A stretch of DNA of 64,000 bases, from contig NW_027361737.1 in NCBI RefSeq assembly GCF_039654945.1, positions 25,420,001 to 25,484,000 on the forward strand, given 5' to 3'. This DNA comes from Dendrobates tinctorius (Eukaryota). This document shows positions 1-64,000 of this stretch, piece after piece. The notes under the pieces were generated by a model. That model did not search any database, was not told where the DNA came from, and was given only the letters and a program-made list of their open reading frames with translations. The translations under genes were made by a program, and so were the position numbers. The first letter of the stretch is position 1, and every line of letters starts with the position of its first letter.

Positions 1-775
1 AAAATTAACATATTTGGCATCACTGTGAGTATAACGGTCTGAATACATAGGCTGCTATAATATTTGACACACAGTGAATGCCAAAACAAAGTAATCCAAA
101 TGTCAGGACAGGCTCCATTTCCACAATACGCACAGGTTTCCTGACAAGGTAGTTTTAGGCGCAGTACGGTAACTTTTTTTTTTTCCTTGGTCAGATTTTT
201 AAGTGTTTTTTTTTTTTTTTTTGTGGTATATGGATCTTAATTTTTCTGTTATTTTCATACCTTTATTTTTTTTTGTATCTGGTGATACAGGTGGGAAAAT
301 AAAGGAAATGTCACCAAAAAAACATTTTAAAATTGGCTTCCCTTCCTGTAAAAGTTATTTTAAGTATTGTCACTTCTTTCTTCCAGGGTAAGGGCTAGAA
401 ACATCGATTTTTCAATTCTTTTTTTTTTTTTTTTATACACACTGTGCCCATCATAAAGTCATTAAAAAAACCTTTGTGGTGGGTGGCATTTCAACACTTC
501 AAAAATACCTTTTTTTTTTTTTTTTAGAATCTTATTTCCCCTTTAATTAAGGCTGGTATAGTAGCCCCAGTTACAGTGGAAATGAAGCCTCCTGCCTCCA
601 TAGCAGATCTGTCTGATTGAGAAGGCAGAGTCCGTAATAAACCATCTCTGTCGTCTTCGACAGTCTGAACAAACTATTTCCTTCTCCTCCGATACACAAT
701 CACATGCAGCTGCTCTACAATGCAGGGATATTTTAGAACGTCCGCACACAGCAGAATGCAGATTTCGTAGGCATT

Positions 776-1630
776 TATTAATAATAATAATAATAATATT
801 ATACATTTATATAGCGCCATATATTCAATGGCGCTTTACATGTGAAAAGGGGAAATATAGACAAGTACAATAAACATATGCAAGACAAGGGACACACAAG
901 TACAGAAGGAGAGAGGACCCAGCCCTTGAGGGCTCACAGTCTACAGGGATGGGTGAGGATACACTAGGAGAGGGTAAAGCTGGTTGTGCGGTGTTTCAGT
1001 AGACTGAGGATCATTGCAGGCTGTAGGCTTGTCGGAACAGGTGTGTCTTCAGGTTCTTCTTGAAGGTTTCCGTTGTTGGTGAGAGTCTGAGTTGCAGCAG
1101 AGAGTTCCAGAGTATGGGGGAAGCACGGGAGAAGTCTTGTATGCGGTTGTGGGAAGAAAAGATGAGGGGGGGAGTAGAGAAGATCTTGAGAGGATCGAAG
1201 GTTGCGTGCGGATAGGTATTGGGAGATCATGTCACAGATGTATGGAGGAGACAGGTTGTGGATGGCTTTGTTTGTCATGGTTAGGGTTTTGATTGAACTG
1301 GGCCTCTGGACAATAGGAAGCCAGTGAAAGGCCTGGCATAGGGGGGAGGCTGGGAATTAGCGGGGAGACAGGTGGATTAGTCGGGCAGCAGAGTGTAGGA
1401 TGGACTGGAGGGGAGGTCAGAGTGTAGGAGGTTGCAGTAGTCGAGGCGGGAGATAAGGGCGTGCACTAGTGTTTTTATGGTTTCATGGTTGAGGAATGCG
1501 CGGATCCGGGAAATATTTTTGAGTTTGAGGCGGCATGAGGAGGCAAGGGCTTGGATGTGTGGTTTGAAAGAGAGGGCAGAGTCGAGGATCACCCCAAGGC
1601 ACCGAGCATGCAGGGCTGGGGAAAGCAAGC
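776..1630 (-). mobile_element. L2-clade LINE 3' fragment (degenerate RT C-terminus, (TAT)n tail)
   Basis: Minus ORFs read HARCLGVILDSALSFKPHIQ...LVHALISRLDYCN, typical of the L2 ORF2 end; minus strand finishes GGCGCTATATAAAT..(TAT)n near 776-818. Confidence 0.8.
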
Positions 1631-1666
1631 AGCCATTGACATTTAAAGTTGAATAGTGGAACTACT

Positions 1667-4600
1667 TTTCTCCTACGCCTCATTGGGGGACACAGAGACT
1701 GTGGGTGTTACGCTACTTGCCACTATGAGGACACTAAGTAAACTAGAAAAAAGTTAACTCCTCCCCTGCAGTTTACACCCTCTCGCTGGATGAGATTTCT
1801 CCAGTTCATGCTTAGTGTCTGTAGGAGGCACTTGGGTCTGGCTTCAGACCCCACCATTTTTATTTTATTTTTGAATTTTCTGTAAATTTTTATTTTTTAA
1901 TTAACGGAGTGAAGGGGGCGACGGTTCCTTTCTACGGCCCGCTCTCCCCCGAACCAACAACAGGCAAGCACGCGGAGTATACCTCCCCATACACTTTCCT
2001 GCAACGTTTGGGGCTGATTCCTCTGGCAATAATGGCGATGGTCCTTACAAAAGTTCCGGTAATCCACGGATATGAGGGCAGGGGCACAGAAAGGAGAAGA
2101 CTGGACAGCGCTTCCGAAGGCCCTGAATCAGCCCCATAGCTCTCCATCCCCCTACCATAGGGAGGATCTATTGAGCATGCCCCTTTAAGACCTCCCCCAG
2201 CTCTACTTCATCAGCCCAGGAGGTTGAGAGCCTGCATGGATGGATGGCCCGGACAGCACTGAAGTTGAGGTATGGGGTCGGGTCCTGGCCCCCGGGAGAA
2301 GCGCTGACTTAGCATCAGCGGCGGTGTACCAGCCCCCCATCGCGGCCCCCTCCCCTCGGCGCTACCGCGGGTAGCCCGAAAAATTTAGTCCCCGGCTTTT
2401 CCCGGCCTGCTAGGCCGCAATTTCAATAGCGCCCCCCACGCTATTATCGCCGCCCCCTCGTCTTGGCACCTCTCATCCCTTACGAGACGTGCAATTCTAA
2501 TCTCGGGGGCCATGTCTTTTTACCTCAGCCTGCACTGGACACGAGCTGTGAGGCGAGAATTCTGCCGGTTACCGGGTGACACCACAGGGCCACCGCTATT
2601 CCTCCCGGGGGACACAGCACAGGACCGGGTAAGCTGCATCTGCCCTCAGATTAAAGCTTAACCCCTTCCCGGCATATTCCCTGCAGCTGCAGACAGACTC
2701 TGCCGTTAACCCTTTCAGGAGCGCTATGTCTCAATCTAAGGAGGCTAAACGGGCTGCTAAAAAGCACACTGCGTTTTTTACCGTGTACCACTTGCAAGTC
2801 TGCTTTACCCAGTGCACAGACTAATCCGTTATGTACGGACTGCGACCCAGCCTGCGTCTCGGCCTGTGCCCCGACCTGCACTCAATCGCCCCTCGCCGCC
2901 ACTGCTGACGGGCCTCCTGCGTTTAGTACCCCTGAGTGGGCTGCGTCCCTGTCACGGTCGGTGGAGTCGCTGACCCAGGCCATATTCTCCCTCCGGGCGG
3001 ACTCTTCAAGCGAGAAGGCGTCCTTACCCCCGAGGAATGCTCTGGCGTCAGCCGGGAACCATCCACTAGCAGGGGCCGTACTCGTTCAAGGGATGGTCAG
3101 GTCTCTAGAAAGCGGACCCATGACGCGTCCCCTAGTCTCGGTCGCGCCTCAGCATCTGCGACTCCTGTCTCTCGCTCTCCCTCCCCTGGAGTGCGCAGCG
3201 AGCACGACTCTGAATTCGAGTCTGACACGTCAGCCCCTCAGAATCCCCCAACTGAGTCCCTTGATTCTCTTAAAGAATCAGTCAACAGGATTCTGAAGTT
3301 GGATGAGGATAATGTTCCCTCTCCAGCACATCCTATCTCACTTAAGAAAACCAAGCGTGTGCGCAGGTTATTTACCAGCCATCAGGACTTTAAGGAAATT
3401 GTCCAGAAACACAGGGATTGTCTGCATAAGCGGTTCACAGGGCAAAAGTCTACTGAGGCTAAATACCCTTTTGATCCAGACCTAATGAAGCATTGGTTAC
3501 AGTCCCCTCCGGTGGACTCTCCTGTAACTCGTCTTGCTTCAGAAACGCTCCTATCCGTCTGAGGGTTCCTCAATCAGAAACCCCTCCGATCATCAGATTG
3601 ACTACCTTGCCCGTTCAGTTTTTGAAGCTTCAGGAGCAGCGCTTTTTCCATCTTTCGCGGCATTTTGGGTCACTAAGGCAATGGCCGCTTGGGCAGAAGT
3701 CCTGATTACTTCCTTCCAGGGCACCAATCTTCCTCTGGAGGCAACCCCGGTGGCCAGGCAGATAATTCACGCAGCGGAATTTATTGTGGACGCCTCTTTT
3801 GATGCCGCCAATTGCGCTGCTCAAACTGCAGCTAATGCGATCTCCATTAGAAGAGCCCTATGGCTCCGCGACTGGCGGGCGGATGACACATCTAAAAGTT
3901 CGTTGACTTCTCTCCCCTTTCAAGCGGGTCGTCTTTTTGGAGAGAAACTGGATCAGCTCATTTCTGATGCTACCGGGGTAAAAAGTAAATTCCTTCCTCA
4001 ACAAATGGCTGATCGGCCCTTTCGCAACCAACAGCCGACGCGCTTTCAATCTTTTCGTAACAATTCCGTTTGGTCCTCCTCTACCTTCTCTTCCGGATCA
4101 GGTCCGTCCCCGCGTGGAGACAGAGGCTCCCAGGTCTCATACAGACCTAACCACTCTTGGAAACCCAGGCCTAAGGCTTCTGGATCTAGGGGAGCCAGAT
4201 CTCATAGAGCTCCCCAATTTCTTGTTGCGGTATCCGGCGGACAGCGACAGAGTAGGCGGCCGCCTACTTTTCCTTCAGCCACTCCTGGCTCGCGGTCGTT
4301 CACGACAAGTGGGTCAGGGAGCTGGTGTCCTCCGGATAAAAGAATTTTCCTCCCCCCCTCCAACTCGCCTTTTTCCTTTCCTCTCCCCCAAGGGAAAGAC
4401 GAGCCTTCCTTTGGGCTGTTCACGCTCTGCTAAGGGACGGTGTCATCATTCCGGTCCCTCATCACGAAAGGTTCACGGGATTTTATTCCAACCTTTTTGT
4501 GGTCCCAAAAAAGGACGGGACGATGCGACACATTCTGGATCTCAAACTGTTAAATCAGTTTGACAAGGTACGGCGATTCCGAATGGAATCTCACCGATCA

Positions 4601-6887
4601 GTTGTCGCTTCCATGGAAAAAGGACAGTTCCTAGCAATGAGAGTTCTCGGAAAGATGGTGGCTTTGATGGAAGCAGTTCCATTTGCACAGTTCCACCTCT
4701 GTCCCTTACAACATGCGTTGCTGTTAGCTCGGGACAAGAACCCGCTCTCCCTGGACCGTCGGATCCTTCTGTCCCTGCGGGTTAGGCAAGCCCTCAGGTG
4801 GTGGACACTGAGGTCCTCCCTGATTCAAGGGAGGTCTTTTCTCCCAGTAAGAGGGTTGATAGTAACCACCGACACAAGCCTTCTCGGCTGGGGTGCGGTC
4901 TTTCGTCACCACACCACTCAGGGTCGTTGGCCAACCCGAGTGTCTCATCTCCCCATCAACATTTTGGAGATACGAGCGCTCATATTAGCTCTACGGAGTT
5001 TCCACCAACTCCTCGCGGGTCACCCTATCAGTATCCAATCCGACAATGCCACGGCTGTAGCGTATATCAACCGCCAGGGAGGTCCCCCGGGGCAGGATGG
5101 CCATACACGAAGTGAGTCATCCTCCATTGGGCCGAGACCAACCATTGGCCCATCTCAGCAATATACATCCCGGTCGTAGAAAATTGTGCGGCAGATTTTC
5201 TCAGTCGCCAAGGCATTGCCTCGGGAGAGTGGCCTCTTCATCTGGAAGCCAGTGATACTAGTTGTGCCAGATTGGCCGCGCCGAGCATGGTAGGCAGAAC
5301 TAATAAAACTAGTCCCCGACGTCCCCTGGCGACTTCCAGATCGCATGGATCTACTCTTAACAGGGCCCAATTTACCACCAGAACCCCGGGGCCCTGTCTT
5401 TTGACGGCGTGGCCGTTGAATCCTGGTTTTTCACACAGGCTGGGTTCTCTCATGACGTGATTTCCACCATGATTAGTGCTAGGAAACCTGTGTCCATGCG
5501 CATCTATCACCGCAACTGGAAAGCCTTCTTTTCGTGCTGCAGGGATCAGGGTCGATCCCCTCTGATGTTTTCCATTTCGGACATATTGGGATTCCTTCAA
5601 TCCGGATTAAAGTCAGGACTCGCGCTTAGCTCGCTCAAGGGCAAAATTTCAGCCTTGTCAGTGCTTTTCCAATGCAAAATTGCCACCAAACTTTAGGTCA
5701 GAACGTTCATTCAGGGAGTCTCCCATGTAGCGCCTCCTTATAGAAGGCTATTGGAATCATGGGACCTTAATCTGGTTCTCGGGGTCTTACAAGACGCTCC
5801 TTTCGAACCACTGCAGGATGTGTCACTGACCGTCTTCTCTTGGAAGGTGGTTTTTTCTTGTGGCAGTTATGTCAATTAGACTAGTTTCGGAATTGGCGGC
5901 CCTGTCCTGCCATTCTCCGTTCTTGAATTGTCATCAGGAAAAGGCAGTTCTCAGGACGTCCCCGTTCTTCCTGCCCAAAGTCGTCCCCTCTTTCCATATC
6001 AACGAGGAAATCGTTTTGCCTTCCTTTTGTCCTGCGCCAGTCCATCACATTGAGAAGGCCCTCCACACCCTGGATATGTTTAGGGCTCTGAGATGGTACA
6101 TCTCGCGGACAGCTCCCTTCCGCAAGTCAGATGTCCTGTTCATACTTCTTGAGGGGCATAGGAAGGGTCTAGCCTCTTCAAAAGCAACGCTAGCCAGGTG
6201 GATTCGTTTGGCAATTCAGGAATCCTACCGTGTCAGGAACGCGCCTGTCCCAGCATGGATTAAGGCGCACTCTACCCGGTCAGTGGGCGCCTCTTGGGCC
6301 ATTTGGCACCAGGCCTCAGCAGTACAGGTCTGCAAGGCTGCGACTTGGTCCAGTCTGCATACTTTTACCAAACATTACCAAATTCATTCTCGGGTCTCTG
6401 CGGACGCAGCTCTTGGCAGACGCATCCTGCAATCGGCAGTACCTCAGCGTTGACTCAGTGGTACATGGGGTATTATCAAAAGTATGATCCCCATCCAGGG
6501 ATGGCTTTAGGACGTCCCACGGTTTCTGTGTCCCCCAATGAGGCGTAGGAGAAATAGGGATTTTTGTGTACTCACCGTAAAATCCTTTTCTCCGAGCCAT
6601 TCATTGGGGGACACGGCACTCACCCTGATTAGCCTACTGGCTCATTGTAGCATTCTTAGGTTGTGACATAGTTATTGTTGACTGTTTAAGCTCCTACTGC
6701 TTTTTTCACTGAACTGGAGAAATCTCATCCAGCGAGAGGGTGTATACTGCAGGGGAGGAGCTAACTTTTTTTCTAGTTTACTTAGTGTCCTCCTAGTGGC
6801 ACGCAGTATAACACCCACTGTTTCTGTGTCCCCAATGAATGGCTTGGAGAAAAGGATTTTACGGTGAGTACTCAAAAATCCCTATTT
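1667..6887 (+). mobile_element. DIRS1-type tyrosine-recombinase retrotransposon, defective (copy 1)
   Basis: Inverted terminal repeats ~1667-1808 and ~6710-6838 plus a right extension to ~6887. ICR at ~6516-6614 is complementary to both ends. Gag-like ORFs 2726-4200, RT/RNase H remnants 4499-5179, YR remnants 5409-6453 (HSTR..W..HY). Many stops and frameshifts. Confidence 0.93.
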
Positions 6888-7766
6888 TTTAGAAAAGTAA
6901 AATATAAGACCTATTGGGCTACTAAGGACACATGTTTTAAAGTATCAAGTGAAAATGTGGCAATTTGAGTGTCAATGAGCATCTGACAGACTTCGTTTTG
7001 AGAAATGTTAAAATATCTAAAATATAACCTTTATTTTGTGGGGAGAAATGTAATTATTTTGATGCCTGTAACCTTCATTAACCCATTAATAAAGGGCTTT
7101 AATCCTTCCTGATGCTTTTTATGGTACAAATACATGCATTTTGTATTCTATTAATCTGCAGAGACCAGGATTTAGGTCATAGGTCCTGGATCTAATACAA
7201 TCCAGATCAGCTCTGATTGGAACAAATGTGACAGAGTTTACTCTTGTGCCTGCAAAGAATTCTCCATCATGGGCTATTCTGACTTTTCCAGTGGTACCAG
7301 AAAAGGAAGAAGAATGGAAAAATACTACGGCAGAATTTAATTGAGCACCTGATGGTTTGGAAATCCTTCTAATCTCCCTTGCAGTAAAAATGAAAAATAG
7401 CCACATGATCAGCTTAATTTTACCTGGCAGTCTTCCGAGTCTGCAGAATACAGTGTTCTAGCATTTTAACCCTTTATGGACCTGGCCAGTTTTTGTTTTT
7501 CGTGCTTTTCTTTTTTCCTCTCAATGCTCCAAAAGTCAGGTTTTTTTTTTTGTTTTTTTTTACGGTTGTAAAATTCATTATTACCATTCTTTTTTTCTCA
7601 AATGTACTAAAAAAAAATGGAAAATAATTCCAAGTGCATTACAATTGCAGGATGAAAATACACAATTATGCTATTGTTTTTGTGAGTTTTTCTTTTACGG
7701 CATTCATTTTGCAATAAAAATGTCCTGGCAGCATAATTTTTCAGGTCAGTATTATTGTGTCATTAC

Positions 7767-8017
7767 TAGTGATGCGTGAACGTGCTCCGATATTGTGTTA
7801 TCTGAGAATCTTGAGCGTGCTCGAATAATATGATTGATTTCCTACAGCTGCATGATTCATGGCTGTTACACAGCCTCAACACATGGGGGATGCCCTAACA
7901 AACAGGCGCTTTTGGGATGTGTTGCGAATCATGCAGCCTCGTGGACTCTAACATATATTTCGAGCACACTGAAGATGCTAGGAAAACACGTTCTCTGAGC
8001 ACATTCGCGCATCACTG
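7767..8017. mobile_element. hAT-like MITE, degenerate (same type as 62193-62499)
   Basis: Ends TAGTGATGCGTGAACGTGCTC ... GAGCACATTCGCGCATCACTG form an imperfect TIR. Confidence 0.6.
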
Positions 8018-9133
8018 TTTTTTTTTTTTAATATGTTAGGAGTGAATTTTTTGTTTGCTGAAATTGCAGTTTAAACTTTTTCATTTTTTTCAGATTTTTA
8101 CATACAGTTTGAATACTCTTATTTGATCAAATAAACCTTTTTGAACACTAACTGTTTTTTTTTTTTTTTTTCATAATAAAAAAAACTTTTTCTGTTATCT
8201 CTACAGGGGACTTGAACCTGCCATTGTTCGATCTCTTATACTTTAATATCACAGAATTTCTGTATATAGTCAAATCACGGTTCTCCTATGAAATGCAGCA
8301 GGCAATTCACAGGGATCTCATCAGTGACTGCTGGGGCCCCTGGCACTGACCCCCAGAACGTGGCTCTGAAATGGCCTAAGAGAATAGGGGCTTTCCATAC
8401 TTTTTGCAGTTGTCAGATTATCCCGTAAATAGGCGATAACTGTTAATGTGTAGAAACTTTGCACTTTTTGTTCCACTTGAAATAAGATTAATGTAGAAGG
8501 ACACACTGATAAACCATGTAATTAAGTGCATAGTTTAGAAAAAGAAAATATTTAGACTTTTCATTTGGTAAATTTGCGTCAAAATATTTTATTTGTATTT
8601 TTCCCATTGATGTCATCATCATTAACTGTCCTCCATGTGATAATGGCACACATTTCTCAAAACTAATTTGCTCCCAATCTTTATAGTACTTCAAACCCAC
8701 CACCCGAAATCAGAGAATATATAGATCAGAAAGGGCACCAATATGTCAAATGTGGCACAAAATGTTGATATGTGTGCAAATGTTTCAATTGTACTTGACC
8801 TTTGCAAGAGGACGATGACCTGTCTAGAGTATGTAACCTTTTTGTGAATAGAAATACAATATTGTTTTATTTCATCCCAAGAGGCTAACCATGATGACTC
8901 CCCGTTTTCTCGTCATTGTTCAGTTTTGAAGTAGGAACTAACAATTATGGGGTAAAACATTGACAAATTTGGTGCGCACATTTACGACAAGGAAATGCCA
9001 CAAATTGGACAAACCTTTGGGCGCAAACACAGCGATAGATTTCCCCATAGCATTTTATTAAATGTAACTGGACAGTAATTTGGTTGTTAGGTCTATGCAT
9101 GCGTAATCCTAAGTAGTATTTTTCTTTCTGTAG

Positions 9134-9229
9134 GTTCCTTCAGATCTTCTGGACAAAGAGTTTCTGCCTATTTTGAAAGAGGACCCCCTACTACCTTTGG
9201 CACTTGTTCCATTTACTGAGGAGGAGCAG
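9134..9229 (+). CDS. GIGYF2: GIGYF2 coding exon (VPSDLLDKEFLPILKEDPLLPLALVPFTEEEQ)
   Basis: ttctgtag acceptor and gtaagg donor; 96 nt, phase 0-0; matches the vertebrate GIGYF2 N-terminal segment IPSDLLDKEFLPILQEEPLPPLALVPFTEEEQ as recalled. Confidence 0.95.
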
Positions 9230-9319
9230 GTAAGGGTCATATAGACTAAATCATTCCTTAACTTGTTACTGATTCGTCTTATCCTCATTAATCAGTTTTC
9301 CTCTCCAACCTATTCTGAA

Positions 9320-9680
9320 TGCAGGCTCGTATTCCTGTGCAGCTGCTAAACTTATGCCTCCACCCTGACCCAGTCATTGCACTAGTAGTCCATCCACTAC
9401 AGAGTACTGTATGATCTTTATGCTCTCGCTAAAAAAGTCGCCTCTGTTCTATACCTCTGTTATGTCTACCACTCTAACCATGCTCTTCGTTCTGCTAGTG
9501 CATCTAATGCTAACATCCTTCATAATCAGAATTTTTCATTCTCATTTGCATGATTTTTTTTGTGTTCCTCAAGTTCTGTGGAATGCGCAACCTCAGAATA
9601 TCTAGTAAGTTCACATCAACAATTTTAAGCGTGCCCTAAAAACACTTGTATTTAGTGCAGCTTATTACATTCTCTAATTT
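9320..9680 (+). mobile_element. Old L2-like LINE 3' fragment
   Basis: Degenerate similarity to the L2 3' end (LRSA.., LWNA.., FKRALKT.LF motifs broken by indels). Confidence 0.45.
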
Positions 9681-9879
9681 ACGTCTTTGTTGTTTTATTT
9701 TTAGCTTTCTTCTACATTATTTCTCAGAACCTGAACCCTTTATCCAACAATATCCACCAAAATGAAATGCATTTCATATTTGTTGATACAGCTGAGTGAA
9801 CTAGTCACCAGCTGCTGTGTGTAGCATCTTGTGTGGTGTTTTTTTTTTTTTTTTTTTTTTTTTAAATGTATGCATATGT

Positions 9880-10656
9880 ACTTTTTTCTCGGGTCCTCAC
9901 CCAGAGGCCTTGGAGTTTAAGGGTTCTGCACAGAATCTAAGGGCCCCGTCACACATAGCGACTCACCAGCGATCCCGACAACGATATCAACTTGTCAGGA
10001 TCGCTGGTGAGTCGCTACATGATCGCTGGTGAGCTGCCAAACAGGTAGCTTCACCCAGCCATCAGCACCAGCGACGCCGAGCACACGGCGTCACTGTGTA
10101 CGTTACCATCGCGCTGATGCAGGGAGCTGGTAACTAAGGTACACATCGGGTTTCTAAGCAGCGCGCGTCACTTAGAAACCCGATGTGTACCTTGGTTACC
10201 AGCTACCTGCATCAGCGCGCTGGTAACTAAGGTACACAGAGGGTTTCTAAGCGCAGCGCGCCGCTTAGAACCCCTGCGTTTACCTTAGTTACCAGCGGGC
10301 TGATCGCTGGTGATCCCGCCTGTCACACGCAGTGATGCGTGCTGACCAGCGATCAAAAAATGTCCAGGGCTTTCCAACAACGATCAGTGATAACCGGCAG
10401 GGGAGCCGGTCGCTGATAGGTGTCACACAGCGATCTTGCTGGTGAGATCGCTGTTGCGTCACAAAACTTGTGACTCAGCAGCGATTTCGCTAGCGAGATC
10501 GCTATGTGTGACGGGGGCTTTAGTTGTTCTCAGCATTGCGCTTTTCTGGACAGAGAGCACAGATGTTGCTCCTGGGATCAGTTGTAGACATTCTTCCAAC
10601 TTAGGGGTCACTGCTCCAAGTGCTCCTATCATCACTGGAATAATTTTTGCTGTCAC
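9880..10656 (-). mobile_element. R4/Rex6-like non-LTR retrotransposon 3' fragment split by a MITE
   Basis: Minus strand IPVMIGALGAVTPKLEECLQLIPGATSVLSVQKSAMLRTTK (10520-10656) resumes as ILCRTLKLQGLW below 9940. Confidence 0.75.
9941..10519. mobile_element. PIF/Harbinger-type MITE
   Basis: TIRs GGGCCCCGTCACACATAGCGA / TCGCTATGTGTGACGGGGGCT with TAA/TTA flanks; relatives at 20301-20680 and 38741-39107. Confidence 0.8.
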
Positions 10657-11609
10657 CGTATGTGTATTTATTACTCTCTTTTCTGTATATTAGAAGCTCT
10701 CAGAGCTGAATTTAAATCTGGTATTGCTGTAATCATTGTGACTCAAAAGAATAGAGTTGTCTGATCTTTTTTACCGCACTGTGAAAATTGTTGATTTTTT
10801 TTTTAAATATGTTCTAGTGCCCAAAACTACAAATAAACAAATAATCAAAAAATAAGATGTAAGCGGTAGTCAAACTGGGCAATCACCCAGGGTCACCTTT
10901 CTCTTAAGGGCCCCCAGCATTTCTATTCTGAGGTTAACCCCTTAACGTCCATTGACGGACACAGTCTGTCATGGCCGTGTTTAAGTTCCCGCACCATGAT
11001 GGACTGAGGGGCAGGAGCTCCCTCTGCCTTCAGATCGGCATGCCCGCGACGTCATCACTGGGCCCGATAATTGACATGATGACCCGGGATCGTCTTGACC
11101 ACCCGTGGTCATCAAGCTATGGAAAGCCTCTGAGACCGTGCTCACAGCATGGTGTCAGAAACTTTCACCATAGGTATAATGCACTGCAATGCTGGAGCAT
11201 TGCAATCTATAATATTAACGCTGTAAGCGTCACTCTGTCCGAAGCCTGTATAGACTGCGCAAACGCGACGCGCCTGCGCAGTCTGGCTCCAGACAGAATG
11301 AGGTAGCCAGCGGTGAGGAGTGTGTATGGCGCCGGAGATGGCGGTACCGTACACTCTGCATACCGCCATCTCCGACGCCATACTTACATACTTACCTGAC
11401 CGGGAGGAGCGTTGCCGCGGCGCTTCTCTTCGGCCGGAGACTGGGGCAGGAGTGCGGCCGGAATCGCGCATGCGCATATCGCGATCCTGCCCCATTCCTG
11501 TGCCGGACAGCACTATGGGCATGCGCGTACTCCAGCGCCAGACTCCTCCCCCGGCCTCCAGCAGAACGTGGTGACAGCGCTGGAGAACAGGAAAGAAGGG
11601 TGAGTATAA

Positions 11610-12527
11610 GGCTAAGTGCACACGTACCGGAACTCTCGCAGAAATTACCGCGAGAATTCCGGAATTCCATTCCGCGTGAAAATCGCATTTTAAATTCCCG
11701 CGATTTTCCCGTGGAAAAACTAGTATTTTGCAAGCGTATTTAGTTTGCAAAATGCTAGCGTTTTCCAAGCGATCTGTAGAATCGCTTGGAGAACTGATTG
11801 ACAGGTTGGTCACACTCGTCAAACATAGTGTTTGACAAGTGTGACCAACTTTTTACTACTGAGGCCGCCTATGCAGCATCAGTAGTAAAAGATAAAATGT
11901 AAAAAAAAAAATGGTGTTATTCTTACCTTCCGACGTCCTGCGCAGCCGTTCCCAGTAATCCTTTGCGAAAATGCCCGCGATAACGTCCGTTCTCGCGGGA
12001 TTGTGACGTCTCGCGGTCATTCGCGATGACCGCGAGACTTCGCGATCCCGCGAGAATGGACGTCATCGCGGGCATTTTCGCAAAGGATTACTGGGAACGA
12101 GAGCGTGGAGAGAAGCGGGAAGGCTGCGCGGGAGGCCGGAAGGTAAGAATGACAATATTTTTTATTTTAAATTCTATTTTTTACAGGGATATGGTACCCA
12201 AAGCCCGGAGGACAGTCTCCTCTCCTCCGGACCGTGGGTACTATCCGCAAATGTTCTGCTTACTTTCCGCATGGTGTGCACAGCCACATGTGGGAAGTAA
12301 GCGGAACAATGCATTCCTATTGGGTGCGGGATCGCCGCGATTCCGCAAAATTAATGAGCATGCTGCGGTTTTTACCGCAAAGCGATTCCGCCGCGGTAAA
12401 AACCGCAGCATTAGCACAGCATTGCGGAATCCCATAGTTATGCATGGGATGCTTATTTTTCACGGCAAAATCGCGCGGTTAAAACCGCCGCGGAAAAGCG
12501 AAAAAAACGCCACGTGTGAACTCAGCC
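11610..12527. mobile_element. Harbinger-type MITE
   Basis: TAA|GGCTAAGTGCACACGT ... ACGTGTGAACTCAGCC|TAA; palindromic interior. Confidence 0.75.
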
Positions 12528-12549
12528 TAAATGTTTTTTTTTTTTTTCT

Positions 12550-14733
12550 GTATGTGTGTAGTTTTAATAGGAGTGAGGGGATCATGCATACCAGGATTGG
12601 GGGATGACAGGACCATGCATACCAGGTGTCATGATCCATGCTGGATCATGACAGATGAAATGCACTAGTAACCTTTTTTTTTTCCTTAAAGCTGTGGTGC
12701 TTAGATAGTTTTGCCCCCCGGTGGCCTTTAGGGTCATTGCACTGTGGTGGTTTCAGTTCTAGTTTTGCCCCTGGTGGCCGTTAGGGTCATTGCACTCTGG
12801 TTTCTTTAGTTTAGTGCATGTGATTATAAAGCAGGTGTGATTGCTCTGGCTCTGCTATAAAAGAGTGTCAGGTGTTGCAATCACTGTTGGTGATACTGGT
12901 CATTTCCAACCATCCTTGGTGGAGGAAGGAGCTAGAGAGAGTTCCTTGCAGCACAGAGTCCTGGTGTGGAAGGAGTCACAGGGGATTTCCTTGCAGCTCT
13001 GACAGAGCTTGGTTGCAGCTATTCAGGAGGAAAGCTGCATTCTGGTGGTGGAATCTGTTGCTGGGAGCAATAGCAACAGAGCAAAGCTAAGTAGTGTTTC
13101 CCTGTTTGTATTTTTCCCTGGTGTGTATTAGTACAGCGGTGGGGCCAGTGCCTGCACCACCAAGCTCCCTAGCAAGGGATAGGTGTAGGGTGTGCTAGGG
13201 TCACAGGTTCCGGCTCGGCGACAGGTGAGGAACCTGTATAGGGAACGTTAGGAGTGTTAGGGACTCTGACTCAGGGGAGTGCAGGAGGTCTCCACGTCCC
13301 CGTTCCTATCGCAGGGGCCACCGTTGTAACTGTTTCCCCTTCCCCCTTGTCTTGTTGTTTTAGTTACCGGCCTGCAGGTCGTGTCCCACAGGACCGGTCC
13401 ACGTGACACCAGGATTGGGGGATGAGGGGTACCATGCATACCGGGATGGGGGGGTGAGAGGACCATGCATACCAGGATTGGGGGATGAGGGGTACCATGC
13501 ATACCAGGATTGGGGGATGAGGGGTACCATGCATACCAGGATAGGGGGTCATACATACCATGATAGGGATGAGGGAGTGCCATGCATACCAGGATTGGGG
13601 GATGAGGGGTACCATGCATACCAGGATAGGGGATGAGGGGTACCATCCATACCAGGATAGGGGGTGAGGGGACCATGCATACCAGGATAGGGATGAGGGC
13701 GTACCATGCATACCAGGATTGGGGGATGAGGGGTACCATGCATACCAGGATAGGGGGTCATACATACCAGGATAGGGATGAGGGAGTACCATGCATACCA
13801 GGATTGGGGGCTGAGGGATACCATGCATACCAGGATAGTGGGTGAGGGGACCATGCATACCAGGATAGGGGGGGGGGTGAGAGAACCATGCATACCAGGA
13901 TTAGGGGATGAGGGGCACCATGCATACCAGGATTAGGGGATGAGGGGTACCATGCATACCAGGATTAGGGGATGAGGGGTACCATGCATACCAGGATAGG
14001 GGGTGAGGGGACCATGCATACCAGGATAGGGATGAGGGCGTACCATGCATACCAGGATTGGGGGATGAAGGGTACCATGCATACCAGGATTGGGGGATGA
14101 GGGGTACCATGCATACCAGGATGAGGGGTACCATGCATACCAGGATGAGGGGTACCATGCATACCAGGATGAGGGGTACCATGCATACCAGGATGAGGGG
14201 TACCATGCATACCAGGATGAGGGGTACCATGCATACCAGGATGAGGGGTACCATGCATACCAGGATGAGGGGTACCATGCATACCAGGATGAGGGGTACC
14301 ATGCATACCAGGATGAGGGGTACCATGCATACCAGGATAGGGGGTGAGGGGTACCATGCATACCAGGATAGGGGGTGAGGGGTACCATGCATACCAGGAT
14401 AGGGGGTGAGGGGACCATGCATACCAGGATAGGGGGTGAGGGGACCATGCATACCAGGATAGGGGGTGAGGGGACCATGCATACCAGGATGGGGATGAGG
14501 GAGTACCATGCATGCCAGGATTGAGGAGTGATGGGACCATGCATACCAGGATGAAGAATGGGGTGCCGTGCATACCAGGATTGGGGGGGGGAGTGAGGGT
14601 ACCATGCATACCAGGATAGGAAAGAGGGGTGCCATGCGTATCAGGATAGGAGGGTGGCAGCACATACCAGGATGGGAGACCATATACCAATTAAAATGCT
14701 CGCCACCCGGGCGTAGAACGGGTTCATAGCTAG
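12550..14733 (+). mobile_element. Helitron-like non-autonomous element made mostly of a variable-unit minisatellite
   Basis: Units with core ACCATGCATACCAGGAT (21-31 bp) run 12570-12626 and 13409-14680. The 3' end has hairpin CCCG..CGGG then CTAG|T at 14730-14734. The 5' end is not sharply defined. Confidence 0.6.
12627..13408. mobile_element. Solo LTR (782 bp, probably Gypsy type)
   Basis: TGTCATG...CGTGACA termini with 5-bp TSD CCAGG (12622-12626, 13409-13413); interrupts the minisatellite. Confidence 0.85.
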
Positions 14734-15075
14734 TGTATTATACCTGCAATCAAAGTAAAAAGAAAAAGTAAAAATAAAGTTACTAGGTAAAAAAAAACTT
14801 AAAAAAAAAAAAATAATAAAAATAATAATTAAAAAATCCACTAATAAATACACATTTTTATGTGAAAAATTAAATAAACAAAGTACACGCTTGGTATCGG
14901 CGCGTCCGTAAAAATCCGATCTATAAAAATATCACACTAGTTAACCCCTTAAGTGAGCGCCGTTAAAAAACACAAAAGTAGCAAATTATACTTTATTATC
15001 ATACCAATTCGAAAAAGTGGAATAAACCGCGATCAAAAAGACGAATGGTAATAAAAATATCACTGAAAACGCCAT

Positions 15076-15716
15076 TGTTACAAAACCACTCAGCACCCAG
15101 AATATGTTGTGCAGTTATATGTGTATATATAATAGGTTCCATGTGAGATGCATGTCCCTAATGTATCAGCAGTGTCCGCCCTCCCCCCACCTTTGTAATT
15201 CCCACAGTAAACCTCCGCAGACTTCGGCCACCTGCGGCTTTTGTAATGCATGTCTGGCCTGACGCTTGTCTATTGGCCGGCCCTCTATCTGTGTGATATA
15301 TTCTGTGTCCTGTGAGTAAAGTGTTGTCAGACTGGAAATACATGGAGAAGCAGTGATCTTTTATATGCGCCCATGCACTCAGAGGAATTCCAGCCAGCGT
15401 CATTCATTCAGACTCCAGCCAACGCAGAGCGGACCTCCGAAAACACGGGTTGGTACTGAAAGAGGTACCCCAGCTTGGTAGACCCCGTTACACTGGTGGC
15501 AGCGGCGGGATATGATACCCCTTCTACAGGAGGAAAGGAATGAATGGAAAACAACTACCAGAAGTTAAAGAGGACTACATTAAAAGATCTGGTGGAAGCC
15601 CGAGGGCTGATCGCCAGCAACAAAACAAAAGAGGATTTGATAGCAGCCATCATGGAACCTATTATATATACATATAACTGCACAACATATTCTGGGTGCT
15701 GAGTGGTTCTGTAACA
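15076..15716 (+). mobile_element. LTR-retrotransposon derivative: LTR + tRNA-Leu PBS + gag start + inverted LTR start
   Basis: LTR 15076-15492 (TGTTACA..GTTACA); PBS TGGTGGCAGCGGCGGGAT at 15494-15511; ATG 15544 MENNYQKLKRTTLKDLVEARGL; 15650-15716 is the reverse complement of ~15076-15143; TSD GCCAT. Confidence 0.85.
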
Positions 15717-17284
15717 GCCATCTTGTCCCACAAAAAGCAAGCCACCATACAGCTCCATCAGCGGAAAAATAAAAGTTAAAGCACTGAGAATAAAGGAATC
15801 CTAAAATAGAAAAAGTTTTTATTGTGTAAAAGCGCCAAAACATATAAAAAGCATATAAATGTGGCATAGATGTATTCGTAGTGACGCGAAGAATAAAGCT
15901 GCCTTACCAATTTTACCACATGCGGAACGGAGAAGAAAAAAACAATTCCTGAATTGCTTTTTTTTTTGTTCATTCTGCCTCCACAAAAATCAGAATAGAA
16001 AGCGATCAAAAAATGTCATGTACCCGAAAATGGTACCAATAAAAACGTCAACTCATCCCGCAAAAAACAAGCCCTCACATGACTCTGTGGGCCGAAATAT
16101 GGAAAAATTATAGCTCTCAAAATATGGAGAAGCAAAAACTTCTTAAAAAAAAGCGTCTTTTAGTGTGTGACAGAAGCTAAACACAAAAAAGAGATATAAA
16201 TGTGGTATCTCTATAATTGCACCGACCCGAAGAATAAAGTCGCCTAATCACTTATACCAAACGAGGAACGGTGTAAAACATAAAACCAATTCTTCACCTT
16301 TTGTGGATTTGTTAATTCTGCCTCCCAAAGATCGCAGTAAGGCAATCAGTGGTTTACCCCCACATATGGGGTATCCGCGTACTCAGGACAAATTCTACAA
16401 CAACTTTTAGGGTCCAGTTTCTCCTGTTACTTTTGGGAAAATAAAAAATTGGGGGCAAAAAGATCATTTTTGTGGAAAAAATTATTTTTTATTTTCACGG
16501 CTCTACGCTATAGACTTCTGTGAAGCACTTGGAGGTGCAAAGTTCTCGCCACATATCTAAATAAGTTCCTGGGGGGGGGTCTAGTTTCCAAAATGGTGTC
16601 ACTTGTGGGGGGGGGGGGTTTCCACTGTTTAGGCACATCAGGGACTCTCCAAACGCGACATGGCGTCTGATCTCAATTCCAGCCAATTTTGCATTGAAAA
16701 GGTAAAACGGCGCTCCTTCCCTTCTGAGCTCTGCCATGCGCCCAAACAGTGGTTTACCCCCACATATGGCGTATCAACGTAATCTGGACAAATTGCACCA
16801 CTTTTGTAGTCAAATTTTTCCTGTTACCTTTGAGAAAATAAAAAATTTGGGGCTAAAAGATCGTTTTTGTTGAAAAATGATGCTTTTTTATTTTCATGGC
16901 TCTACGTTATAAACTTCTGTGAACCACACAGCCAGATAAGTTCCTTGGGGGATCTAGTTTCCAAAATGGGGTCACTTGTGGGGTTTCCACTCTTTAGGTA
17001 CATCAGGGGCTCTCCAAACGTGACATGGCGTCCGCTCTCGATTCCATCCAATTTTACGTTCAAAACCTCAAATGGTGCTCCTTCCCTTCCGAGCCCTGCT
17101 GTGCACCTAAAGAGTGGTCTTCCTCCACACATGGGGTATCGTTGTACTCATGAGAAATTGCACAACAAATATTGTGGTTCTTTTTCTCCTGATCCTTGAC
17201 AAAATAAAACAAAAATTGTGTCCGAAGTAAAAATTTTTGTGAAAAAAAAAAAATTAAATGTTAATTTTTCCTTCCACATTGCTA

Positions 17285-17724
17285 AATCATATAACATACC
17301 CTAAAACTAATATTTTATTAATAAAAAACCCACCAGGGTCACACCACAAGTGAACACAGAAAACAAGACAAAAAAGTGTCCAAAAAATACAAAACACATA
17401 AAATTGTGGGGAATATCCTTCATTAGTGGTGCCAGGGTACAATAGGGCCCCTTGGGACAGCCACCGTTGAGCGGGGGCGCCACGACGTTCCCCCTAGGGT
17501 GCCAACCTCCGCGGTTAGGAAGGTGATAACAGGAGACATTAATAGGGACTCCTAGGATATTCCCCACAATTTTATGTGTTTTGTATTTTTTGGACACTTT
17601 TTTTGTCTTGTTTTCTGTGTTCACTTGTGGTGTGACCCTGGTGGGTTTTTTATTAATAAAATATTAGTTTTAGGGTATGTTATATGATTTGTCTTGAGAC
17701 CCTTGAGTATTTAAATTGATTTTT
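17285..17724 (+). mobile_element. Short non-coding retro-insertion with a long inverted duplication
   Basis: Essentially perfect ~135-bp inverted arms (~17284-17419, ~17553-17690); CTTCCACATTGCTA duplicated at 17271-17284 and 17725-17738. Confidence 0.75.
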
Positions 17725-18497
17725 CTTCCACATTGCTACAATTCTTTTGAAGCACCTGAAGGGTTAATAAACTTTTTGAATGCGGTTTTGAGCACCTTGA
17801 AGGGTGCAGTTTTTAAAATGGTGTCACTTTTGGGTATTTTCTGTCATATTGACTCCTCAAAGTGACTTAAATGTGAGGTGGTCCCTAAAACAAAATGGTT
17901 TTATAAATTTTGTTGAAAAAATTAGAAATTGCTGGTCAAATTTTAACCCATATAACTTCCTAACAAAAATTTTTTTTCAAAAATTTGTGCTGAAGTAACG
18001 TAGACATGTGATATTTAAGTTGGAAAATTATGAAATTTTCAACATTTTTTCCAAATTTACATTTTTTTTCACAAATAAACACAAGAAATTTTGAAGAAAC
18101 TTTACTACTGTCATAAAAGTACAATATGTCACGAAAAAACAATCTCTCTTAGAAACAGTGGGATACGTTGAAGCGTTCCAGAGTTATTATAACCACATAA
18201 AGTGACTGGTTAGACTTCAAAATTAAGGCCTGGTCATTAACCTACAAAGTGGCTTGGTCCTTAAGGGGTTAAGACTACTTAAGGACCTTTTGGTTACAAC
18301 ACAGTCAGGTGAACATGATGTCACCAAAGGTCTTTTATCTGCAGGAGTCTAGAAGAAATGAACAGGAGACAGGCTGGTATGCAGGTCAGTCGGACGAGAG
18401 AGCAAACTGGACAATTTCATGGGGCTCACACTCTCCTGCACTTCTATTTCAAGGTTAAAACCACTTAAGAACCTTTGCTGGCGACATGGTCCTGTAA

Positions 18498-18742
18498 GGC
18501 CTGTTTCACACTTCCGTTTTTGTGTCCGCCAAACGGATCCGTTTCCGTTTTTTTGACGGAAACTGATGTAAACGGATCCGGTTTTTTCAAAACGGATCCG
18601 TTTTTTTGACGGATCCGCGGTAACCGCTAATGGAAGTCTATGGGACAAAAAAACGGATCCTGAAAAAAAATGGCGGATCCGTTTTTTTACGGAAACCAAC
18701 GGATTTTGACGGATTTGAAAAAACGGAAGTGTGAAACAGGCC
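18498..18742. mobile_element. Harbinger-type MITE
   Basis: TAA|GGCCTGTTTCACACTTCCG ... CGGAAGTGTGAAACAGGCC|TAA. Confidence 0.85.
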
Positions 18743-18952
18743 TAACCATGTTGGCACCAAAGGTATCTTATCTGCAGGAGTCTAGAGCTGAGGGGGAGAC
18801 AGGCTGGCATGTGCAGTGCGTGTATACAAGTGTATGTGCTGTGTGAGTGTCCATATACATGTCTATGTATGTGCAGTGTATATACATTTGTATGTACCTT
18901 TCTGCTAGAGGTGCACAGAACTTGTAGGATTCCTAATTAAGTGGTGTGCCTT

Positions 18953-20085
18953 TTAAAGGGAACCTATCACGTCGTTTTTCCGCAATAAGCTGCGGCCACT
19001 GCCTTTCGGGGCTTATCTACAGCATTCTATAATGCTGTAGATAAGCCCCCGATCTAACCTGATAGATAAGAAAAATCAGTTTTATTATACTCACCCGGGG
19101 GGTGCAGTGCGGTTCGATGGGCATCGCAGGTCCGGGTCCAGTGCCTCCCATCTTCTTGCAATGTCGTCATCTTCCTTGCTTTATGTCGCGGCTCCTGCGC
19201 AGGCATACTGATCTGCCTTGTTGAGGGCAGAGAAAAGTACTGCAGTGCGCAGGCGCAAGGGCCTCCCTGACCTTTCCCTGCGCATTGCAGTACTTTTCTC
19301 TGCCCTCAACACGGCAGATCAGTATGCCTGCGCAGGAGCCGCGACACAAAGTGACGAGGATGACGACATCGCATGAAGACCTGCGACGCCCATCGTACCG
19401 GACCGCCCTCCGGTGAGTATAATAAAACTGATTTTTCTTATCTTTCAGGTTAAATCGGGGATTTAGGCCTGTTTCACAATCACACTTCAGTTTTTTTACG
19501 TCAGTCCAAATCCGCCAGAGTGTGAAAAAACGGATCTGTTTCTGTTTTGCCACAAGCAGATGTCACAGTATCCGTTTTTGGACTCTGGAAAAGGAGAGAG
19601 AGAGAGATTTCTGGCAAGAAAATTCTTTCGGGCATGCTCAGTGTCAAAAAGCGGATCTGTTGCCGGATTACGTGAAAAAACGGTTGGCAACGGATCCGCT
19701 GCCCATAGGCGACCATTATAACGAATGGCAGATAGCGACGGATCCGTTGCTATCTGCTATTTTGACGCAGCCAAAAAACGTTTCATTGTCTGTCAACTCA
19801 AGTCAGCGGACGCCAAAATTATGGTGGATCCGTCAAAAAACGGATCCAACGGATGACCATCCATCAAAATCCGCCGCTAATGCAAGTCAATGGGGGCAAA
19901 AAAAACGGATCCGCCAAAAAAATGGTGGATCCATTTTTTTTTGCAAAATGGTGGATTTTGACTGATGGCAACAAACGGAAATGTGAAACAGGCCTTATCT
20001 ACTGTATTATATAATGCTGTAGATAAGCCCGAAAGGCAGTGGCCGCAGCTTATTGCGGAAAAACGACGTGACAGGTTCCCTTTAA
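18953..20085. mobile_element. TTAA-target (T2-like) MITE with a nested Harbinger MITE (~19466-19994)
   Basis: TTAAAGGGAACCTATCAC ... GTGACAGGTTCCCTTTAA; long internal palindrome. Confidence 0.8.
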
Positions 20086-20300
20086 TGAATTAGGTTGTCT
20101 CACTCCAGCAGCCCCATTCATTAAGACTGTCCTGCACAATGCCGTTCTAGAATTAACCAGGGCCATTGTTCTCGTTAGCACATTGCCTGGTGTAAACAAG
20201 GGATGTGCTGCCAAATACACATGTATGGGGACAGAATGATCTTAGTGATACTAGTTATATTTATGTTCCAGAATGAGATGAAATGATTATATTTGAATAA

Positions 20301-20680
20301 AGGTACTGTCACACTTAGCGATGTACCAGTGATCCCGACCAGCGATATGACGCGGTCAGGATCGCTGGTACATTGCTAAGTGGTCGCTAGCGAGCTGCCA
20401 CACAGGCAGATCTCACCAGCGACATCGCTGGGGACGGGGGTCACTACTTACGTGTCACACTAGGCGATCCTGACGTCCTCCCGCCCGGCTCGTCGCTTGT
20501 CTCTCCACAGGAAGCTGACGAGGAGAAGCGGTCCTGAACGTTCTCCCGCGATCAGCGATAACCAGCAGGGGGAGCCGGTCGTTGGTAAGTATCAGACACA
20601 GCGATATCGCTACCAATATCGCTATAACGTCACAAGTTATAGCGATATTGCTAGCGATATCGCTTAGTGTGACAGTACCT
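20301..20680. mobile_element. Harbinger-type MITE
   Basis: TAA|AGGTACTGTCACACT ... AGTGTGACAGTACCT|TAA. Confidence 0.85.
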
Positions 20681-22712
20681 TAACTTTAGATAGATTTTTT
20701 GTCCAAGAATAAATGTGGATTGTTGTTCATGGGGGGGAAAAAAGACATCCCCTGAAAATAAGCCCTAATTCATTTTTCGGAGCAAAAAATAATAAAAGGC
20801 CCTGTCTTATATTCAGAGAAACACAATATACTTTTATTGCTCAGAATACAGTATGCAATAACAATGTAAAGTAATAAAATAATAAAATGTAGACACACCG
20901 TGGTACTGATATATAAATTTGATGCATCGATCAAAAAGTAATTTTGAGCCTGTATTGTGAGACTGTTGTTCTGTTCTGACTCCACAGCATCCATTACCTC
21001 CTTGTAAATGTTTGTTTTTTCAATAATTTTTTGAAATTCTTAGAAATAATAATCTGATGGGGCCAAATCAAGACAATATGGCTATAGGTCGCCAATTTCA
21101 AAGCTGGTTTCATTGAGATGTTGCAGGACAATGAGACTTGTGAACGAGCGCATTATAATGCAAAAACAAGACTTTTGTTTAACCCCTTTACCCCCGAGGG
21201 TCGTTTGCACGTTAATGACCGGGCCAATTTTTGCAATTCTGACCACTGTCACTTTATGAAGTTATAACTCTGGAACGCTTCAACGGATCCTGTGGATTCT
21301 GAGACTGTTTTTCGTGACATATTGTACTTCTTGATAGTGGCAAAATTTCTTCGGTATGACTTGCGTTTATTTGTGAAAAACACGGAAATCTGACGAAAAT
21401 TTGGAAAATTTAGCAATTTTCCAAATCATCTAGTAGTGCAGTGATCCTATTGACACATGTGCCTCTAGAGTTTTATACCACTGAGCGGTGAAGAAAGAAT
21501 AAATTAGCCTTAGTGGTAAAAATGTATGTGCCCACGTATGTTGAAAATTCCTGACTAAAAACCGGACTCCTTCCAAGGAAAAACGCTTTTTTTTTATTTG
21601 CGCGCATTTTTTTTACGCGTTTTTTTCCGGAGCATCCACATTCTCATAGAATATAGTTGGAAATGCATTTTTTTTCCACAAAACTAATGAACATGCTGCA
21701 TTTTTTTCCCGCAATGCGTTTTTTTTCCGCAAAAAAAATGCATCATGTGCACAAAAATTGCAGAATGCATTATAAGAATGGGATGCTTAATGTATGCGTT
21801 TCTAGGCGTTTTTGCATGGAAAAAACGCAAAAAAAGCTTACGTGGGCATACAGCCTTAAATTTAGTTTTAGCTCCAGATTTAACATTTTCACATAAGTGG
21901 GTAAAAATGTCACCAAAATTTGTGGAACAATTTCTACTGAATATGGCAATACCCCATATGTGACTGTACAGTACTGCTTAGCCATACGGAGAGACTCGAG
22001 AGGGACGGAGCGCTATTTGCCTCCTGGAGTGCAGATTTTCCTAGAACAGTTTGCAGACTCCATATACAGAGCCCCTAATTGCTAGAAGAGCAGAATCCCC
22101 TTTCAAGTGACCCCATTTAGGAAACTATACCCCTTGGGGAATTTATCTACAGGTGTAGTGACAATTTTGACTCCATGGGTATTTTCCAGAAACAAGCAGC
22201 AATGAATGTTGCCGAGTGAAAATTGGAAGCTCTCGCTGTAGCCGCCAGTGTGCTATGCTCAGCCTGTGCTTCTGGAGGCATACACCCATAAGTTAAGCGA
22301 GCTGTCATCGCTTCAGAAATGTCGTTCCGCGTGTGGTAAAATTGATAAGGCAGTTTTATTTTTCGGGTCAGTATGATTACAGCGATATCACATTTATAAC
22401 GTTTTTTATGTTTTGGCGCTTTTATACAATTAAAACTATTTTATAGAAAAAATAATTTTTGCATTGCTTTATTCTGAGAGCTATTACTTTTTTATTTTTC
22501 CGTTGATGGATCTGTATGGCGGCTTGTTTTTTTTGCGGGACAAAATGACGTTTCAGCTGTACTATGTTTATTTATATTGATCTTTTTGAATGCTTTTTAT
22601 TCCACCTTTTGTTCGGTGGTATGATGATAAAGCGTTGTTTTTTTTGCCTTGTTTTTTATTTATTTTTTTATGGTGTTCACTAAAGGTGTTATCTAGTTGG
22701 CACCCTACAACT

Positions 22713-23428
22713 TGCCAAAGATCTGTCCCCACCATCCTACACTGTGCCAAAGATCTGTCCCCACCACCCTACATCGTGCCAAAGATCTGTCCCCACCACC
22801 CTACATCGTGCCAAAGATCTGTCCCCACCACCCTACATCGTGCCAAAGATCTGTCCCCACCACCCTACATCGTGCCAAAGATCTGTCCCCACCACCCTAC
22901 ATCGTGCCAAAGATCTGTCCCCACCACCCTACATCGTGCCAAAGATCTGTCCCCACCACCCTACATCGTGCCAAAGATCTGTCCCCACCACCCTACATCG
23001 TGCCAAAGATCTGTCCCCACCACCCTACATCGTGCCAAAGATCTGTCCCCACCACCCTACATCGTGCCAAAGATCTGTCCCCACCACCCTACATCGTGCC
23101 AAAGATCTGTCCCCACCACCCTACATCGTGCCAAAGATCTGTCCCCACCACCCTACATCGTGCCAAAGATCTGTCCCCACCACCCTACATCGTGCCAAAG
23201 ATCTGTCCCCACCACCCTACATCGTGCCAAAGATCTGTCCCCACCACCCTACACCGTGCCAAAGATCTGTCCCCACCACCCTACACCGTGCCAAAGATCT
23301 GTCCCCACCACCCTACACCGTGCCAAAGATCTGTCCCCACCACCCTACACCGTGCCAAAGATCTGTCCCCACCACCCTACACCGTGCCAAAGATCTGTCC
23401 CCACCACCCTACACCGTGCCAAAGATCT
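22713..23428. repeat. 32-bp minisatellite, ~22 copies
   Basis: Unit TGCCAAAGATCTGTCCCCACCACCCTACA(T/C)CG. Confidence 0.95.
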
Positions 23429-23682
23429 TAGCTGAAAGTTTTCTAAAAAGCACTCCATATAGCAATCTGCTGGGCTCCTGCTTTGTACCTTGCTTCCCAT
23501 AATGATTAGTTGCCCAACATTTTAAGCTGACAGGTTCCCTTTAAACCATCAACACAAATAAAATATAGTAGAATTTTGCTGATGATTAAATTATCTGATG
23601 ATTGCACATGCTGATGTTGTTTCCCTATAATGGTTTTGTATTTTGATGTTCTAACTTATTTTTTGTTTTTCTATTTCAACAG

Positions 23683-23803
23683 AGAAACTTCTCAATGTCC
23701 GTTAATAGTGCTGCTGTGCTGCGCCTCATGGGGAGGGGCAGTGGTGGAGGAGGGGGAACAGTAGTAGGGGCTCCTAGAGGTCGGAGTTCCTCCAGAGGTC
23801 GAG
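23683..23803 (+). CDS. GIGYF2: GIGYF2 coding exon (RNFSMSVNSAAVLRLMGRGSGGGGGTVVGAPRGRSSSRGR)
   Basis: ttcaacag acceptor and gtaagt donor; 121 nt, phase 0-1; in frame with both neighbours. Confidence 0.95.
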
Positions 23804-23832
23804 GTAAGTTATATTTTTACATTCTCTGTTCC

Positions 23833-24878
23833 TTAAAGGGAATCTGTCACCCCATTTTCGACATATAAGCTGCGGCCACCGCCATCAGGGGCTTTTCTAC
23901 AGCATTCTGGAATGTTGTACATAAGCCCCCGATGTAACCTGAAAGATAAGAAAAACAAGTTAGGCTACTTTCACACATCAGGTTTTTTCCGACAGGCAGG
24001 ATCTGGCTCTTTTTACAAAAACCTGATCGGTTTATATCTGTTTCCTGGGGTTTGGCCAATTGTATCCGAGCATGCGCAGACTTAAACCGGATCCGTTTGC
24101 CGGATCCTTCTTTTTTCCAGATTTGGCGCATTCCGGCACCCATAGGCTTCCATTATAGCAAAAAAACTAAATTTGGCGCTGTCCGGTTTTTCGCCGCAGA
24201 CAAAAAATGTTACTAGAGACGTTTTTTCCAGATGCCGGAATGAAAAATCGGCAAGAAACGGAAGGCCATGCGGCACAATCCTGTGCTAATGCAATTCAAT
24301 GAGCGAAAACCGGATCTAGCGGCAGCTTTAGTCGTCTCCGGTTTTTTAACAAATAGCCGGATCCTGCCTGTCGGAAAAAAACCTGATGTGTGAAAGTAGC
24401 CTTAGATTATACTCACCGGGGGGGGTGCGGTGGGTGTTGCGGTCCGGTCCGGCACCTCCCATCTTCTAGTGATGAAGTCCTCCTCCTTACTTCTGCCGCG
24501 GCTCCTGTGCAGACCTTCTTTATCTGCCCTGTTGAGGGCAGAGTAAAGTACTGCAGTGCGCAGGCGCCTGACCTCTCTGACCTTTCCCAGCGCCTGCGCA
24601 CTGCAGTACTATACTCTGCCCTCAACAGGTCAGATAAAGTACGCCTGCGCAGGAGCCGAAGTAAGGAAGAGGACGTCATTGCACGAAGATGGGAGGTGCC
24701 GGACCGCAACACCCATCGGACCCGGACCGCCCCCAGGTGAGAATAATCTAACTCGTTTTTCTTATCTTTCAGGTTGCATTGGGGGCTTATCTAGAGCATT
24801 ACAGAATGCTGTAGATAAGCCCCTGATGGCGGTGGCCGCATCTCATAGTCCAAAAATGAGGTGACAGATTCCCTTTAA
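23833..24878. mobile_element. TTAA-target MITE with a nested Harbinger MITE (~23963-24401)
   Basis: TTAAAGGGAATCTGTCAC ... GTGACAGATTCCCTTTAA. Confidence 0.8.
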
Positions 24879-26049
24879 CGCCAAATCTGGTTATTATCTG
24901 TCATTACAGCATTTCAATGCACATTATGTGCCTTTTGTTATATTTTATTGCATCTAATTTACTGGTCTCTAGGTATTCATTTGGGCTAATTATTCAAATT
25001 ACTTGTTGTAAGGTTCCCTTTTTTTCAGATTTTGTTCATCTCCTAATAGTGCACTCGATCAGACATTTCTCATATACAATGTTAAAGGGGTTGTCCGGCC
25101 TTAGGGTACAAGTCTGCTCTATGTGACTACAGATTTGTGAATCCTCACTGCATGTGCACTATGAGGATTCTCCGGTGCCTCCGCATGACTGTAAGCATGT
25201 GATTTGTGTAAATTCGGTCACGTGCCGACTAGATGTGCGCGGCCGTGCTCAATGCAGCTGTATTTAGCGAAGCCAGACACAATCTAGTCGGAATGTGGCT
25301 GGAAGTATGCAAATCACATGGTTGATGTCACATGACCGCTCGCTCCCGCCACCGGAGAATCCTTACAGCGCACAGAGTGAGTGTAGACTTGTACCCTAAG
25401 GCTGGAGAACCCCTTTGAGGAAGTTGGAGTTAATCCTGTTCAGGATCCTCATCTCTTGGGTAAAGTAGCACGTCTTAAGAGTCTCTTGCTCCTTTCCTAC
25501 CCTAAATTAGACAAACAACCCATTGAGTAGAATTGACAGTATGTAAGGTTAGGGCTTCTGCACACGTTGCAGTTTTTCCATGCAGATTTGCTAGCAAAAC
25601 CTGAAGCAATCCTGATGCCATCAAAGTGAATGAGAAACCTGAAGTGTTATTCACACGTTGCATATTTTTGACCTGCGGATTTGTCAATTCTCTGTGCTTT
25701 TTAGCCTGCGTTTTTCACCATTGACCTCACTCAAATCAGACAAAAAAAACAACTCGCGTTTTTGCAGCAGAAGTTTTCCTGCCAAGAGATGCAGAAATGG
25801 TGCAGAAATGTCTGCATTCATTTACTCAACGTGTGCACGTAGCCTTAAAGGGAACCTGTCACCTGTTTTGACCGCTATAAGATATGGCCATTGCCTTTCA
25901 GGGCTTATCTACAGCATTCTATAATGCTGTAGATAAGCCCCCGTCCGACCTGCAAGATAACAAAAATATGTTTTATTATACTCACCCGGGGGACGGTCCA
26001 ATGCAGTGTGATCTGATGGGTGTCGCAGGTCCTAGAGATCCGCTTCTGT

Positions 26050-29049
26050 TTAACCCCTTCATGACCTGGCCATTTTTGGCAATATTGACCAGTGTCCCTT
26101 TATGAGGTAATAACTCAGGAACGCTTCAACGGATCCTAGCGATTCTGAGACTGTTTTTTCGTGACATATTTGGCTTCATGTTAGTGGTAAACTTAGGTCA
26201 ATAATGTTTGCATTTATTTGTGAAAAAAACGGAAATTTGGCAAAAATTTTGAAAATTTCACAATTTTCACATTTTGAATTTTTAATCCGTTAAACCAGAG
26301 AGTTATGTCACACAAAATAGTTAATAAATAACATTTCCCACATGTCTACTTTACATCAGCACAATTTTGGAAACAAATTTTTTTTTTTGTTGGGAAGTTA
26401 TAAGGGTTAAAAGTTGACCAGCGATTTCTCATTTTTACAACAAAATTTACAAAACCATTTTTTTTAGGGACCACCTCACATTTGAAGTCACTTTGAGGGA
26501 TCTATATGGCAGAAAATACCCAAAACTGACACCATTCTAAAAACTGCACCCCTCAAGCTACTCAAAACTACATTCAAGAAGATTATTAACCCTTCAGGTG
26601 CTTCACAGCAACTAAAGCAATGTGGAAGGAAAAAATGAACATTTTAATTTTTCCAATAAAAATTTTCTTTTAGCATCAATTTTTTCATTTTTCACATGGG
26701 CAACAGGATAAAATGGATCCTAAACTTTGTTGGGCAATTTCTCCTGAGTACACCGATACCTCATATGTGGTCATAAATCACTGTTTGGGCGCACGGCAGG
26801 GCTCAGAAGGGAAGGAGCGCCATTTGACTTTTTGAATGGAAAATATGCTGGAATTTTTAGCGGTTGCCATGTCGCGTTTGGACAGCTCCTGTGTGCCTAA
26901 ACATTGGATCTCCCCCACAAGTGACCCCATTTTAGAAACTAGACCCTCCAAGGAACTTATTTAGATGCATAGTGAGCACTTTGAACCGCCAGGTGCTTCA
27001 CAAATTGGTCCGTTAAAAAAAAAAAAGGACTTTTTTTTCACACAAATTTTCTTTTAGCCTCAGTTTTTTCATTTTCACATGGGCAATGGGATAAAGTGGA
27101 TCCTAAAATTTGTTGGGCAATTTCTCCTGAGTGCACAGATACCTCATATGTGGTCATAAACCACTGTTTGGGCACACGGCAGGGTCCCGAAGGGAAGGAG
27201 CACCATTTGACTTTTTGAATGGAAAATTAGCTCCAATCGTTAGTGGACACCATGTCGTGTTTGGAGAGGCCCTGTCTGCCTACACTTTGGAGCTCCCCCA
27301 CATATCACCCCATTTTGGAAACTAGACCCCCTAAGGAAGTTATCTAGATGCACCCGCTATCCTTTATTTTCACAGTAGTAACTGGAGAAATTTGACCCCA
27401 AAAGTTATTGTCCAGTTTGTCCTGAGTACGCTGGTACACAATATGTGGGGAGGGACCACTGTTTGGGCACACGTCGGGGCTCGGAAGGGAAGTAGCGACG
27501 TTTTGAAATACCGACTTGATGGAATGGTCTGCGGGAGTCATGTTACGTTTGCAGAGCCCCTGATGTGGAAACAGTGGAAACCCCCCACAAGTGACCCCAT
27601 TTTGGAAACGAGACCCCCCAAGGAACTTATCTAGATGTTTGATGAGCACTTTGAACCCCCAAGTGCTTCACCCAAGTTTATAACTCAGAGCCGTGAAAAC
27701 AAAAAAAATCATTTTTTTCACAAAAATCATTTTTTTAGCCCCCAAGTTTTTATTTTCCCAAGGGTAACAGGAGAAATTAGACTCCCAAAGTTGTTGTGCA
27801 ATTTTTCCTGAGTACGCTGATACCCCATATATGGGGGTAAACCACTGTTTGGGCACACGTAGGGGCTCGGAATGCAGAGAGTGCTGTTTGACATTTTGAA
27901 CGCAAAATTGGCTGGAATAAATCGTGGCGCCATGTCGCGTTCGGAGACCCCGTGATGTGCCTAAACAGTGGAAACCCCTCAATTCTAACTCCAACTCTAA
28001 CCCCAACACAACCCTAACGCCAACACACCCCTAACCCTAATCCCAACTCTAACCCTAACTACAAGCCTAACCCTAACCCTAATTCCAGCCCTAACCCTAA
28101 TTCCAGCCCTAACCCTAATTCCAGCCCTAACCCTAATTCCAGCCCTAACCCTAATTCCAGCCCTAACCCTAATTCCAGCCCTAACCCTAATTCCAGCCCT
28201 AACCCTAATTCCAGCCCTAGCCCCAATTCCAGCCCTAGCCCCAATTCCAGCCCTAGCCCCAATTCCAGCCCTAGCCCCAATTCCAGCCCTAGCCCCAATT
28301 CCAGCCCAATTTTTTTTATTTTATTATTTGCGCCTGGCTATGGGGGTGATAAAAGGGGGGTGTATTTACTTTTTTTTTCATTTTGATCACTGTGAGAGTG
28401 TATCACAGTGATCAAAATGAAAAATGAACGGGCAACCGGCAAATTCATGGGCGCCGCCATCTTGGACAATGGCAGGCGCACTGCGCATGCGCCCGCCATT
28501 TTGCAAGATGGCGGCGCCCATGATTCGGACGCCGGGAGCCACGGCGGGACACCGGGAGCACGATCGGAGGTCCCGGGGGATCGGAAGGTGGGAGGGAGCG
28601 ATAGGAAGGGGAGGGGGAGCAGATGATGACGGCGGCGACCGATCGCCGCCGTCCATCGGTGGCGGGGGCCGATCGGTCCCGCCAGTTGGTGTGTGGGGGG
28701 GTCGGGTGTTGGTGTCCAGCCATGTCCGATGCTATTGCAGCATCGGCCATGGCTGGATTGTAATATTTCACCAAATTTCATTGGTGAAATATTACAAATC
28801 GCTCTGATTGGCTGTTTCACTTTTAACAGCCAATCAGAGCGATCGTAGGCACGTGGGGGCTAAGCCACGCCCCCTGGGATTAACTGTAGAGTGTCCTCTG
28901 TGTGCGGGTCGGGTGACCTTTCAATGACCCCGGTCACCCGACCCGCAGGGGGGCTATTTATAGCATGACGCCTAAGTAGGCGTCATAGGTCGTTTGGGCA
29001 CGACTTTTCATGACGCCTACGTAGGCGTCATGGGTCGTGAAGGGGTTAA
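26050..29049. mobile_element. Non-autonomous TTAA-target DNA transposon (3 kb)
   Basis: TTAACCCCTTCATGACC ... GGTCGTGAAGGGGTTAA; internal degenerate tandem blocks and a telomere-like array. Confidence 0.8.
27985..28308. repeat. Telomere-like 18-bp repeat (CCCTAACCCTAATTCCAG)n inside the transposon
   Basis: Direct reading; the unit changes to CCCTAGCCCCAATTCCAG in the last copies. Confidence 0.9.
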
Positions 29050-29439
29050 AGAAGCACTCCCATTCACATTTTTTCCCCATTAATTCTGTGTATATGTGCA
29101 CATATTGTAGTGTATTGATCTACTCACCTACCGCCCCCTCCTCCAGTATTCAGTGCCGTCCTGATCCTCTTATCAGTGATGTGACCTCTCATCAGACTAA
29201 CTGACTCACTCTATGCGTGAGCCGGAAGTCTCTCTTACAATGTAAGCCTATGGAGGCTCCTTCTGTCATTCTGTAGGCTTGCGTTGTACAAGCCACTTGC
29301 CTGTCACGCAGAGCGCAGTGTGACCCGAAAAGTCTGCAGAGAGATGACGTCATTAAGATGAGCAGAATGGTGCTGTGTCCCGGAGAGAGACTTGGTATTT
29401 GAGCATATTAATACACTCATACTACACAACATATACAGT

Positions 29440-30825
29440 GAAAACCAAAAACAAAGCACAAAACAAATATCCTGGAATAAAAAAGTAAAAAAATATATTG
29501 CAAAAATTGCATGAAGGTAGTAATAATAAGGGTATTTAGTTAACATAATTTTGATCAAAATAATGTAGAAGCCATCCCGCCACGTCACGGCAACCCTTGT
29601 GGGACAGTCCTAACTCTTGTATTTAAAACCTTTCCACTTGTCAAGTGACGTAAATGTGAACAAGGACAGAGGGACTGAACCACCAGTAATAGTATAGGCC
29701 AGACAGGATGGATTTTCCAACTCAGAAACAGGGCGGTCACACCCTTATATGCACAGAATGCACAATGAAACAAATGAGAAACTGGGTCTGAGCAGAAAAA
29801 GTAAATTAATGTGCATGCAAAATGTAATTGCATATGAACACATGACCTTTACACAGAGAAAACCAAAAACAAAGCACAAAACAAATATCCTGGAATAAAA
29901 AAGTAAAAAAATATATTGCAAAAATTGCATGAAGGTAGTAATAATAAGGGTATTTAGTTAACATAATTTTGATCAAAATAATGTAGAAGCCATCCCGCCA
30001 CGTCACGGCAACCCTTGTGGGACAGTCCTAACTCTTGTATTTAAAACCTTTCCACTTGTCAAGTGACGTAAATGTGAACAAGGACAGAGGGACTGAACCA
30101 CCAGTAATAGTATAGGCCAGACAGGATGGATTTTCCAACTCAGAAACAGGGCGGTCACACCCTTATATGCACAGAATGCACAATGAAACAAATGAGAAAC
30201 TGGGTCTGAGCAGAAAAAGTAAATTAATGTGCATGCGAAATGTAATTGCATATGAACACATGACCTTTACACAGAGAAAACCAAAAACAAAGCACAAAAC
30301 AAATATCCTGGAATAAAAAAGTAAAAAAATATATTGCAAAAATTGCATGAAGGTAGTAATAATAAGGGTATTTAGTTAACATAATTTTGATCAAAATAAT
30401 GTAGAAGCCATCCCGCCACGTCACGGCAACCCTTGTGGGACAGTCCTAACTCTTGTATTTAAAACCTTTCCACTTGTCAAGTGACGTAAATGTGAACAAG
30501 GACAGAGGGACTGAACCACCAGTAATAGTATAGGCCAGACAGGATGGATTTTCCAACTCAGAAACAGGGCGGTCACACCCTTATATGCACAGAATGCACA
30601 ATGAAACAAATGAGAAACTGGGTCTGAGCAGAAAAAGTAAATTAATGTGCATGCAAAATGTAATTGCATATGAACACATGACCTTTACACAGAGAAAACC
30701 AAAAACAAAGCACAAAACAAATATCCTGGAATAAAAAAGTAAAAAAATATATTGCAAAAATTGCATGAAGGTAGTAATAATAAGGGTATTTAGTTAACAT
30801 AATTTTGATCAAAATAATGTAGAAG
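29440..30825 (-). mobile_element. 3.3 x 418-bp tandem non-coding insertion with a 14-bp TSD (retrozyme-like)
   Basis: Period 418 (repeated ORFs at 29585/30003/30421). ACAACATATACAGT at 29426-29439 and 30826-30839. It interrupts a MITE whose uninterrupted relative is at ~48567-48969. Confidence 0.85.
29528..29607 (-). ncRNA. Candidate HDV/CPEB3-like ribozyme fold (also at 29946-30025 and 30364-30443)
   Basis: Hand fold: P1 CUGUCCC/GGGAUGG, P2 AAGGGU/ACCCUU, P3 GCC/GGC, L3 GUGACGU, P4 ACAUUAUUUU-GAUC-AAAAUUAUGU, J4/2 CUAA. The +1 C and the first G of L3 are non-canonical. Confidence 0.55.
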
Positions 30826-32487
30826 ACAACATATACAGTATATATACTATTAATGTAAAAAAGCCTGTTCATGGTAACATGAACCTCAGTACTTGGGAGC
30901 AGCCACTTCACAGAGCACAGTGATGGCGTCCTGGCTCAATACATTGCTGATGGTGATGGTGCATGCTGTTGAACCCTTATTTTCTGATATTGATTACCCA
31001 AGTCCTGCACAACCTCTTCAATATTCACTAGTTGGATTGTACTGCTATAGAGTTCATCTGATCACTGGGGGTCCTGACAAGGGGGCACTTTCTGATACTT
31101 TTATTGCTATCGTGCTTTCTAGCAAGGGATTGTCGAAAGTGGGGATATTTTGTGAATGCACATTGCCCATATGTTGCATTTGTGAATATATACAGCATCT
31201 TTATAAGATATATCTGTGTGCACCATGTCTTGACGTCTGTGCGCAGGACAGATGCTCGTACAAATTGGCCCCTGATAACTTACCTGTGGGACAAAATGTT
31301 TTTGGATTTTTAGTTGGTGACCGTAGCATTGATGATGGATGCACCACCAGCTGGCCACATTGGCCCTACTCTTCTGATAATAAAGGGACTTTTCAGTGCT
31401 GTAATTGGCTGAGGCATCTGATATCATAAACGTTGATCGATGTATTCAGGATTTCTATTACATTTCCTTGACATCTCCAGCATTGCTGAAGGGCAGTTTA
31501 CTTCATGGCACACTGCTTTCATTCTTCTCTACAGTTTATTTAGTGCCTTAACTGCATCCACTTTTCATAAAGAAAATGTGTGATGTCTTGTTTTTCTGAA
31601 GATGAATATAATATTACTTTTATCTCTACAATCAGGGAGATCGATCCATTACAACCGTGCAATATCTAAATGTGTAAAAGTGGATGAGCGTGATTACATT
31701 ATAGCCTGACCAGTCACGACGCATGGACATCAGCCTATGTCTGCAGAAGACGCAGCATAATAGTAGTTGGCTGGGCTGTTTCCTGAAACTCGCAGTATGT
31801 GGTGATTGAGAAAAAAAAAATCACAAAGCCTTTCTAAGGCCAAGTTCTCACGGGGCAATTTTGCTGCAGAAAGTTGCTTTAAGGGAGTTTTCAAAGTTCA
31901 GAATAAAAAATGTGACCAATGCGGGAGAGTGAAGGTGGGGGAAGGAGTTCTTTATTACAGAACAAGAAAAAACAAGTAATGCTGGACATTTCATGACGTG
32001 CCACCAATATGTGGGACCCTGCCCTCAACATCTCTGTTAATTAGTGCATTAATCAGTATTTGTAGATAAATCAGACAGTTATATACAGGTTTTTTAAACT
32101 GGACATCATCATCTACTTTGATGTTTTGTACAAGGCTTCTTTTTGGCTGGGAGCTCACCATCAAGAACAGGATGAGCTTTTCCGATTGTTCATATTCATG
32201 TCAAATTTAGCACATTTAGAAATTAATACTCCATTGTCTCATAACCCCCTGCTTTACGCCAAAGTAATAATTCTGTTGTGGGGCACATTTTATTAATCTT
32301 TGTGCCAGATTTTAGGGCTTTTGTTTTCTTCTTTAAATGTTGAATTTTTTTTACTCTAAATCTCCCTCAGTAGGTAAAAATAAGTATCTCTAGGCATACA
32401 TAAAGACAATGTTATCATACCCTCCTCTCACTGCAACTTTATCCTTGAAAGTACCGCATGTGAGACACTTCCCCTAGTGAATGAGCC

Positions 32488-32496
32488 GGTAACAAG

Positions 32497-32544
<48 letters not shown>
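32488..32544. repeat. (TA)n microsatellite
   Basis: Direct reading. Confidence 0.95.
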
Positions 32545-32546
<2 letters not shown>

Positions 32547-33702
32547 ATGAAACGCGTCTGTAGAAAGCACGTTCTTTGGCTAAATCAACCCCTATGTCCA
32601 TATGTCATTATTTGAAAACCTCAACAATTGACAATATCTGAGATAGATTGATTACAAGAGGGCAGTTAAAGGGTTTTTCCACATGAAAGTAATTTAGATG
32701 TTTATAAGGTATAAATGTATAAAACTGCCCAATATACTAGAATTAGCACGCATGTTACAGTCTCCAGATATTGCGGTCGGTCCAGGCAGCGCCGTCTCCA
32801 GCCAATGCTTAACACAGGAGAGTTCTTTCCTTTGTCGGAATGTGTCAGACTTGTTCACATCTTAGTTCTTCAGGTGGGGCACGCTCCTGAAGATTGATAG
32901 TAGGCCAGCGACATGGTCGTGCTGCTGGTCCGAATGGAGTGCGCTCCCATCCTGCTATCAGGAGTATCGTTTCCCCCACAGCATGGGAAAAGCAGAGAGA
33001 CTCGGAAGCGGATCAGACTATCCTGACGGCGTTAAGCTCTAAACAATCGTGTGTGATAAGCGGCATGCGCTCCTTGCCTAGGTAACTAGCCACTCGACTC
33101 CAGAGGTGGCCGGTAAGCTAGGTAACAAGCTGTACACTTTAAAAACTAAAATTTCCTTCATTCTTGAGAGCAGAGAGGACATTTAATTTCGCAAAGTTGC
33201 TTGTCTTTGTTTTTTTTTTTACAAGCTTTTTGCAATTTTACTCATTTATGAAATTGACACCCTTTTTAAGAAGGACATGCCTTCATCATCACTGTTTTAC
33301 AAGCTGGTGTCCTTTTGTACAAGTGGCAACATTGTCTAAGTTCAGAGCTTGAGTACTAAATTATAACTTTCATGAAACTTGTTTAGATGTGTTTGAACTG
33401 TAACAATGCACAACGCCTTAATGTACAGAGTGTCCAGACAGTGCCAATTCTCACTTGTTTGACACCATGGGGCGTTTCATGTCATCTGTGTTGTGCTATG
33501 TATTAAGGGGCTGCTCATTGCTTTATTTTCCCCACCGTTAAGCCCTTCTCTATCCAGACAACAGTCCCGACAAAGGGGAGCTTAGCTACATAATATGTCA
33601 GAAGCCCCCTTCACACATGGCTGACCACTTGCTGATGATACACGACTTGTTGGTTCTTAATTTAATCCTTAAAGTCTAATTGGTTTCCAATGTGTTTCAA
33701 AG

Positions 33703-33811
33703 GTAGAGGAAGAGGAGAGGGTGGTTTTTACCAAAGAAGTTTCGATGAAGTAGAGAGTGGCTTTGGTCGAGGAGCCCGTGAAATGCATAGGTCACAAAGC
33801 TGGGAAGAAAG
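33703..33811 (+). CDS. GIGYF2: GIGYF2 coding exon (GRGRGEGGFYQRSFDEVESGFGRGAREMHRSQSWEER)
   Basis: ttcaaag acceptor and gtaaga donor; 109 nt, phase 1-2. Confidence 0.95.
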
Positions 33812-34627
33812 GTAAGAGTTGCTGAAAAGATGACATAAAGTAGTGTGGGCTCCATCATCTGGAGTATTTGTCAGCTCTCGTGACTCGTTTAGTGACTTTA
33901 TAGCATCTTTTACAAAAACTAAATTGTAGGATTGCTTGGTTAATCTTACTGGAAATGCGTGAACACACTGACAACTGTGGGATATTTATTATTTTTATTT
34001 TTATTATGATTCCCTGTGTATGTCAACAGGTTTGTCCCTTCATTGTCTGATGGCATTGATTGAACGTCATGTGTTTAGGGAGACACCCCTTTGATGTGGG
34101 GAATGGTAAAACCTAGCTGCCAGTTTCCTATTCATTTCCAGCAAGAATAGCAGAAGGATATTACTTGCAGTTCTGAGAAAAACGTCTGCTCCAGCATTGC
34201 TAGTATAAGGGTGAAACAGGTATGTCCTAAATCTTGGCCAGGTGAGGAGAATAATTGCTAGGTACAATATTATGCACTTTAGTTGTTAATTTAACTTGTG
34301 CCCATCACACCCATAATATTACTGTGTGCGATAAATGAGGTGTAGCCTGGAAAAGTGTGTTGTTTTTTTTTTATTTGTATGCAGCTTTAAGGTGCATGGA
34401 CACATCCGTGTGAATGTCGCTGTGCCGCCCAACCCACTGAGTATGTTTGATTTTTATTATTGATTATAGGACGTGTTCTGAGTTTCACTGATGTCTTTCT
34501 TGGATTTTTAAATGGCTCCGAGAGACTCTATGGGGTCTGAATGCTGTTCGATTAAATAAACCTCAGACGTTTCACATGGATGTGTAAATGCACCCTTAGG
34601 GCTCGCTCGCCCAGTCGAGATGTTTTA

Positions 34628-34995
34628 GGGTGTGTGCACACGCTGTGGATTCTGCTGCGGTTCCGCAGCGGTTTTGGCCGCTGCGGGTCCGCAGCAGTTT
34701 TTGTTGAGGTGTACAGTACCATTATTCCCTATGGGAATAAAAAACCGCAGTGCAGACGGTGCGGATTTTTCCGCGCAGTTTTCCTGCGGTTTTGAAACCG
34801 CAGAAAGAATTGACATGTCAATTCTTTCTGCGGATTCTGCTGTGGTTTGCCATCTCCTCCATTGTGGAGATGAAAAACCGCAGGCCAATCTGCAGGTAAA
34901 ACTGCAGGTCTTTTGACCTGCAGATTTACCTGCGGAATTTACAAAATCCGTGCAGCCAAATCCGCACCCCAATCCGCAGCGTGTGCATGTACCCT
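34628..34995. mobile_element. Harbinger-type MITE nested in another MITE
   Basis: GGGTGTGTGCACACGCTG ... CAGCGTGTGCATGTACCC with TTA flanks; same family as 45676-46020. Confidence 0.75.
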
Positions 34996-35498
34996 TAGCG
35001 AACATCACTCAGCCCAGTGTTATACTGTGAGGCAGTGCAGATCTGCGTTTTCTTCTCATGCCGATTTGGCATGACAAAACTGTTTCATCGTGCTGGGAGT
35101 GCATCTGATAATCTGATCATGAGCACCCATACAGGTCTATGGGTGTGTGTGAAACACCAGACTGCACTCGGATGTCACCCGAGTGTAGTCTGATAACTTA
35201 ATTTCTCCATTCTCTGTGAATACAGTAATCTGTCTGTGATTCTATGCTGCGATTCTCTCATGCGAGAGTCTGATTGCACTCGGGTGATGCTCTGCTCCAA
35301 ACTCTGACAGAGTGGGATCTGAGTGTCATTAGCGTAATCAAGCCGATTCTGTGGCATGAGAGAACTGATGGCCGTGTGACTCCGGCCTCTGTGTGAGGAC
35401 GACCTAATACAAAGCACAACTTGCACCCTTGCATGACTTTGAAGAGGGGTTTTCACCATTTTTACATTTCTGAATTTCCTCTCTTTCTACCCTATCAG

Positions 35499-35539
35499 AG
35501 GAGATCGTCGGTTTGAAAAACCAGCACGAAAAGAAGCAG
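35499..35539 (+). CDS. GIGYF2: GIGYF2 coding exon (GDRRFEKPARKEA)
   Basis: cctatcag acceptor and gtaata donor; 41 nt, phase 2-1. Confidence 0.93.
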
Positions 35540-35836
35540 GTAATACCTTTCTCTTACATAAAGTTTTCTTAATCTGCCATAGAGAAATCATTCCAGACAT
35601 GTAACTTGGTTGCAATAGGCAGAGTGCTCCTTGTTTTTTTTTTTTTGTTTTTTTTTTTTTTACAGCAATGTTGAAACAGTTTCTCTATTGTGTTCCAGTA
35701 ATTTGTAATGGAAAATCTTAATCCCCTAATCAAAAGAGCCCTCTAATAATAAGTTATGATTTAGTCCTCTTAATCCACATCACCTTTCTGCATTCACACA
35801 CGGAGCCTTAGCAGGTAACTTACTGGAGGCACACAG

Positions 35837-35852
35837 TTTATTCATGTTTATT
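35837..35852 (-). terminator. KCNJ13: Candidate KCNJ13 polyadenylation signals (2 x AATAAA)
   Basis: TTTATT on + at 35837-35842 and 35847-35852, ~850 nt past the KCNJ13 stop. Confidence 0.5.
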
Positions 35853-36705
35853 GTCACAGATATATTGAATGGGAATTGCATGGCCGGCCTCTGTGCAGTT
35901 CCTTGCACCCTTCCTGCTCCAGAAAAGAGCCCCTCTGGGTCTTTGCCTTCCTTCTGCTCCCATAATCTGCCAGCTAGGAATTGTTAAGGGTTAGTACAGC
36001 GATTCCTATAAGTGCTGAGTCTGATTCTTAGGAAAGGCCAAGCGAGTATGCGTGTGCTGCATCATATTCCTCACCTGCATGAGTGCATTATATGCCATCT
36101 CTACAATATACAAATGTGTGATACTTTACTACTGGGTGACTAAGAAGCATGCACATGTTTCCTCTATATCGGTGTACCTGTATTCATCTACTGCGTACCT
36201 CTGGCACTTTGCGTTACGTATGGACTCCTGTGTTACATAGAACAGTGCACTCCACGTTGAAAGGACAATCTGATAAATGAACAAACCCTTCCTGTTACAT
36301 GAACAATCTGGGTTGCTTTTCCCAGTCGTGCCCATTGTATCATTTGCACTTTAGCGTCTGAGTTGGCTTGCTTGCTGTACATTTACAAGTGCTAGTCCAC
36401 TGTCAGCCCACAGCCGTCTCTTTAGACTACTCTGCCCTTCCTTGGAGTGCTGTCACTCACTCCCCTGAGCAATTCTTTATTACAGTTATCCACTATCGGG
36501 TGGGCAGAGTCCCACAGACCCCTGTTGTAACATCGGGGCCACAGAGCTTGGTGTTCTCTAGTGAGATATAAACAGAACAGTCTTTTGGAGCCTTGATGAT
36601 GGTGCCCTCATTTCCTGTGTGAATTTCCTTTGGAGAAGCGTCTGCGTAGGTATCGGAATGAGGACGGCTGAAGGGACTAAGGAAAGTCATTTGCTTTGAA
36701 GTATT

Positions 36706-37337
36706 TTACTCTCCAAGTCCAGTCTCACAGATTTGAAAGGTGTCCCCTCTTTGCCCGTTGGCACAGACTTCCAGCTCAGTTCTGTAGGGCTGTCTGTGCG
36801 AGGCTTGTGACAATTCAGGGAGTGGATGGCCAAATGTTTCCATACAAATGCGATAGCCTCCTTCGGGCCGACGTGTTAGACATGGTGCAAAGCGGTGTCC
36901 TTGAAGTATCTCACTTGGTAGATAAGACGTACGGCTCTGGCAAATTTCCCCTGAGCCTTCCTGAGTAGCAGAAAGACAGACCACAAGCTCCAAGTGACCT
37001 GACAAAGATATTGTTTCACGCTGCGATAAAGCGGCTAGTGGGCTCCCAGGAGAGAGACTATGAGTGTACGTGAGAGGAAAAGAGAAGAACGGGCACTCGC
37101 CACTGCCATTTTGATAGTCCAACAAAAAGTCCACGCTGCTTTGCTGGATTTGGCCATCACCTCTCTCTTGGTACAGAATCCCACTGACTTTCACCATGGT
37201 TAATGGACTTGGGCGGGTGTTGGCCACTTGGAACATTAGACATGGCTTTCCTTCCGGACTGCCCACCACCGCCAGCCTCGAGAAGAGGATTGACGGAGTA
37301 CGATTCTTTGGTCTTGCAATTTTTGCCACAAAAACAC
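36706..37337 (-). CDS. KCNJ13: KCNJ13 (Kir7.1) last coding exon
   Basis: ttttcaacag|GTGTTTTT; [13 protein letters not shown]...RTSYLPSEI...[10 protein letters not shown] matches the Kir7.1 C-terminus. Confidence 0.97.
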
Positions 37338-37466
37338 CTGTTGAAAACAAAATCTGGAATAAGTGAAAACACGCATATGCAAAGCTGGAATAATATATGT
37401 ATGATATTATTTATAACCTCTTGCAACACATACTGCTTTTGTCACTGTAATCTGGGAATATCTGAC

Positions 37467-37958
37467 CTGTAATGAAGGCCTCCAGCATGAGTCCGAGCAA
37501 CATTTGCACAGCAAGAAGAGCGATGGCGCTTGGGCAATCTCCGCTTGGAAACATGGTGCCGTATCCAATGGTGAGCTGAGTCTCCAGCGAGAAAGAGAAG
37601 GCAGCAGTGAAGCTAGTGATATATTTCACACAAATGGTGTGATTCTCAGGTGGGGCATCATGGTCCAGGGCCAGATCGCCATTCATTTCAGCCAGAAGAT
37701 ACCAAAAAACAGCAAAAAGGAGCCAGTGTGCCAGGAAAGAAGCCGAAAAAGCCAACATCATCCAGCGCCAGCGCATGTCGAGCAGTAGCCCCCAAATGTC
37801 ACGCAGGTATGACAGTCCCTGCCCCTGGATCCTAGCAGCTTTTATGGTGCTGTGTCCATCTTTAGTTACAAGTCGATGAGAGCCAGCGTTGAGTAGGGTA
37901 CACCTAGGGGACCTGCTGTGAGAATCCTCCTCTCGATCTGTGCTGACCTGCAGCACCA
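37467..37958 (-). CDS. KCNJ13: KCNJ13 (Kir7.1) main transmembrane exon
   Basis: [10 protein letters not shown]1 helix, pore [13 protein letters not shown] with the Kir7.1-diagnostic Met after GYG, M2 helix. Acceptor ttgtttcag at 37959, donor gtcaga at 37466; 129-nt intron to the next exon. Confidence 0.97.
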
Positions 37959-38740
37959 CTGAAACAAAGAACAAGCCTACATCAAGTCCTGCTCATGAGC
38001 GTTCATTATATTTTTTACATAAATACAGTATTAAATGTTTCCCAGTAGTAGTAGTGAAAGTATTCTAAGTCCACTTATTTATTATAAATATAAAGACTAG
38101 CAGCACCGCAGAATGTCTATGCTGAGTTGTAGGGGAAAATTACAGACAAGTATTGTTGAAATTATGTGGCTGGTCTATGCTACCGGCAGCGTGACCACTG
38201 CAGCAATCACGTGCTGTACTGCTGCCATCATCGCCCAGAGATTGGAGCCAGGATGCCAGCGGTACGTCACATGACTGCTGGCTGGGGCAATGATTGGCTG
38301 CAGCGGTCGCAATGCTGTCCGCTTGTAAACAAAGACTAAGTGGATCCCAGGAGTAAGTATGCGGTATCACTTTTAGAGATAATAGATGAGATTTCTTGCT
38401 TTGTTTTTTTACAATACTGCTGTCTGTTTTGTAAAAAAAAAACAACAAAAAAATTGGAATATTGGATAGCACCATTTATTTTTTTAAATGTATTGATTTG
38501 ACAACTCTATAGAGAGGTAATAAAAAGTAAATAGTGCTACATGAGGAACACTGAGGCAAATGGTCTTACTCTTATATTACCTATTTACTCTTTCAATGTA
38601 TTAAAGGGACTTTCTCATGAAAGGCATGAGCTGGGAAAATGGGACCCCCTGTATGTGTAATCAGTGGGGGTTCCTTTATATAGGTGATAATGTCGTTCTT
38701 GGAAAAAACCCTTTTAGCATACATGAGTAGAATAAAGTAA

Positions 38741-39107
38741 AGGCCCCTTTACATTTAGCGATGCACCAGCGATCCCGACCGCGATATGACCCGGTCAGGA
38801 TCGCTAGTGCATCGCTAAATGGTCGCTAGTGAGCTGCCAAACAAGCAGATCTCACCAGCGATGCTCGGCGATCGATCTTACCTTTCAGAAGCGGCGAGGG
38901 TGTCCGTCTTCATCCTGCGTCCATGGCTCGCTCGTCGGCGCCATCAGGAAGCAGGCTGATCTCGCGCGATCAGCGATAGCCAGCGGGGGAGCCGGTCAGA
39001 GGGGAGTATCACATGTAGCGATATCGCTAGCAATATCGCTGCTGCGTCACAAAATCGGTGACGCTTTAGCGATATTGCTAGCGATATCGCTATGTGTAAA
39101 GCCCCCT
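38741..39107. mobile_element. Harbinger-type MITE
   Basis: Degenerate TIRs with TAA flanks; interior resembles 20301-20680. Confidence 0.75.
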
Positions 39108-39469
39108 TAAATCTATCCACAGTATTACATGATGGCTAAGTTATTAATCTCAGCTGACCTCTGGCTATGGCAGGGCAAGACTGCATTGTGTTCTCCCTGG
39201 ATTCTACTTTCCCCTTCATACCTGTACGGTTAGCAGTTGTGATGTGAATGGTTTTTAGGCTGTATTAAGACTGCGTTCTTTGTCCACCTTATGGTTAATG
39301 GAGGCCTACAGCCATGTTTGTCCTGTGCGCCCTGGTAGTTTTTTTCAGAGCTATCACATAAGACTAAGTTTGCTAGAGGAGTAATACTCTGCCAGAAGGC
39401 ACAAGGGTGCATATATAAGCATACAGCATGAATTCCTGTGATTTTATTATAAGTGGATCTGCAGGTGAT

Positions 39470-39675
39470 GCTTGCTTGGTTATATGGCCACGTCGGTCAC
39501 CAGGCCTGCTTGTTTATATGGCCACGTCGGTCACCAGGCCTGCTTGGTTAAATGGCCACGTCGGTCACCAGGCCTGCTTGGTTAAATGGCCACGTCAGTC
39601 ACCAGGCCTGCTTGGTTATATGGCCACGTCGGTCACCAGGCCTGCTTGGTTATATGGCCATGTCGGTCACCAGAC
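39470..39675. repeat. 34-bp minisatellite, ~6 copies
   Basis: Unit GCTTGGTTATATGGCCACGTCGGTCACCAGGCCT. Confidence 0.9.
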
Positions 39676-39974
39676 CTTACCCAGATGGACTTTTTCTTTT
39701 TGGTAGTTATCAAATTTAGGAATATTAATGGAAACCATGCACAGTTGATAACATAATTATAATTTGGCAATTCTTTTAACTATAGATCTATTTCTGCCCC
39801 CCCCCCGCAATATGTTGACACTATAGATAAGAGGAAATAATGATTTTTCCTAGGTCTGCTCTTACTACAGAGCACTGCGGACCCCCTGCTTTGCCAGGAT
39901 ACGTCAGTATGTGCACAGCTCGCCGACCACATCCCAGTCCTCGGATGACCAGGCTGACACTGTCACATACTCAC

Positions 39975-40100
39975 TTTTCAGATGCTCAGAAGCCGGATTC
40001 GCTGCGTGTCTCCCTGGTCACGGAGATGACTGCATCCAGAGTGAAGGAAAGTAAAGCGTATCCTGCGGCTTGTCAGCGATGGCACCTGCTGTCTGTGGCG
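39975..40100 (-). other. KCNJ13: Putative KCNJ13 5' exon supplying the A of the start codon (5' boundary unknown)
   Basis: Minus strand ...CATCTGAAAA|gtgagt donor at 39974; splicing to 37958 gives AAA A|TG GTG in frame, predicting 374 aa. Confidence 0.65.
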
Positions 40101-40866
40101 TCCTCCTCTGTGACCGACCTGAGCGAAATGAACAGGGTCATAGACGTGGAGTTCCCAACAAGTTGTTACTTCTGCGGCCTTGTGTATGGTGTGCAGTGTT
40201 CTCTTATCACGCTGTTTGTTCCCCCTTTATTGTCACCACCTCCCACCCCCTCCATCTCAAGGCACCTGAGCTGACTCTGGCTCTATTCCCTAAAGGCAAG
40301 CAGGGGCCTGTGCCTGTATAACCCCGGTGTTCTGAGTCGTTGCCAGATTCTGCAAGGGAGGGGGGGAGAAAGTGTTTCTGTTATGATTTCACGCTCTGGG
40401 GGTAAGCTGATTTTAGATGCACACATCATGATGTTCATGTGACCTGTCCTGCTGCGGGAAAATATCCCGGCTTTGTTCACGCTGGGATGCATTGGACGGC
40501 AGGTAGGATTCACCTGGACATGACGCCGACATTCCCGTCTTGCCATTTGCTCAGTGCACTGAGCCCAGTCCTTCTCTGTTTGCCTGTGGCACCGGCATTC
40601 TTGTCACAGTGTGACATTTGTTTTAACAGATCTGATGCTCTGACCCGCTGTGCGAGAGAGGAGGGCTTGTAACATTTGTGAACGCAAGCAAATCTCTGCG
40701 CCTTACATAACGATAGGGAAATCTTAGGTTAGTGCCCGGCATAATGTACATATCTATGTCGATTTTATTTTTGCCAGAAAACATTTTTATTTTTTGCCAC
40801 ATTACTTTCTCTTTCTCTTCACTGAGTTACCGTAATAGCGCTCTGAGTCATTAAGATGTGCCATAA

Positions 40867-40990
40867 GGTTAGAGCGCGTCTTGAGCCTAGAGCGCGGTGT
40901 ATGATTGGAGCGCGTCTTGAGCCTAGAGCGCGGTGTATGGTTAGAGCGCGTCGGGAGTCTAGAGTGCGGTGTATGGTTAGGGCGCATCGT
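40867..40990. repeat. 36-bp tandem repeat, ~3 copies
   Basis: Unit GTTAGAGCGCGTCTTGAGCCTAGAGCGCGGTGTATG. Confidence 0.85.
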
Positions 40991-43900
40991 GAGGTGTAAG
41001 TGCGTCGTAAAATTAGAGCACTTTTTTTTTTTTTTATTTACTTTTTGTGCAAGTGTTGTTTGTTTTTAATCGTCAAACTCCGAACTCAAATACTTAGGGG
41101 TTAATCAGAATGTTTCAAAAGATTTAGCCGGTGTTTTCAGCTTCAATGACTGGGCTTGTACACAAGCTCAATTCATTGGGGGAACCATCACATGGTCAGT
41201 ATGTGTTGGCTATCCGTGCTGGCTGAGTGAGGGGCACATGGGCGCTTCACACACACACACACACTGGCACTACTGTTACTGGCGCTTGCTTTAGGCCCTG
41301 CGCGAGTTGACTTGTGCCACCGAGCCCTGTCAGACAGCTTCTCATATGATAGGAATTACAGGAAACTAGTGTATGGATTTCCAGTGTATAGCACTTCTTG
41401 CCTCATGAAGAAGCGGTTTGTGAGAAGTATGGCTCTGCGATATCTTGGACTTTAAACATCAGTCAAGGGTACGTACCTGTTGGGTTCCGGGGAGGAGGAA
41501 ATCCACTGATTTAGTTTTCTTTTGAGAAATCCGTCAGGTAAGTGTTCTTGGTCAATTCAGTTTCCTTATCCAGATTGTATCATGCAAATCTTGTTTAATA
41601 TAAATTCTTGGGATTTGCCACATGAATGAAGTTCCAGTTTTAGGGGTAGTCTAGTCTCAAAAAGCTCCTTGTGGGTGCACTTGTGTCCTAGCTGCCACCT
41701 TCGCAGTGGTTCCTGGTCTCCGTGACTTGGTGTTCCCGTCCAGTGACGTGCTCTTTCTCAGTCTATGGGGGGAGCTCTTGCTGGGTCTGGAGTCATAACC
41801 CACATTCCTGCAGTTATAAATCAGGAGGCTGGCCGGTTTGGGTATGACATCTGATTGGCCATTACATGATTAGGGTTATGCCATGATGGGAGTGGTACGG
41901 AGCAGATCTGCCCCTCCAGTGATTAGTTATGCACAGTAGGTGCACTTTATTAACAGTCTCATTACTGCCTGCTTGGTAAAGGTGTTAATGGAGCAATGAT
42001 TTCAGATATGTCGAGGCAAAGTGGGTTTTTTACATTTTTGCACATGTAATTAGGGGGAAGGGTGTTCTCCTTGGCAGCGTTGTATAGAGATGCTTCATGA
42101 AGGGATTTATGAACAGTACAGTGGAAATAGGTGCACTTCTATTCAGCTTTTACAAGGTTTTATGGAAGCACTTTTTTTTTTTTTTTTTTCAAATTTAACC
42201 TTTAATTTTACTTTTATCCTAGTTTCTGACAGTCTTATGAAAGCTTAGTGAGACGCATGTGAACTATAGTATTATACAAGGTTGGGACAGAAGAGGTTGT
42301 GACTCATTCATTACTCCATAGGGTTCGTGGTTGAGAGCCAAAACATACATTTATTTTGCTGATCCTTTTTTTTTTTGCCCCCCCCCCCCTCTGTATTTTT
42401 TCTCCTGTAGTGGACAATGTGTATAATAGCAGTATATCCTATAAGGACTGGGGGTCCGTCAGGAAAGGGAGCTAGCACGTCTTCTGTGCACTTCAGAGGG
42501 AGTGGGTGCATGTTTTCCACTGGACTTCGCTCGCCTCTGTCTCGATAAGCCGATTGAAATAAACAGAGCCCTATTGTTCCTGGAGGTGCAAAGCCGTCTT
42601 CAGGCCTGCGGTGCTGAATATTAAAGTAATGACCCAAATCCCACTCCCCTCAGGGCTCCTGTTCTACCGTCCTGCCCAAAGTTTGGACCTCCTGCGGTTA
42701 GTGGCACGTCAGTGCATGCCCATACCAAACTGCAGAAGGAGAAGCGACGCAAGTATCTCAGACCTGGTCCCTGGATGCCGAATTGTCAGTTCTTTAACCC
42801 TTTAAATGACACTTTTTCCACTTCATAGTGCCAATTCATGTTCCTTATTTCAAGAACTTTTTTTTTTTCCTTTCGTTCTTATTCAATGGAAGCGATCTGT
42901 CTCCAGATTTCATAGTCCCTCCCCGTTGAGTGTATAATTTACCGTACCACATGATCTCTCCTGCTGCCAATTCTTCGGATCCCCACCCCCTATACCGAAA
43001 AGTTATCACTGTGTAATGGAGGGAGGCTGCATAGGAAGGATACAGAATTTTTGTACTTACAAATATCATGAATCTATGAGGCAGAAAGGCATTACTGACA
43101 TAACGGAGGCATTATTTATCCAGCTTCTATTAAAAATCATGAAGTTGTGATTTTTTTTCTGCGTTAAAAATAACATTTCAGCACACTTTTAAATATTTTC
43201 GTGTCTGACACAAATTTAGTGGTTTCTATTAATGGTTGGGTAGCTATAGAAAAAAAATTGAAATATTGTATATAGGATGACCTCTTTATGGATCCTATCC
43301 TCTTCTGGTATTAGTGATTTAAAGGGGATTGTCTAAAGCTACAGACTTGTGAATCCTCACGTTGGGAGAATTCTCAGGCGCCAGGAGTGGTGGTCATGTG
43401 ACCGCAAGTATGTAATATGTTTACTCCCGGCCACCTTCTGACTAGACTGGTGCATTAAGTGTATGGAGTAAGGCTGGAAACAGACTAGTTGGAATGTGAC
43501 TGGGAGTGTTGGCATCAGAAAATCCTCACAGCGTGCAATGCGTGCGATTTGAGGATTCACAAGCCGGCTGTCTTTACCAAGGGAACAGTGCTCACAAGGT
43601 AATAATGCAAAGCAGCTTAAATCGTCCCAAGAGAATCCCGAGAGCCCCGTCCTCTTGTAGAGACCATAAAAGTTAGCGCCGAATGAAAAGGTTCAAGTCT
43701 CTGGAATAAAATCACTAGCCACTTTTGAACTGGTGTCAGGACCTCCTTAAAGGGTTTTTTGGGGACTTTTTGATAGATGGATATATAGATATTAATGGCG
43801 CTATATATTTGAGTAAAATAAATAAAATAGTGCTTTGGTCGAGATGGAGAACTTAACGATCCTCTGCCACCCTAACTTGTTTCCCTGCCCAATATCGGCC

Positions 43901-45675
43901 ATTTTATCTTGATTGATATCTCATGGTCTATCTGACATCAGGAGCTAGACAAGCAAATCGGACCATGAGTGATCACGTTGGAGAGGTTAGTGCTGGGCTA
44001 TGGAGGCACTGGCTCCTTAAATGCTCAGAGCACTTACCACCTAATTTGTATATGAATTAAAATGCCAATTAAGGAATGCAGCGACAGATAAAAGATATCA
44101 AGGTGTTAATGTTTTTGTGTTTCAAAGACCTGCATGCCTTATATGCGAATTGGGGGGGGGGGGGGGTCGTACTGACAGATTCCCATTAACTATTTCCCAG
44201 TTAATTAACTTGCTAATCCACACTAATCTCATGTGCGAGTGTCCCAATACTTTGGTTTTTGAAGATAATAAAAATCATGATCACCTTTGTCCTGTTGGCA
44301 CAAATAGCTATCATAAATGGATCGTGGGTGTGATGCGTTATGGTATTTAACCCCAACTTGTCCTTGCTCCGTAATTCAATCTATTGTTCTGATTATATCG
44401 GAGACCCTTCAATTACTCCAGTATTTTTTTCTCTTGTGTGTGCCAAGCAATGAACAGGTGAGTAGGTCTGCCATAAACAATGTCCAGACTGAGTTCCTGA
44501 CCCTGTGTTCTCCCCTCCTGCCGACCACTTCACACAGCTACCCGACACACTCCTAGTCTTTTTTTTTTTTTTTTTTTTTCCATAAACAGCACTTTTGGCT
44601 CTTGATCAAAAATAATCCACTAATGAGTGCTGGGTGCAATCCAACGATTTTACTCCTGTTCTTACCGGATCTTGAAGCTTTGGTCTGAAAGTAGGCTAAA
44701 AAGAAAGAATGAATGGTGAAAAATTGGCCGTAATGTAGAGGAATGGTAAGACTGGGTTGTACTTTGGAAGAATAAAACTTTTCTAGATAATTGCTATTTA
44801 TTTTCAGTAAGAGTTTCCTTGTTCGAGCAGGATTTAACCTCATTTTACAGTAAAATTTCTCTTGCAAGCCTTTCTTAAAAGGGGCCTCCAGCAACGAAGT
44901 TTTAGCTAGATTATGGCCCACTGAAAATCTTTTCAAAGGAACCTGTCGCATTGTATATGACGTCCGCTCTGTGGGCAGCACGGTGTTGAGTGAAATCTTT
45001 CGCAAAACAATTGATCTCTTGGCAAATCATTTTTCAAGCAAGGATTAGCCATGTTTGTTCTTTGCTTTGGAGCCTGATGAATGAGTACTCTTATTAGGTG
45101 TTTGCTTTACTTACAAGCATTGTGACATATGTTTTCTGTAAGCTGCACCGAATGGATTGACAGATTGATGCACACGAGCAGCAGTATTTAGCATCCTCCA
45201 CAATACATAATGTCATCAGAATTTTGTAGTCTTTATACGTTACTGGTAACCAAGCAGTGAGCAACGTGCTCTGGGACGCGCAGGTCCACACGTGGAGCCA
45301 CTTTGTGGGCCTATCCTGATCTCTCCTTGGCTACGTGGTAAATATATTTATACGTCTGACCATAGACTTGCCATGAATTTTTCTGCATGCATGTCCGTAT
45401 TCCACTGGGGGAAAAAAAAAATCTGCATGCATTTCCGTATTCCACTGGGGGGAAAAAAAAAAATCTGCATGCATGTCCATTTTTTCTCCTAAATTCATAC
45501 AGAAAGTCCACAGAAAGTTGAGTTCTTGCAGAATGGAATAGTGTGGCGTATGGTGCATTCAATGTCATGGTACACATATTGCCCTTCCAAAAATTCTCTC
45601 TTGGCTCCATCCAGCATTACATGATCATCTTTGGAATGCCTATAGATCAAGTGAGATTGGAGTAAAAGACCCTAA

Positions 45676-46299
45676 GGGTGTGTGCACACGTTGCGGATTC
45701 TGCTGCGGATTTTTCCGTGCGGATTTGTCAAAATCCGCAGGTCAAAAGACCTGCGGATTAGGCTGCAGTTTCCCCCTGCGGTTTGACACCTGTACAATGT
45801 AACAGATGGCAAACCGCTGCGGAATCCGCACAAAGAAGTGACATGCTGTGGTTTTGAAACCGCAGCAAATCTGCGCGGAAAATTCTGCATCGTCTGCACT
45901 GTGGATTTCATTTTCCATAGGCTAAAAGGGTACTGTACAACGCAGCAGAAACTGCTGCGGACGCGCAGGGCCAAAACCGCTGCGGATCCGCAGCAGAATC
46001 CGCAACGTGTGCACACACCCTAAGGGTGTGTGCACACGTTGCGGATTTTTCCGCGCGGATTTAGTACAGATTTCCCTTGTTTTTTTACTCCTGCGGACTT
46101 CTATAATGGAGCAGGTGTAGAAACGCTGCAGATTCTGCACAAAGAATTGACATACTGCAGAAAATTAACCGAAGCAAATCTGCACGGAATTTTCCGCAGC
46201 ATGTGCACAGCGTTTATTTTCGATTGGTTAAAATGGTACTGTACTCCACAACAGAATCTAATGCGGATCCGCACCAGAATCCGCAACCTGTGCACATAC
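45676..46299. mobile_element. Two abutting Harbinger MITEs sharing a TAA
   Basis: TAA|GGGTGTGTGCACACG...CGTGTGCACACACCC|TAA|GGGTGTGTGCACACG... Confidence 0.8.
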
Positions 46300-47593
46300 T
46301 AAGAGATCACAATCTAAAAAGCCAGATTGTTTTATTTTCTGTGTAGGAGTAACTGCATTTAAAATGCATTTCATTGTCCATCCGTGCCTTCTTTACCCTT
46401 CCTTTTTTGTATGCTATTACTCTGTGATCAGCTGCATGTGCTGAAACCTTCGTCCGCAGTGATGCCCATTGATGGCAAAAGATTGAAACGCAAATGTGCG
46501 CCCGATTGGCCATAACAGTGGGTAGAGTTTTCTGCAAAGTGTCACTTCTATTATATGGATGGACATCTTTAAGTGCTCATACGCAGGTACAATAGGATAG
46601 ATGATGCGATAAAGAGTAACTAAACGTTCTTATTTTTTTATTTTTTTTTTATAATATTGACCTGCATGGAATCTTATGAAATGTTGCAAATCACTTTCTT
46701 AGGGGATTTGTCTTAAATTTCGTATAAAAATAGCTTCTAAGAGGATTTTAAATTCCTTCTTTTCCCCACTCTTTCTGGCTGCCTTTAGCTGCATTGATAT
46801 CAGAATGTACTCATTTGGAGTACAGATGATGGCAGTGATGGGTCAGCACCTACCTCCGCCTCCTCCTCTGGGTACAGGGCTTATCAGAACACTCTCCTGC
46901 AGCTGCTTATGCCCAGAGTTAGTGGGAGACAGGTGCTGAGCTAACCCATCACTGCCAGCATCTGTACTCCAAATGAATATGTTCAGATATTACTGTAACT
47001 GAAGGCAGGCAAATAGATTTTGAAAAACACCTGTGGGACCCCCATCAATCTCACAATGAAGAAGCTTCATTGCTGGTTTACCTTTAACTTAAATGATCCC
47101 ATCCAAATTATATCCCAGCAATATGGAAAAAAAATCTGAACAACACAATCCTTCTGGAGCTGGGTGGAAAAAAACCCAGCACTACAAGTGTCAGGAGTTG
47201 GATTCATATGAATGTGCAAGGCTTACAGGCCCACAATGTATGGTCATGTTGCCTGGTGTGCTTATGTGGCCAGACAAACAAGCTTGCTCTTGGCTTTAGG
47301 AGTGTTATGATTTTTCTAATGCATGGTGTCCGAGTCAGTTGAGTATAGTAGGAGATGGAATCCTGACTGGTCTCGGGCCACTGGTCTTCCGATGGTGAAC
47401 CAGGAATGATGCATTCTGGTGGGTCTGCTGGCAATCTAAAGTCTATGGGAGGCTCTAACTTTTGTGTTTGATGTGGATGAGATGTTGCTCAGATATACGA
47501 GTGCTGCTTGGCTGCGGCTTCCTGATCTTGGAAGACGAGCGAGCACACCTGCAGGTGATAGTGTGAGACTAATTCTCTTATAATCGCCTCCAG

Positions 47594-47779
47594 TTCGGCC
47601 TGCATTTGAAGAGGGCGGCACAGTACCTGCTGGGAGAAAGCTTGAGTTTATCCGCTCGGAGAGTGGGAACTGGCGGAGCCTGAGAGAGGAGGTAAATGGT
47701 GAGGAAGAGGAAGGAGGAGGTGTTTGGAGAACTGCAGCACCCAGAAGAGATGGGGAAAGATGGCGGTCTCATAGTCCAG
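47594..47779 (+). CDS. GIGYF2: GIGYF2 coding exon (RPAFEEGG...EFIRSESGNWRSLREE...RRDGERWRSHSP)
   Basis: cctccag acceptor and gtgagc donor; 186 nt, phase 1-1; matches the GIGYF2 segment RPNFEEGG..RSESENWR..DGERWRPHSP as recalled. Confidence 0.93.
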
Positions 47780-49123
47780 GTGAGCACTGTATACAAATAT
47801 ATAAGCAACAAGTGACTGATCAATACTTTCCATAGGTGTCTGATCTGTCAGCGGTGGGTGTTCTGCAATAATGTGCCAATCAGTTTTTAATGTAGGGGTC
47901 CATGTTACATAAGGACATAATGGAGCAATAAGCAAACTGCTGTTTAGTGCTGACCATGAGATCTGGGTTTCATCAGACCATATGCACACTGCTGTTGGTG
48001 CAGTTTTTTGTGTATTTGTATTACAAGAGCTTCCTTAAGGGCATCTGGATATCTTTGTGGCTTGTTGCTCAGGTCATATTTTTTTTTACTGTCCTGCTGC
48101 CAGTTATAATGCAGTCTGTTCTGACATTCTGTAAAATATTCCAAATACCTTGATTCATCCATTCGTAATTACCATTAGAGGGGTTGTCTCATCTTAATAA
48201 ATGCATAAAGTCCTGGTAAGAACAAGCAGCTCTTGTTTGAGATCCTCTGTTTCTCCAAAACAGAGATTTTTCATTCTATAGTTTACAGTGTGTGGCCTAG
48301 GTTACCGTCCACTTCTGCAGTCTATCAGAGGTGGTTGGTTTCCTAAGCAAGGAGTGCTTCTTGCATGCTCTCTGCTTTAGAGCTTACATGTGCTGCTCTT
48401 ACATCCTCTGATGATACAGAACCAGAGCTGCCTCTACTAACAGCATGATCGTTTGTAATCATTGGAGCAGTGATTCCTCTGGACCAAACTGTCAATCTAT
48501 AGGAGCTCAGTATCCCCCAGGAAGAGGAGTGGCGTGTTCATGAATAAAGATTAAAGAGCCTCATTATTAAAGCACTCCCATTGATATTTTTCAGTTTAGT
48601 GTGAGTGTATTAATATACTTACCTACTGCTACTCTCCCCAGGATCCAGCGTCGTTCTGCTCCTCTTCTCAGTGGCATCACCTCTCTTCAAACTCTCTGGT
48701 TCACATTGTGCTCTGCATGACCCAGAAATGGCTTTTACAATGTAAGTTTATGTGGTGTCAGAACGAGCCTCCATTGGCTTAGAGTGTAAAAGAGACTTCT
48801 GATTTGCCCATCGAGTGAGCCACCTAGTCTGATAAGCAGTGACCTCCCAAGAAGAGGAGCAGAATGGCGCAGGACAATGGAGAGAGTGGAGGTAGGTGAA
48901 TATATTACCGTAATACAATCACACTGCACACATTTTAATGTAAAAAAAAATATGGGAGAGCTTGTTTAACCTTGAAATGCTTCTTACTACATTTTCATTA
49001 CGACGGCCCCTGTCCTGTCTCCTTCTATTGGACGAAGTAGAGTCACAGCAAATTCTGGCTTTTAGCCCGGCAGACTCTGCCCATCCATTTATTACATATA
49101 TTTAGATGGATGGTATCTAATAA

Positions 49124-52028
49124 CGGAAAGATATATATCTTTTTACCGTGTTAGCCAGTGGATAGAAAAATATTTAGAATCGAGAGTCCTCTGTGGTTCA
49201 TACCTTTTAATGGCTAACTGAAATAAAGGTAACAAATTGCAAGCTTTCGAGACTACTCGGATCTCTTCATCAGGTTAGACTAATACAACATCTGAAGAAT
49301 CACATATTTTTACACAAGACAGCACAGAAATAACTCAATAGATAAGACAAGTGACTACTGGCTAACACGGTACAAAGATATATATCTTTCCTGTGAAGTA
49401 GAATTGTCATTTTGGGGGAGGAACAGTTCATAGATAAGGAGTCTGGATGATTTATTGCCCTCTGATTGGGGTCTGGTTCTGTGTTGTGTGATGACCCAGA
49501 AGGTCTGAAGATCAAATTCCTTAATTGATGTAAAAAGACATAAATCCATGCAACACATTCATTCCTGCACTGAGTGTGTCAAAAGTTGTCATAAATTTAT
49601 ACTCCCAGACTCTTCTGTCTCTCTGAGACTTGAAGTTAGCTTTTAATACTAGTAATTTAATGTCCATCATGCTATGACCGGGGATACAAAATTGTTTTGC
49701 CACAGGTAGATCCATTCTTTTTTCTCTTATTGTGTGGCTATGAGAATTCATCCTCGTTCTCAGTTTTTGCCCTGTCTCCCCCACATACAGACCGTCAGTT
49801 GGACATTTAGTACACATAATTTAGTACACCACATTAGATGTGATGCAGCTGAAAGTACCTGGGGTCTTGTAGACCTGATGTGAATTGGGGATATTTATCT
49901 TGTCCGTGGTCATTATAAATGAACAGGTTTTACATTTTTTCTGGTGGCAAGGAAAGGTTCCTGCGGCTGTTGGGGAGGACAGGGAACTTCTGACAATGAT
50001 GCTTTTTAAATTGAGGGCTGCCTAAAACACAACAGTGGGGGTCTGGAAATATGGATTGCAATCTTTTTGTAGTAAAGGTTGTAATTTCCGTGCAGCTCCC
50101 CTTAGCACCTCCTGATTTGGATTGTAGGTGACCACTAGAGGCACCTGGTTATTTTCATCTTTAGCTTTGTAATGTAGCAGGTGATTCCTGGACATTCTGG
50201 TCGCTCTTGTAATTTGGTTTTCATTTGATCTTGGATGGTAGCCCTAATTCAAAAAGTTCTTTCTGAGGCGACCAAGGTGTTTGTCTCTGTCCATGGGGTT
50301 GGAACATATACGATTGTATCTGATGGCTTGGCTGTAGACAATAGAAATTTTATTTTGGATGGAAACTGTCCCATTTAAGGTATAATGGACGGTTAATTGG
50401 CTTCTGATACAGGGATGTCTCTATTTCATTGTTCTGTAGCTTAATGAGGGTGTCCAAAAAGTTAATTTCAGTGCTGGAGTAATTGAGTGTTAAGTTGATG
50501 GGGGGGTGAAATTGATTAAACTGTTCGTGGAACGTCTTTAGCTGTTGCTCAGACTCCGCCCAGATGATTAAAATATCATCAATGTAGCGATAGTAGGCCA
50601 GAGGCCTGGTGGGACATGAGGACAAAAATTTGCTTTCAAGCTTGGCCTTGAAAGATTTGCATACTGTGGAGCCATTTTACTTCCTATAGCTGTGCCAGTT
50701 TCCTGTAGATAGATCTTGTTGTCAAATTCAAAGTAATTGTGGGTGAGGATGAATTTTGTGAGTTTCAACACAGAATCGGCATCATTCCCGGTGTTTTGCA
50801 TGAAGAATTTGCAGGCATTTAATCTATCCTGGTGAGGGATATTAGAGTACAAAGATTCCACATCCGTGGTGGCCAGGATGGTTCATTCTGGTAGAGGACC
50901 TATTGCTGCTAGTTTATTCAATAGGTCAGTTGTGTCCTGAATGTAGTTGGGTGTATCCTTTGCCAGGGGTTTAACAACACCCTCTACCCATCCAGATACC
51001 TGCTCAGTAAGGGTGCCCACACATTAAATAATCGGCCTCCCTAGATTTCCAGATTTGTGGATTCTGGGAATCATGTAGAATGTCCCTATTCTTGGACTCT
51101 CTGGTATTGGGTCATTGCCTCTTATGATTTCGTCAGGCAGACAAGATACTAACTTGTTTAGTTCCTTGTAATAGTCCTGTGTAGGATCCGACTCCAATTT
51201 TCTGTAGTAGCGCGTGTCCATAATTTGTCTGTTGGCTTCCTTCATATAGTCTGATGTGTTCATCATGACTATTGCATCTCCCTTGTCAGCATGTTTAATT
51301 ATGATTTCTTTGTTGGTTTTCAGAGACTGTATGGCCTTTCTCTCCTAGGCACTGATGTCTGATGCTTGTCTCCTGTTGGTGTCTATGATGATGGATTTTA
51401 TCAAATGTGTGAATAAGTCTGTATTTATCCAAATGAGGGTTGCGTCTAGGTGGAGGTGTCCAGTGTGACATCATCTTGGTTTTTAGGATCCCTTTTCCTT
51501 CAGTCTGAGTGTTTTCTGAATCTTCTATATCATTGAAATATTCCCTCAGGTGCAGTCTCCTGAAATAATGTTTGTATCCGCGGTCCTAGCATGATGGACA
51601 TTAAATTACTTTGACTAAAAGGTAACTTCAAGTTTCAAAGAGACAGGAAGGTCTGGGAGTATAAATTTATGACAACCTTTGACACACTCAGTGCAGGAAT
51701 GAATGTGTCGCATGGATTTATGTCTTTTTACATCAATTAAGGAATTTGCTCTTCAGACCTTCTGGGGTCATCACACAACCCAGAACCAGACCCCAATCAG
51801 GACAATAAAACATTCACACTCCTTATCTATGAACTGTTCCAATATTTGTCTTATCTATTGCATTATTTCTGTGCTGTTTTGTGTATAAATATGTGATTCT
51901 TCAGATGTTGTATTAGTCTAGCCTGATGAAGAGAGCTGAGTAGTCTCGAAAGCTTGCAATTTGTTACCTTTTAATGGCTAACTGAAAAGATGGTATCACC
52001 CACTGAGGACTCTCAATTCTAAATATTT
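49124..52028 (-). mobile_element. Penelope-like element, 5'-truncated, with an inverted 3' duplication
   Basis: RT fragments (YRYIDDILIIW, GSKMAPQYANL) and a GIY-YIG endonuclease (CTKC..LYVGETGQKLRTRMNSH). 51571-52028 (+) is an inverted copy of ~49167-49690. Flanks TGGTATCTAATAA / TGGTATGTAATAA give a 13-bp TSD with one mismatch. Confidence 0.92.
49212..49279 (-). ncRNA. Minimal hammerhead-like motif in the Penelope pLTR (second copy + strand ~51916-51990)
   Basis: CUAAC-CUGAUGA-a-GAGA..UCUC-GAAA-GCUU...GUUAG; Penelope-like elements are known to carry such motifs. Confidence 0.65.
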
Positions 52029-53108
52029 TGGTATGTAATAAAACATTCCAGTGGGTGCAGTAGGGGAGATGGTGCGAGATTCATCTCATGATAACAGCTG
52101 ATGCTTTGTTGCCCTGAGTACAAGTAACTCATGTAACCTCCCCTTCAGACTGGGAAACTACATTTCCTCTAGACACCCTGTGTCTTGTCCTCTTGTGTGC
52201 TGCCGACAATGTTCTCCTTTACACCTTCTCTGCATAGGTGCAGTGGCATACATTTATCCAAAAACATTGGACATTTTTTAAAAAAAATCTGCTCTAATGT
52301 TAATTTCCAGGACGTCCACCTGACAGCACCATGGAGGACGTCCTCCTCCTCCTTACAGGGACAGGAAGCACACGAGAGGTTAAAGGTCACGTCCCACCCC
52401 CTCTCCCTCAGTGTTTTTCCTGTCCCTGCATGGAGGGACACACGAGAAGCTTACCGGAGGGGCTCAGGGGATCGTACGGCTAGTCCAAGCCTTCCCCTGT
52501 CAAGAGGTCCCGGGGCCGAAACTCTCCAGTGGGGAGTCCCTCTGCCCCAAAGGCCAGGAGCAGGACGACGCTCCTGGAGGGAGCCGTTCCTCCCTATGGG
52601 AGGCTCTCAGCTCCAGAAACTCACCGCCACGGCAGGTGATGGTCGGCTCCCCGCAGGCGGCTGGCCGGGCGGGGACGACTGGCGCAGCGGCGCTGGGAGG
52701 CAGGAATGAGGCCTCCGCAGTCCGCCATAGCAGGCGAAGAGGCCGGAGTGGCAGTCCGCCGCAGATGGACGGGGGTTGCCTCCTCACGGCGGCAGGCCAG
52801 AGGAGGCCGCCATAGTCGCGCGCAGAGCAGGAAGTGGAGGAGGCGGCCTAGCGCGAGAGGCCGCGCGTCACTTCCGGTGACGTCAGACGCCGGCCTTTGA
52901 ATCCCAGCGCGCGCTTCTGAAGCCAGACAGCGCTTGCTACTGAGGCCGGACAGCGCTCGCTATTGAAGCCACACAGCGCTCGCCACTGAAGCCACACAGC
53001 GCTCGCCTCTGGGGTCCACAGCGCGCGCTCCTAAGGCACAGAGCGCGCTTCTGGAAGATCCAGGGAGCACGCTTCGGAGGTCCATAGCGCCCTGCGGACC
53101 GCGCCAGG

Positions 53109-54361
53109 ATGGAAGGGGTCGCTCCAGCAGGCGGAGGGGTAAGTGCGCATAGCGCAGACCACCCTCCCCCACCCATTACCCCAACCCAGATCTGAATAGG
53201 TGCCCCTTCTGTATTATTAGGAGAAGGGAGCCCCGACAGAATCCCCCTCGGGGGCGAAGGACCCGGCAAAGGCCACCTCCAAATCGGTCAAATGCCCAGT
53301 ATGCAGGGTAAAGCTGCCAGACGCATATAACAAGACCCTATGCGGACCCTGTACCTCAAGGGTCGTAGTCGAGGAACAGCCATCCCTCCTAGCCGAAATG
53401 AGATCGCTGATAAGGGAGGAAGTTCGGGCCTCTACATCCAGCCTCGCACGGCGTCAGTCCCCCCAGCCCAGGGCCGAGTCGCAAACGTCCGAGGTGGGAA
53501 GCGGACCCAGAGTCGGAAGAAAGCCCTAGTGAGGAGTCCGAATTCCGGGATTCGGATCAGGAAGAAGGCGAGATCCGGGGGGATAGACAAGATCAGAACA
53601 GGAAATACCTATTCAGACTGGAGGACACGGACGAGTTGGTCCAAGCAGTCAGAAATACTATGCAGATAGAGGAGGTCCCTAAACCACAGTCCAGGCAGGA
53701 CTTAATGTTCGGAGGACTGGTGGCCCGGAGACAGGTAGTGTTCCCTGTAAGTGAACACATCAAAACGATGGTCCAGGAGGAGTGGAAGGAGGCAGAGCGT
53801 CGACTGTCACTCTCCCGAGACTTTAGAAGCAGACTGCCTTTTGATCCTGAGGAAACCCGGGCATGGGAGGAAATTCCTAAAATAGATGTCCCAGTCGCTA
53901 AAGTTACCAAAAAGACGGCTATCCCATTCGAGGACTCATCAGGTCTTCGAGACCCGATGGATAGGAAGGCAGACGTCTTATTAAAAAGAGCGTGGGAGAC
54001 GTCGGCGGCTCTTATTAGGGCCAACATAGCAGCCACCTCGGTGGCCAGGTCTATGTTTTTGTGGATGGGGCAGTTGGAAGAGCACCTAACCAACAAGACC
54101 CCTAGATCAGACATCCTAGCATCCCTTCCGCTCATGAAATCGGCTATGGCGTTCCTATCAGATACGTCGGCCGAATCGGTAAGATTTGCAGCCAGAAACA
54201 GCTCCCTCTCCAACGCGGCCCGAAGAGCAGTCTGGCTCAAATCCTTGTCGGGGGACAACGCTTCAAAAACTAAGCTATGCGCCATCCCCTTCTCGGGCCT
54301 GAGGGTATTCGGGCCAGCCCTAGATAACATTCTAGAGCTGGTGTCCGATAAAAAGAAGTGA
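53109..54361 (+). pseudogene. DIRS ORF1 (gag-like; Cx2C..Cx2C at the N-terminus), predicted spliced, one frameshift near 53460-53510
   Basis: ATG 53109, intron 53139-53220, then KCPVC..LCGPC; continues into the track ORF 53636-54361. Confidence 0.7.
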
Positions 54362-54607
54362 TTCCCGGAGGAAAAACCCAGACGGCCCCAGTCCTTTCGG
54401 AGAGGCTCCTTTTCTAGGAGGCAGACCGAGTTCAGGGGTTGGGCAAGGTCCAGTAGAGGCTCCTATAAGGGCTCCTTCAGCCAGACCGGAAGGGACAGAG
54501 GTCCTCCATTCACATCAACCTCTAGATCGAGGAGGCAATGACGCCATAGGTATTGGGGGGAGACTTCGCCACTTCGCAACAAACTGGTCCAGAGTCACCC
54601 ACAATCA

Positions 54608-56422
54608 GTGGGTCCTCAGAACCATCACGGAGGGCTACAATATAGAGCTTTATTCACCTCCCCCCGAAAGATATATTACCCCCACTGTCGTCCTGGAGGA
54701 CTCCGCAATGTGGACGGATCTACAGGACATGGTAAAATCAAAGGTCATAGTACCAGTTCCCCGTCAGAAAGAGGGAAAGGGCACTATTCGTCCCTGTTCG
54801 CGATCACAAAACTGTCTGGCGAGGCCCGTACCATCATAAACCTGAAACCACTAAATGCCTGGGTCAAGTACAAGAGATTCCGGATGGAATCGGTCCGATC
54901 CGCAACCCTCCTGATAGATCGGGACGCCGTCATGTGCACCCTAGACCTAAAGAAGGCCTACTACCAGGTCCCTATCCATCCCTCTTCCCAGAGACTGCTA
55001 AGGTTTGCGGTCAGTTTACCAGCCCGGACCTGCCACTTCCAGTTCCAGTGTCTTCCATTCGGGTTGGCCTCAGCTCCCAGAATCTTTACAAATCTGGTGG
55101 GAGAAGTAGTGGCCTACCTGAGAGATCAGGGTATTGTGATCATACCCTATTTAGACGACTTCCTACTGGTGGCAAGATCCAGGGAAGCGCTTGTTCGCGA
55201 CAGAAACCGAGCAACTGCGGTAATGGAGTTCCTTGGATGGGTGATAAATTGGGAGAAGTCGAACATCAGGCCAGAAACCAGGAAAATATTTCTCGGGGTC
55301 CTCCTAGACTCAACCGACAGAATATCCTGGCTACCCGAACAGAAGCAGAGGACTATTCAGACCAGAACCAGAGACCTGTTGAGACGTCAGTGCTCCATAA
55401 GAGAGGCAATGGAGGTCCTGGGCCTCATGACGGCCTGCATCCAGTGTGTCCGATGGGCCCAATTCCACTCAAGATCACTGCAGAAAGAGATCCTTGCGAG
55501 GTGGGACAGAAGTCAGGCGTCGCTAGACAGACCCCTAAGGCTGCCAGAACGAGTAAGAGAGCCCCTTCGGTGGTGGACACGGTCCAGAAACCTTCAGGTG
55601 GGCGTATTTTGGACAGCCTCTCCATACGTGGTAGTCAACACGGACGCCAGTGTGTGGGGTTGGGGAGCCCACATAGAAGGGAAAATCTTCCAGGGGAGAT
55701 GGCCAGTAGACATCAAGACCAGATCCTCCAATTTCAGAGAACTCTACGCGGTCTGGGAAGCGCTACGGCGGAACCAGTCGATACTAGAGAATCGTCATGT
55801 CCGTATACTATCCGACAATATGACGACAGTGGCATTCCTGAAGCACCAGGGAGGGACCAGACATCAACCACTACAGGACCTAGCGGGAAAAATATTCACT
55901 TGGGCAGAAAGAACAGTCCGATCAGTGACCGCAGTACACCTAGAGGGTTCCCAGAACGAAGTAGCAGACTACTTGAGCAGACAACGGATCCGCCCGACAG
56001 AATGGGAACTGAGCGAAGAGATCTTCAACCATCTCTGTCAGCGTTGGGGGACCCCCAGTATAGATCTCTTTGCAAGCCGAAAGAATTTGAAAGTCCCCAA
56101 ATTCTATTCCCTGAATCCGACGGACCACCCAGAAGGTGTGGATGCCCTGAGTCAGACCTGGGGAGAATCCCTCTCCTACGCATTCCCGCCACTGGCCCTC
56201 ATACCGGCAGTGCTCAGGAAGATACGCGAGGACCACGCACGAGTGATGTTTATCGCTCCATACTGGCCGAAGAGAAGCTGGTTTCCCCTTCTAGGAGCCA
56301 TGGCAGTCGGAAATCCAGTCGAGCTACCCCTGTGGAAGGACATCATCCACCAGGGCCCGATCTACCATCCAAACCCAGCGAGACTTCATCTATCGGCTTG
56401 GATCCTGAGAGGGACATCCTGA
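54608..56422 (+). CDS. DIRS RT-RNase H-methyltransferase-like ORF (true N-terminus in another frame)
   Basis: LPFGLASAPRIF, YLDD, TDAS..RELYAV..SDN, IDLFAS, YAFPP. The upstream IGGRLRHF..W..WVL segment joins after restoring one C near 54760. Confidence 0.9.
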   Translation: MGPQNHHGGLQYRALFTSPRKIYYPHCRPGGLRNVDGSTGHGKIKGHSTSSPSERGKGHYSSLFAITKLSGEARTIINLKPLNAWVKYKRFRMESVRSATLLIDRDAVMCTLDLKKAYYQVPIHPSSQRLLRFAVSLPARTCHFQFQCLPFGLASAPRIFTNLVGEVVAYLRDQGIVIIPYLDDFLLVARSREALVRDRNRATAVMEFLGWVINWEKSNIRPETRKIFLGVLLDSTDRISWLPEQKQRTIQTRTRDLLRRQCSIREAMEVLGLMTACIQCVRWAQFHSRSLQKEILARWDRSQASLDRPLRLPERVREPLRWWTRSRNLQVGVFWTASPYVVVNTDASVWGWGAHIEGKIFQGRWPVDIKTRSSNFRELYAVWEALRRNQSILENRHVRILSDNMTTVAFLKHQGGTRHQPLQDLAGKIFTWAERTVRSVTAVHLEGSQNEVADYLSRQRIRPTEWELSEEIFNHLCQRWGTPSIDLFASRKNLKVPKFYSLNPTDHPEGVDALSQTWGESLSYAFPPLALIPAVLRKIREDHARVMFIAPYWPKRSWFPLLGAMAVGNPVELPLWKDIIHQGPIYHPNPARLHLSAWILRGTS

Positions 56423-57438
56423 AGACAAAGGGATTGTCGGACCAGGTCATATCCACCCTACTGGCCAGTAGAGAACCGGTGACATCCGCAATCTATAGGA
56501 AGATATGGAAAAGATTCTGTCTGGAGGGTGGCAGGTCCGATCTCGTGGCAGGCACCCCTGACCTCCCTAGCATACTAAGTTTTTTGCAGGCAGGTTTTAA
56601 TAAGGGCCTTAAGCCTAGCACGCTAAAGGTCCAGATTTCAGCCTTAAGCGCCTTCTTCGATTACCAGCTAGCTGCTCATCCCTGGGTAATAAGATTTATA
56701 AAGGCCATGCAGCGCCTGCGCCCCACGATTAGGCAGCTCACCCCGCCGTGGGATCTGGGTCTGGTACTCAGGTCCCTCTGTACAGACCACTATGCTCTAG
56801 GGGAGAAAATAACCATCTCTGCCCTCACCCGTAAAACGGCCTTGCTAGTAGCCATTACCACGGCCAAAAGGATAGGGGAGATCCAGGCCCTGTCCACTAA
56901 GGACCCATATCTACAGATAAGAGAGGATAGTATAATCCTAAGGTTAGACCCGGCATTTACCCCGAAGGTAGTCTCCTCAAAGAATCTAAACCAGGAGGTG
57001 GTGTTACCATCGTTCTGCGACAATCCCCGTAATAAAAAAGAACAGCGTCTTCACTCGCTGGATGTGAGGCGCGCGGTGCTAGACTATCTAGAAGCCACCA
57101 ATAGCTGGCGCATTGACCCAAACTTGTTCATCCTTTTTGGGGGTAAAAATAAGGGGAAGAAAGCCTCTAAGGCGTCTATCGCGAGCTGGATTACCGCAGT
57201 AATCTCTGACACCTACCAAGCCGAAGGTGTTAGCCCGCCAGGGTCCATAAAAGCCCACTCTACGAGGGCGGTATCAGCCTCATGGGCTGAACGGGCGGGG
57301 GCCTCGGTTGACCAAATCTGTAGAGCAGCAACCTGGGCCAATCTGAATACATTCTGCAAGCACTACAAGCTTGACGTGTTGGCTGGTCAGCAGACAGCAT
57401 TCGGGAGAAAAGTTTTCCAGGCGGTAATCCCACCCTGA
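54934..57438 (+). CDS. DIRS tyrosine recombinase ORF overlapping the RT ORF
   Basis: KRIGEI ... HSTR ... W ... HY catalytic signature in the C-terminal part. Confidence 0.9.
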   Translation: MHPRPKEGLLPGPYPSLFPETAKVCGQFTSPDLPLPVPVSSIRVGLSSQNLYKSGGRSSGLPERSGYCDHTLFRRLPTGGKIQGSACSRQKPSNCGNGVPWMGDKLGEVEHQARNQENISRGPPRLNRQNILATRTEAEDYSDQNQRPVETSVLHKRGNGGPGPHDGLHPVCPMGPIPLKITAERDPCEVGQKSGVARQTPKAARTSKRAPSVVDTVQKPSGGRILDSLSIRGSQHGRQCVGLGSPHRRENLPGEMASRHQDQILQFQRTLRGLGSATAEPVDTRESSCPYTIRQYDDSGIPEAPGRDQTSTTTGPSGKNIHLGRKNSPISDRSTPRGFPERSSRLLEQTTDPPDRMGTERRDLQPSLSALGDPQYRSLCKPKEFESPQILFPESDGPPRRCGCPESDLGRIPLLRIPATGPHTGSAQEDTRGPRTSDVYRSILAEEKLVSPSRSHGSRKSSRATPVEGHHPPGPDLPSKPSETSSIGLDPERDILKTKGLSDQVISTLLASREPVTSAIYRKIWKRFCLEGGRSDLVAGTPDLPSILSFLQAGFNKGLKPSTLKVQISALSAFFDYQLAAHPWVIRFIKAMQRLRPTIRQLTPPWDLGLVLRSLCTDHYALGEKITISALTRKTALLVAITTAKRIGEIQALSTKDPYLQIREDSIILRLDPAFTPKVVSSKNLNQEVVLPSFCDNPRNKKEQRLHSLDVRRAVLDYLEATNSWRIDPNLFILFGGKNKGKKASKASIASWITAVISDTYQAEGVSPPGSIKAHSTRAVSASWAERAGASVDQICRAATWANLNTFCKHYKLDVLAGQQTAFGRKVFQAVIPP

Positions 57439-58999
57439 GGAGGTGCTTTGGTACTCTCCATGGTGCTGTCAGGTGGACGTCCTGGAAAATAGGTATTAGA
57501 CCTACCGGTAATGATGTTTCCAGGAGTCCATCCTGACAGCACGGGTACTTCCCTCCCTGTTATGTTATGCTATGTTGTATTTTGATATGTCATATGCTGT
57601 AATATGATTGTTTCATTAAACTGTTACTAGCATCATCCACCTTGTGGTACTTGTTAAATCACTGAGGGAGAGGGGGTGGGACGTGACCTTTAACCTCTCG
57701 TGTGCTTCCTGTCCCTGTAAGGAGGAGGAGGACGTCCTCCATGGTGCTGTCAGGATGGACTCCTGGAAACATCATTACCGGTAGGTCTAATACCTATTTT
57801 CATTAAAAGTAATTGAAAAATTGGTGACTATACTGAACAGGGGAGAGAGACTCTGAAATAAGTAGCATCTTGTGTACATACCTGCAAAATAATTAAAAAT
57901 CAGTTTTTCTTTTGTTGTGGGTTTTTTTTGGTGGGAGGGGGTGTAAGGATGGTGGCAATTATTTCATGGATACAATTTTTCATTAAAAACAGCTATCACC
58001 TGTCCTTGAGTTTGCTGATGTGACTACTGCAAGTCTCACTTCTGGCACCAAATTCTCTCTTCCTCTTGGCTGTTTTGGGGTTGATTGGGGCAAGTTGGTT
58101 GTTGTGCGTGACCTCTGCTGCTCCATCCGTTGATTATGGTACTGACCAAGATTCTACTTGACGATCTGTCAGTCCCAAAGACACTGATTGCAGAGCCACT
58201 GTCCTATTACGTTCAGTCACGATTGCATTGAGGATCGATGTGGACTAGGGCGTCCTTTCTAATGAATTTTAAGATTCTTTGACTCGTGCTTTGCAAACCA
58301 GAAAGGTCCAAACCAAAACCTCCTAGAAATTGTCACTTAGAATGATTCCCGAAGTGGTGTCCTTCTCATTTTTGCCTCCAAAAAAAAGTGTGATAACACA
58401 GCCTAAGGCTGGACACAGGTGCAATTTTTAAGTCCTGTATAATGGGGGCAATTTATTAATGCTTTTACGCCAGAATTGTGTCCCAACTCGAGGCTGAACT
58501 AAAATTTTGTCTGCCTGACTCCATTTTGATAATACTCCCGGAAAGTAGGTGGAGCTGGAGCAGTACAAAGCGTGGTAACCACTGCTAGGCAAATTTATGA
58601 CTAGTGTTGGTGTTCCTTACGCTACAAATATTACTCCAGCCCTGACTGGAGTAAGATTAATGGCAAGGTGCACACCACTGCTCAGACATGCTTGATTTAT
58701 TAATAGGGGAGCTCCTCTTATTAAATCAAGGAGCATGTGACTCCAACGTGCCCTCTCATCAGGATTAGCATGGAAAAACTCCCGTCTTTGAGCCAATGAT
58801 TTTGCTCTCGAGTTGCTTAAATAGTCATTTTATGTTGAATCTATTTTCTTGAGAGAAAAATCAAGTAGACAGATATAGTAACAAGGTAAACATGCAAAAT
58901 GGTAAAGATTGTACATCATCTGAACATTTTCACATTATAACAATCCCTATAACTTTATCACATCTGCTTAAGGTAAAGTTTCGCATCTTCCCAATAGAA

Positions 59000-59700
59000 T
59001 GCATGTTGAGTATACCCTGATCCGTTGTCGCTACCCAAGTTCCACCCAAATGATTGTCCCTTAGTATTAGTTAACCCCGTCATATGGGTTGCATTAAACT
59101 TTCTGTTTACATGAAATGGTGCGGTCAGGGGAGTAAACCTTCCTCCCATTATCTTAACTCTTAATACCATAGATGGGCAGGAGCAATGCGGTAGCGGTTG
59201 TTCGAAATATCTTTTACATTTCGCAGCGGGGGTACGTTATACAAAAAAGAAGAAAAGAGAAAGAAAGATAAAAAAAGAGGGGGAAGAAAGGACACAAAAA
59301 TTATAATTAGAACGTTTAAGGGTAGTAAAGAAGGGAAAACGTGGGAGGAAGGGGAGGAAGAGGGGAATTGCGCGCTAGACTTCCGAACCGGCCCCTAAGA
59401 AGCCTCCTCAACCAGTCGGGGCATCCCAGCAGTTTCTTTGAACAAGATCCATGGACGCCAAGTACGAATCAAGCGGGAGTTGTCCCCCTCCATCTCGGCC
59501 ATCAAAATAGTCATTTTATATTGGCTCACAGGTGACCCTGTGAAATATTGGAGCCCCCAGCCTAAACTTAGTCTGACCCTTTCCACTGAATCTTTGCAGT
59601 TGCACGTACACAATTCTGTTCTTAATAGACTTACAATGAGGTGATTTTCCAAGTTATGTAAGTGGGTTGTAGGGCAGTCACATTGTGTTTTCATTATGAC
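59000..59700 (-). mobile_element. L1/Tx1-like LINE 3' fragment
   Basis: Minus ORF ends ...LIRTWRPWILF (W-x-P-W terminal motif) followed by a pyrimidine-rich 3' UTR. Confidence 0.45.
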
Positions 59701-62192
59701 TTGTTTGAGAATTTAAAGTTTATTGGTGGATGACTTCTTATGTTTGGGTTGCTCTCCTTCATACTTATATCCCTCAGGCCTCTAAAGAAAGATTCATTGT
59801 TGTAGAGGGGATGATGGTCAGTTCGTCATGCCAAGTGCATATGTTTTGTTGGGAGGTAGGAGAAGGCATTGCGGGGAAGGACAATGACTTGTTTGTATAG
59901 GAAAAGGTACAAGACTGTGTATGTGGCTTCTGCCTGGACGCAAGGGTTATTTTGTGGTGGAGTACGATTTTTAGGAATGTGCATTTAGCCAGAGGTCGCC
60001 CACATGGTGGATCATCATGAAACACTTGACCCTTCATGAAGGCAGCCATTTATCTAGAGTCTGTGACCTCGCTAACTTAATACATTAATTTTATGAAACG
60101 CTTTCTTAGAAGTGTCATGTCTGTTTTCTCCCCTTGATTTTAAGCTGTTCCTTCCATTTTTGATAAATTATAGATATTTTTCTATATTGATGGTAGATGA
60201 TTCATTTTTTTAAGTAACTTGAATACCTTGCTGTCCTGGTACTTACAAGGAAATTCTCCAACATATCATTATCTCCAACTTTTCTCATTTTTAAAGGAAA
60301 TGTATAATAGCAGAGCGTGTATGATCTGGCGGTCTCCGTCTTGGGTGTACTTTGATGTAAGTTATTTAAGTAGGGCTATTCTCCTCTACAGCATTGCTTT
60401 TCTTTAGCAGAAGTACGGTACCTGTCCTTTCTTCAGTAAGGGCGTGAGCTTCACGTGCTCCTACTTGTCCTCTTGCAAAGTAGCACCGTTATGTTTTCTG
60501 TTACAGGATACCATTGTACACACATGCAGGTCTGGCCACAGGGAGGAAGTAACGTTATATTCTCCCTGCAGCCGCTGGCTCCCAGTGATCTGGGTTCTGC
60601 GAACAGTCTGTGATCAGCACATTGCAAACACTTTAATCCCATCTGCTGATCCTTGTGTGATGTCCAGATCCTGCTCTGCAGCGTGCGTGTTCTGAGCATG
60701 TCGCTCAAGTATTGGGGATGATTACAGTGCGCTCACTGTGTAAGCGCCGACTGCTCACCGCTCTCCGACATTTGCCAATAATTATGTTATGCACACCCAG
60801 ATATTCTCCTAAGAAAGACAAAACCTCACTTCCCTAAATATTCAGGTTTCAGCTTTATTATCCTTTTGGATTGATTGACAGCGCTGTAGTTGTTCAATAA
60901 TAAAATTAATAATCAAACACAAATTGCCTAATAAAGCCATATTCACATGAAGCGTGTTTCTTCTGCAGGAAAGACGCAAAAAACTGCAAACTAGGTTTGC
61001 TGCATATTTGGGGAATAAAACTACCGGTAACTTTATTAAACATGTATATTAGACAAATCCCGTATACTGCACTAAAAAAGCAGCTAAAAAGCATTATAAA
61101 AACCCCAATAAGTTCAGCATCTGTTGGGCCTGTCTGCCGACTGCCAAAGTGCTGCTTTTGATATAACTTATCGAGAACAGATCGAGCAGACTGAACCATA
61201 CATTGCCCTGTATAGTCATCCTTTTTCTGTAACATTTTTTTTTTTTGTGGCAGAAAAATGGACTGCGTTTCATCAGTATTTGGCCATTGTCTGTTTTCAC
61301 TCGCAGTTTTTCTAGTAGTGAAAAAAAATAATTACTCCCAAATGATTTCTCAAGCTTCTTCTATCACGTTTTCATTCATCCATAGATGTTTTTTTGTGCG
61401 GAAGCTCAGTCTGCAAACACTATTGACATGTGCACAACCCCATAGACACTAATGGGTGTTTGTGCTCTATCCATGGAAAACATAGAACACATATGGAAAA
61501 ATTGGACTTGTGAAAGAGGCCTAAGGAAGGTGCAAGTGTCACCTAGAATCTGACGTGTATGTGCATGTTAGCACCAAGGTTTTTTTTATTCATTTTTAGA
61601 TTTATATGAATGTGCTTCAAAATTGGTACTAAATAAATAAAATGAACATGGTACACTGTGCAAAGTAAATGAGGCCTATAGGTTTTGATTTTATCCAAAT
61701 GGAGATGAAGCATTAGCATGTAATCCCATCAGTCCGTGTCAACCCCCTGATAAGCAATGGTCTTTCACTTCATGACAAATTTGGCTTTATTTGCTAGCTG
61801 TGAATGAACTCCTCCGTGACCCGGCTCTAATAGATTTGCTGTTTTCAGCAGCATGTAACTATGTAAATATTTGTAACGATTGCAGGTTTTATTACTGCGG
61901 GATTATATCTCTGCCATACACACTACTGGAATGCCAGTTATGTATAAGCACCTTGACAGGCAGGGATTTGGATTATTTGGCATGGTGTGAGCAGATGATT
62001 AACTCCAGCCTTACTTTGTCCCTTATATAATGAAAGGGTTCTGGGCTCTATTATTTGGGGAATTACATATTGTTTGTACTCCATTTACTTTTTACATCAT
62101 TGCGCCACCATAGTATTTTGCCAACCCGAGCTTATGTCTCTATGCATTATTATAGACGTGTTTGCTGAAACGTGGATGTGTTTCGTCTTAGG

Positions 62193-62499
62193 TAGTGATG
62201 AGCGCGTATACTCATTACTCAAGATTTCCCGAGCATGTTCGGGTCTTCTCTGAGTATTTGGATGTGCTCGGAGATTGTTTGTCGCTGTAACTGCATGATT
62301 TGCGGCTGCTAGACAGCCTGAATACATGTGGAGTTTTCGTAACAAACAGGCAATCACCACATGCATTCAGGTTGTCTAGCAGCCGCAAATCATGCAGCTA
62401 CACCGACAGAAACTAAATCTCCGAGCACGCCAAAATACTCAAAGATCACCCGAGCATGCTTGGGAAATATCGAGTAACGAGTATACTCTCTCATCACTA
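62193..62499. mobile_element. hAT-type MITE with an 8-bp TSD
   Basis: TAGTGATGAG ... CTCATCACTA, flanked by GTCTTAGG on both sides. Confidence 0.9.
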
Positions 62500-62610
62500 G
62501 TCTTAGGCGTTAGTCACGAGACAGTGTTTAAGATATTACATCTGCCTCAAAATATGGAACCATGATGGGAAAACAAAGAAATGGAAGAAATGGACCTGAG
62601 CATGACGGAT

Positions 62611-64000
62611 CAGTCCATATATATTTGGACAGAGACAACAATTTCTAATTTTGGTTATAGATATTACCACAACAAATTTTAATCAGAACAATTCAGATGC
62701 AGTTGAAGTTCAGACTTTCAGCTTTCATTTGAGCATATCCACATTAAAATTGGATGAAGGATTTAGGAGTTTCAACTCCTTAACATGTGCCACCCTGTTT
62801 TTAAAGGGACCAAAAGTAATTGGACAGATTAATTGTAAATAAAATGTTCATTTCTAGTACTTGGTTGAAAACCCTTTGTTGGCAATGACTGCATGAAGTC
62901 TTGAACTCATGGACATCACCAGACGCTGTGTTTCCTCCTTTTTTGATGCTCTGCCAGGCCTTCACTGCGGTGGTTTTCAGTTGCTGTTTGTTTGTGGGCC
63001 TTTCTGTCTGAAGTTTAGTCTTTAACAAGTGAAATGCATGCTCAATTGGGTTGAGATCAGGTGACTGACTTGGCCATTCAAGAATATTCCACTTCTTTGC
63101 TTTAATAAACTCCTGGGTTGCTTTGGCTTTATGTTTTGGGTCATTGTCCATCTGTAGTATGAAACGACGACCAATCACTTTGGCTGCATTTGGCTGGATC
63201 TGAGCACACAGTATGGCTCTGAATTCCTCAGAATTAATTTGGCTGCTTCTGTCCTGTGTCACATCAATAAACACTAGTGACCCAGTGCCACTGGCAGCCA
63301 TGCATGCCCACGCCATCACACTGCCTCCGCCGTGTTTTACAGATGATGTGGTATGCTTTGGATCATGAGCTGCACCACGCCTTGGCCATACTTTTCTCTT
63401 TCCATCATTCTGGTAGAGGTTGATCTTGGTTTCATCTGTCCAAAGAATGTTCTTCCAGAACTGTGCTGGCTTTTTTAGATGTTTTTTTTAGCAAAGTCCA
63501 GTCTAGCCTTTTGATTCTTGATGCTTATGAGTGGCTTGCACTATGCAGTGAACCCTCTGTATTTACTTTCATGCAGTCTTCTCTTTATGGTAGATTTGGA
63601 TAGTGATACGCCTACCTCCTGGAGAGTGATGTTCACTTGGTTGGCTGTTGTGAAGGGGTTTCACTTCACCATGGAGACTATTCTGCGATAATCCACCACT
63701 GTTGTGTTCCGTGGGCGCCCAGGTCTTTTTGCATTGATGAGTTCACCAGTGCTTTCTTTCTTTCTCAGGATGTACCAAATTGTAGATTTTGCCACTCCTA
63801 ATGTTGTAGCAATTTCTCGGATGGGTTTTTTCTGTTTTTGCAGCATAAGGATGGCTTGTTTCACCTGCATGGAGAGCTCCTTTGACTGCTGGTTTCCTTC
63901 ACGGCAAAACCTTCCAAATGCAAGCACCACACCTCAAATCAACTCCAGGCCTTTTATCTGCTTAATTGAGAATGACATAACGAAGGGATTGCCCACACCT
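62611..64000 (-). mobile_element. Tc1 transposon with a frameshifted DD34E transposase (runs off the window)
   Basis: HTH region IATTLGVAKSTIWYILRK..RPGRPR (63661-63930); QMDNDPKH..SPDLNPIEH (62801-63319). Confidence 0.92.

What the first reader, a model, noticed from the sequence alone, without database searches (positions are those of the whole stretch)
29528..29607. HDV/CPEB3-like double pseudoknot with an atypical core in every full 418-bp unit
The minus strand parses in exact HDV order: P1 CUGUCCC, J1/2 AC, P2 AAGGGUU, P3 GCC, 7-nt L3 GUGACGU, GGC, P1' GGGAUGG, CU, P4 hairpin, J4/2 CUAA (candidate catalytic C at 29539), P2' AUACCCUU with one bulge. L3 ends in ACGU, and P1.1 is one Watson-Crick pair plus U.U, as in the CPEB3 ribozyme, but the pair is flipped to G-C. 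The two G.U pairs in P1 work only on this strand. Deviations are C at +1 (usually G) and G at the U20-equivalent, so it could be a variant class, a slow ribozyme or a dead one. Standard descriptors would probably miss it.
Basis: partly seen in the sequence, partly recalled or inferred. Interest (0 to 1): 0.85.

Follow-up and report, generated by a model that had tools for sequence, protein, structure and literature searches.

The report
Swapped-core HDV-like ribozyme, frog retroelement
Each 418-bp unit of a recently inserted tandem repeat in this frog-like genome carries an 80-base RNA fold of the hepatitis-delta self-cutting type, in which two base pairs beside the cut site are inverted; the same inverted core recurs with compensating changes in many phages, so it is probably a real and overlooked ribozyme variant, although cutting has not been shown.

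Summary
The parse is real.

The parse alone is weak evidence. A generic HDV descriptor gives 0.18 chance loci per window, and Rfam finds nothing.

The weight comes from outside the window:
- **Phage test.** In IMG/VR phage contigs, the same core (C1-G36, L3 UUGACGU, J1/4 CU) sits in a complete double pseudoknot in 42 of 92 unique hits. P1 and P2 vary freely and J4/2 is CUAA or CCAA. Cores with only one of the two pairs inverted do so in 5 of 245.
- **Family abundance.** The frog family is hugely abundant in two species. Contig depth peaks on the fold, and the few common variants there are structure-compatible or lie in P4.
- **The G at the U20 position.** It is typical of this subfamily. U dominates in phages, and is common in the second species. 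The equivalent HDV mutant is 470-fold slower but not dead.

The array is a 3.3-unit multimer with a 14-bp target-site duplication and no hammerhead. It looks like a retrozyme that uses an HDV-type ribozyme.

This scan had already flagged the same motif elsewhere in this genome (18 notes). Cleavage and circular RNA remain untested.

The parts
29440..30825 (-). Inserted multimer of a 418-bp non-coding unit, 3.3 units long. It runs from unit position 37, through two full turns, to position 168. GC is 36.8%.
   Evidence: TRF reports period 418, 3.3 copies, 99% identity. ORFs are short, at most 94 aa.
30826..30839 (-). Upstream copy of the 14-bp target-site duplication ACTGTATATGTTGT (read on the minus strand).
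   Evidence: Read directly from the sequence.
29426..29439 (-). Downstream copy of the 14-bp target-site duplication. Six of its first eight bases also match the sequence that would continue the unit (microhomology at the 3' junction).
   Evidence: The blastn alignment of the unit runs on to position 176 with 2 mismatches.
29528..29607 (-). HDV-like fold, copy 1. The predicted cut lies between 29608 (A-1) and 29607 (C+1).
29946..30025 (-). HDV-like fold, copy 2 (identical to copy 1).
   Evidence: This copy was used as the reference for laying the contigs.
30364..30443 (-). HDV-like fold, copy 3 (identical to copy 1).
30782..30825 (-). Truncated fold at the 5' end of the insert. Only positions 37-80 are present (J1/4, P4, J4/2, P2'), so it cannot cleave.
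29601..29607 (-). P1 5' strand CUGUCCC. It pairs with 29572-29578 (GGGAUGG) as C1-G36, U.G, G.U, U-A and three C-G pairs.
29582..29588 (-). L3 GUGACGU. G20 (29588) stands where HDV has U20. U21 and G22 form P1.1 with U38 and C37. G25 (29583) is retained.
   Evidence: G>U at this site has a share of 3% in species A and 40-66% in species B contigs. Phage class members have U in at least 42 cases, G in 4 and C in 1.
29570..29571 (-). J1/4 CU. C37 pairs with G22 (inverted P1.1) and U38 lies opposite U21.
   Evidence: Four-way test.
29540..29569 (-). P4, an AU-rich hairpin with a GAUC loop. This copy has C40.A67 at its base, where most family members have G40.U67.
   Evidence: Variants at 29986 G>C and 29959 T>A in copy-2 coordinates.
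29536..29539 (-). J4/2 CUAA. C69 at 29539 is the candidate general-acid cytosine.
   Evidence: When J4/2 is left unconstrained, 33 of 37 phage parses have C here and 29 of 37 read CUAA or CCAA.
29528..29535 (-). P2' AUACCCUU with U74 bulged. It pairs with P2 at 29592-29598. Phage members such as L025 carry the same bulge.

Best explanation
The 80-nt segment is a member of a natural sub-class of HDV-like self-cleaving ribozymes. In this sub-class the two stacked pairs beside the scissile phosphate are both inverted: G1.U37 becomes C1-G36, and the P1.1 pair C22-G becomes G22-C37. It sits once per unit in a non-coding, tandem-unit retroelement of frogs.

Proposed cycle (inferred, not shown):
1. 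Tandem copies are transcribed on the minus strand.
2. Each fold cuts 5' of C1, between 29608 and 29607. C69 (29539) acts as general acid, with a Mg2+ ion held near G25.
3. [quoted passage not shown]
4. The host RtcB-type ligase can circularise such monomers, as shown for hammerhead retrozymes.
5. A reverse transcriptase from an autonomous element, possibly Penelope-like or a LINE, copies the circle or a multimer round and round from a nicked target.
6. The result is a multimeric insert in arbitrary phase, with a target-site duplication and no poly(A).

This particular subfamily carries G instead of U at position 20, so its ribozyme is probably slow rather than fast.

Shown here: the fold, the multimer with its TSD, the abundance and conservation profile of the family, and the existence and covariation of the swapped-core class in phages.
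For: 1. **Fold.** It is present and identical in all full units.

2. **Four-way test in IMG/VR, on one fixed backbone** (P3 GCC/GGC, L3 UU[G/C]NCGU, U38).

| Core | Unique hits | With a 7-bp P1 |
|---|---|---|
| G22 + G36 C37 (both swapped) | 92 | 42 |
| C22 + U36 G37 (canonical) | 72 | 25 |
| C22 + G36 C37 (mixed) | 60 | 3 |
| G22 + G36 G37 (mixed) | 94 | 1 |
| G22 + U36 C37 (mixed) | 91 | 1 |

Sources.

3. **Features of the swapped set**:
- 28 distinct P1 and 29 distinct P2 sequences.
- 3-5 pair types at every P1 position from 2 to 7.
- P4 is either minimal or a true hairpin, with different sequences in different members.
- With J4/2 unconstrained, C comes first in 33 of 37 parses, and 29 of 37 read CUAA or CCAA.
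- The -1 base is A in 26 of 37. The frog has A at -1 and CUAA.

4. **Rfam control.** Canonical phage relatives on the same backbone score as CPEB3_ribozyme in Rfam (33.5 bits, E 1.6e-5). Swapped ones and the frog copies score nothing. The swapped class is therefore the CPEB3-like fold with the double inversion.

5. **Laid contigs.**
- The family is very abundant: 2132 contigs laid in one DNA run.
- Summed depth peaks over the fold.
- 32 contigs lose likeness at the last base or two of P2' (29947, one base inside its 3' end).
- No variant at 5% or more lies in P1, P3, L3 positions 21-26, P1', J1/4 or J4/2.
- The common variants are A11>G (a G.U pair with U79), C9>U in J1/2, G20>U, and changes in P4. 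The P4 changes include the linked C40.A67 to G40.U67.

6. **G20 is tolerated to a degree.** Four phage members carry the exact frog core GCC-GUGACGU-GGC. The HDV G23/G28 mutant keeps k2 of 0.0037 against 1.74 per min (PMC3386971).

7. **Retrozyme-like anatomy.** There is a 14-bp TSD, 3.3 near-identical units, arbitrary phase and junction microhomology. GC is low, there is no ORF of note, and no hammerhead or other Rfam ribozyme is found. This matches the description of metazoan non-LTR retrozymes in PMC7229834, apart from the ribozyme class.
Against: - No cleavage, RNA 5' end or circular RNA was observed. Only assembled contigs were available, and these cannot show ends.
- The parse alone is expected by chance in about one window in six.
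- Two features regarded as hallmarks of HDV-like ribozymes are absent in this copy: the G1.U wobble and U20. The P4 base pair is also a C.A mismatch.
- Nested folding is no better than shuffles (z +0.73). The unit is not markedly rod-like (z -1.36).
- The 5' end of this insert lies at position 37, not at the predicted cut.
- Within the frog family I saw compatible changes but no clean double compensatory change in P1-P3.
- The phage sets were retrieved with a pattern taken from the frog core. P3, L3 and J1/4 identity is therefore by construction. The 100% pairing within the selected set is also by construction.
- Another agent of this scan judged a sister locus 'on balance unlikely' to cleave (s1-389103).
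Confidence: 0.58

Rival explanations
1. Relic. The segment descends from a genuine swapped-core HDV-like ribozyme, but this subfamily has lost catalysis through U20G and the C40.A67 mismatch at the base of P4. It now spreads without self-cleavage, for example as read-through multimeric transcripts copied by a borrowed reverse transcriptase.
For: - U20 is strongly preferred in the phage class, with at least 42 U against 4 G and 1 C. In natural HDV it is invariant in 508 of 508 sequences (PMC3386971).
- The G23/G28 mutant is 470-fold slower.
- Most family members have G40.U67 where this copy has C.A.
- The insert does not start at the predicted cut.
Against: - In species A, the G20 form accounts for about 97% of the contig depth at that site among the contigs laid on this unit (80% likeness or more).
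- It has made at least this very young insertion, whose units differ by 1 base in 418. G20 is therefore compatible with recent large-scale amplification.
- The rest of the core is unchanged in the family, which would not be expected after loss of function.
- G is the only substitution at that position that keeps activity in HDV, and it is the commonest alternative in phages.
Confidence: 0.24
2. Not a ribozyme. The conserved 80 nt is kept for another reason, such as a binding or priming site for the mobilising reverse transcriptase, or an internal promoter or TGACGT-type factor site. The HDV-like parse is then a coincidence helped by the reader's freedom of choice.
For: - The chance rate of the generic parse is 0.18 per window.
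- Rfam gives no match.
- No structure signal appears in nested folding.
- The core holds a TGACGTGG motif, and the unit holds its inverted partner ACGTCAC at position 375.
- Conservation alone does not say what is conserved.
Against: - A pattern taken from this segment retrieves dozens of unrelated phage sequences that complete the whole double pseudoknot. Their P1, P2 and P4 covary and the J4/2 C is conserved. Control patterns that differ by one core base do not.
- The frog segment matches that class at every defined position except position 20, including the A at -1, CUAA and the bulged P2'.
- Family variants in the fold are structure-compatible.
Confidence: 0.13

Closest known systems
Mammalian CPEB3 ribozyme (Rfam RF00622) and HDV genomic and antigenomic ribozymes
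   Same: - Same order of elements: P1, J1/2, P2, P3, L3, P3', P1', J1/4, P4, J4/2, P2'.
- 7-bp P1 and 3-bp GC-rich P3. The P3 is GCC/GGC, as I recall for genomic HDV (from memory, not checked here).
- 7-nt L3 ending in ACGU, which by my recollection of the CPEB3 sequence (not checked against a record here) differs from its L3 at positions 20 and 22. The U20 form of the family would differ at position 22 only.
- P1.1 made of one Watson-Crick pair plus U.U.
- J4/2 CUAA with the C first, as I recall for antigenomic HDV (from memory).
- G25 is retained.
   Different: - The pair at the cut site is C1-G36 instead of the G1.U wobble.
- The P1.1 pair is G22-C37 instead of C22-G37.
- This copy has G20 instead of U20.
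- P4 is AU-rich with mismatches.
- Rfam's CPEB3 and HDV models do not detect it at E<=10. They do detect canonical phage relatives on the same backbone.
Minimal HDV-like (drz-Mtgn-1 type) and theta ribozymes of gut phages (PMC10879173)
   Same: - They occur in phages and share the HDV-like double pseudoknot.
- P4 is often reduced to a few bases.
- The J4/2 C is essential.
- The swapped-core phage motifs found here are built the same way, and many come from the same kind of large gut-phage contigs.
   Different: - Theta ribozymes are described with G1 at the cleavage site, next to tRNA 3' ends.
- The paper's supplementary files as held here contain neither the swapped core string UUGACGUGGC nor the canonical UUCACGUGGC on this backbone, so this look-up does not discriminate.
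- The frog fold has a full-length P4 and sits in a eukaryotic retroelement.
Metazoan non-LTR retrozymes (hammerhead-bearing tandem repeats; PMC7229834, bioRxiv 10.64898/2026.07.22.740005)
   Same: - Non-coding tandem units of a few hundred bp, with low GC.
- One ribozyme per unit.
- TSDs longer than 4 bp.
- Very high copy number in amphibians.
- Multimeric inserts, thought to arise by rolling-circle reverse transcription, probably through Penelope-like elements.
   Different: - Known retrozymes carry type I hammerheads. This unit has no hammerhead or any other Rfam ribozyme and carries an HDV-type fold instead.
- Circular RNA is not shown here.
- I found no paper describing an HDV-type retrozyme.
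HDV-like ribozymes at the 5' ends of LINEs (R2, RTE, L1Tc)
   Same: A retroelement-borne HDV-like ribozyme that would define the 5' end of the element's RNA.
   Different: - In LINEs the ribozyme is a single copy at the 5' end of a protein-coding element and has the canonical core.
- Here it recurs in every unit of a non-coding tandem element, and this insert does not begin at the cut site.

Membership tests
HDV-like self-cleaving ribozymes | Nested double pseudoknot with P1, P2, P3, P1.1 and P4 in the canonical order | tested here: met
   My descriptor finds it in all three full units and nowhere else in the window. P1 has 7 bp, P2 has 7 bp with one bulge, and P3 has 3 bp. P1.1 has 1 Watson-Crick pair plus U.U, and P4 is a hairpin.
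HDV-like self-cleaving ribozymes | Cytosine at the first position of J4/2 (general acid, C75 equivalent), followed by A-rich J4/2 | tested here: met
   C69 UAA at 29539-29536. The same CUAA or CCAA occurs in 29 of 37 phage swapped-core parses made without constraining it.
HDV-like self-cleaving ribozymes | G at +1 forming a G.U wobble that closes P1 at the cleavage site | tested here: not met
   +1 is C, paired with G36. In phages this C-G goes with the inverted P1.1 and not with the canonical one. It is a class-level difference, not a decay mutation.
HDV-like self-cleaving ribozymes | L3 U20.G25 reverse wobble (metal-ion site) | tested here: not met
   G25 is present, but position 20 is G in this copy. 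U at this site has a share of 3% in species A and 40-66% in species B contigs, and is the rule in phage members. G23/G28 in HDV is 470-fold slower.
HDV-like self-cleaving ribozymes | P1.1 pairing between L3 and J1/4 | tested here: met
   G22-C37 plus U21.U38, with inverted polarity. The pairing is supported by the four-way test: both matched combinations are frequent and both mismatched ones are at background. Active ribozymes with U:A plus U:U or C:U in P1.1 are known (PMC13635239).
HDV-like self-cleaving ribozymes | Covariation supporting the helices | tested here: inconclusive
   Covariation is strong in the phage swapped-core class. That set was selected for pairing, so the passing fraction against the controls is the real test. 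Within the frog family only compatible single changes and one C.A to G.U double change in P4 were seen. No other family copy lies in this window.
HDV-like self-cleaving ribozymes | Match to a curated covariance model (Rfam HDV, CPEB3 and drz families) | tested here: not met
   No match at gathering score or at E<=10. The same holds for phage swapped-core examples. Canonical phage relatives reach 33.5 bits on CPEB3_ribozyme.
HDV-like self-cleaving ribozymes | Site-specific Mg2+-dependent self-cleavage abolished by mutation of the J4/2 cytosine | not testable with these tools
   No raw RNA reads were on offer. Only contigs were available, and these cannot show RNA ends.
Metazoan non-LTR retrozymes | Non-coding tandem units of about 170-400 nt, low GC, flanked by a TSD | tested here: met
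   418-bp unit repeated 3.3 times, GC 36.8%, 14-bp TSD, and ORFs of at most 94 aa. The unit is slightly above the published size range.
Metazoan non-LTR retrozymes | Type I hammerhead ribozyme in each unit | tested here: not met
   No hammerhead or any other Rfam ribozyme on either strand at E<=10.
Metazoan non-LTR retrozymes | Expression as unit-length linear and circular RNA | not testable with these tools
   Runs guessed to be RNA hold the repeat as contigs (X9, X17, X20). Their RNA nature is a guess, and contigs show neither ends nor circles.

The most novel reading that the evidence does not exclude
There is a natural, catalytically active sub-class of HDV-like ribozymes that dispenses with the supposedly universal G1.U37 wobble. 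It works only when that pair and the adjacent P1.1 pair are inverted together (C1-G36 with G22-C37). The sub-class spans phages and vertebrates. In frogs it drives an HDV-type 'retrozyme', a very abundant tandem retroelement that makes 418-nt circular RNAs without any hammerhead.
Probability: 0.45. Interest if true: 0.82.

Novelty: new variant of a known kind. Interest (0 to 1): 0.66.

Why it matters
[quoted passage not shown] A natural class with a C-G pair there would be a ready-made test of those models, because it is tolerated only together with an inverted P1.1 pair. It would also mean that present descriptors and covariance models systematically miss part of the family.

**Genome biology.** It would add a second ribozyme class to the retrozyme lifestyle in vertebrates. 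It would also point to a very abundant source of small circular RNAs in frogs.

**The locus itself.** It is one ordinary, young copy among thousands. Its value is as a clean, intact example: three identical folds, clear ends and a TSD.

Tried and rejected
- **Rfam.** Searches at gathering score and at E<=10 on the array gave nothing relevant.
- **Nested and circular folding.** Nested MFE folding of the 96-nt region gave z +0.73, which is uninformative for a pseudoknot. Circular folding of the unit gave z -1.36 on the minus strand and -0.23 on the plus strand, so there is no strong rod-like signal.
- **Other family copies in the window.** None found by pattern search or blastn. No covariation test is possible inside the window.
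- **Metagenome scan.** The 19-nt conserved core gave 10 hits, all chance matches in bacterial contigs and none from the frog family. That scan is spent.
- **Sequencing runs.** All holders are assembled contigs and no raw RNA reads exist. RNA ends, strand and circles could not be examined.
- **MAFFT alignment of frog plus 24 phage motifs (A1).** Variable J1/2, P2 and P4 lengths put P1 and P2' out of register. I did not use it for pair counts or for a covariance model. Pair statistics were computed from structure-aware parses instead.
- **Phage-derived covariance model scored on the frog.** Not built. The phage set was fished with a frog-derived core, so a hit would be partly circular.
- **Theta ribozyme supplements.** They do not contain the swapped core string as held. 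Neither do they contain the canonical string on this backbone, so the blank says little.
- **Literature.** Searches for GOLLD together with HDV, and for frog or retrozyme HDV-like elements, found no prior description.
- **A second ribozyme on the plus strand, as in HDV.** Considered and rejected. There is no descriptor hit or Rfam hit on that strand.
Full report
**What is there.** A 418-bp unit is repeated 3.3 times at 29440-30825 (TRF). Read on the minus strand, every full unit contains the same 80 nt at 29607->29528, 30025->29946 and 30443->30364.

I number the fold from the proposed +1 base, so position = 29608 minus the window coordinate:

| Element | Sequence | Positions |
|---|---|---|
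| P1 | CUGUCCC | 1-7 |
| J1/2 | AC | 8-9 |
| P2 | AAGGGUU | 10-16 |
| P3 | GCC | 17-19 |
| L3 | GUGACGU | 20-26 |
| P3' | GGC | 27-29 |
| P1' | GGGAUGG | 30-36 |
| J1/4 | CU | 37-38 |
| P4 | AU-rich hairpin | 39-68 |
| J4/2 | CUAA | 69-72 |
| P2' | AUACCCUU (U74 bulged) | 73-80 |

C69 lies at 29539. Two of the seven P1 pairs are G.U and fail on the other strand. The units differ by one base in 418.

**Is the parse more than chance?** Not by itself. I wrote a generic HDV descriptor:
- P1 of 7 bp with at most 2 G.U pairs
- J1/2 of 0-5 nt
- P2 of 6-8 bp with an optional bulge
- P3 of 3 Watson-Crick pairs
- L3 of 7-8 nt
- J1/4 of 2-3 nt
- P4 region of 8-90 nt
- J4/2 of the form CNAA

It hits only these three copies in the window. 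It also hits 0.18 loci per dinucleotide-shuffled window, and 19 of 120 shuffles had at least one hit. The three identical copies are one event.

Rfam 15 finds no HDV, CPEB3, hammerhead or other ribozyme on either strand, at gathering score or at E<=10. Nested folding is uninformative.

**Family-level evidence from sequencing runs.** All runs that hold the repeat are kept as assembled contigs, so RNA ends and circles cannot be seen. I laid four runs on one unit at 80% likeness. The main results are:
- The family is very abundant. In one DNA run of species A, 2132 contigs were laid, and runs of only 8-50 million letters still assemble the unit. It is also present in a second species, B.
- Summed depth rises sharply at the 3' edge of the fold and falls again past its 5' edge.
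- Thirty-two contigs lose likeness at the last base or two of P2' (29947, one base inside its 3' end).
- Inside the fold, no variant at 5% or more falls in P1, P3, L3 positions 21-26, P3', P1', J1/4 or J4/2.
- The common variants are listed in the table below.

| Variant | Element | Effect |
|---|---|---|
| A11>G | P2 | Gives G.U with U79 |
| C9>U | J1/2 | Unpaired position |
| G20>U | L3 | Share 3% in species A, 40-66% in B |
| Changes at 46 and 47 | P4 | Minor |
| C40>G with A67>U | P4 base | Majority alleles; turn this copy's C.A mismatch into G.U |

By my count, one variant lies in the 47 helix and core positions, where about 5.6 would be expected from the rest of the unit. This is modest support (p about 0.02). 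Five table rows were not shown, so the count is approximate.

This fits a constrained RNA structure. It is not clean covariation.

**Independent test of the atypical core.** Notes from this scan (leads only) said the same 'swapped' core occurs in phages, so I tested that myself. I scanned IMG/VR with five patterns that share one backbone (P3 GCC/GGC, L3 UU[G/C]NCGU, U38). They differ only at position 22, at the last base of P1' and at position 37. I then asked how many unique hits also complete the fold.

| Core | Unique hits | With a 7-bp P1 | With P1, CNAA and a gapless P2 of at least 5 bp |
|---|---|---|---|
| G22 + G36 C37 (both swapped, as in the frog) | 92 | 42 | 14 |
| C22 + U36 G37 (canonical, CPEB3-like) | 72 | 25 | 7 |
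| C22 + G36 C37 (mixed) | 60 | 3 | 1 |
| G22 + G36 G37 (mixed) | 94 | 1 | 0 |
| G22 + U36 C37 (mixed) | 91 | 1 | 0 |

Two conclusions follow:
- The P1.1 pair covaries between C-G and G-C.
- The inverted P1.1 is found only together with C1-G36, and the canonical one only with G1.U36.

Features of the swapped set:
- It holds 28 different P1 and 29 different P2 sequences.
- Each P1 position from 2 to 7 shows 3-5 pair types.
- P4 is either about 5 nt or a proper hairpin, with unrelated sequences in different members (for example L103, L082, L119, L073).
- With J4/2 left unconstrained, 33 of 37 parses have C first, and 29 of 37 read CUAA or CCAA.
- The base before the cut is A in 26 of 37.

The 100% pairing inside this set is by construction. 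The meaningful figure is 46% passing, against 2% in the mixed controls.

Rfam does not see the swapped motifs. It does give canonical relatives on the same backbone to CPEB3_ribozyme, at 33.5 bits and E 1.6e-5, just under the cut-off.

**How the frog fold compares.** It matches the phage swapped-core class at every defined position: A at -1, C1-G36, an A-rich J1/2, GCC/GGC, xUGACGU, CU, P4 closing straight onto CUAA, and even the bulge at the second base of P2' seen in L025 and its relatives. The one exception is position 20, where it has G.

I scanned for non-U at that position. Among 70 unique hits there were five true members. Four have G (L552, L556, L585, L618, which carry the exact frog core) and one has C. 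So U is strongly preferred and G is the commonest exception.

In the antigenomic HDV ribozyme, the G23/G28 combination is one of only four mutant combinations of that base pair that keep activity, and the only substitution of the U alone that does. Its k2 is 0.0037 per min against 1.74, a 470-fold drop (PMC3386971). G25 itself is essential (PMC13635239) and is retained here. Weak P1.1 helices of one Watson-Crick pair plus U:U are compatible with fast cleavage (PMC13635239).

About 97% of the species A contig depth at that site carries G20. This insert is also very young. Either a slow ribozyme suffices for spread, or cleavage is not needed for it.

**The element.** The array is flanked by a perfect 14-bp direct repeat, ACTGTATATGTTGT on the minus strand, at 30839-30826 and 29439-29426. 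The insert runs from unit position 37, through two full turns, to position 168.
- Its ends lie in arbitrary phase, and the 5' end is inside the fold, not at the predicted cut.
- There is no poly(A).
- At the 3' junction, six of the next eight target bases match the sequence that would continue the unit.
- The unit has 36.8% GC and only short ORFs.

This is the anatomy described for metazoan non-LTR retrozymes: tandem units, low GC, TSDs longer than 4 bp, circular RNA made by ribozyme cutting and RtcB ligation, and probable mobilisation by Penelope-like elements (PMC7229834; bioRxiv 10.64898/2026.07.22.740005). Those elements, however, carry type I hammerheads.

A multimer of near-identical units, in a family whose copies otherwise differ by 1-20%, is what rolling-circle reverse transcription of one circular or multimeric template would give. 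This step is inference.

**Verdict.**
This is an HDV/CPEB3-type fold of a recurrent, apparently undescribed sub-class with a doubly inverted core. It is carried by a retrozyme-like frog retroelement, and in this subfamily it is probably a slow enzyme.
- I found no paper describing the swapped core or an HDV-type retrozyme. The library searched does not cover subscription journals.
- This scan had already noted the same motif at other places in this genome (18 notes), and the follow-up agents reached differing judgements.
- Cleavage, the RNA sense strand and circular RNA remain untested.

Noticed in passing
L442:27-510; L013:2380-3134; L074:2620-3342; L106:9324-10063; L070:6183-6905; L044:4193-5902; L526:3504-4758: Phage HDV-like ribozymes lie next to giant structured RNAs. 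In L442 a canonical motif starts 4-5 nt after a sub-threshold GOLLD match (72.6 bits against a cut-off of 150), as if it trims that RNA's 3' end. In L013, L074, L106 and L070 a swapped-core motif lies about 300 nt upstream of GOLLD. In L044 the swapped-core motif lies about 1.2 kb downstream of GOLLD. In L526 a canonical motif lies about 600 nt upstream of a ROOL RNA. No paper in the library mentions GOLLD together with HDV.
   Followed up: partly
window, unit positions 315-321, 357-363 and 375-381 of each full unit (for example 29705-29711, 29663-29669 and 29645-29651): Each unit holds two further 7-mers, CCAUCCU and CUGUCCU, that could pair with P1' in place of the true P1 strand. It also holds ACGUCAC, a perfect complement of L3. 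All three lie 40-105 nt upstream of the next fold. They could form alternative, cleavage-blocking pairings in multimeric or circular RNA, or they could be chance.
   Followed up: no
window 29190-29427 and 48594-48833: The DNA just downstream of the insert (minus strand) is 72.5% alike over 240 bp to a stretch 19 kb away. The array therefore landed in or next to another dispersed repeat.
   Followed up: no
window 27980-28307: An interstitial array of degenerate telomere-like CCCTAA variants lies about 1.1 kb from the insert.
   Followed up: no
window 13408-14650, 22701-23428, 39473-39677: There are three further minisatellites. One has 24-31-bp G-rich units, about 41 copies. One has a 32-bp unit repeated 22.8 times at 98% identity. 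One has a 34-bp unit repeated 6 times.
   Followed up: no
L021:2617-2669: A RAGATH-5 ribozyme-associated motif passes Rfam's cut-off in the same phage locus as a swapped-core HDV-like motif.
   Followed up: no
L145 (minus strand, about 91 nt from the locus end): This is the single 'mixed' core hit that completes the fold. It has U at +1 opposite G36, C22 and J4/2 CGAA. It may be a register-shifted canonical ribozyme rather than a true exception.
   Followed up: no

Follow-up and report, generated by a model that had tools for sequence, protein, structure and literature searches.

Background

Metazoan non-LTR retrozymes are built of units of about 170-400 bp (51-972 bp in the vertebrate families) with a GC content below 50% and a target site duplication (TSD) of more than 4 bp (PMC7229834; bioRxiv 10.64898/2026.07.22.740005). 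Their RNA is abundant in linear and circular forms of unit length. The vertebrate retrozymes have been argued to be non-autonomous derivatives of Penelope-like elements (PLEs) (bioRxiv 10.64898/2026.07.22.740005). Insertions of PLEs are 5'-truncated and occur as partial and multicopy tandems and as inverted copies with palindromes at their junctions, in some cases with a tail of 30-40 bp, flanked by short TSDs (PMC8557442, PMC3846280) that measure 8-10 bp in the PLEs of A. vaga (PMC3846280). Non-coding passengers are mobilised in trans by PLEs (PMC8557442, PMC3846280), and head-to-tail multimers of a non-autonomous Penelope-type element that lacks a hammerhead are already known from Chlamydomonas, where the element is termed MRC1 (PMC8557442). 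The HDV-like ribozymes known from retroelements belong to single-insertion LINEs, SIDEs and SINE-like elements (PMC6765202, PMC7761336).

The present analysis concerned a window of 64,000 nt of the Dendrobates tinctorius genome (GCF_039654945.1, NW_027361737.1:25,420,001-25,484,000, forward strand), within which a 418-bp unit is repeated head-to-tail at 29440-30825. The array is interpreted here, with a probability of roughly 60%, as a recent target-primed retro-insertion of an abundant non-coding RNA that consists of tandem units of about 418 nt and carries a fold of the HDV/CPEB3 type.

Array structure and target site

Tandem Repeats Finder detected 3.3 copies of a 418-bp period at 29435-30825, with 99% matches, and an exact base-by-base comparison delimited an insert of 1,386 bp (29440-30825) equal to 3.316 head-to-tail units, with the minus strand as the likely sense strand. 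Three full units (29440-29857, 29858-30275 and 30276-30693) were followed by a partial unit of 132 bp (30694-30825), and the ends of the insert read GAAAACC... and ...GTAGAAG. The sole difference between the units was a G at 30237 in unit 2 where units 1 and 3 had A (29819 and 30655). All four units had a G at 29456, 29874, 30292 and 30710, a position at which nearly all other contigs of the family had A, which indicates a single template for all of them or the copying of one unit from another. The insert is very young. The unit had a GC content of 37% and was A-rich on the plus strand. The longest ORF in the array was 87-94 aa, and an 82-aa ORF had no homologues.

The left junction was exact in short-read contigs of run X1 (29023-29475) and of run X5 from another study (29228-29477), and the right junction was exact in contigs of run X1 (30798-31400). 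No read or contig crossed the whole array, and the copy number of 3.3 is therefore that given by the assembly.

Identical 14-mers, ACAACATATACAGT, abutted the array on both sides (29426-29439 and 30826-30839), and a 14-bp abutting match would be expected by chance with a probability of about 4^-14. The insertion lies in an older MITE-like repeat whose left part occupies 29060-29425 and whose final ~34 bp are found beyond the insert at 30840-30873. The left flank (29104-29428) was 71% identical to a second copy of this repeat at 48594-48905, and terminal inverted similarity was seen between ~29060 and ~30873 in the reconstructed empty site, in which the insertion point falls ~34 bp inside the right end. 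The read depth of the MITE-like repeat was 15-70x the single-copy level. At the presumed priming junction (29432-29438) the target ATACAGT resembled ACACAGA of the unit, which stands just before GAAAACC; ACAG was common to both and six of eight positions matched. Among the listed joints no contig joined 29439 to 30840 as an empty-site allele would, a result that says nothing on fixation.

A preliminary description of this DNA had reported a non-coding 418-bp unit in 3.3 copies with one substitution, array ends at different points of the unit, a perfect 14-bp duplication and an older MITE as the host sequence. Each of these observations was confirmed: the first by Tandem Repeats Finder and the exact comparison, the differing end points by the 3.316 units and the 132-bp remainder, the duplication by the adjoining 14-mers, and the host repeat by its second copy and its terminal inverted similarity. 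The non-coding nature of the unit agreed with the absence of any ORF above 94 aa and with the lack of homologues for the ORF searched.

Abundance and relatives of the family

Contigs of four public runs, some of them of uncertain type, were matched to 28900-31400 at an identity of at least 85%. In the DNA run X1, 4,592 contigs matched the stretch at 85-100% identity, including 939 at 99% or above, and the summed word depth on the unit was about 1e5 compared to 6.8 on the single-copy right flank, a figure that is not a copy number. The family is very abundant and its copies are of mixed ages. In the three smaller, RNA-like runs, 17-42% of the matching contigs continued into unrelated sequence, so that copies of the unit must lie in many different surroundings. 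The unit was also matched, at about 93-98%, by contigs from a related species (organism B). The expectation of a dispersed rather than a single-locus unit was thus borne out by some 4,600 contigs of run X1, by their mixed identities and many contexts, and by the second species.

Elsewhere in the genome, two contigs joined two copies of the family head-to-head. One joint was located at the 24-nt palindrome of the unit (29564/29582) and the other at a smaller palindrome (29813/29834). An apparent copy boundary in run X5 (29854) was discarded as it looked on inspection more like a diverged copy than flanking sequence. Pattern scans with the unit in metagenome and prokaryote genome collections, in which host contamination was sought, gave no match, and neither did 16- to 19-mers of the unit in a search of literature text.

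Search for known RNA motifs

Hammerhead sequences were sought on both strands of a dimer of the unit. A regular-expression search for the CUGANGA core gave no hit, and a descriptor of the core plus helix II likewise found nothing even with one core mismatch. Rfam returned no family at E<=10 for segments of 2.7 kb, 861 nt or 106 nt, the HDV, CPEB3 and drz families included, and nothing at the gathering score across the whole 64-kb window. The hammerhead was thus as absent as the preliminary description had stated. No tRNA-like head was detected by ARAGORN, no tRNA, 5S or 7SL head by ARAGORN and Rfam combined, and neither end of the insert had a poly(A) or microsatellite tail. Folding of the whole unit was ordinary, with z = -0.27 for the plus strand and z = -1.5 for the minus strand.

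Predicted HDV-like fold on the minus strand

A double-pseudoknot fold of the HDV/CPEB3 type was predicted on the minus strand of every full unit, at 29528-29607 (80 nt), 29946-30025 and 30364-30443, the latter two by descriptor. In the first copy the predicted cut lies 5' of C29607, and P1 consists of 7 bp formed by CUGUCCC (29607-29601) and GGGAUGG (29578-29572). P2 pairs AAGGGU (29598-29593) with ACCCUU (29533-29528) over 6 bp, and P3 consists of three G-C pairs between GCC (29591-29589) and GGC (29581-29579) closed by an L3 of 7 nt, GUGACGU (29588-29582). The P1.1 of this model is the one pair of G29586 with C29571. P4 is formed by the 24-nt palindrome (29566-29543), which folds to a 9-bp hairpin with one internal U·U mismatch, and J4/2 is UAACUAAAU (29542-29534) with the candidate catalytic C29539 followed by UAA. 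The partial unit contains an incomplete fourth copy (30782-30825, minus strand), in which the P1.1 C, P4, J4/2 and the 3' strand of P2 are all that is left of the fold.

An alternative, distal 5' strand of P1, CCAUCCU at 29705-29711 on the minus strand, could pair with the same GGGAUGG (29578-29572) by six Watson-Crick pairs and one G-U pair. The cut would then lie 5' of C29711, 104 nt upstream, with a J1/2 of 105 nt; long J1/2 regions occur in R2 ribozymes (PMC3774820). This long-range helix was also present in the minimum-free-energy fold of the plus strand. A plus-strand candidate at unit position 88 was rejected as a chance match built from the same set of helices, but not in the correct order.

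A compact HDV descriptor was composed after the candidate had been seen and is in that sense post hoc. It specified a P1 of 7 bp, a J1/2 of 0-3 nt, a P2 of 5-8 bp, a P3 of 3 bp with at least two G-C pairs, an L3 of 6-8 nt, one Watson-Crick pair as P1.1 and C.AA before P2'. Only 12 of 3,000 dinucleotide shuffles of the unit matched, and a further requirement for a P4 hairpin within 60 nt gave matches in 17 of 10,000 (0.17%). On both strands of the 64-kb window (128 kb) the only matches were those at 29607, 30025 and 30443, which are the copies in the array. Looser HDV descriptors that allowed a long J1/2 matched native and shuffled sequences alike, with hits in 34% of the shuffles, and the energy of the nested 82-nt fold was ordinary (z = 0.08).

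The order of elements P1, P2, P3, L3, P1.1 and P4 was the canonical one in all three full copies, as judged by the post hoc descriptor. The canonical G1.U37 wobble was replaced by a C1-G pair at the predicted cut site, and the canonical two-pair P1.1 (C21-G39, C22-G38) by a single inverted G-C pair. A P1.1 of one pair is also found in L1TcRz, an HDV-like ribozyme that is active (PMC3185411). The L3 G was present (29583). Canonically an L3 U pairs with this conserved G in a reverse wobble (PMC3774820); the loop begins with a G at this locus, although one variant contig from organism B has a U there. That contig differed by three base changes within the fold, and all were compatible with it: the L3 G to U change, an A-U to G-U change in P2, and a C.A to U-A change that lengthens P2.

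Taken as a structural prediction, the HDV-like fold is somewhat more probably a genuine ribozyme-type module than not. The preliminary description had found no hammerhead and supposed a different kind of element. To regard the unit as ribozyme-less is probably wrong in view of the fold predicted on the minus strand of each full unit, and the unit is best read as a repeat of the retrozyme kind in which another known class of ribozyme takes the place of the hammerhead.

Strand of the RNA and ends of the insertion

In minus sense, the insert begins at its 5' end with the C next to the 3' strand of P1 (30825, equivalent to 29571). This end lies 36 nt inside the fold and the 3' end of the insert lies 168 nt from the predicted cut, so that neither coincides with it. 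The right end of the insert (29571 equivalent) and the two inverted-joint ends at 29564 and 29582 all fell downstream of the predicted cleaved 5' end by no more than 43 nt; of these three minus-sense 5' ends, not one extended past it.

The microhomology at the left junction is what a nicked top strand annealing to the RNA would leave, and this points to a minus-sense RNA, as do the strand of the fold and the positions of the three 5' ends. We infer from all three observations that the sense RNA is the minus strand. The preliminary description had also favoured the minus strand, and this assignment is in keeping with the strand of the fold, the left-junction microhomology and the 5' ends near the predicted cut.

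Proposed insertion mechanism and enzyme partner

If the predicted ribozyme is active, it would cut tandem transcripts 5' of C29607 and the equivalent positions, in the manner of the HDV-like ribozymes that stand at the 5' termini of R2, RTE and L1Tc elements (PMC6765202, PMC3185411). An element-encoded endonuclease would nick the top strand after 29439, and the nicked 3' end could anneal to the RNA by the microhomology and prime cDNA synthesis 168 nt downstream of a ribozyme start. The reverse transcriptase would then copy three whole units, with an uncleaved multimer, a circle or several monomers linked by jumps as its template, before halting in the fourth at the border of the core formed by the 5'-most predicted ribozyme. 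A second nick 14 bp upstream would yield the duplication. It may be speculated that cutting and the blocking of the reverse transcriptase are both confined to a correctly folded 5'-terminal ribozyme, with the internal copies misfolded and without either effect.

Target-primed reverse transcription around a circular or multimeric RNA had been proposed before. The non-integer multimer and the long TSD support the target-primed part of that proposal but not the circle in particular, since a multimer, a circle and jumps between monomers all give identical DNA and are indistinguishable here.

A Penelope-like element is favoured as supplier of the enzymes by the partial tandem, by the copies joined head-to-head at other sites in the genome and by a TSD of 14 bp, and by analogy with described PLE insertions such a supplier is slightly better than an even prospect. 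The locus had the partial or multicopy head-to-tail structure and short TSD of PLE insertions, with three full units, a 132-bp partial unit and a TSD of 14 bp. No inverted copy or 30-40-bp tail was found at 29440-30825, and no Penelope reverse transcriptase or gene was found within the 64-kb window, in which the only such elements were DIRS-like.

Alternative explanations

Several classes of element were set aside on the structure of the insert. A DNA transposon and a DIRS-type circle integration were both rejected, since neither suits the TSD, the ends or a copy number that is not an integer. A Helitron, which inserts between A and T without a TSD and has the ends 5'-TC...CTRR-3', did not fit the ends seen here or the presence of a 14-bp TSD. 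The features of a LINE-dependent SINE, a Pol III head and a poly(A) or microsatellite tail, were not seen.

It is also conceivable, though rather unlikely, that the same retro-insertion took place and that the HDV-like fold either arose by chance or is the remnant of a ribozyme no longer active. The unit would then be a ribozyme-less Penelope-type passenger like MRC1, with the tandem structure produced by reverse transcriptase alone. The blank Rfam result, the ordinary energy of the nested fold, the atypical core with an L3 that begins with G and the post hoc nature of the descriptor all suit this explanation, and PLE-type head-to-tail multimers without a hammerhead are known (PMC8557442). It is opposed by the rarity of the descriptor with P4 in shuffles (0.17%) and the lack of matches outside the array on the two strands of the window (128 kb), by base changes in organism B that are compatible with the fold, and by the clustering of the insert 5' ends within it. 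A LINE could instead have supplied the enzymes, with the unit as a SINE- or SIDE-like parasite that has an HDV-like ribozyme at its 5' end and forms multimers by template jumping. TSDs of 7-20 bp fit the AP-type endonucleases of LINEs. All of the HDV-like ribozymes described in retroelements are, moreover, in LINEs or their non-autonomous derivatives (PMC6765202, PMC7761336). The insert ends without a poly(A) or microsatellite tail and the lack of a tRNA, 5S or 7SL head count against a LINE, and the combination of head-to-tail and head-to-head arrangements is a signature of PLE insertion, which leaves this a minority possibility.

The retro-insertion favoured here could have used, as its template, a unit-length circular RNA made by HDV-like cleavage and ligation and copied by rolling-circle reverse transcription. 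Such a circle would account for a non-integer multimer with seamless joins between units and for the nearly private base shared by all of them; the 3' end of the insert, internal to the predicted monomer, is allowed by either a circle or a multimer, and a model of this kind has been put forward for hammerhead retrozymes (PMC7229834). Identical DNA would, however, result from multimeric transcripts left uncleaved or from template jumps between monomers, and the G at 30237 in unit 2 alone is not expected from one monomer circle unless it arose by a later change. The circle is for these reasons unlikely as a specific route. The wider idea of a vertebrate "delta-type retrozyme", with about ten thousand units, an overlooked HDV-like variant that cuts the RNA and a circle copied by Penelope-type rolling-circle reverse transcription, is put forward tentatively as an improbable one. 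An origin at the DNA level would involve a satellite or extrachromosomal circular DNA caught at a staggered break, or an insert of 1.3 units expanded by unequal crossing-over. The family is abundant enough for satellite-like arrays, and near-identical units would also result from recent local amplification. A clean 14-bp TSD without filler marks endonuclease-driven retrotransposition and not break repair, whereas a later expansion of a 1.3-mer would alter only the copy number and not the nature of the element, and an origin at the DNA level is therefore very unlikely.

Comparison with known elements

The unit had the size and structure of a retrozyme (418 bp, 3.3 copies, 37% GC and a TSD of 14 bp) and was without the type I hammerhead that defines this group. 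Surveys based on the hammerhead would by design miss the 418-bp family. If the interpretation is correct, the tandem-insertion lifestyle would be independent of a single class of ribozyme and current censuses of amphibian retrozymes would undercount such elements. Should the delta-type retrozyme be real, the ribozyme module of retrozymes would be interchangeable and a whole class would have been missed by the hammerhead surveys. The near-identical units preserve the sequence of a recently active template and are thus suited to a cleavage assay and to a search for the enzyme partner, and the locus bears on whether Penelope-type reverse transcriptases build tandems from circles, multimers or template jumps.

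In a literature search, no account was found of an HDV-like ribozyme in tandem units of the retrozyme type or in passengers of the Penelope type. The element resembles the metazoan non-LTR retrozymes in units that are non-coding, AT-rich and a few hundred bp long, in its head-to-tail multimers and in a TSD of more than 4 bp, as well as in its abundance in an amphibian, in having one small motif per unit (the predicted HDV-like fold in this case) and in its probable mobilisation by PLEs. It differs from them in the absence of the type I hammerhead, as its candidate ribozyme is of the HDV/CPEB3 class.

The predicted double-pseudoknot architecture is shared with the HDV-like ribozymes of R2, RTE, Baggins, L1Tc and the R2 SIDE (PMC6765202, PMC3185411, PMC3774820). 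The R2, RTE, Baggins and L1Tc elements are LINEs, or deletion derivatives of them, with a single copy per insertion, whereas the 418-bp element occurs as tandem units. Its fold also departs from those of the retrotransposon ribozymes by a C-G pair in place of the G.U at the cut, by an inverted P1.1 and by the lack of an Rfam match.

With PLE insertions and MRC1 the element has in common 5' truncation, head-to-tail copies, inverted copies joined head-to-head at a palindrome elsewhere in the genome, a short TSD and, probably, the mobilisation of a non-coding passenger in trans (PMC8557442, PMC3846280). It is unlike them in that neither a gene for a reverse transcriptase or GIY-YIG protein nor sequence shared with an autonomous PLE was found in the window, and in its lack of a 30-40-bp tail. 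Newt satellite 2 and Schistosoma Sm-alpha are comparable as transcribed tandem repeats of about 330 bp with self-cleaving RNA, although the motif is a hammerhead in those repeats and a predicted HDV-like fold here. Newt satellite 2 and Sm-alpha form long satellite blocks, while the 418-bp locus is a dispersed insertion flanked by a TSD.

A-to-G changes and motifs in the repeat unit

A 101-nt contig from X5, a public sequencing run of uncertain type, aligned to the 418-bp unit at 30177-30277 with fifteen mismatches, at least ten of which were A-to-G changes on the plus strand located within 30215-30240. Across the whole run, A-to-G changes (n = 24) were more frequent than T-to-C changes (n = 7). 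If X5 is an RNA run, the pattern in this contig and in the run resembles what ADAR-type hyper-editing would leave in plus-sense, double-stranded RNA from this repeat family.

The only substitution within the array (29440-30825), A to G at 30237, falls inside the same short stretch as the X5 cluster. In the GC-rich core of the unit, the plus strand has a CRE-like motif at two places approximately 60 bp apart: CACGTCAC at 29579-29591, which overlaps P3/L3 of the candidate minus-strand HDV-like ribozyme, and TGACGTAA at 29641-29648. Speculatively, the first motif may be an internal promoter element.

Other features of the window

The region to the left of the array (28365-29050) consists of a chain of at least eight short, mutually unrelated hairpins. 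Their arms measure 16-36 nt and are 79-100% complementary, the loops span 4-23 nt, and one hairpin weakly matched mir-942 (E = 0.08). The right portion (28900-29067) is extremely abundant in the genome, at a depth of approximately 1e5. The MITE-like repeat hosting the insertion has a second copy at 48594-48925, which has 58-nt terminal inverted repeats (79% complementarity) and is 71% identical to 29118-29427.

Tandem arrays elsewhere included an interstitial telomere-like array (28002-28307), in which (CCCTAA)n degenerates into approximately fifteen copies of the 18-mer CCCTAACCCTAATTCCAG, a 32-mer minisatellite (22701-23428; 22.8 copies, 98% identity) and a G-rich 24/31/72-mer minisatellite of approximately 1.2 kb (13408-14650). 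DIRS-like retroelements were located at 52185-57438 and 2936-6453, with ORFs encoding a reverse transcriptase, RNase H and a Dam-type methyltransferase and with a weak tyrosine-recombinase match (54608-57438). A second copy is broken and has LAP2alpha-like and RNase H fragments. The minus strand at 36709-37974 encodes a KCNJ13-type inward-rectifier potassium channel in two segments, one with the IRK transmembrane domain (37414-37974) and the other with IRK_C (36709-37350).
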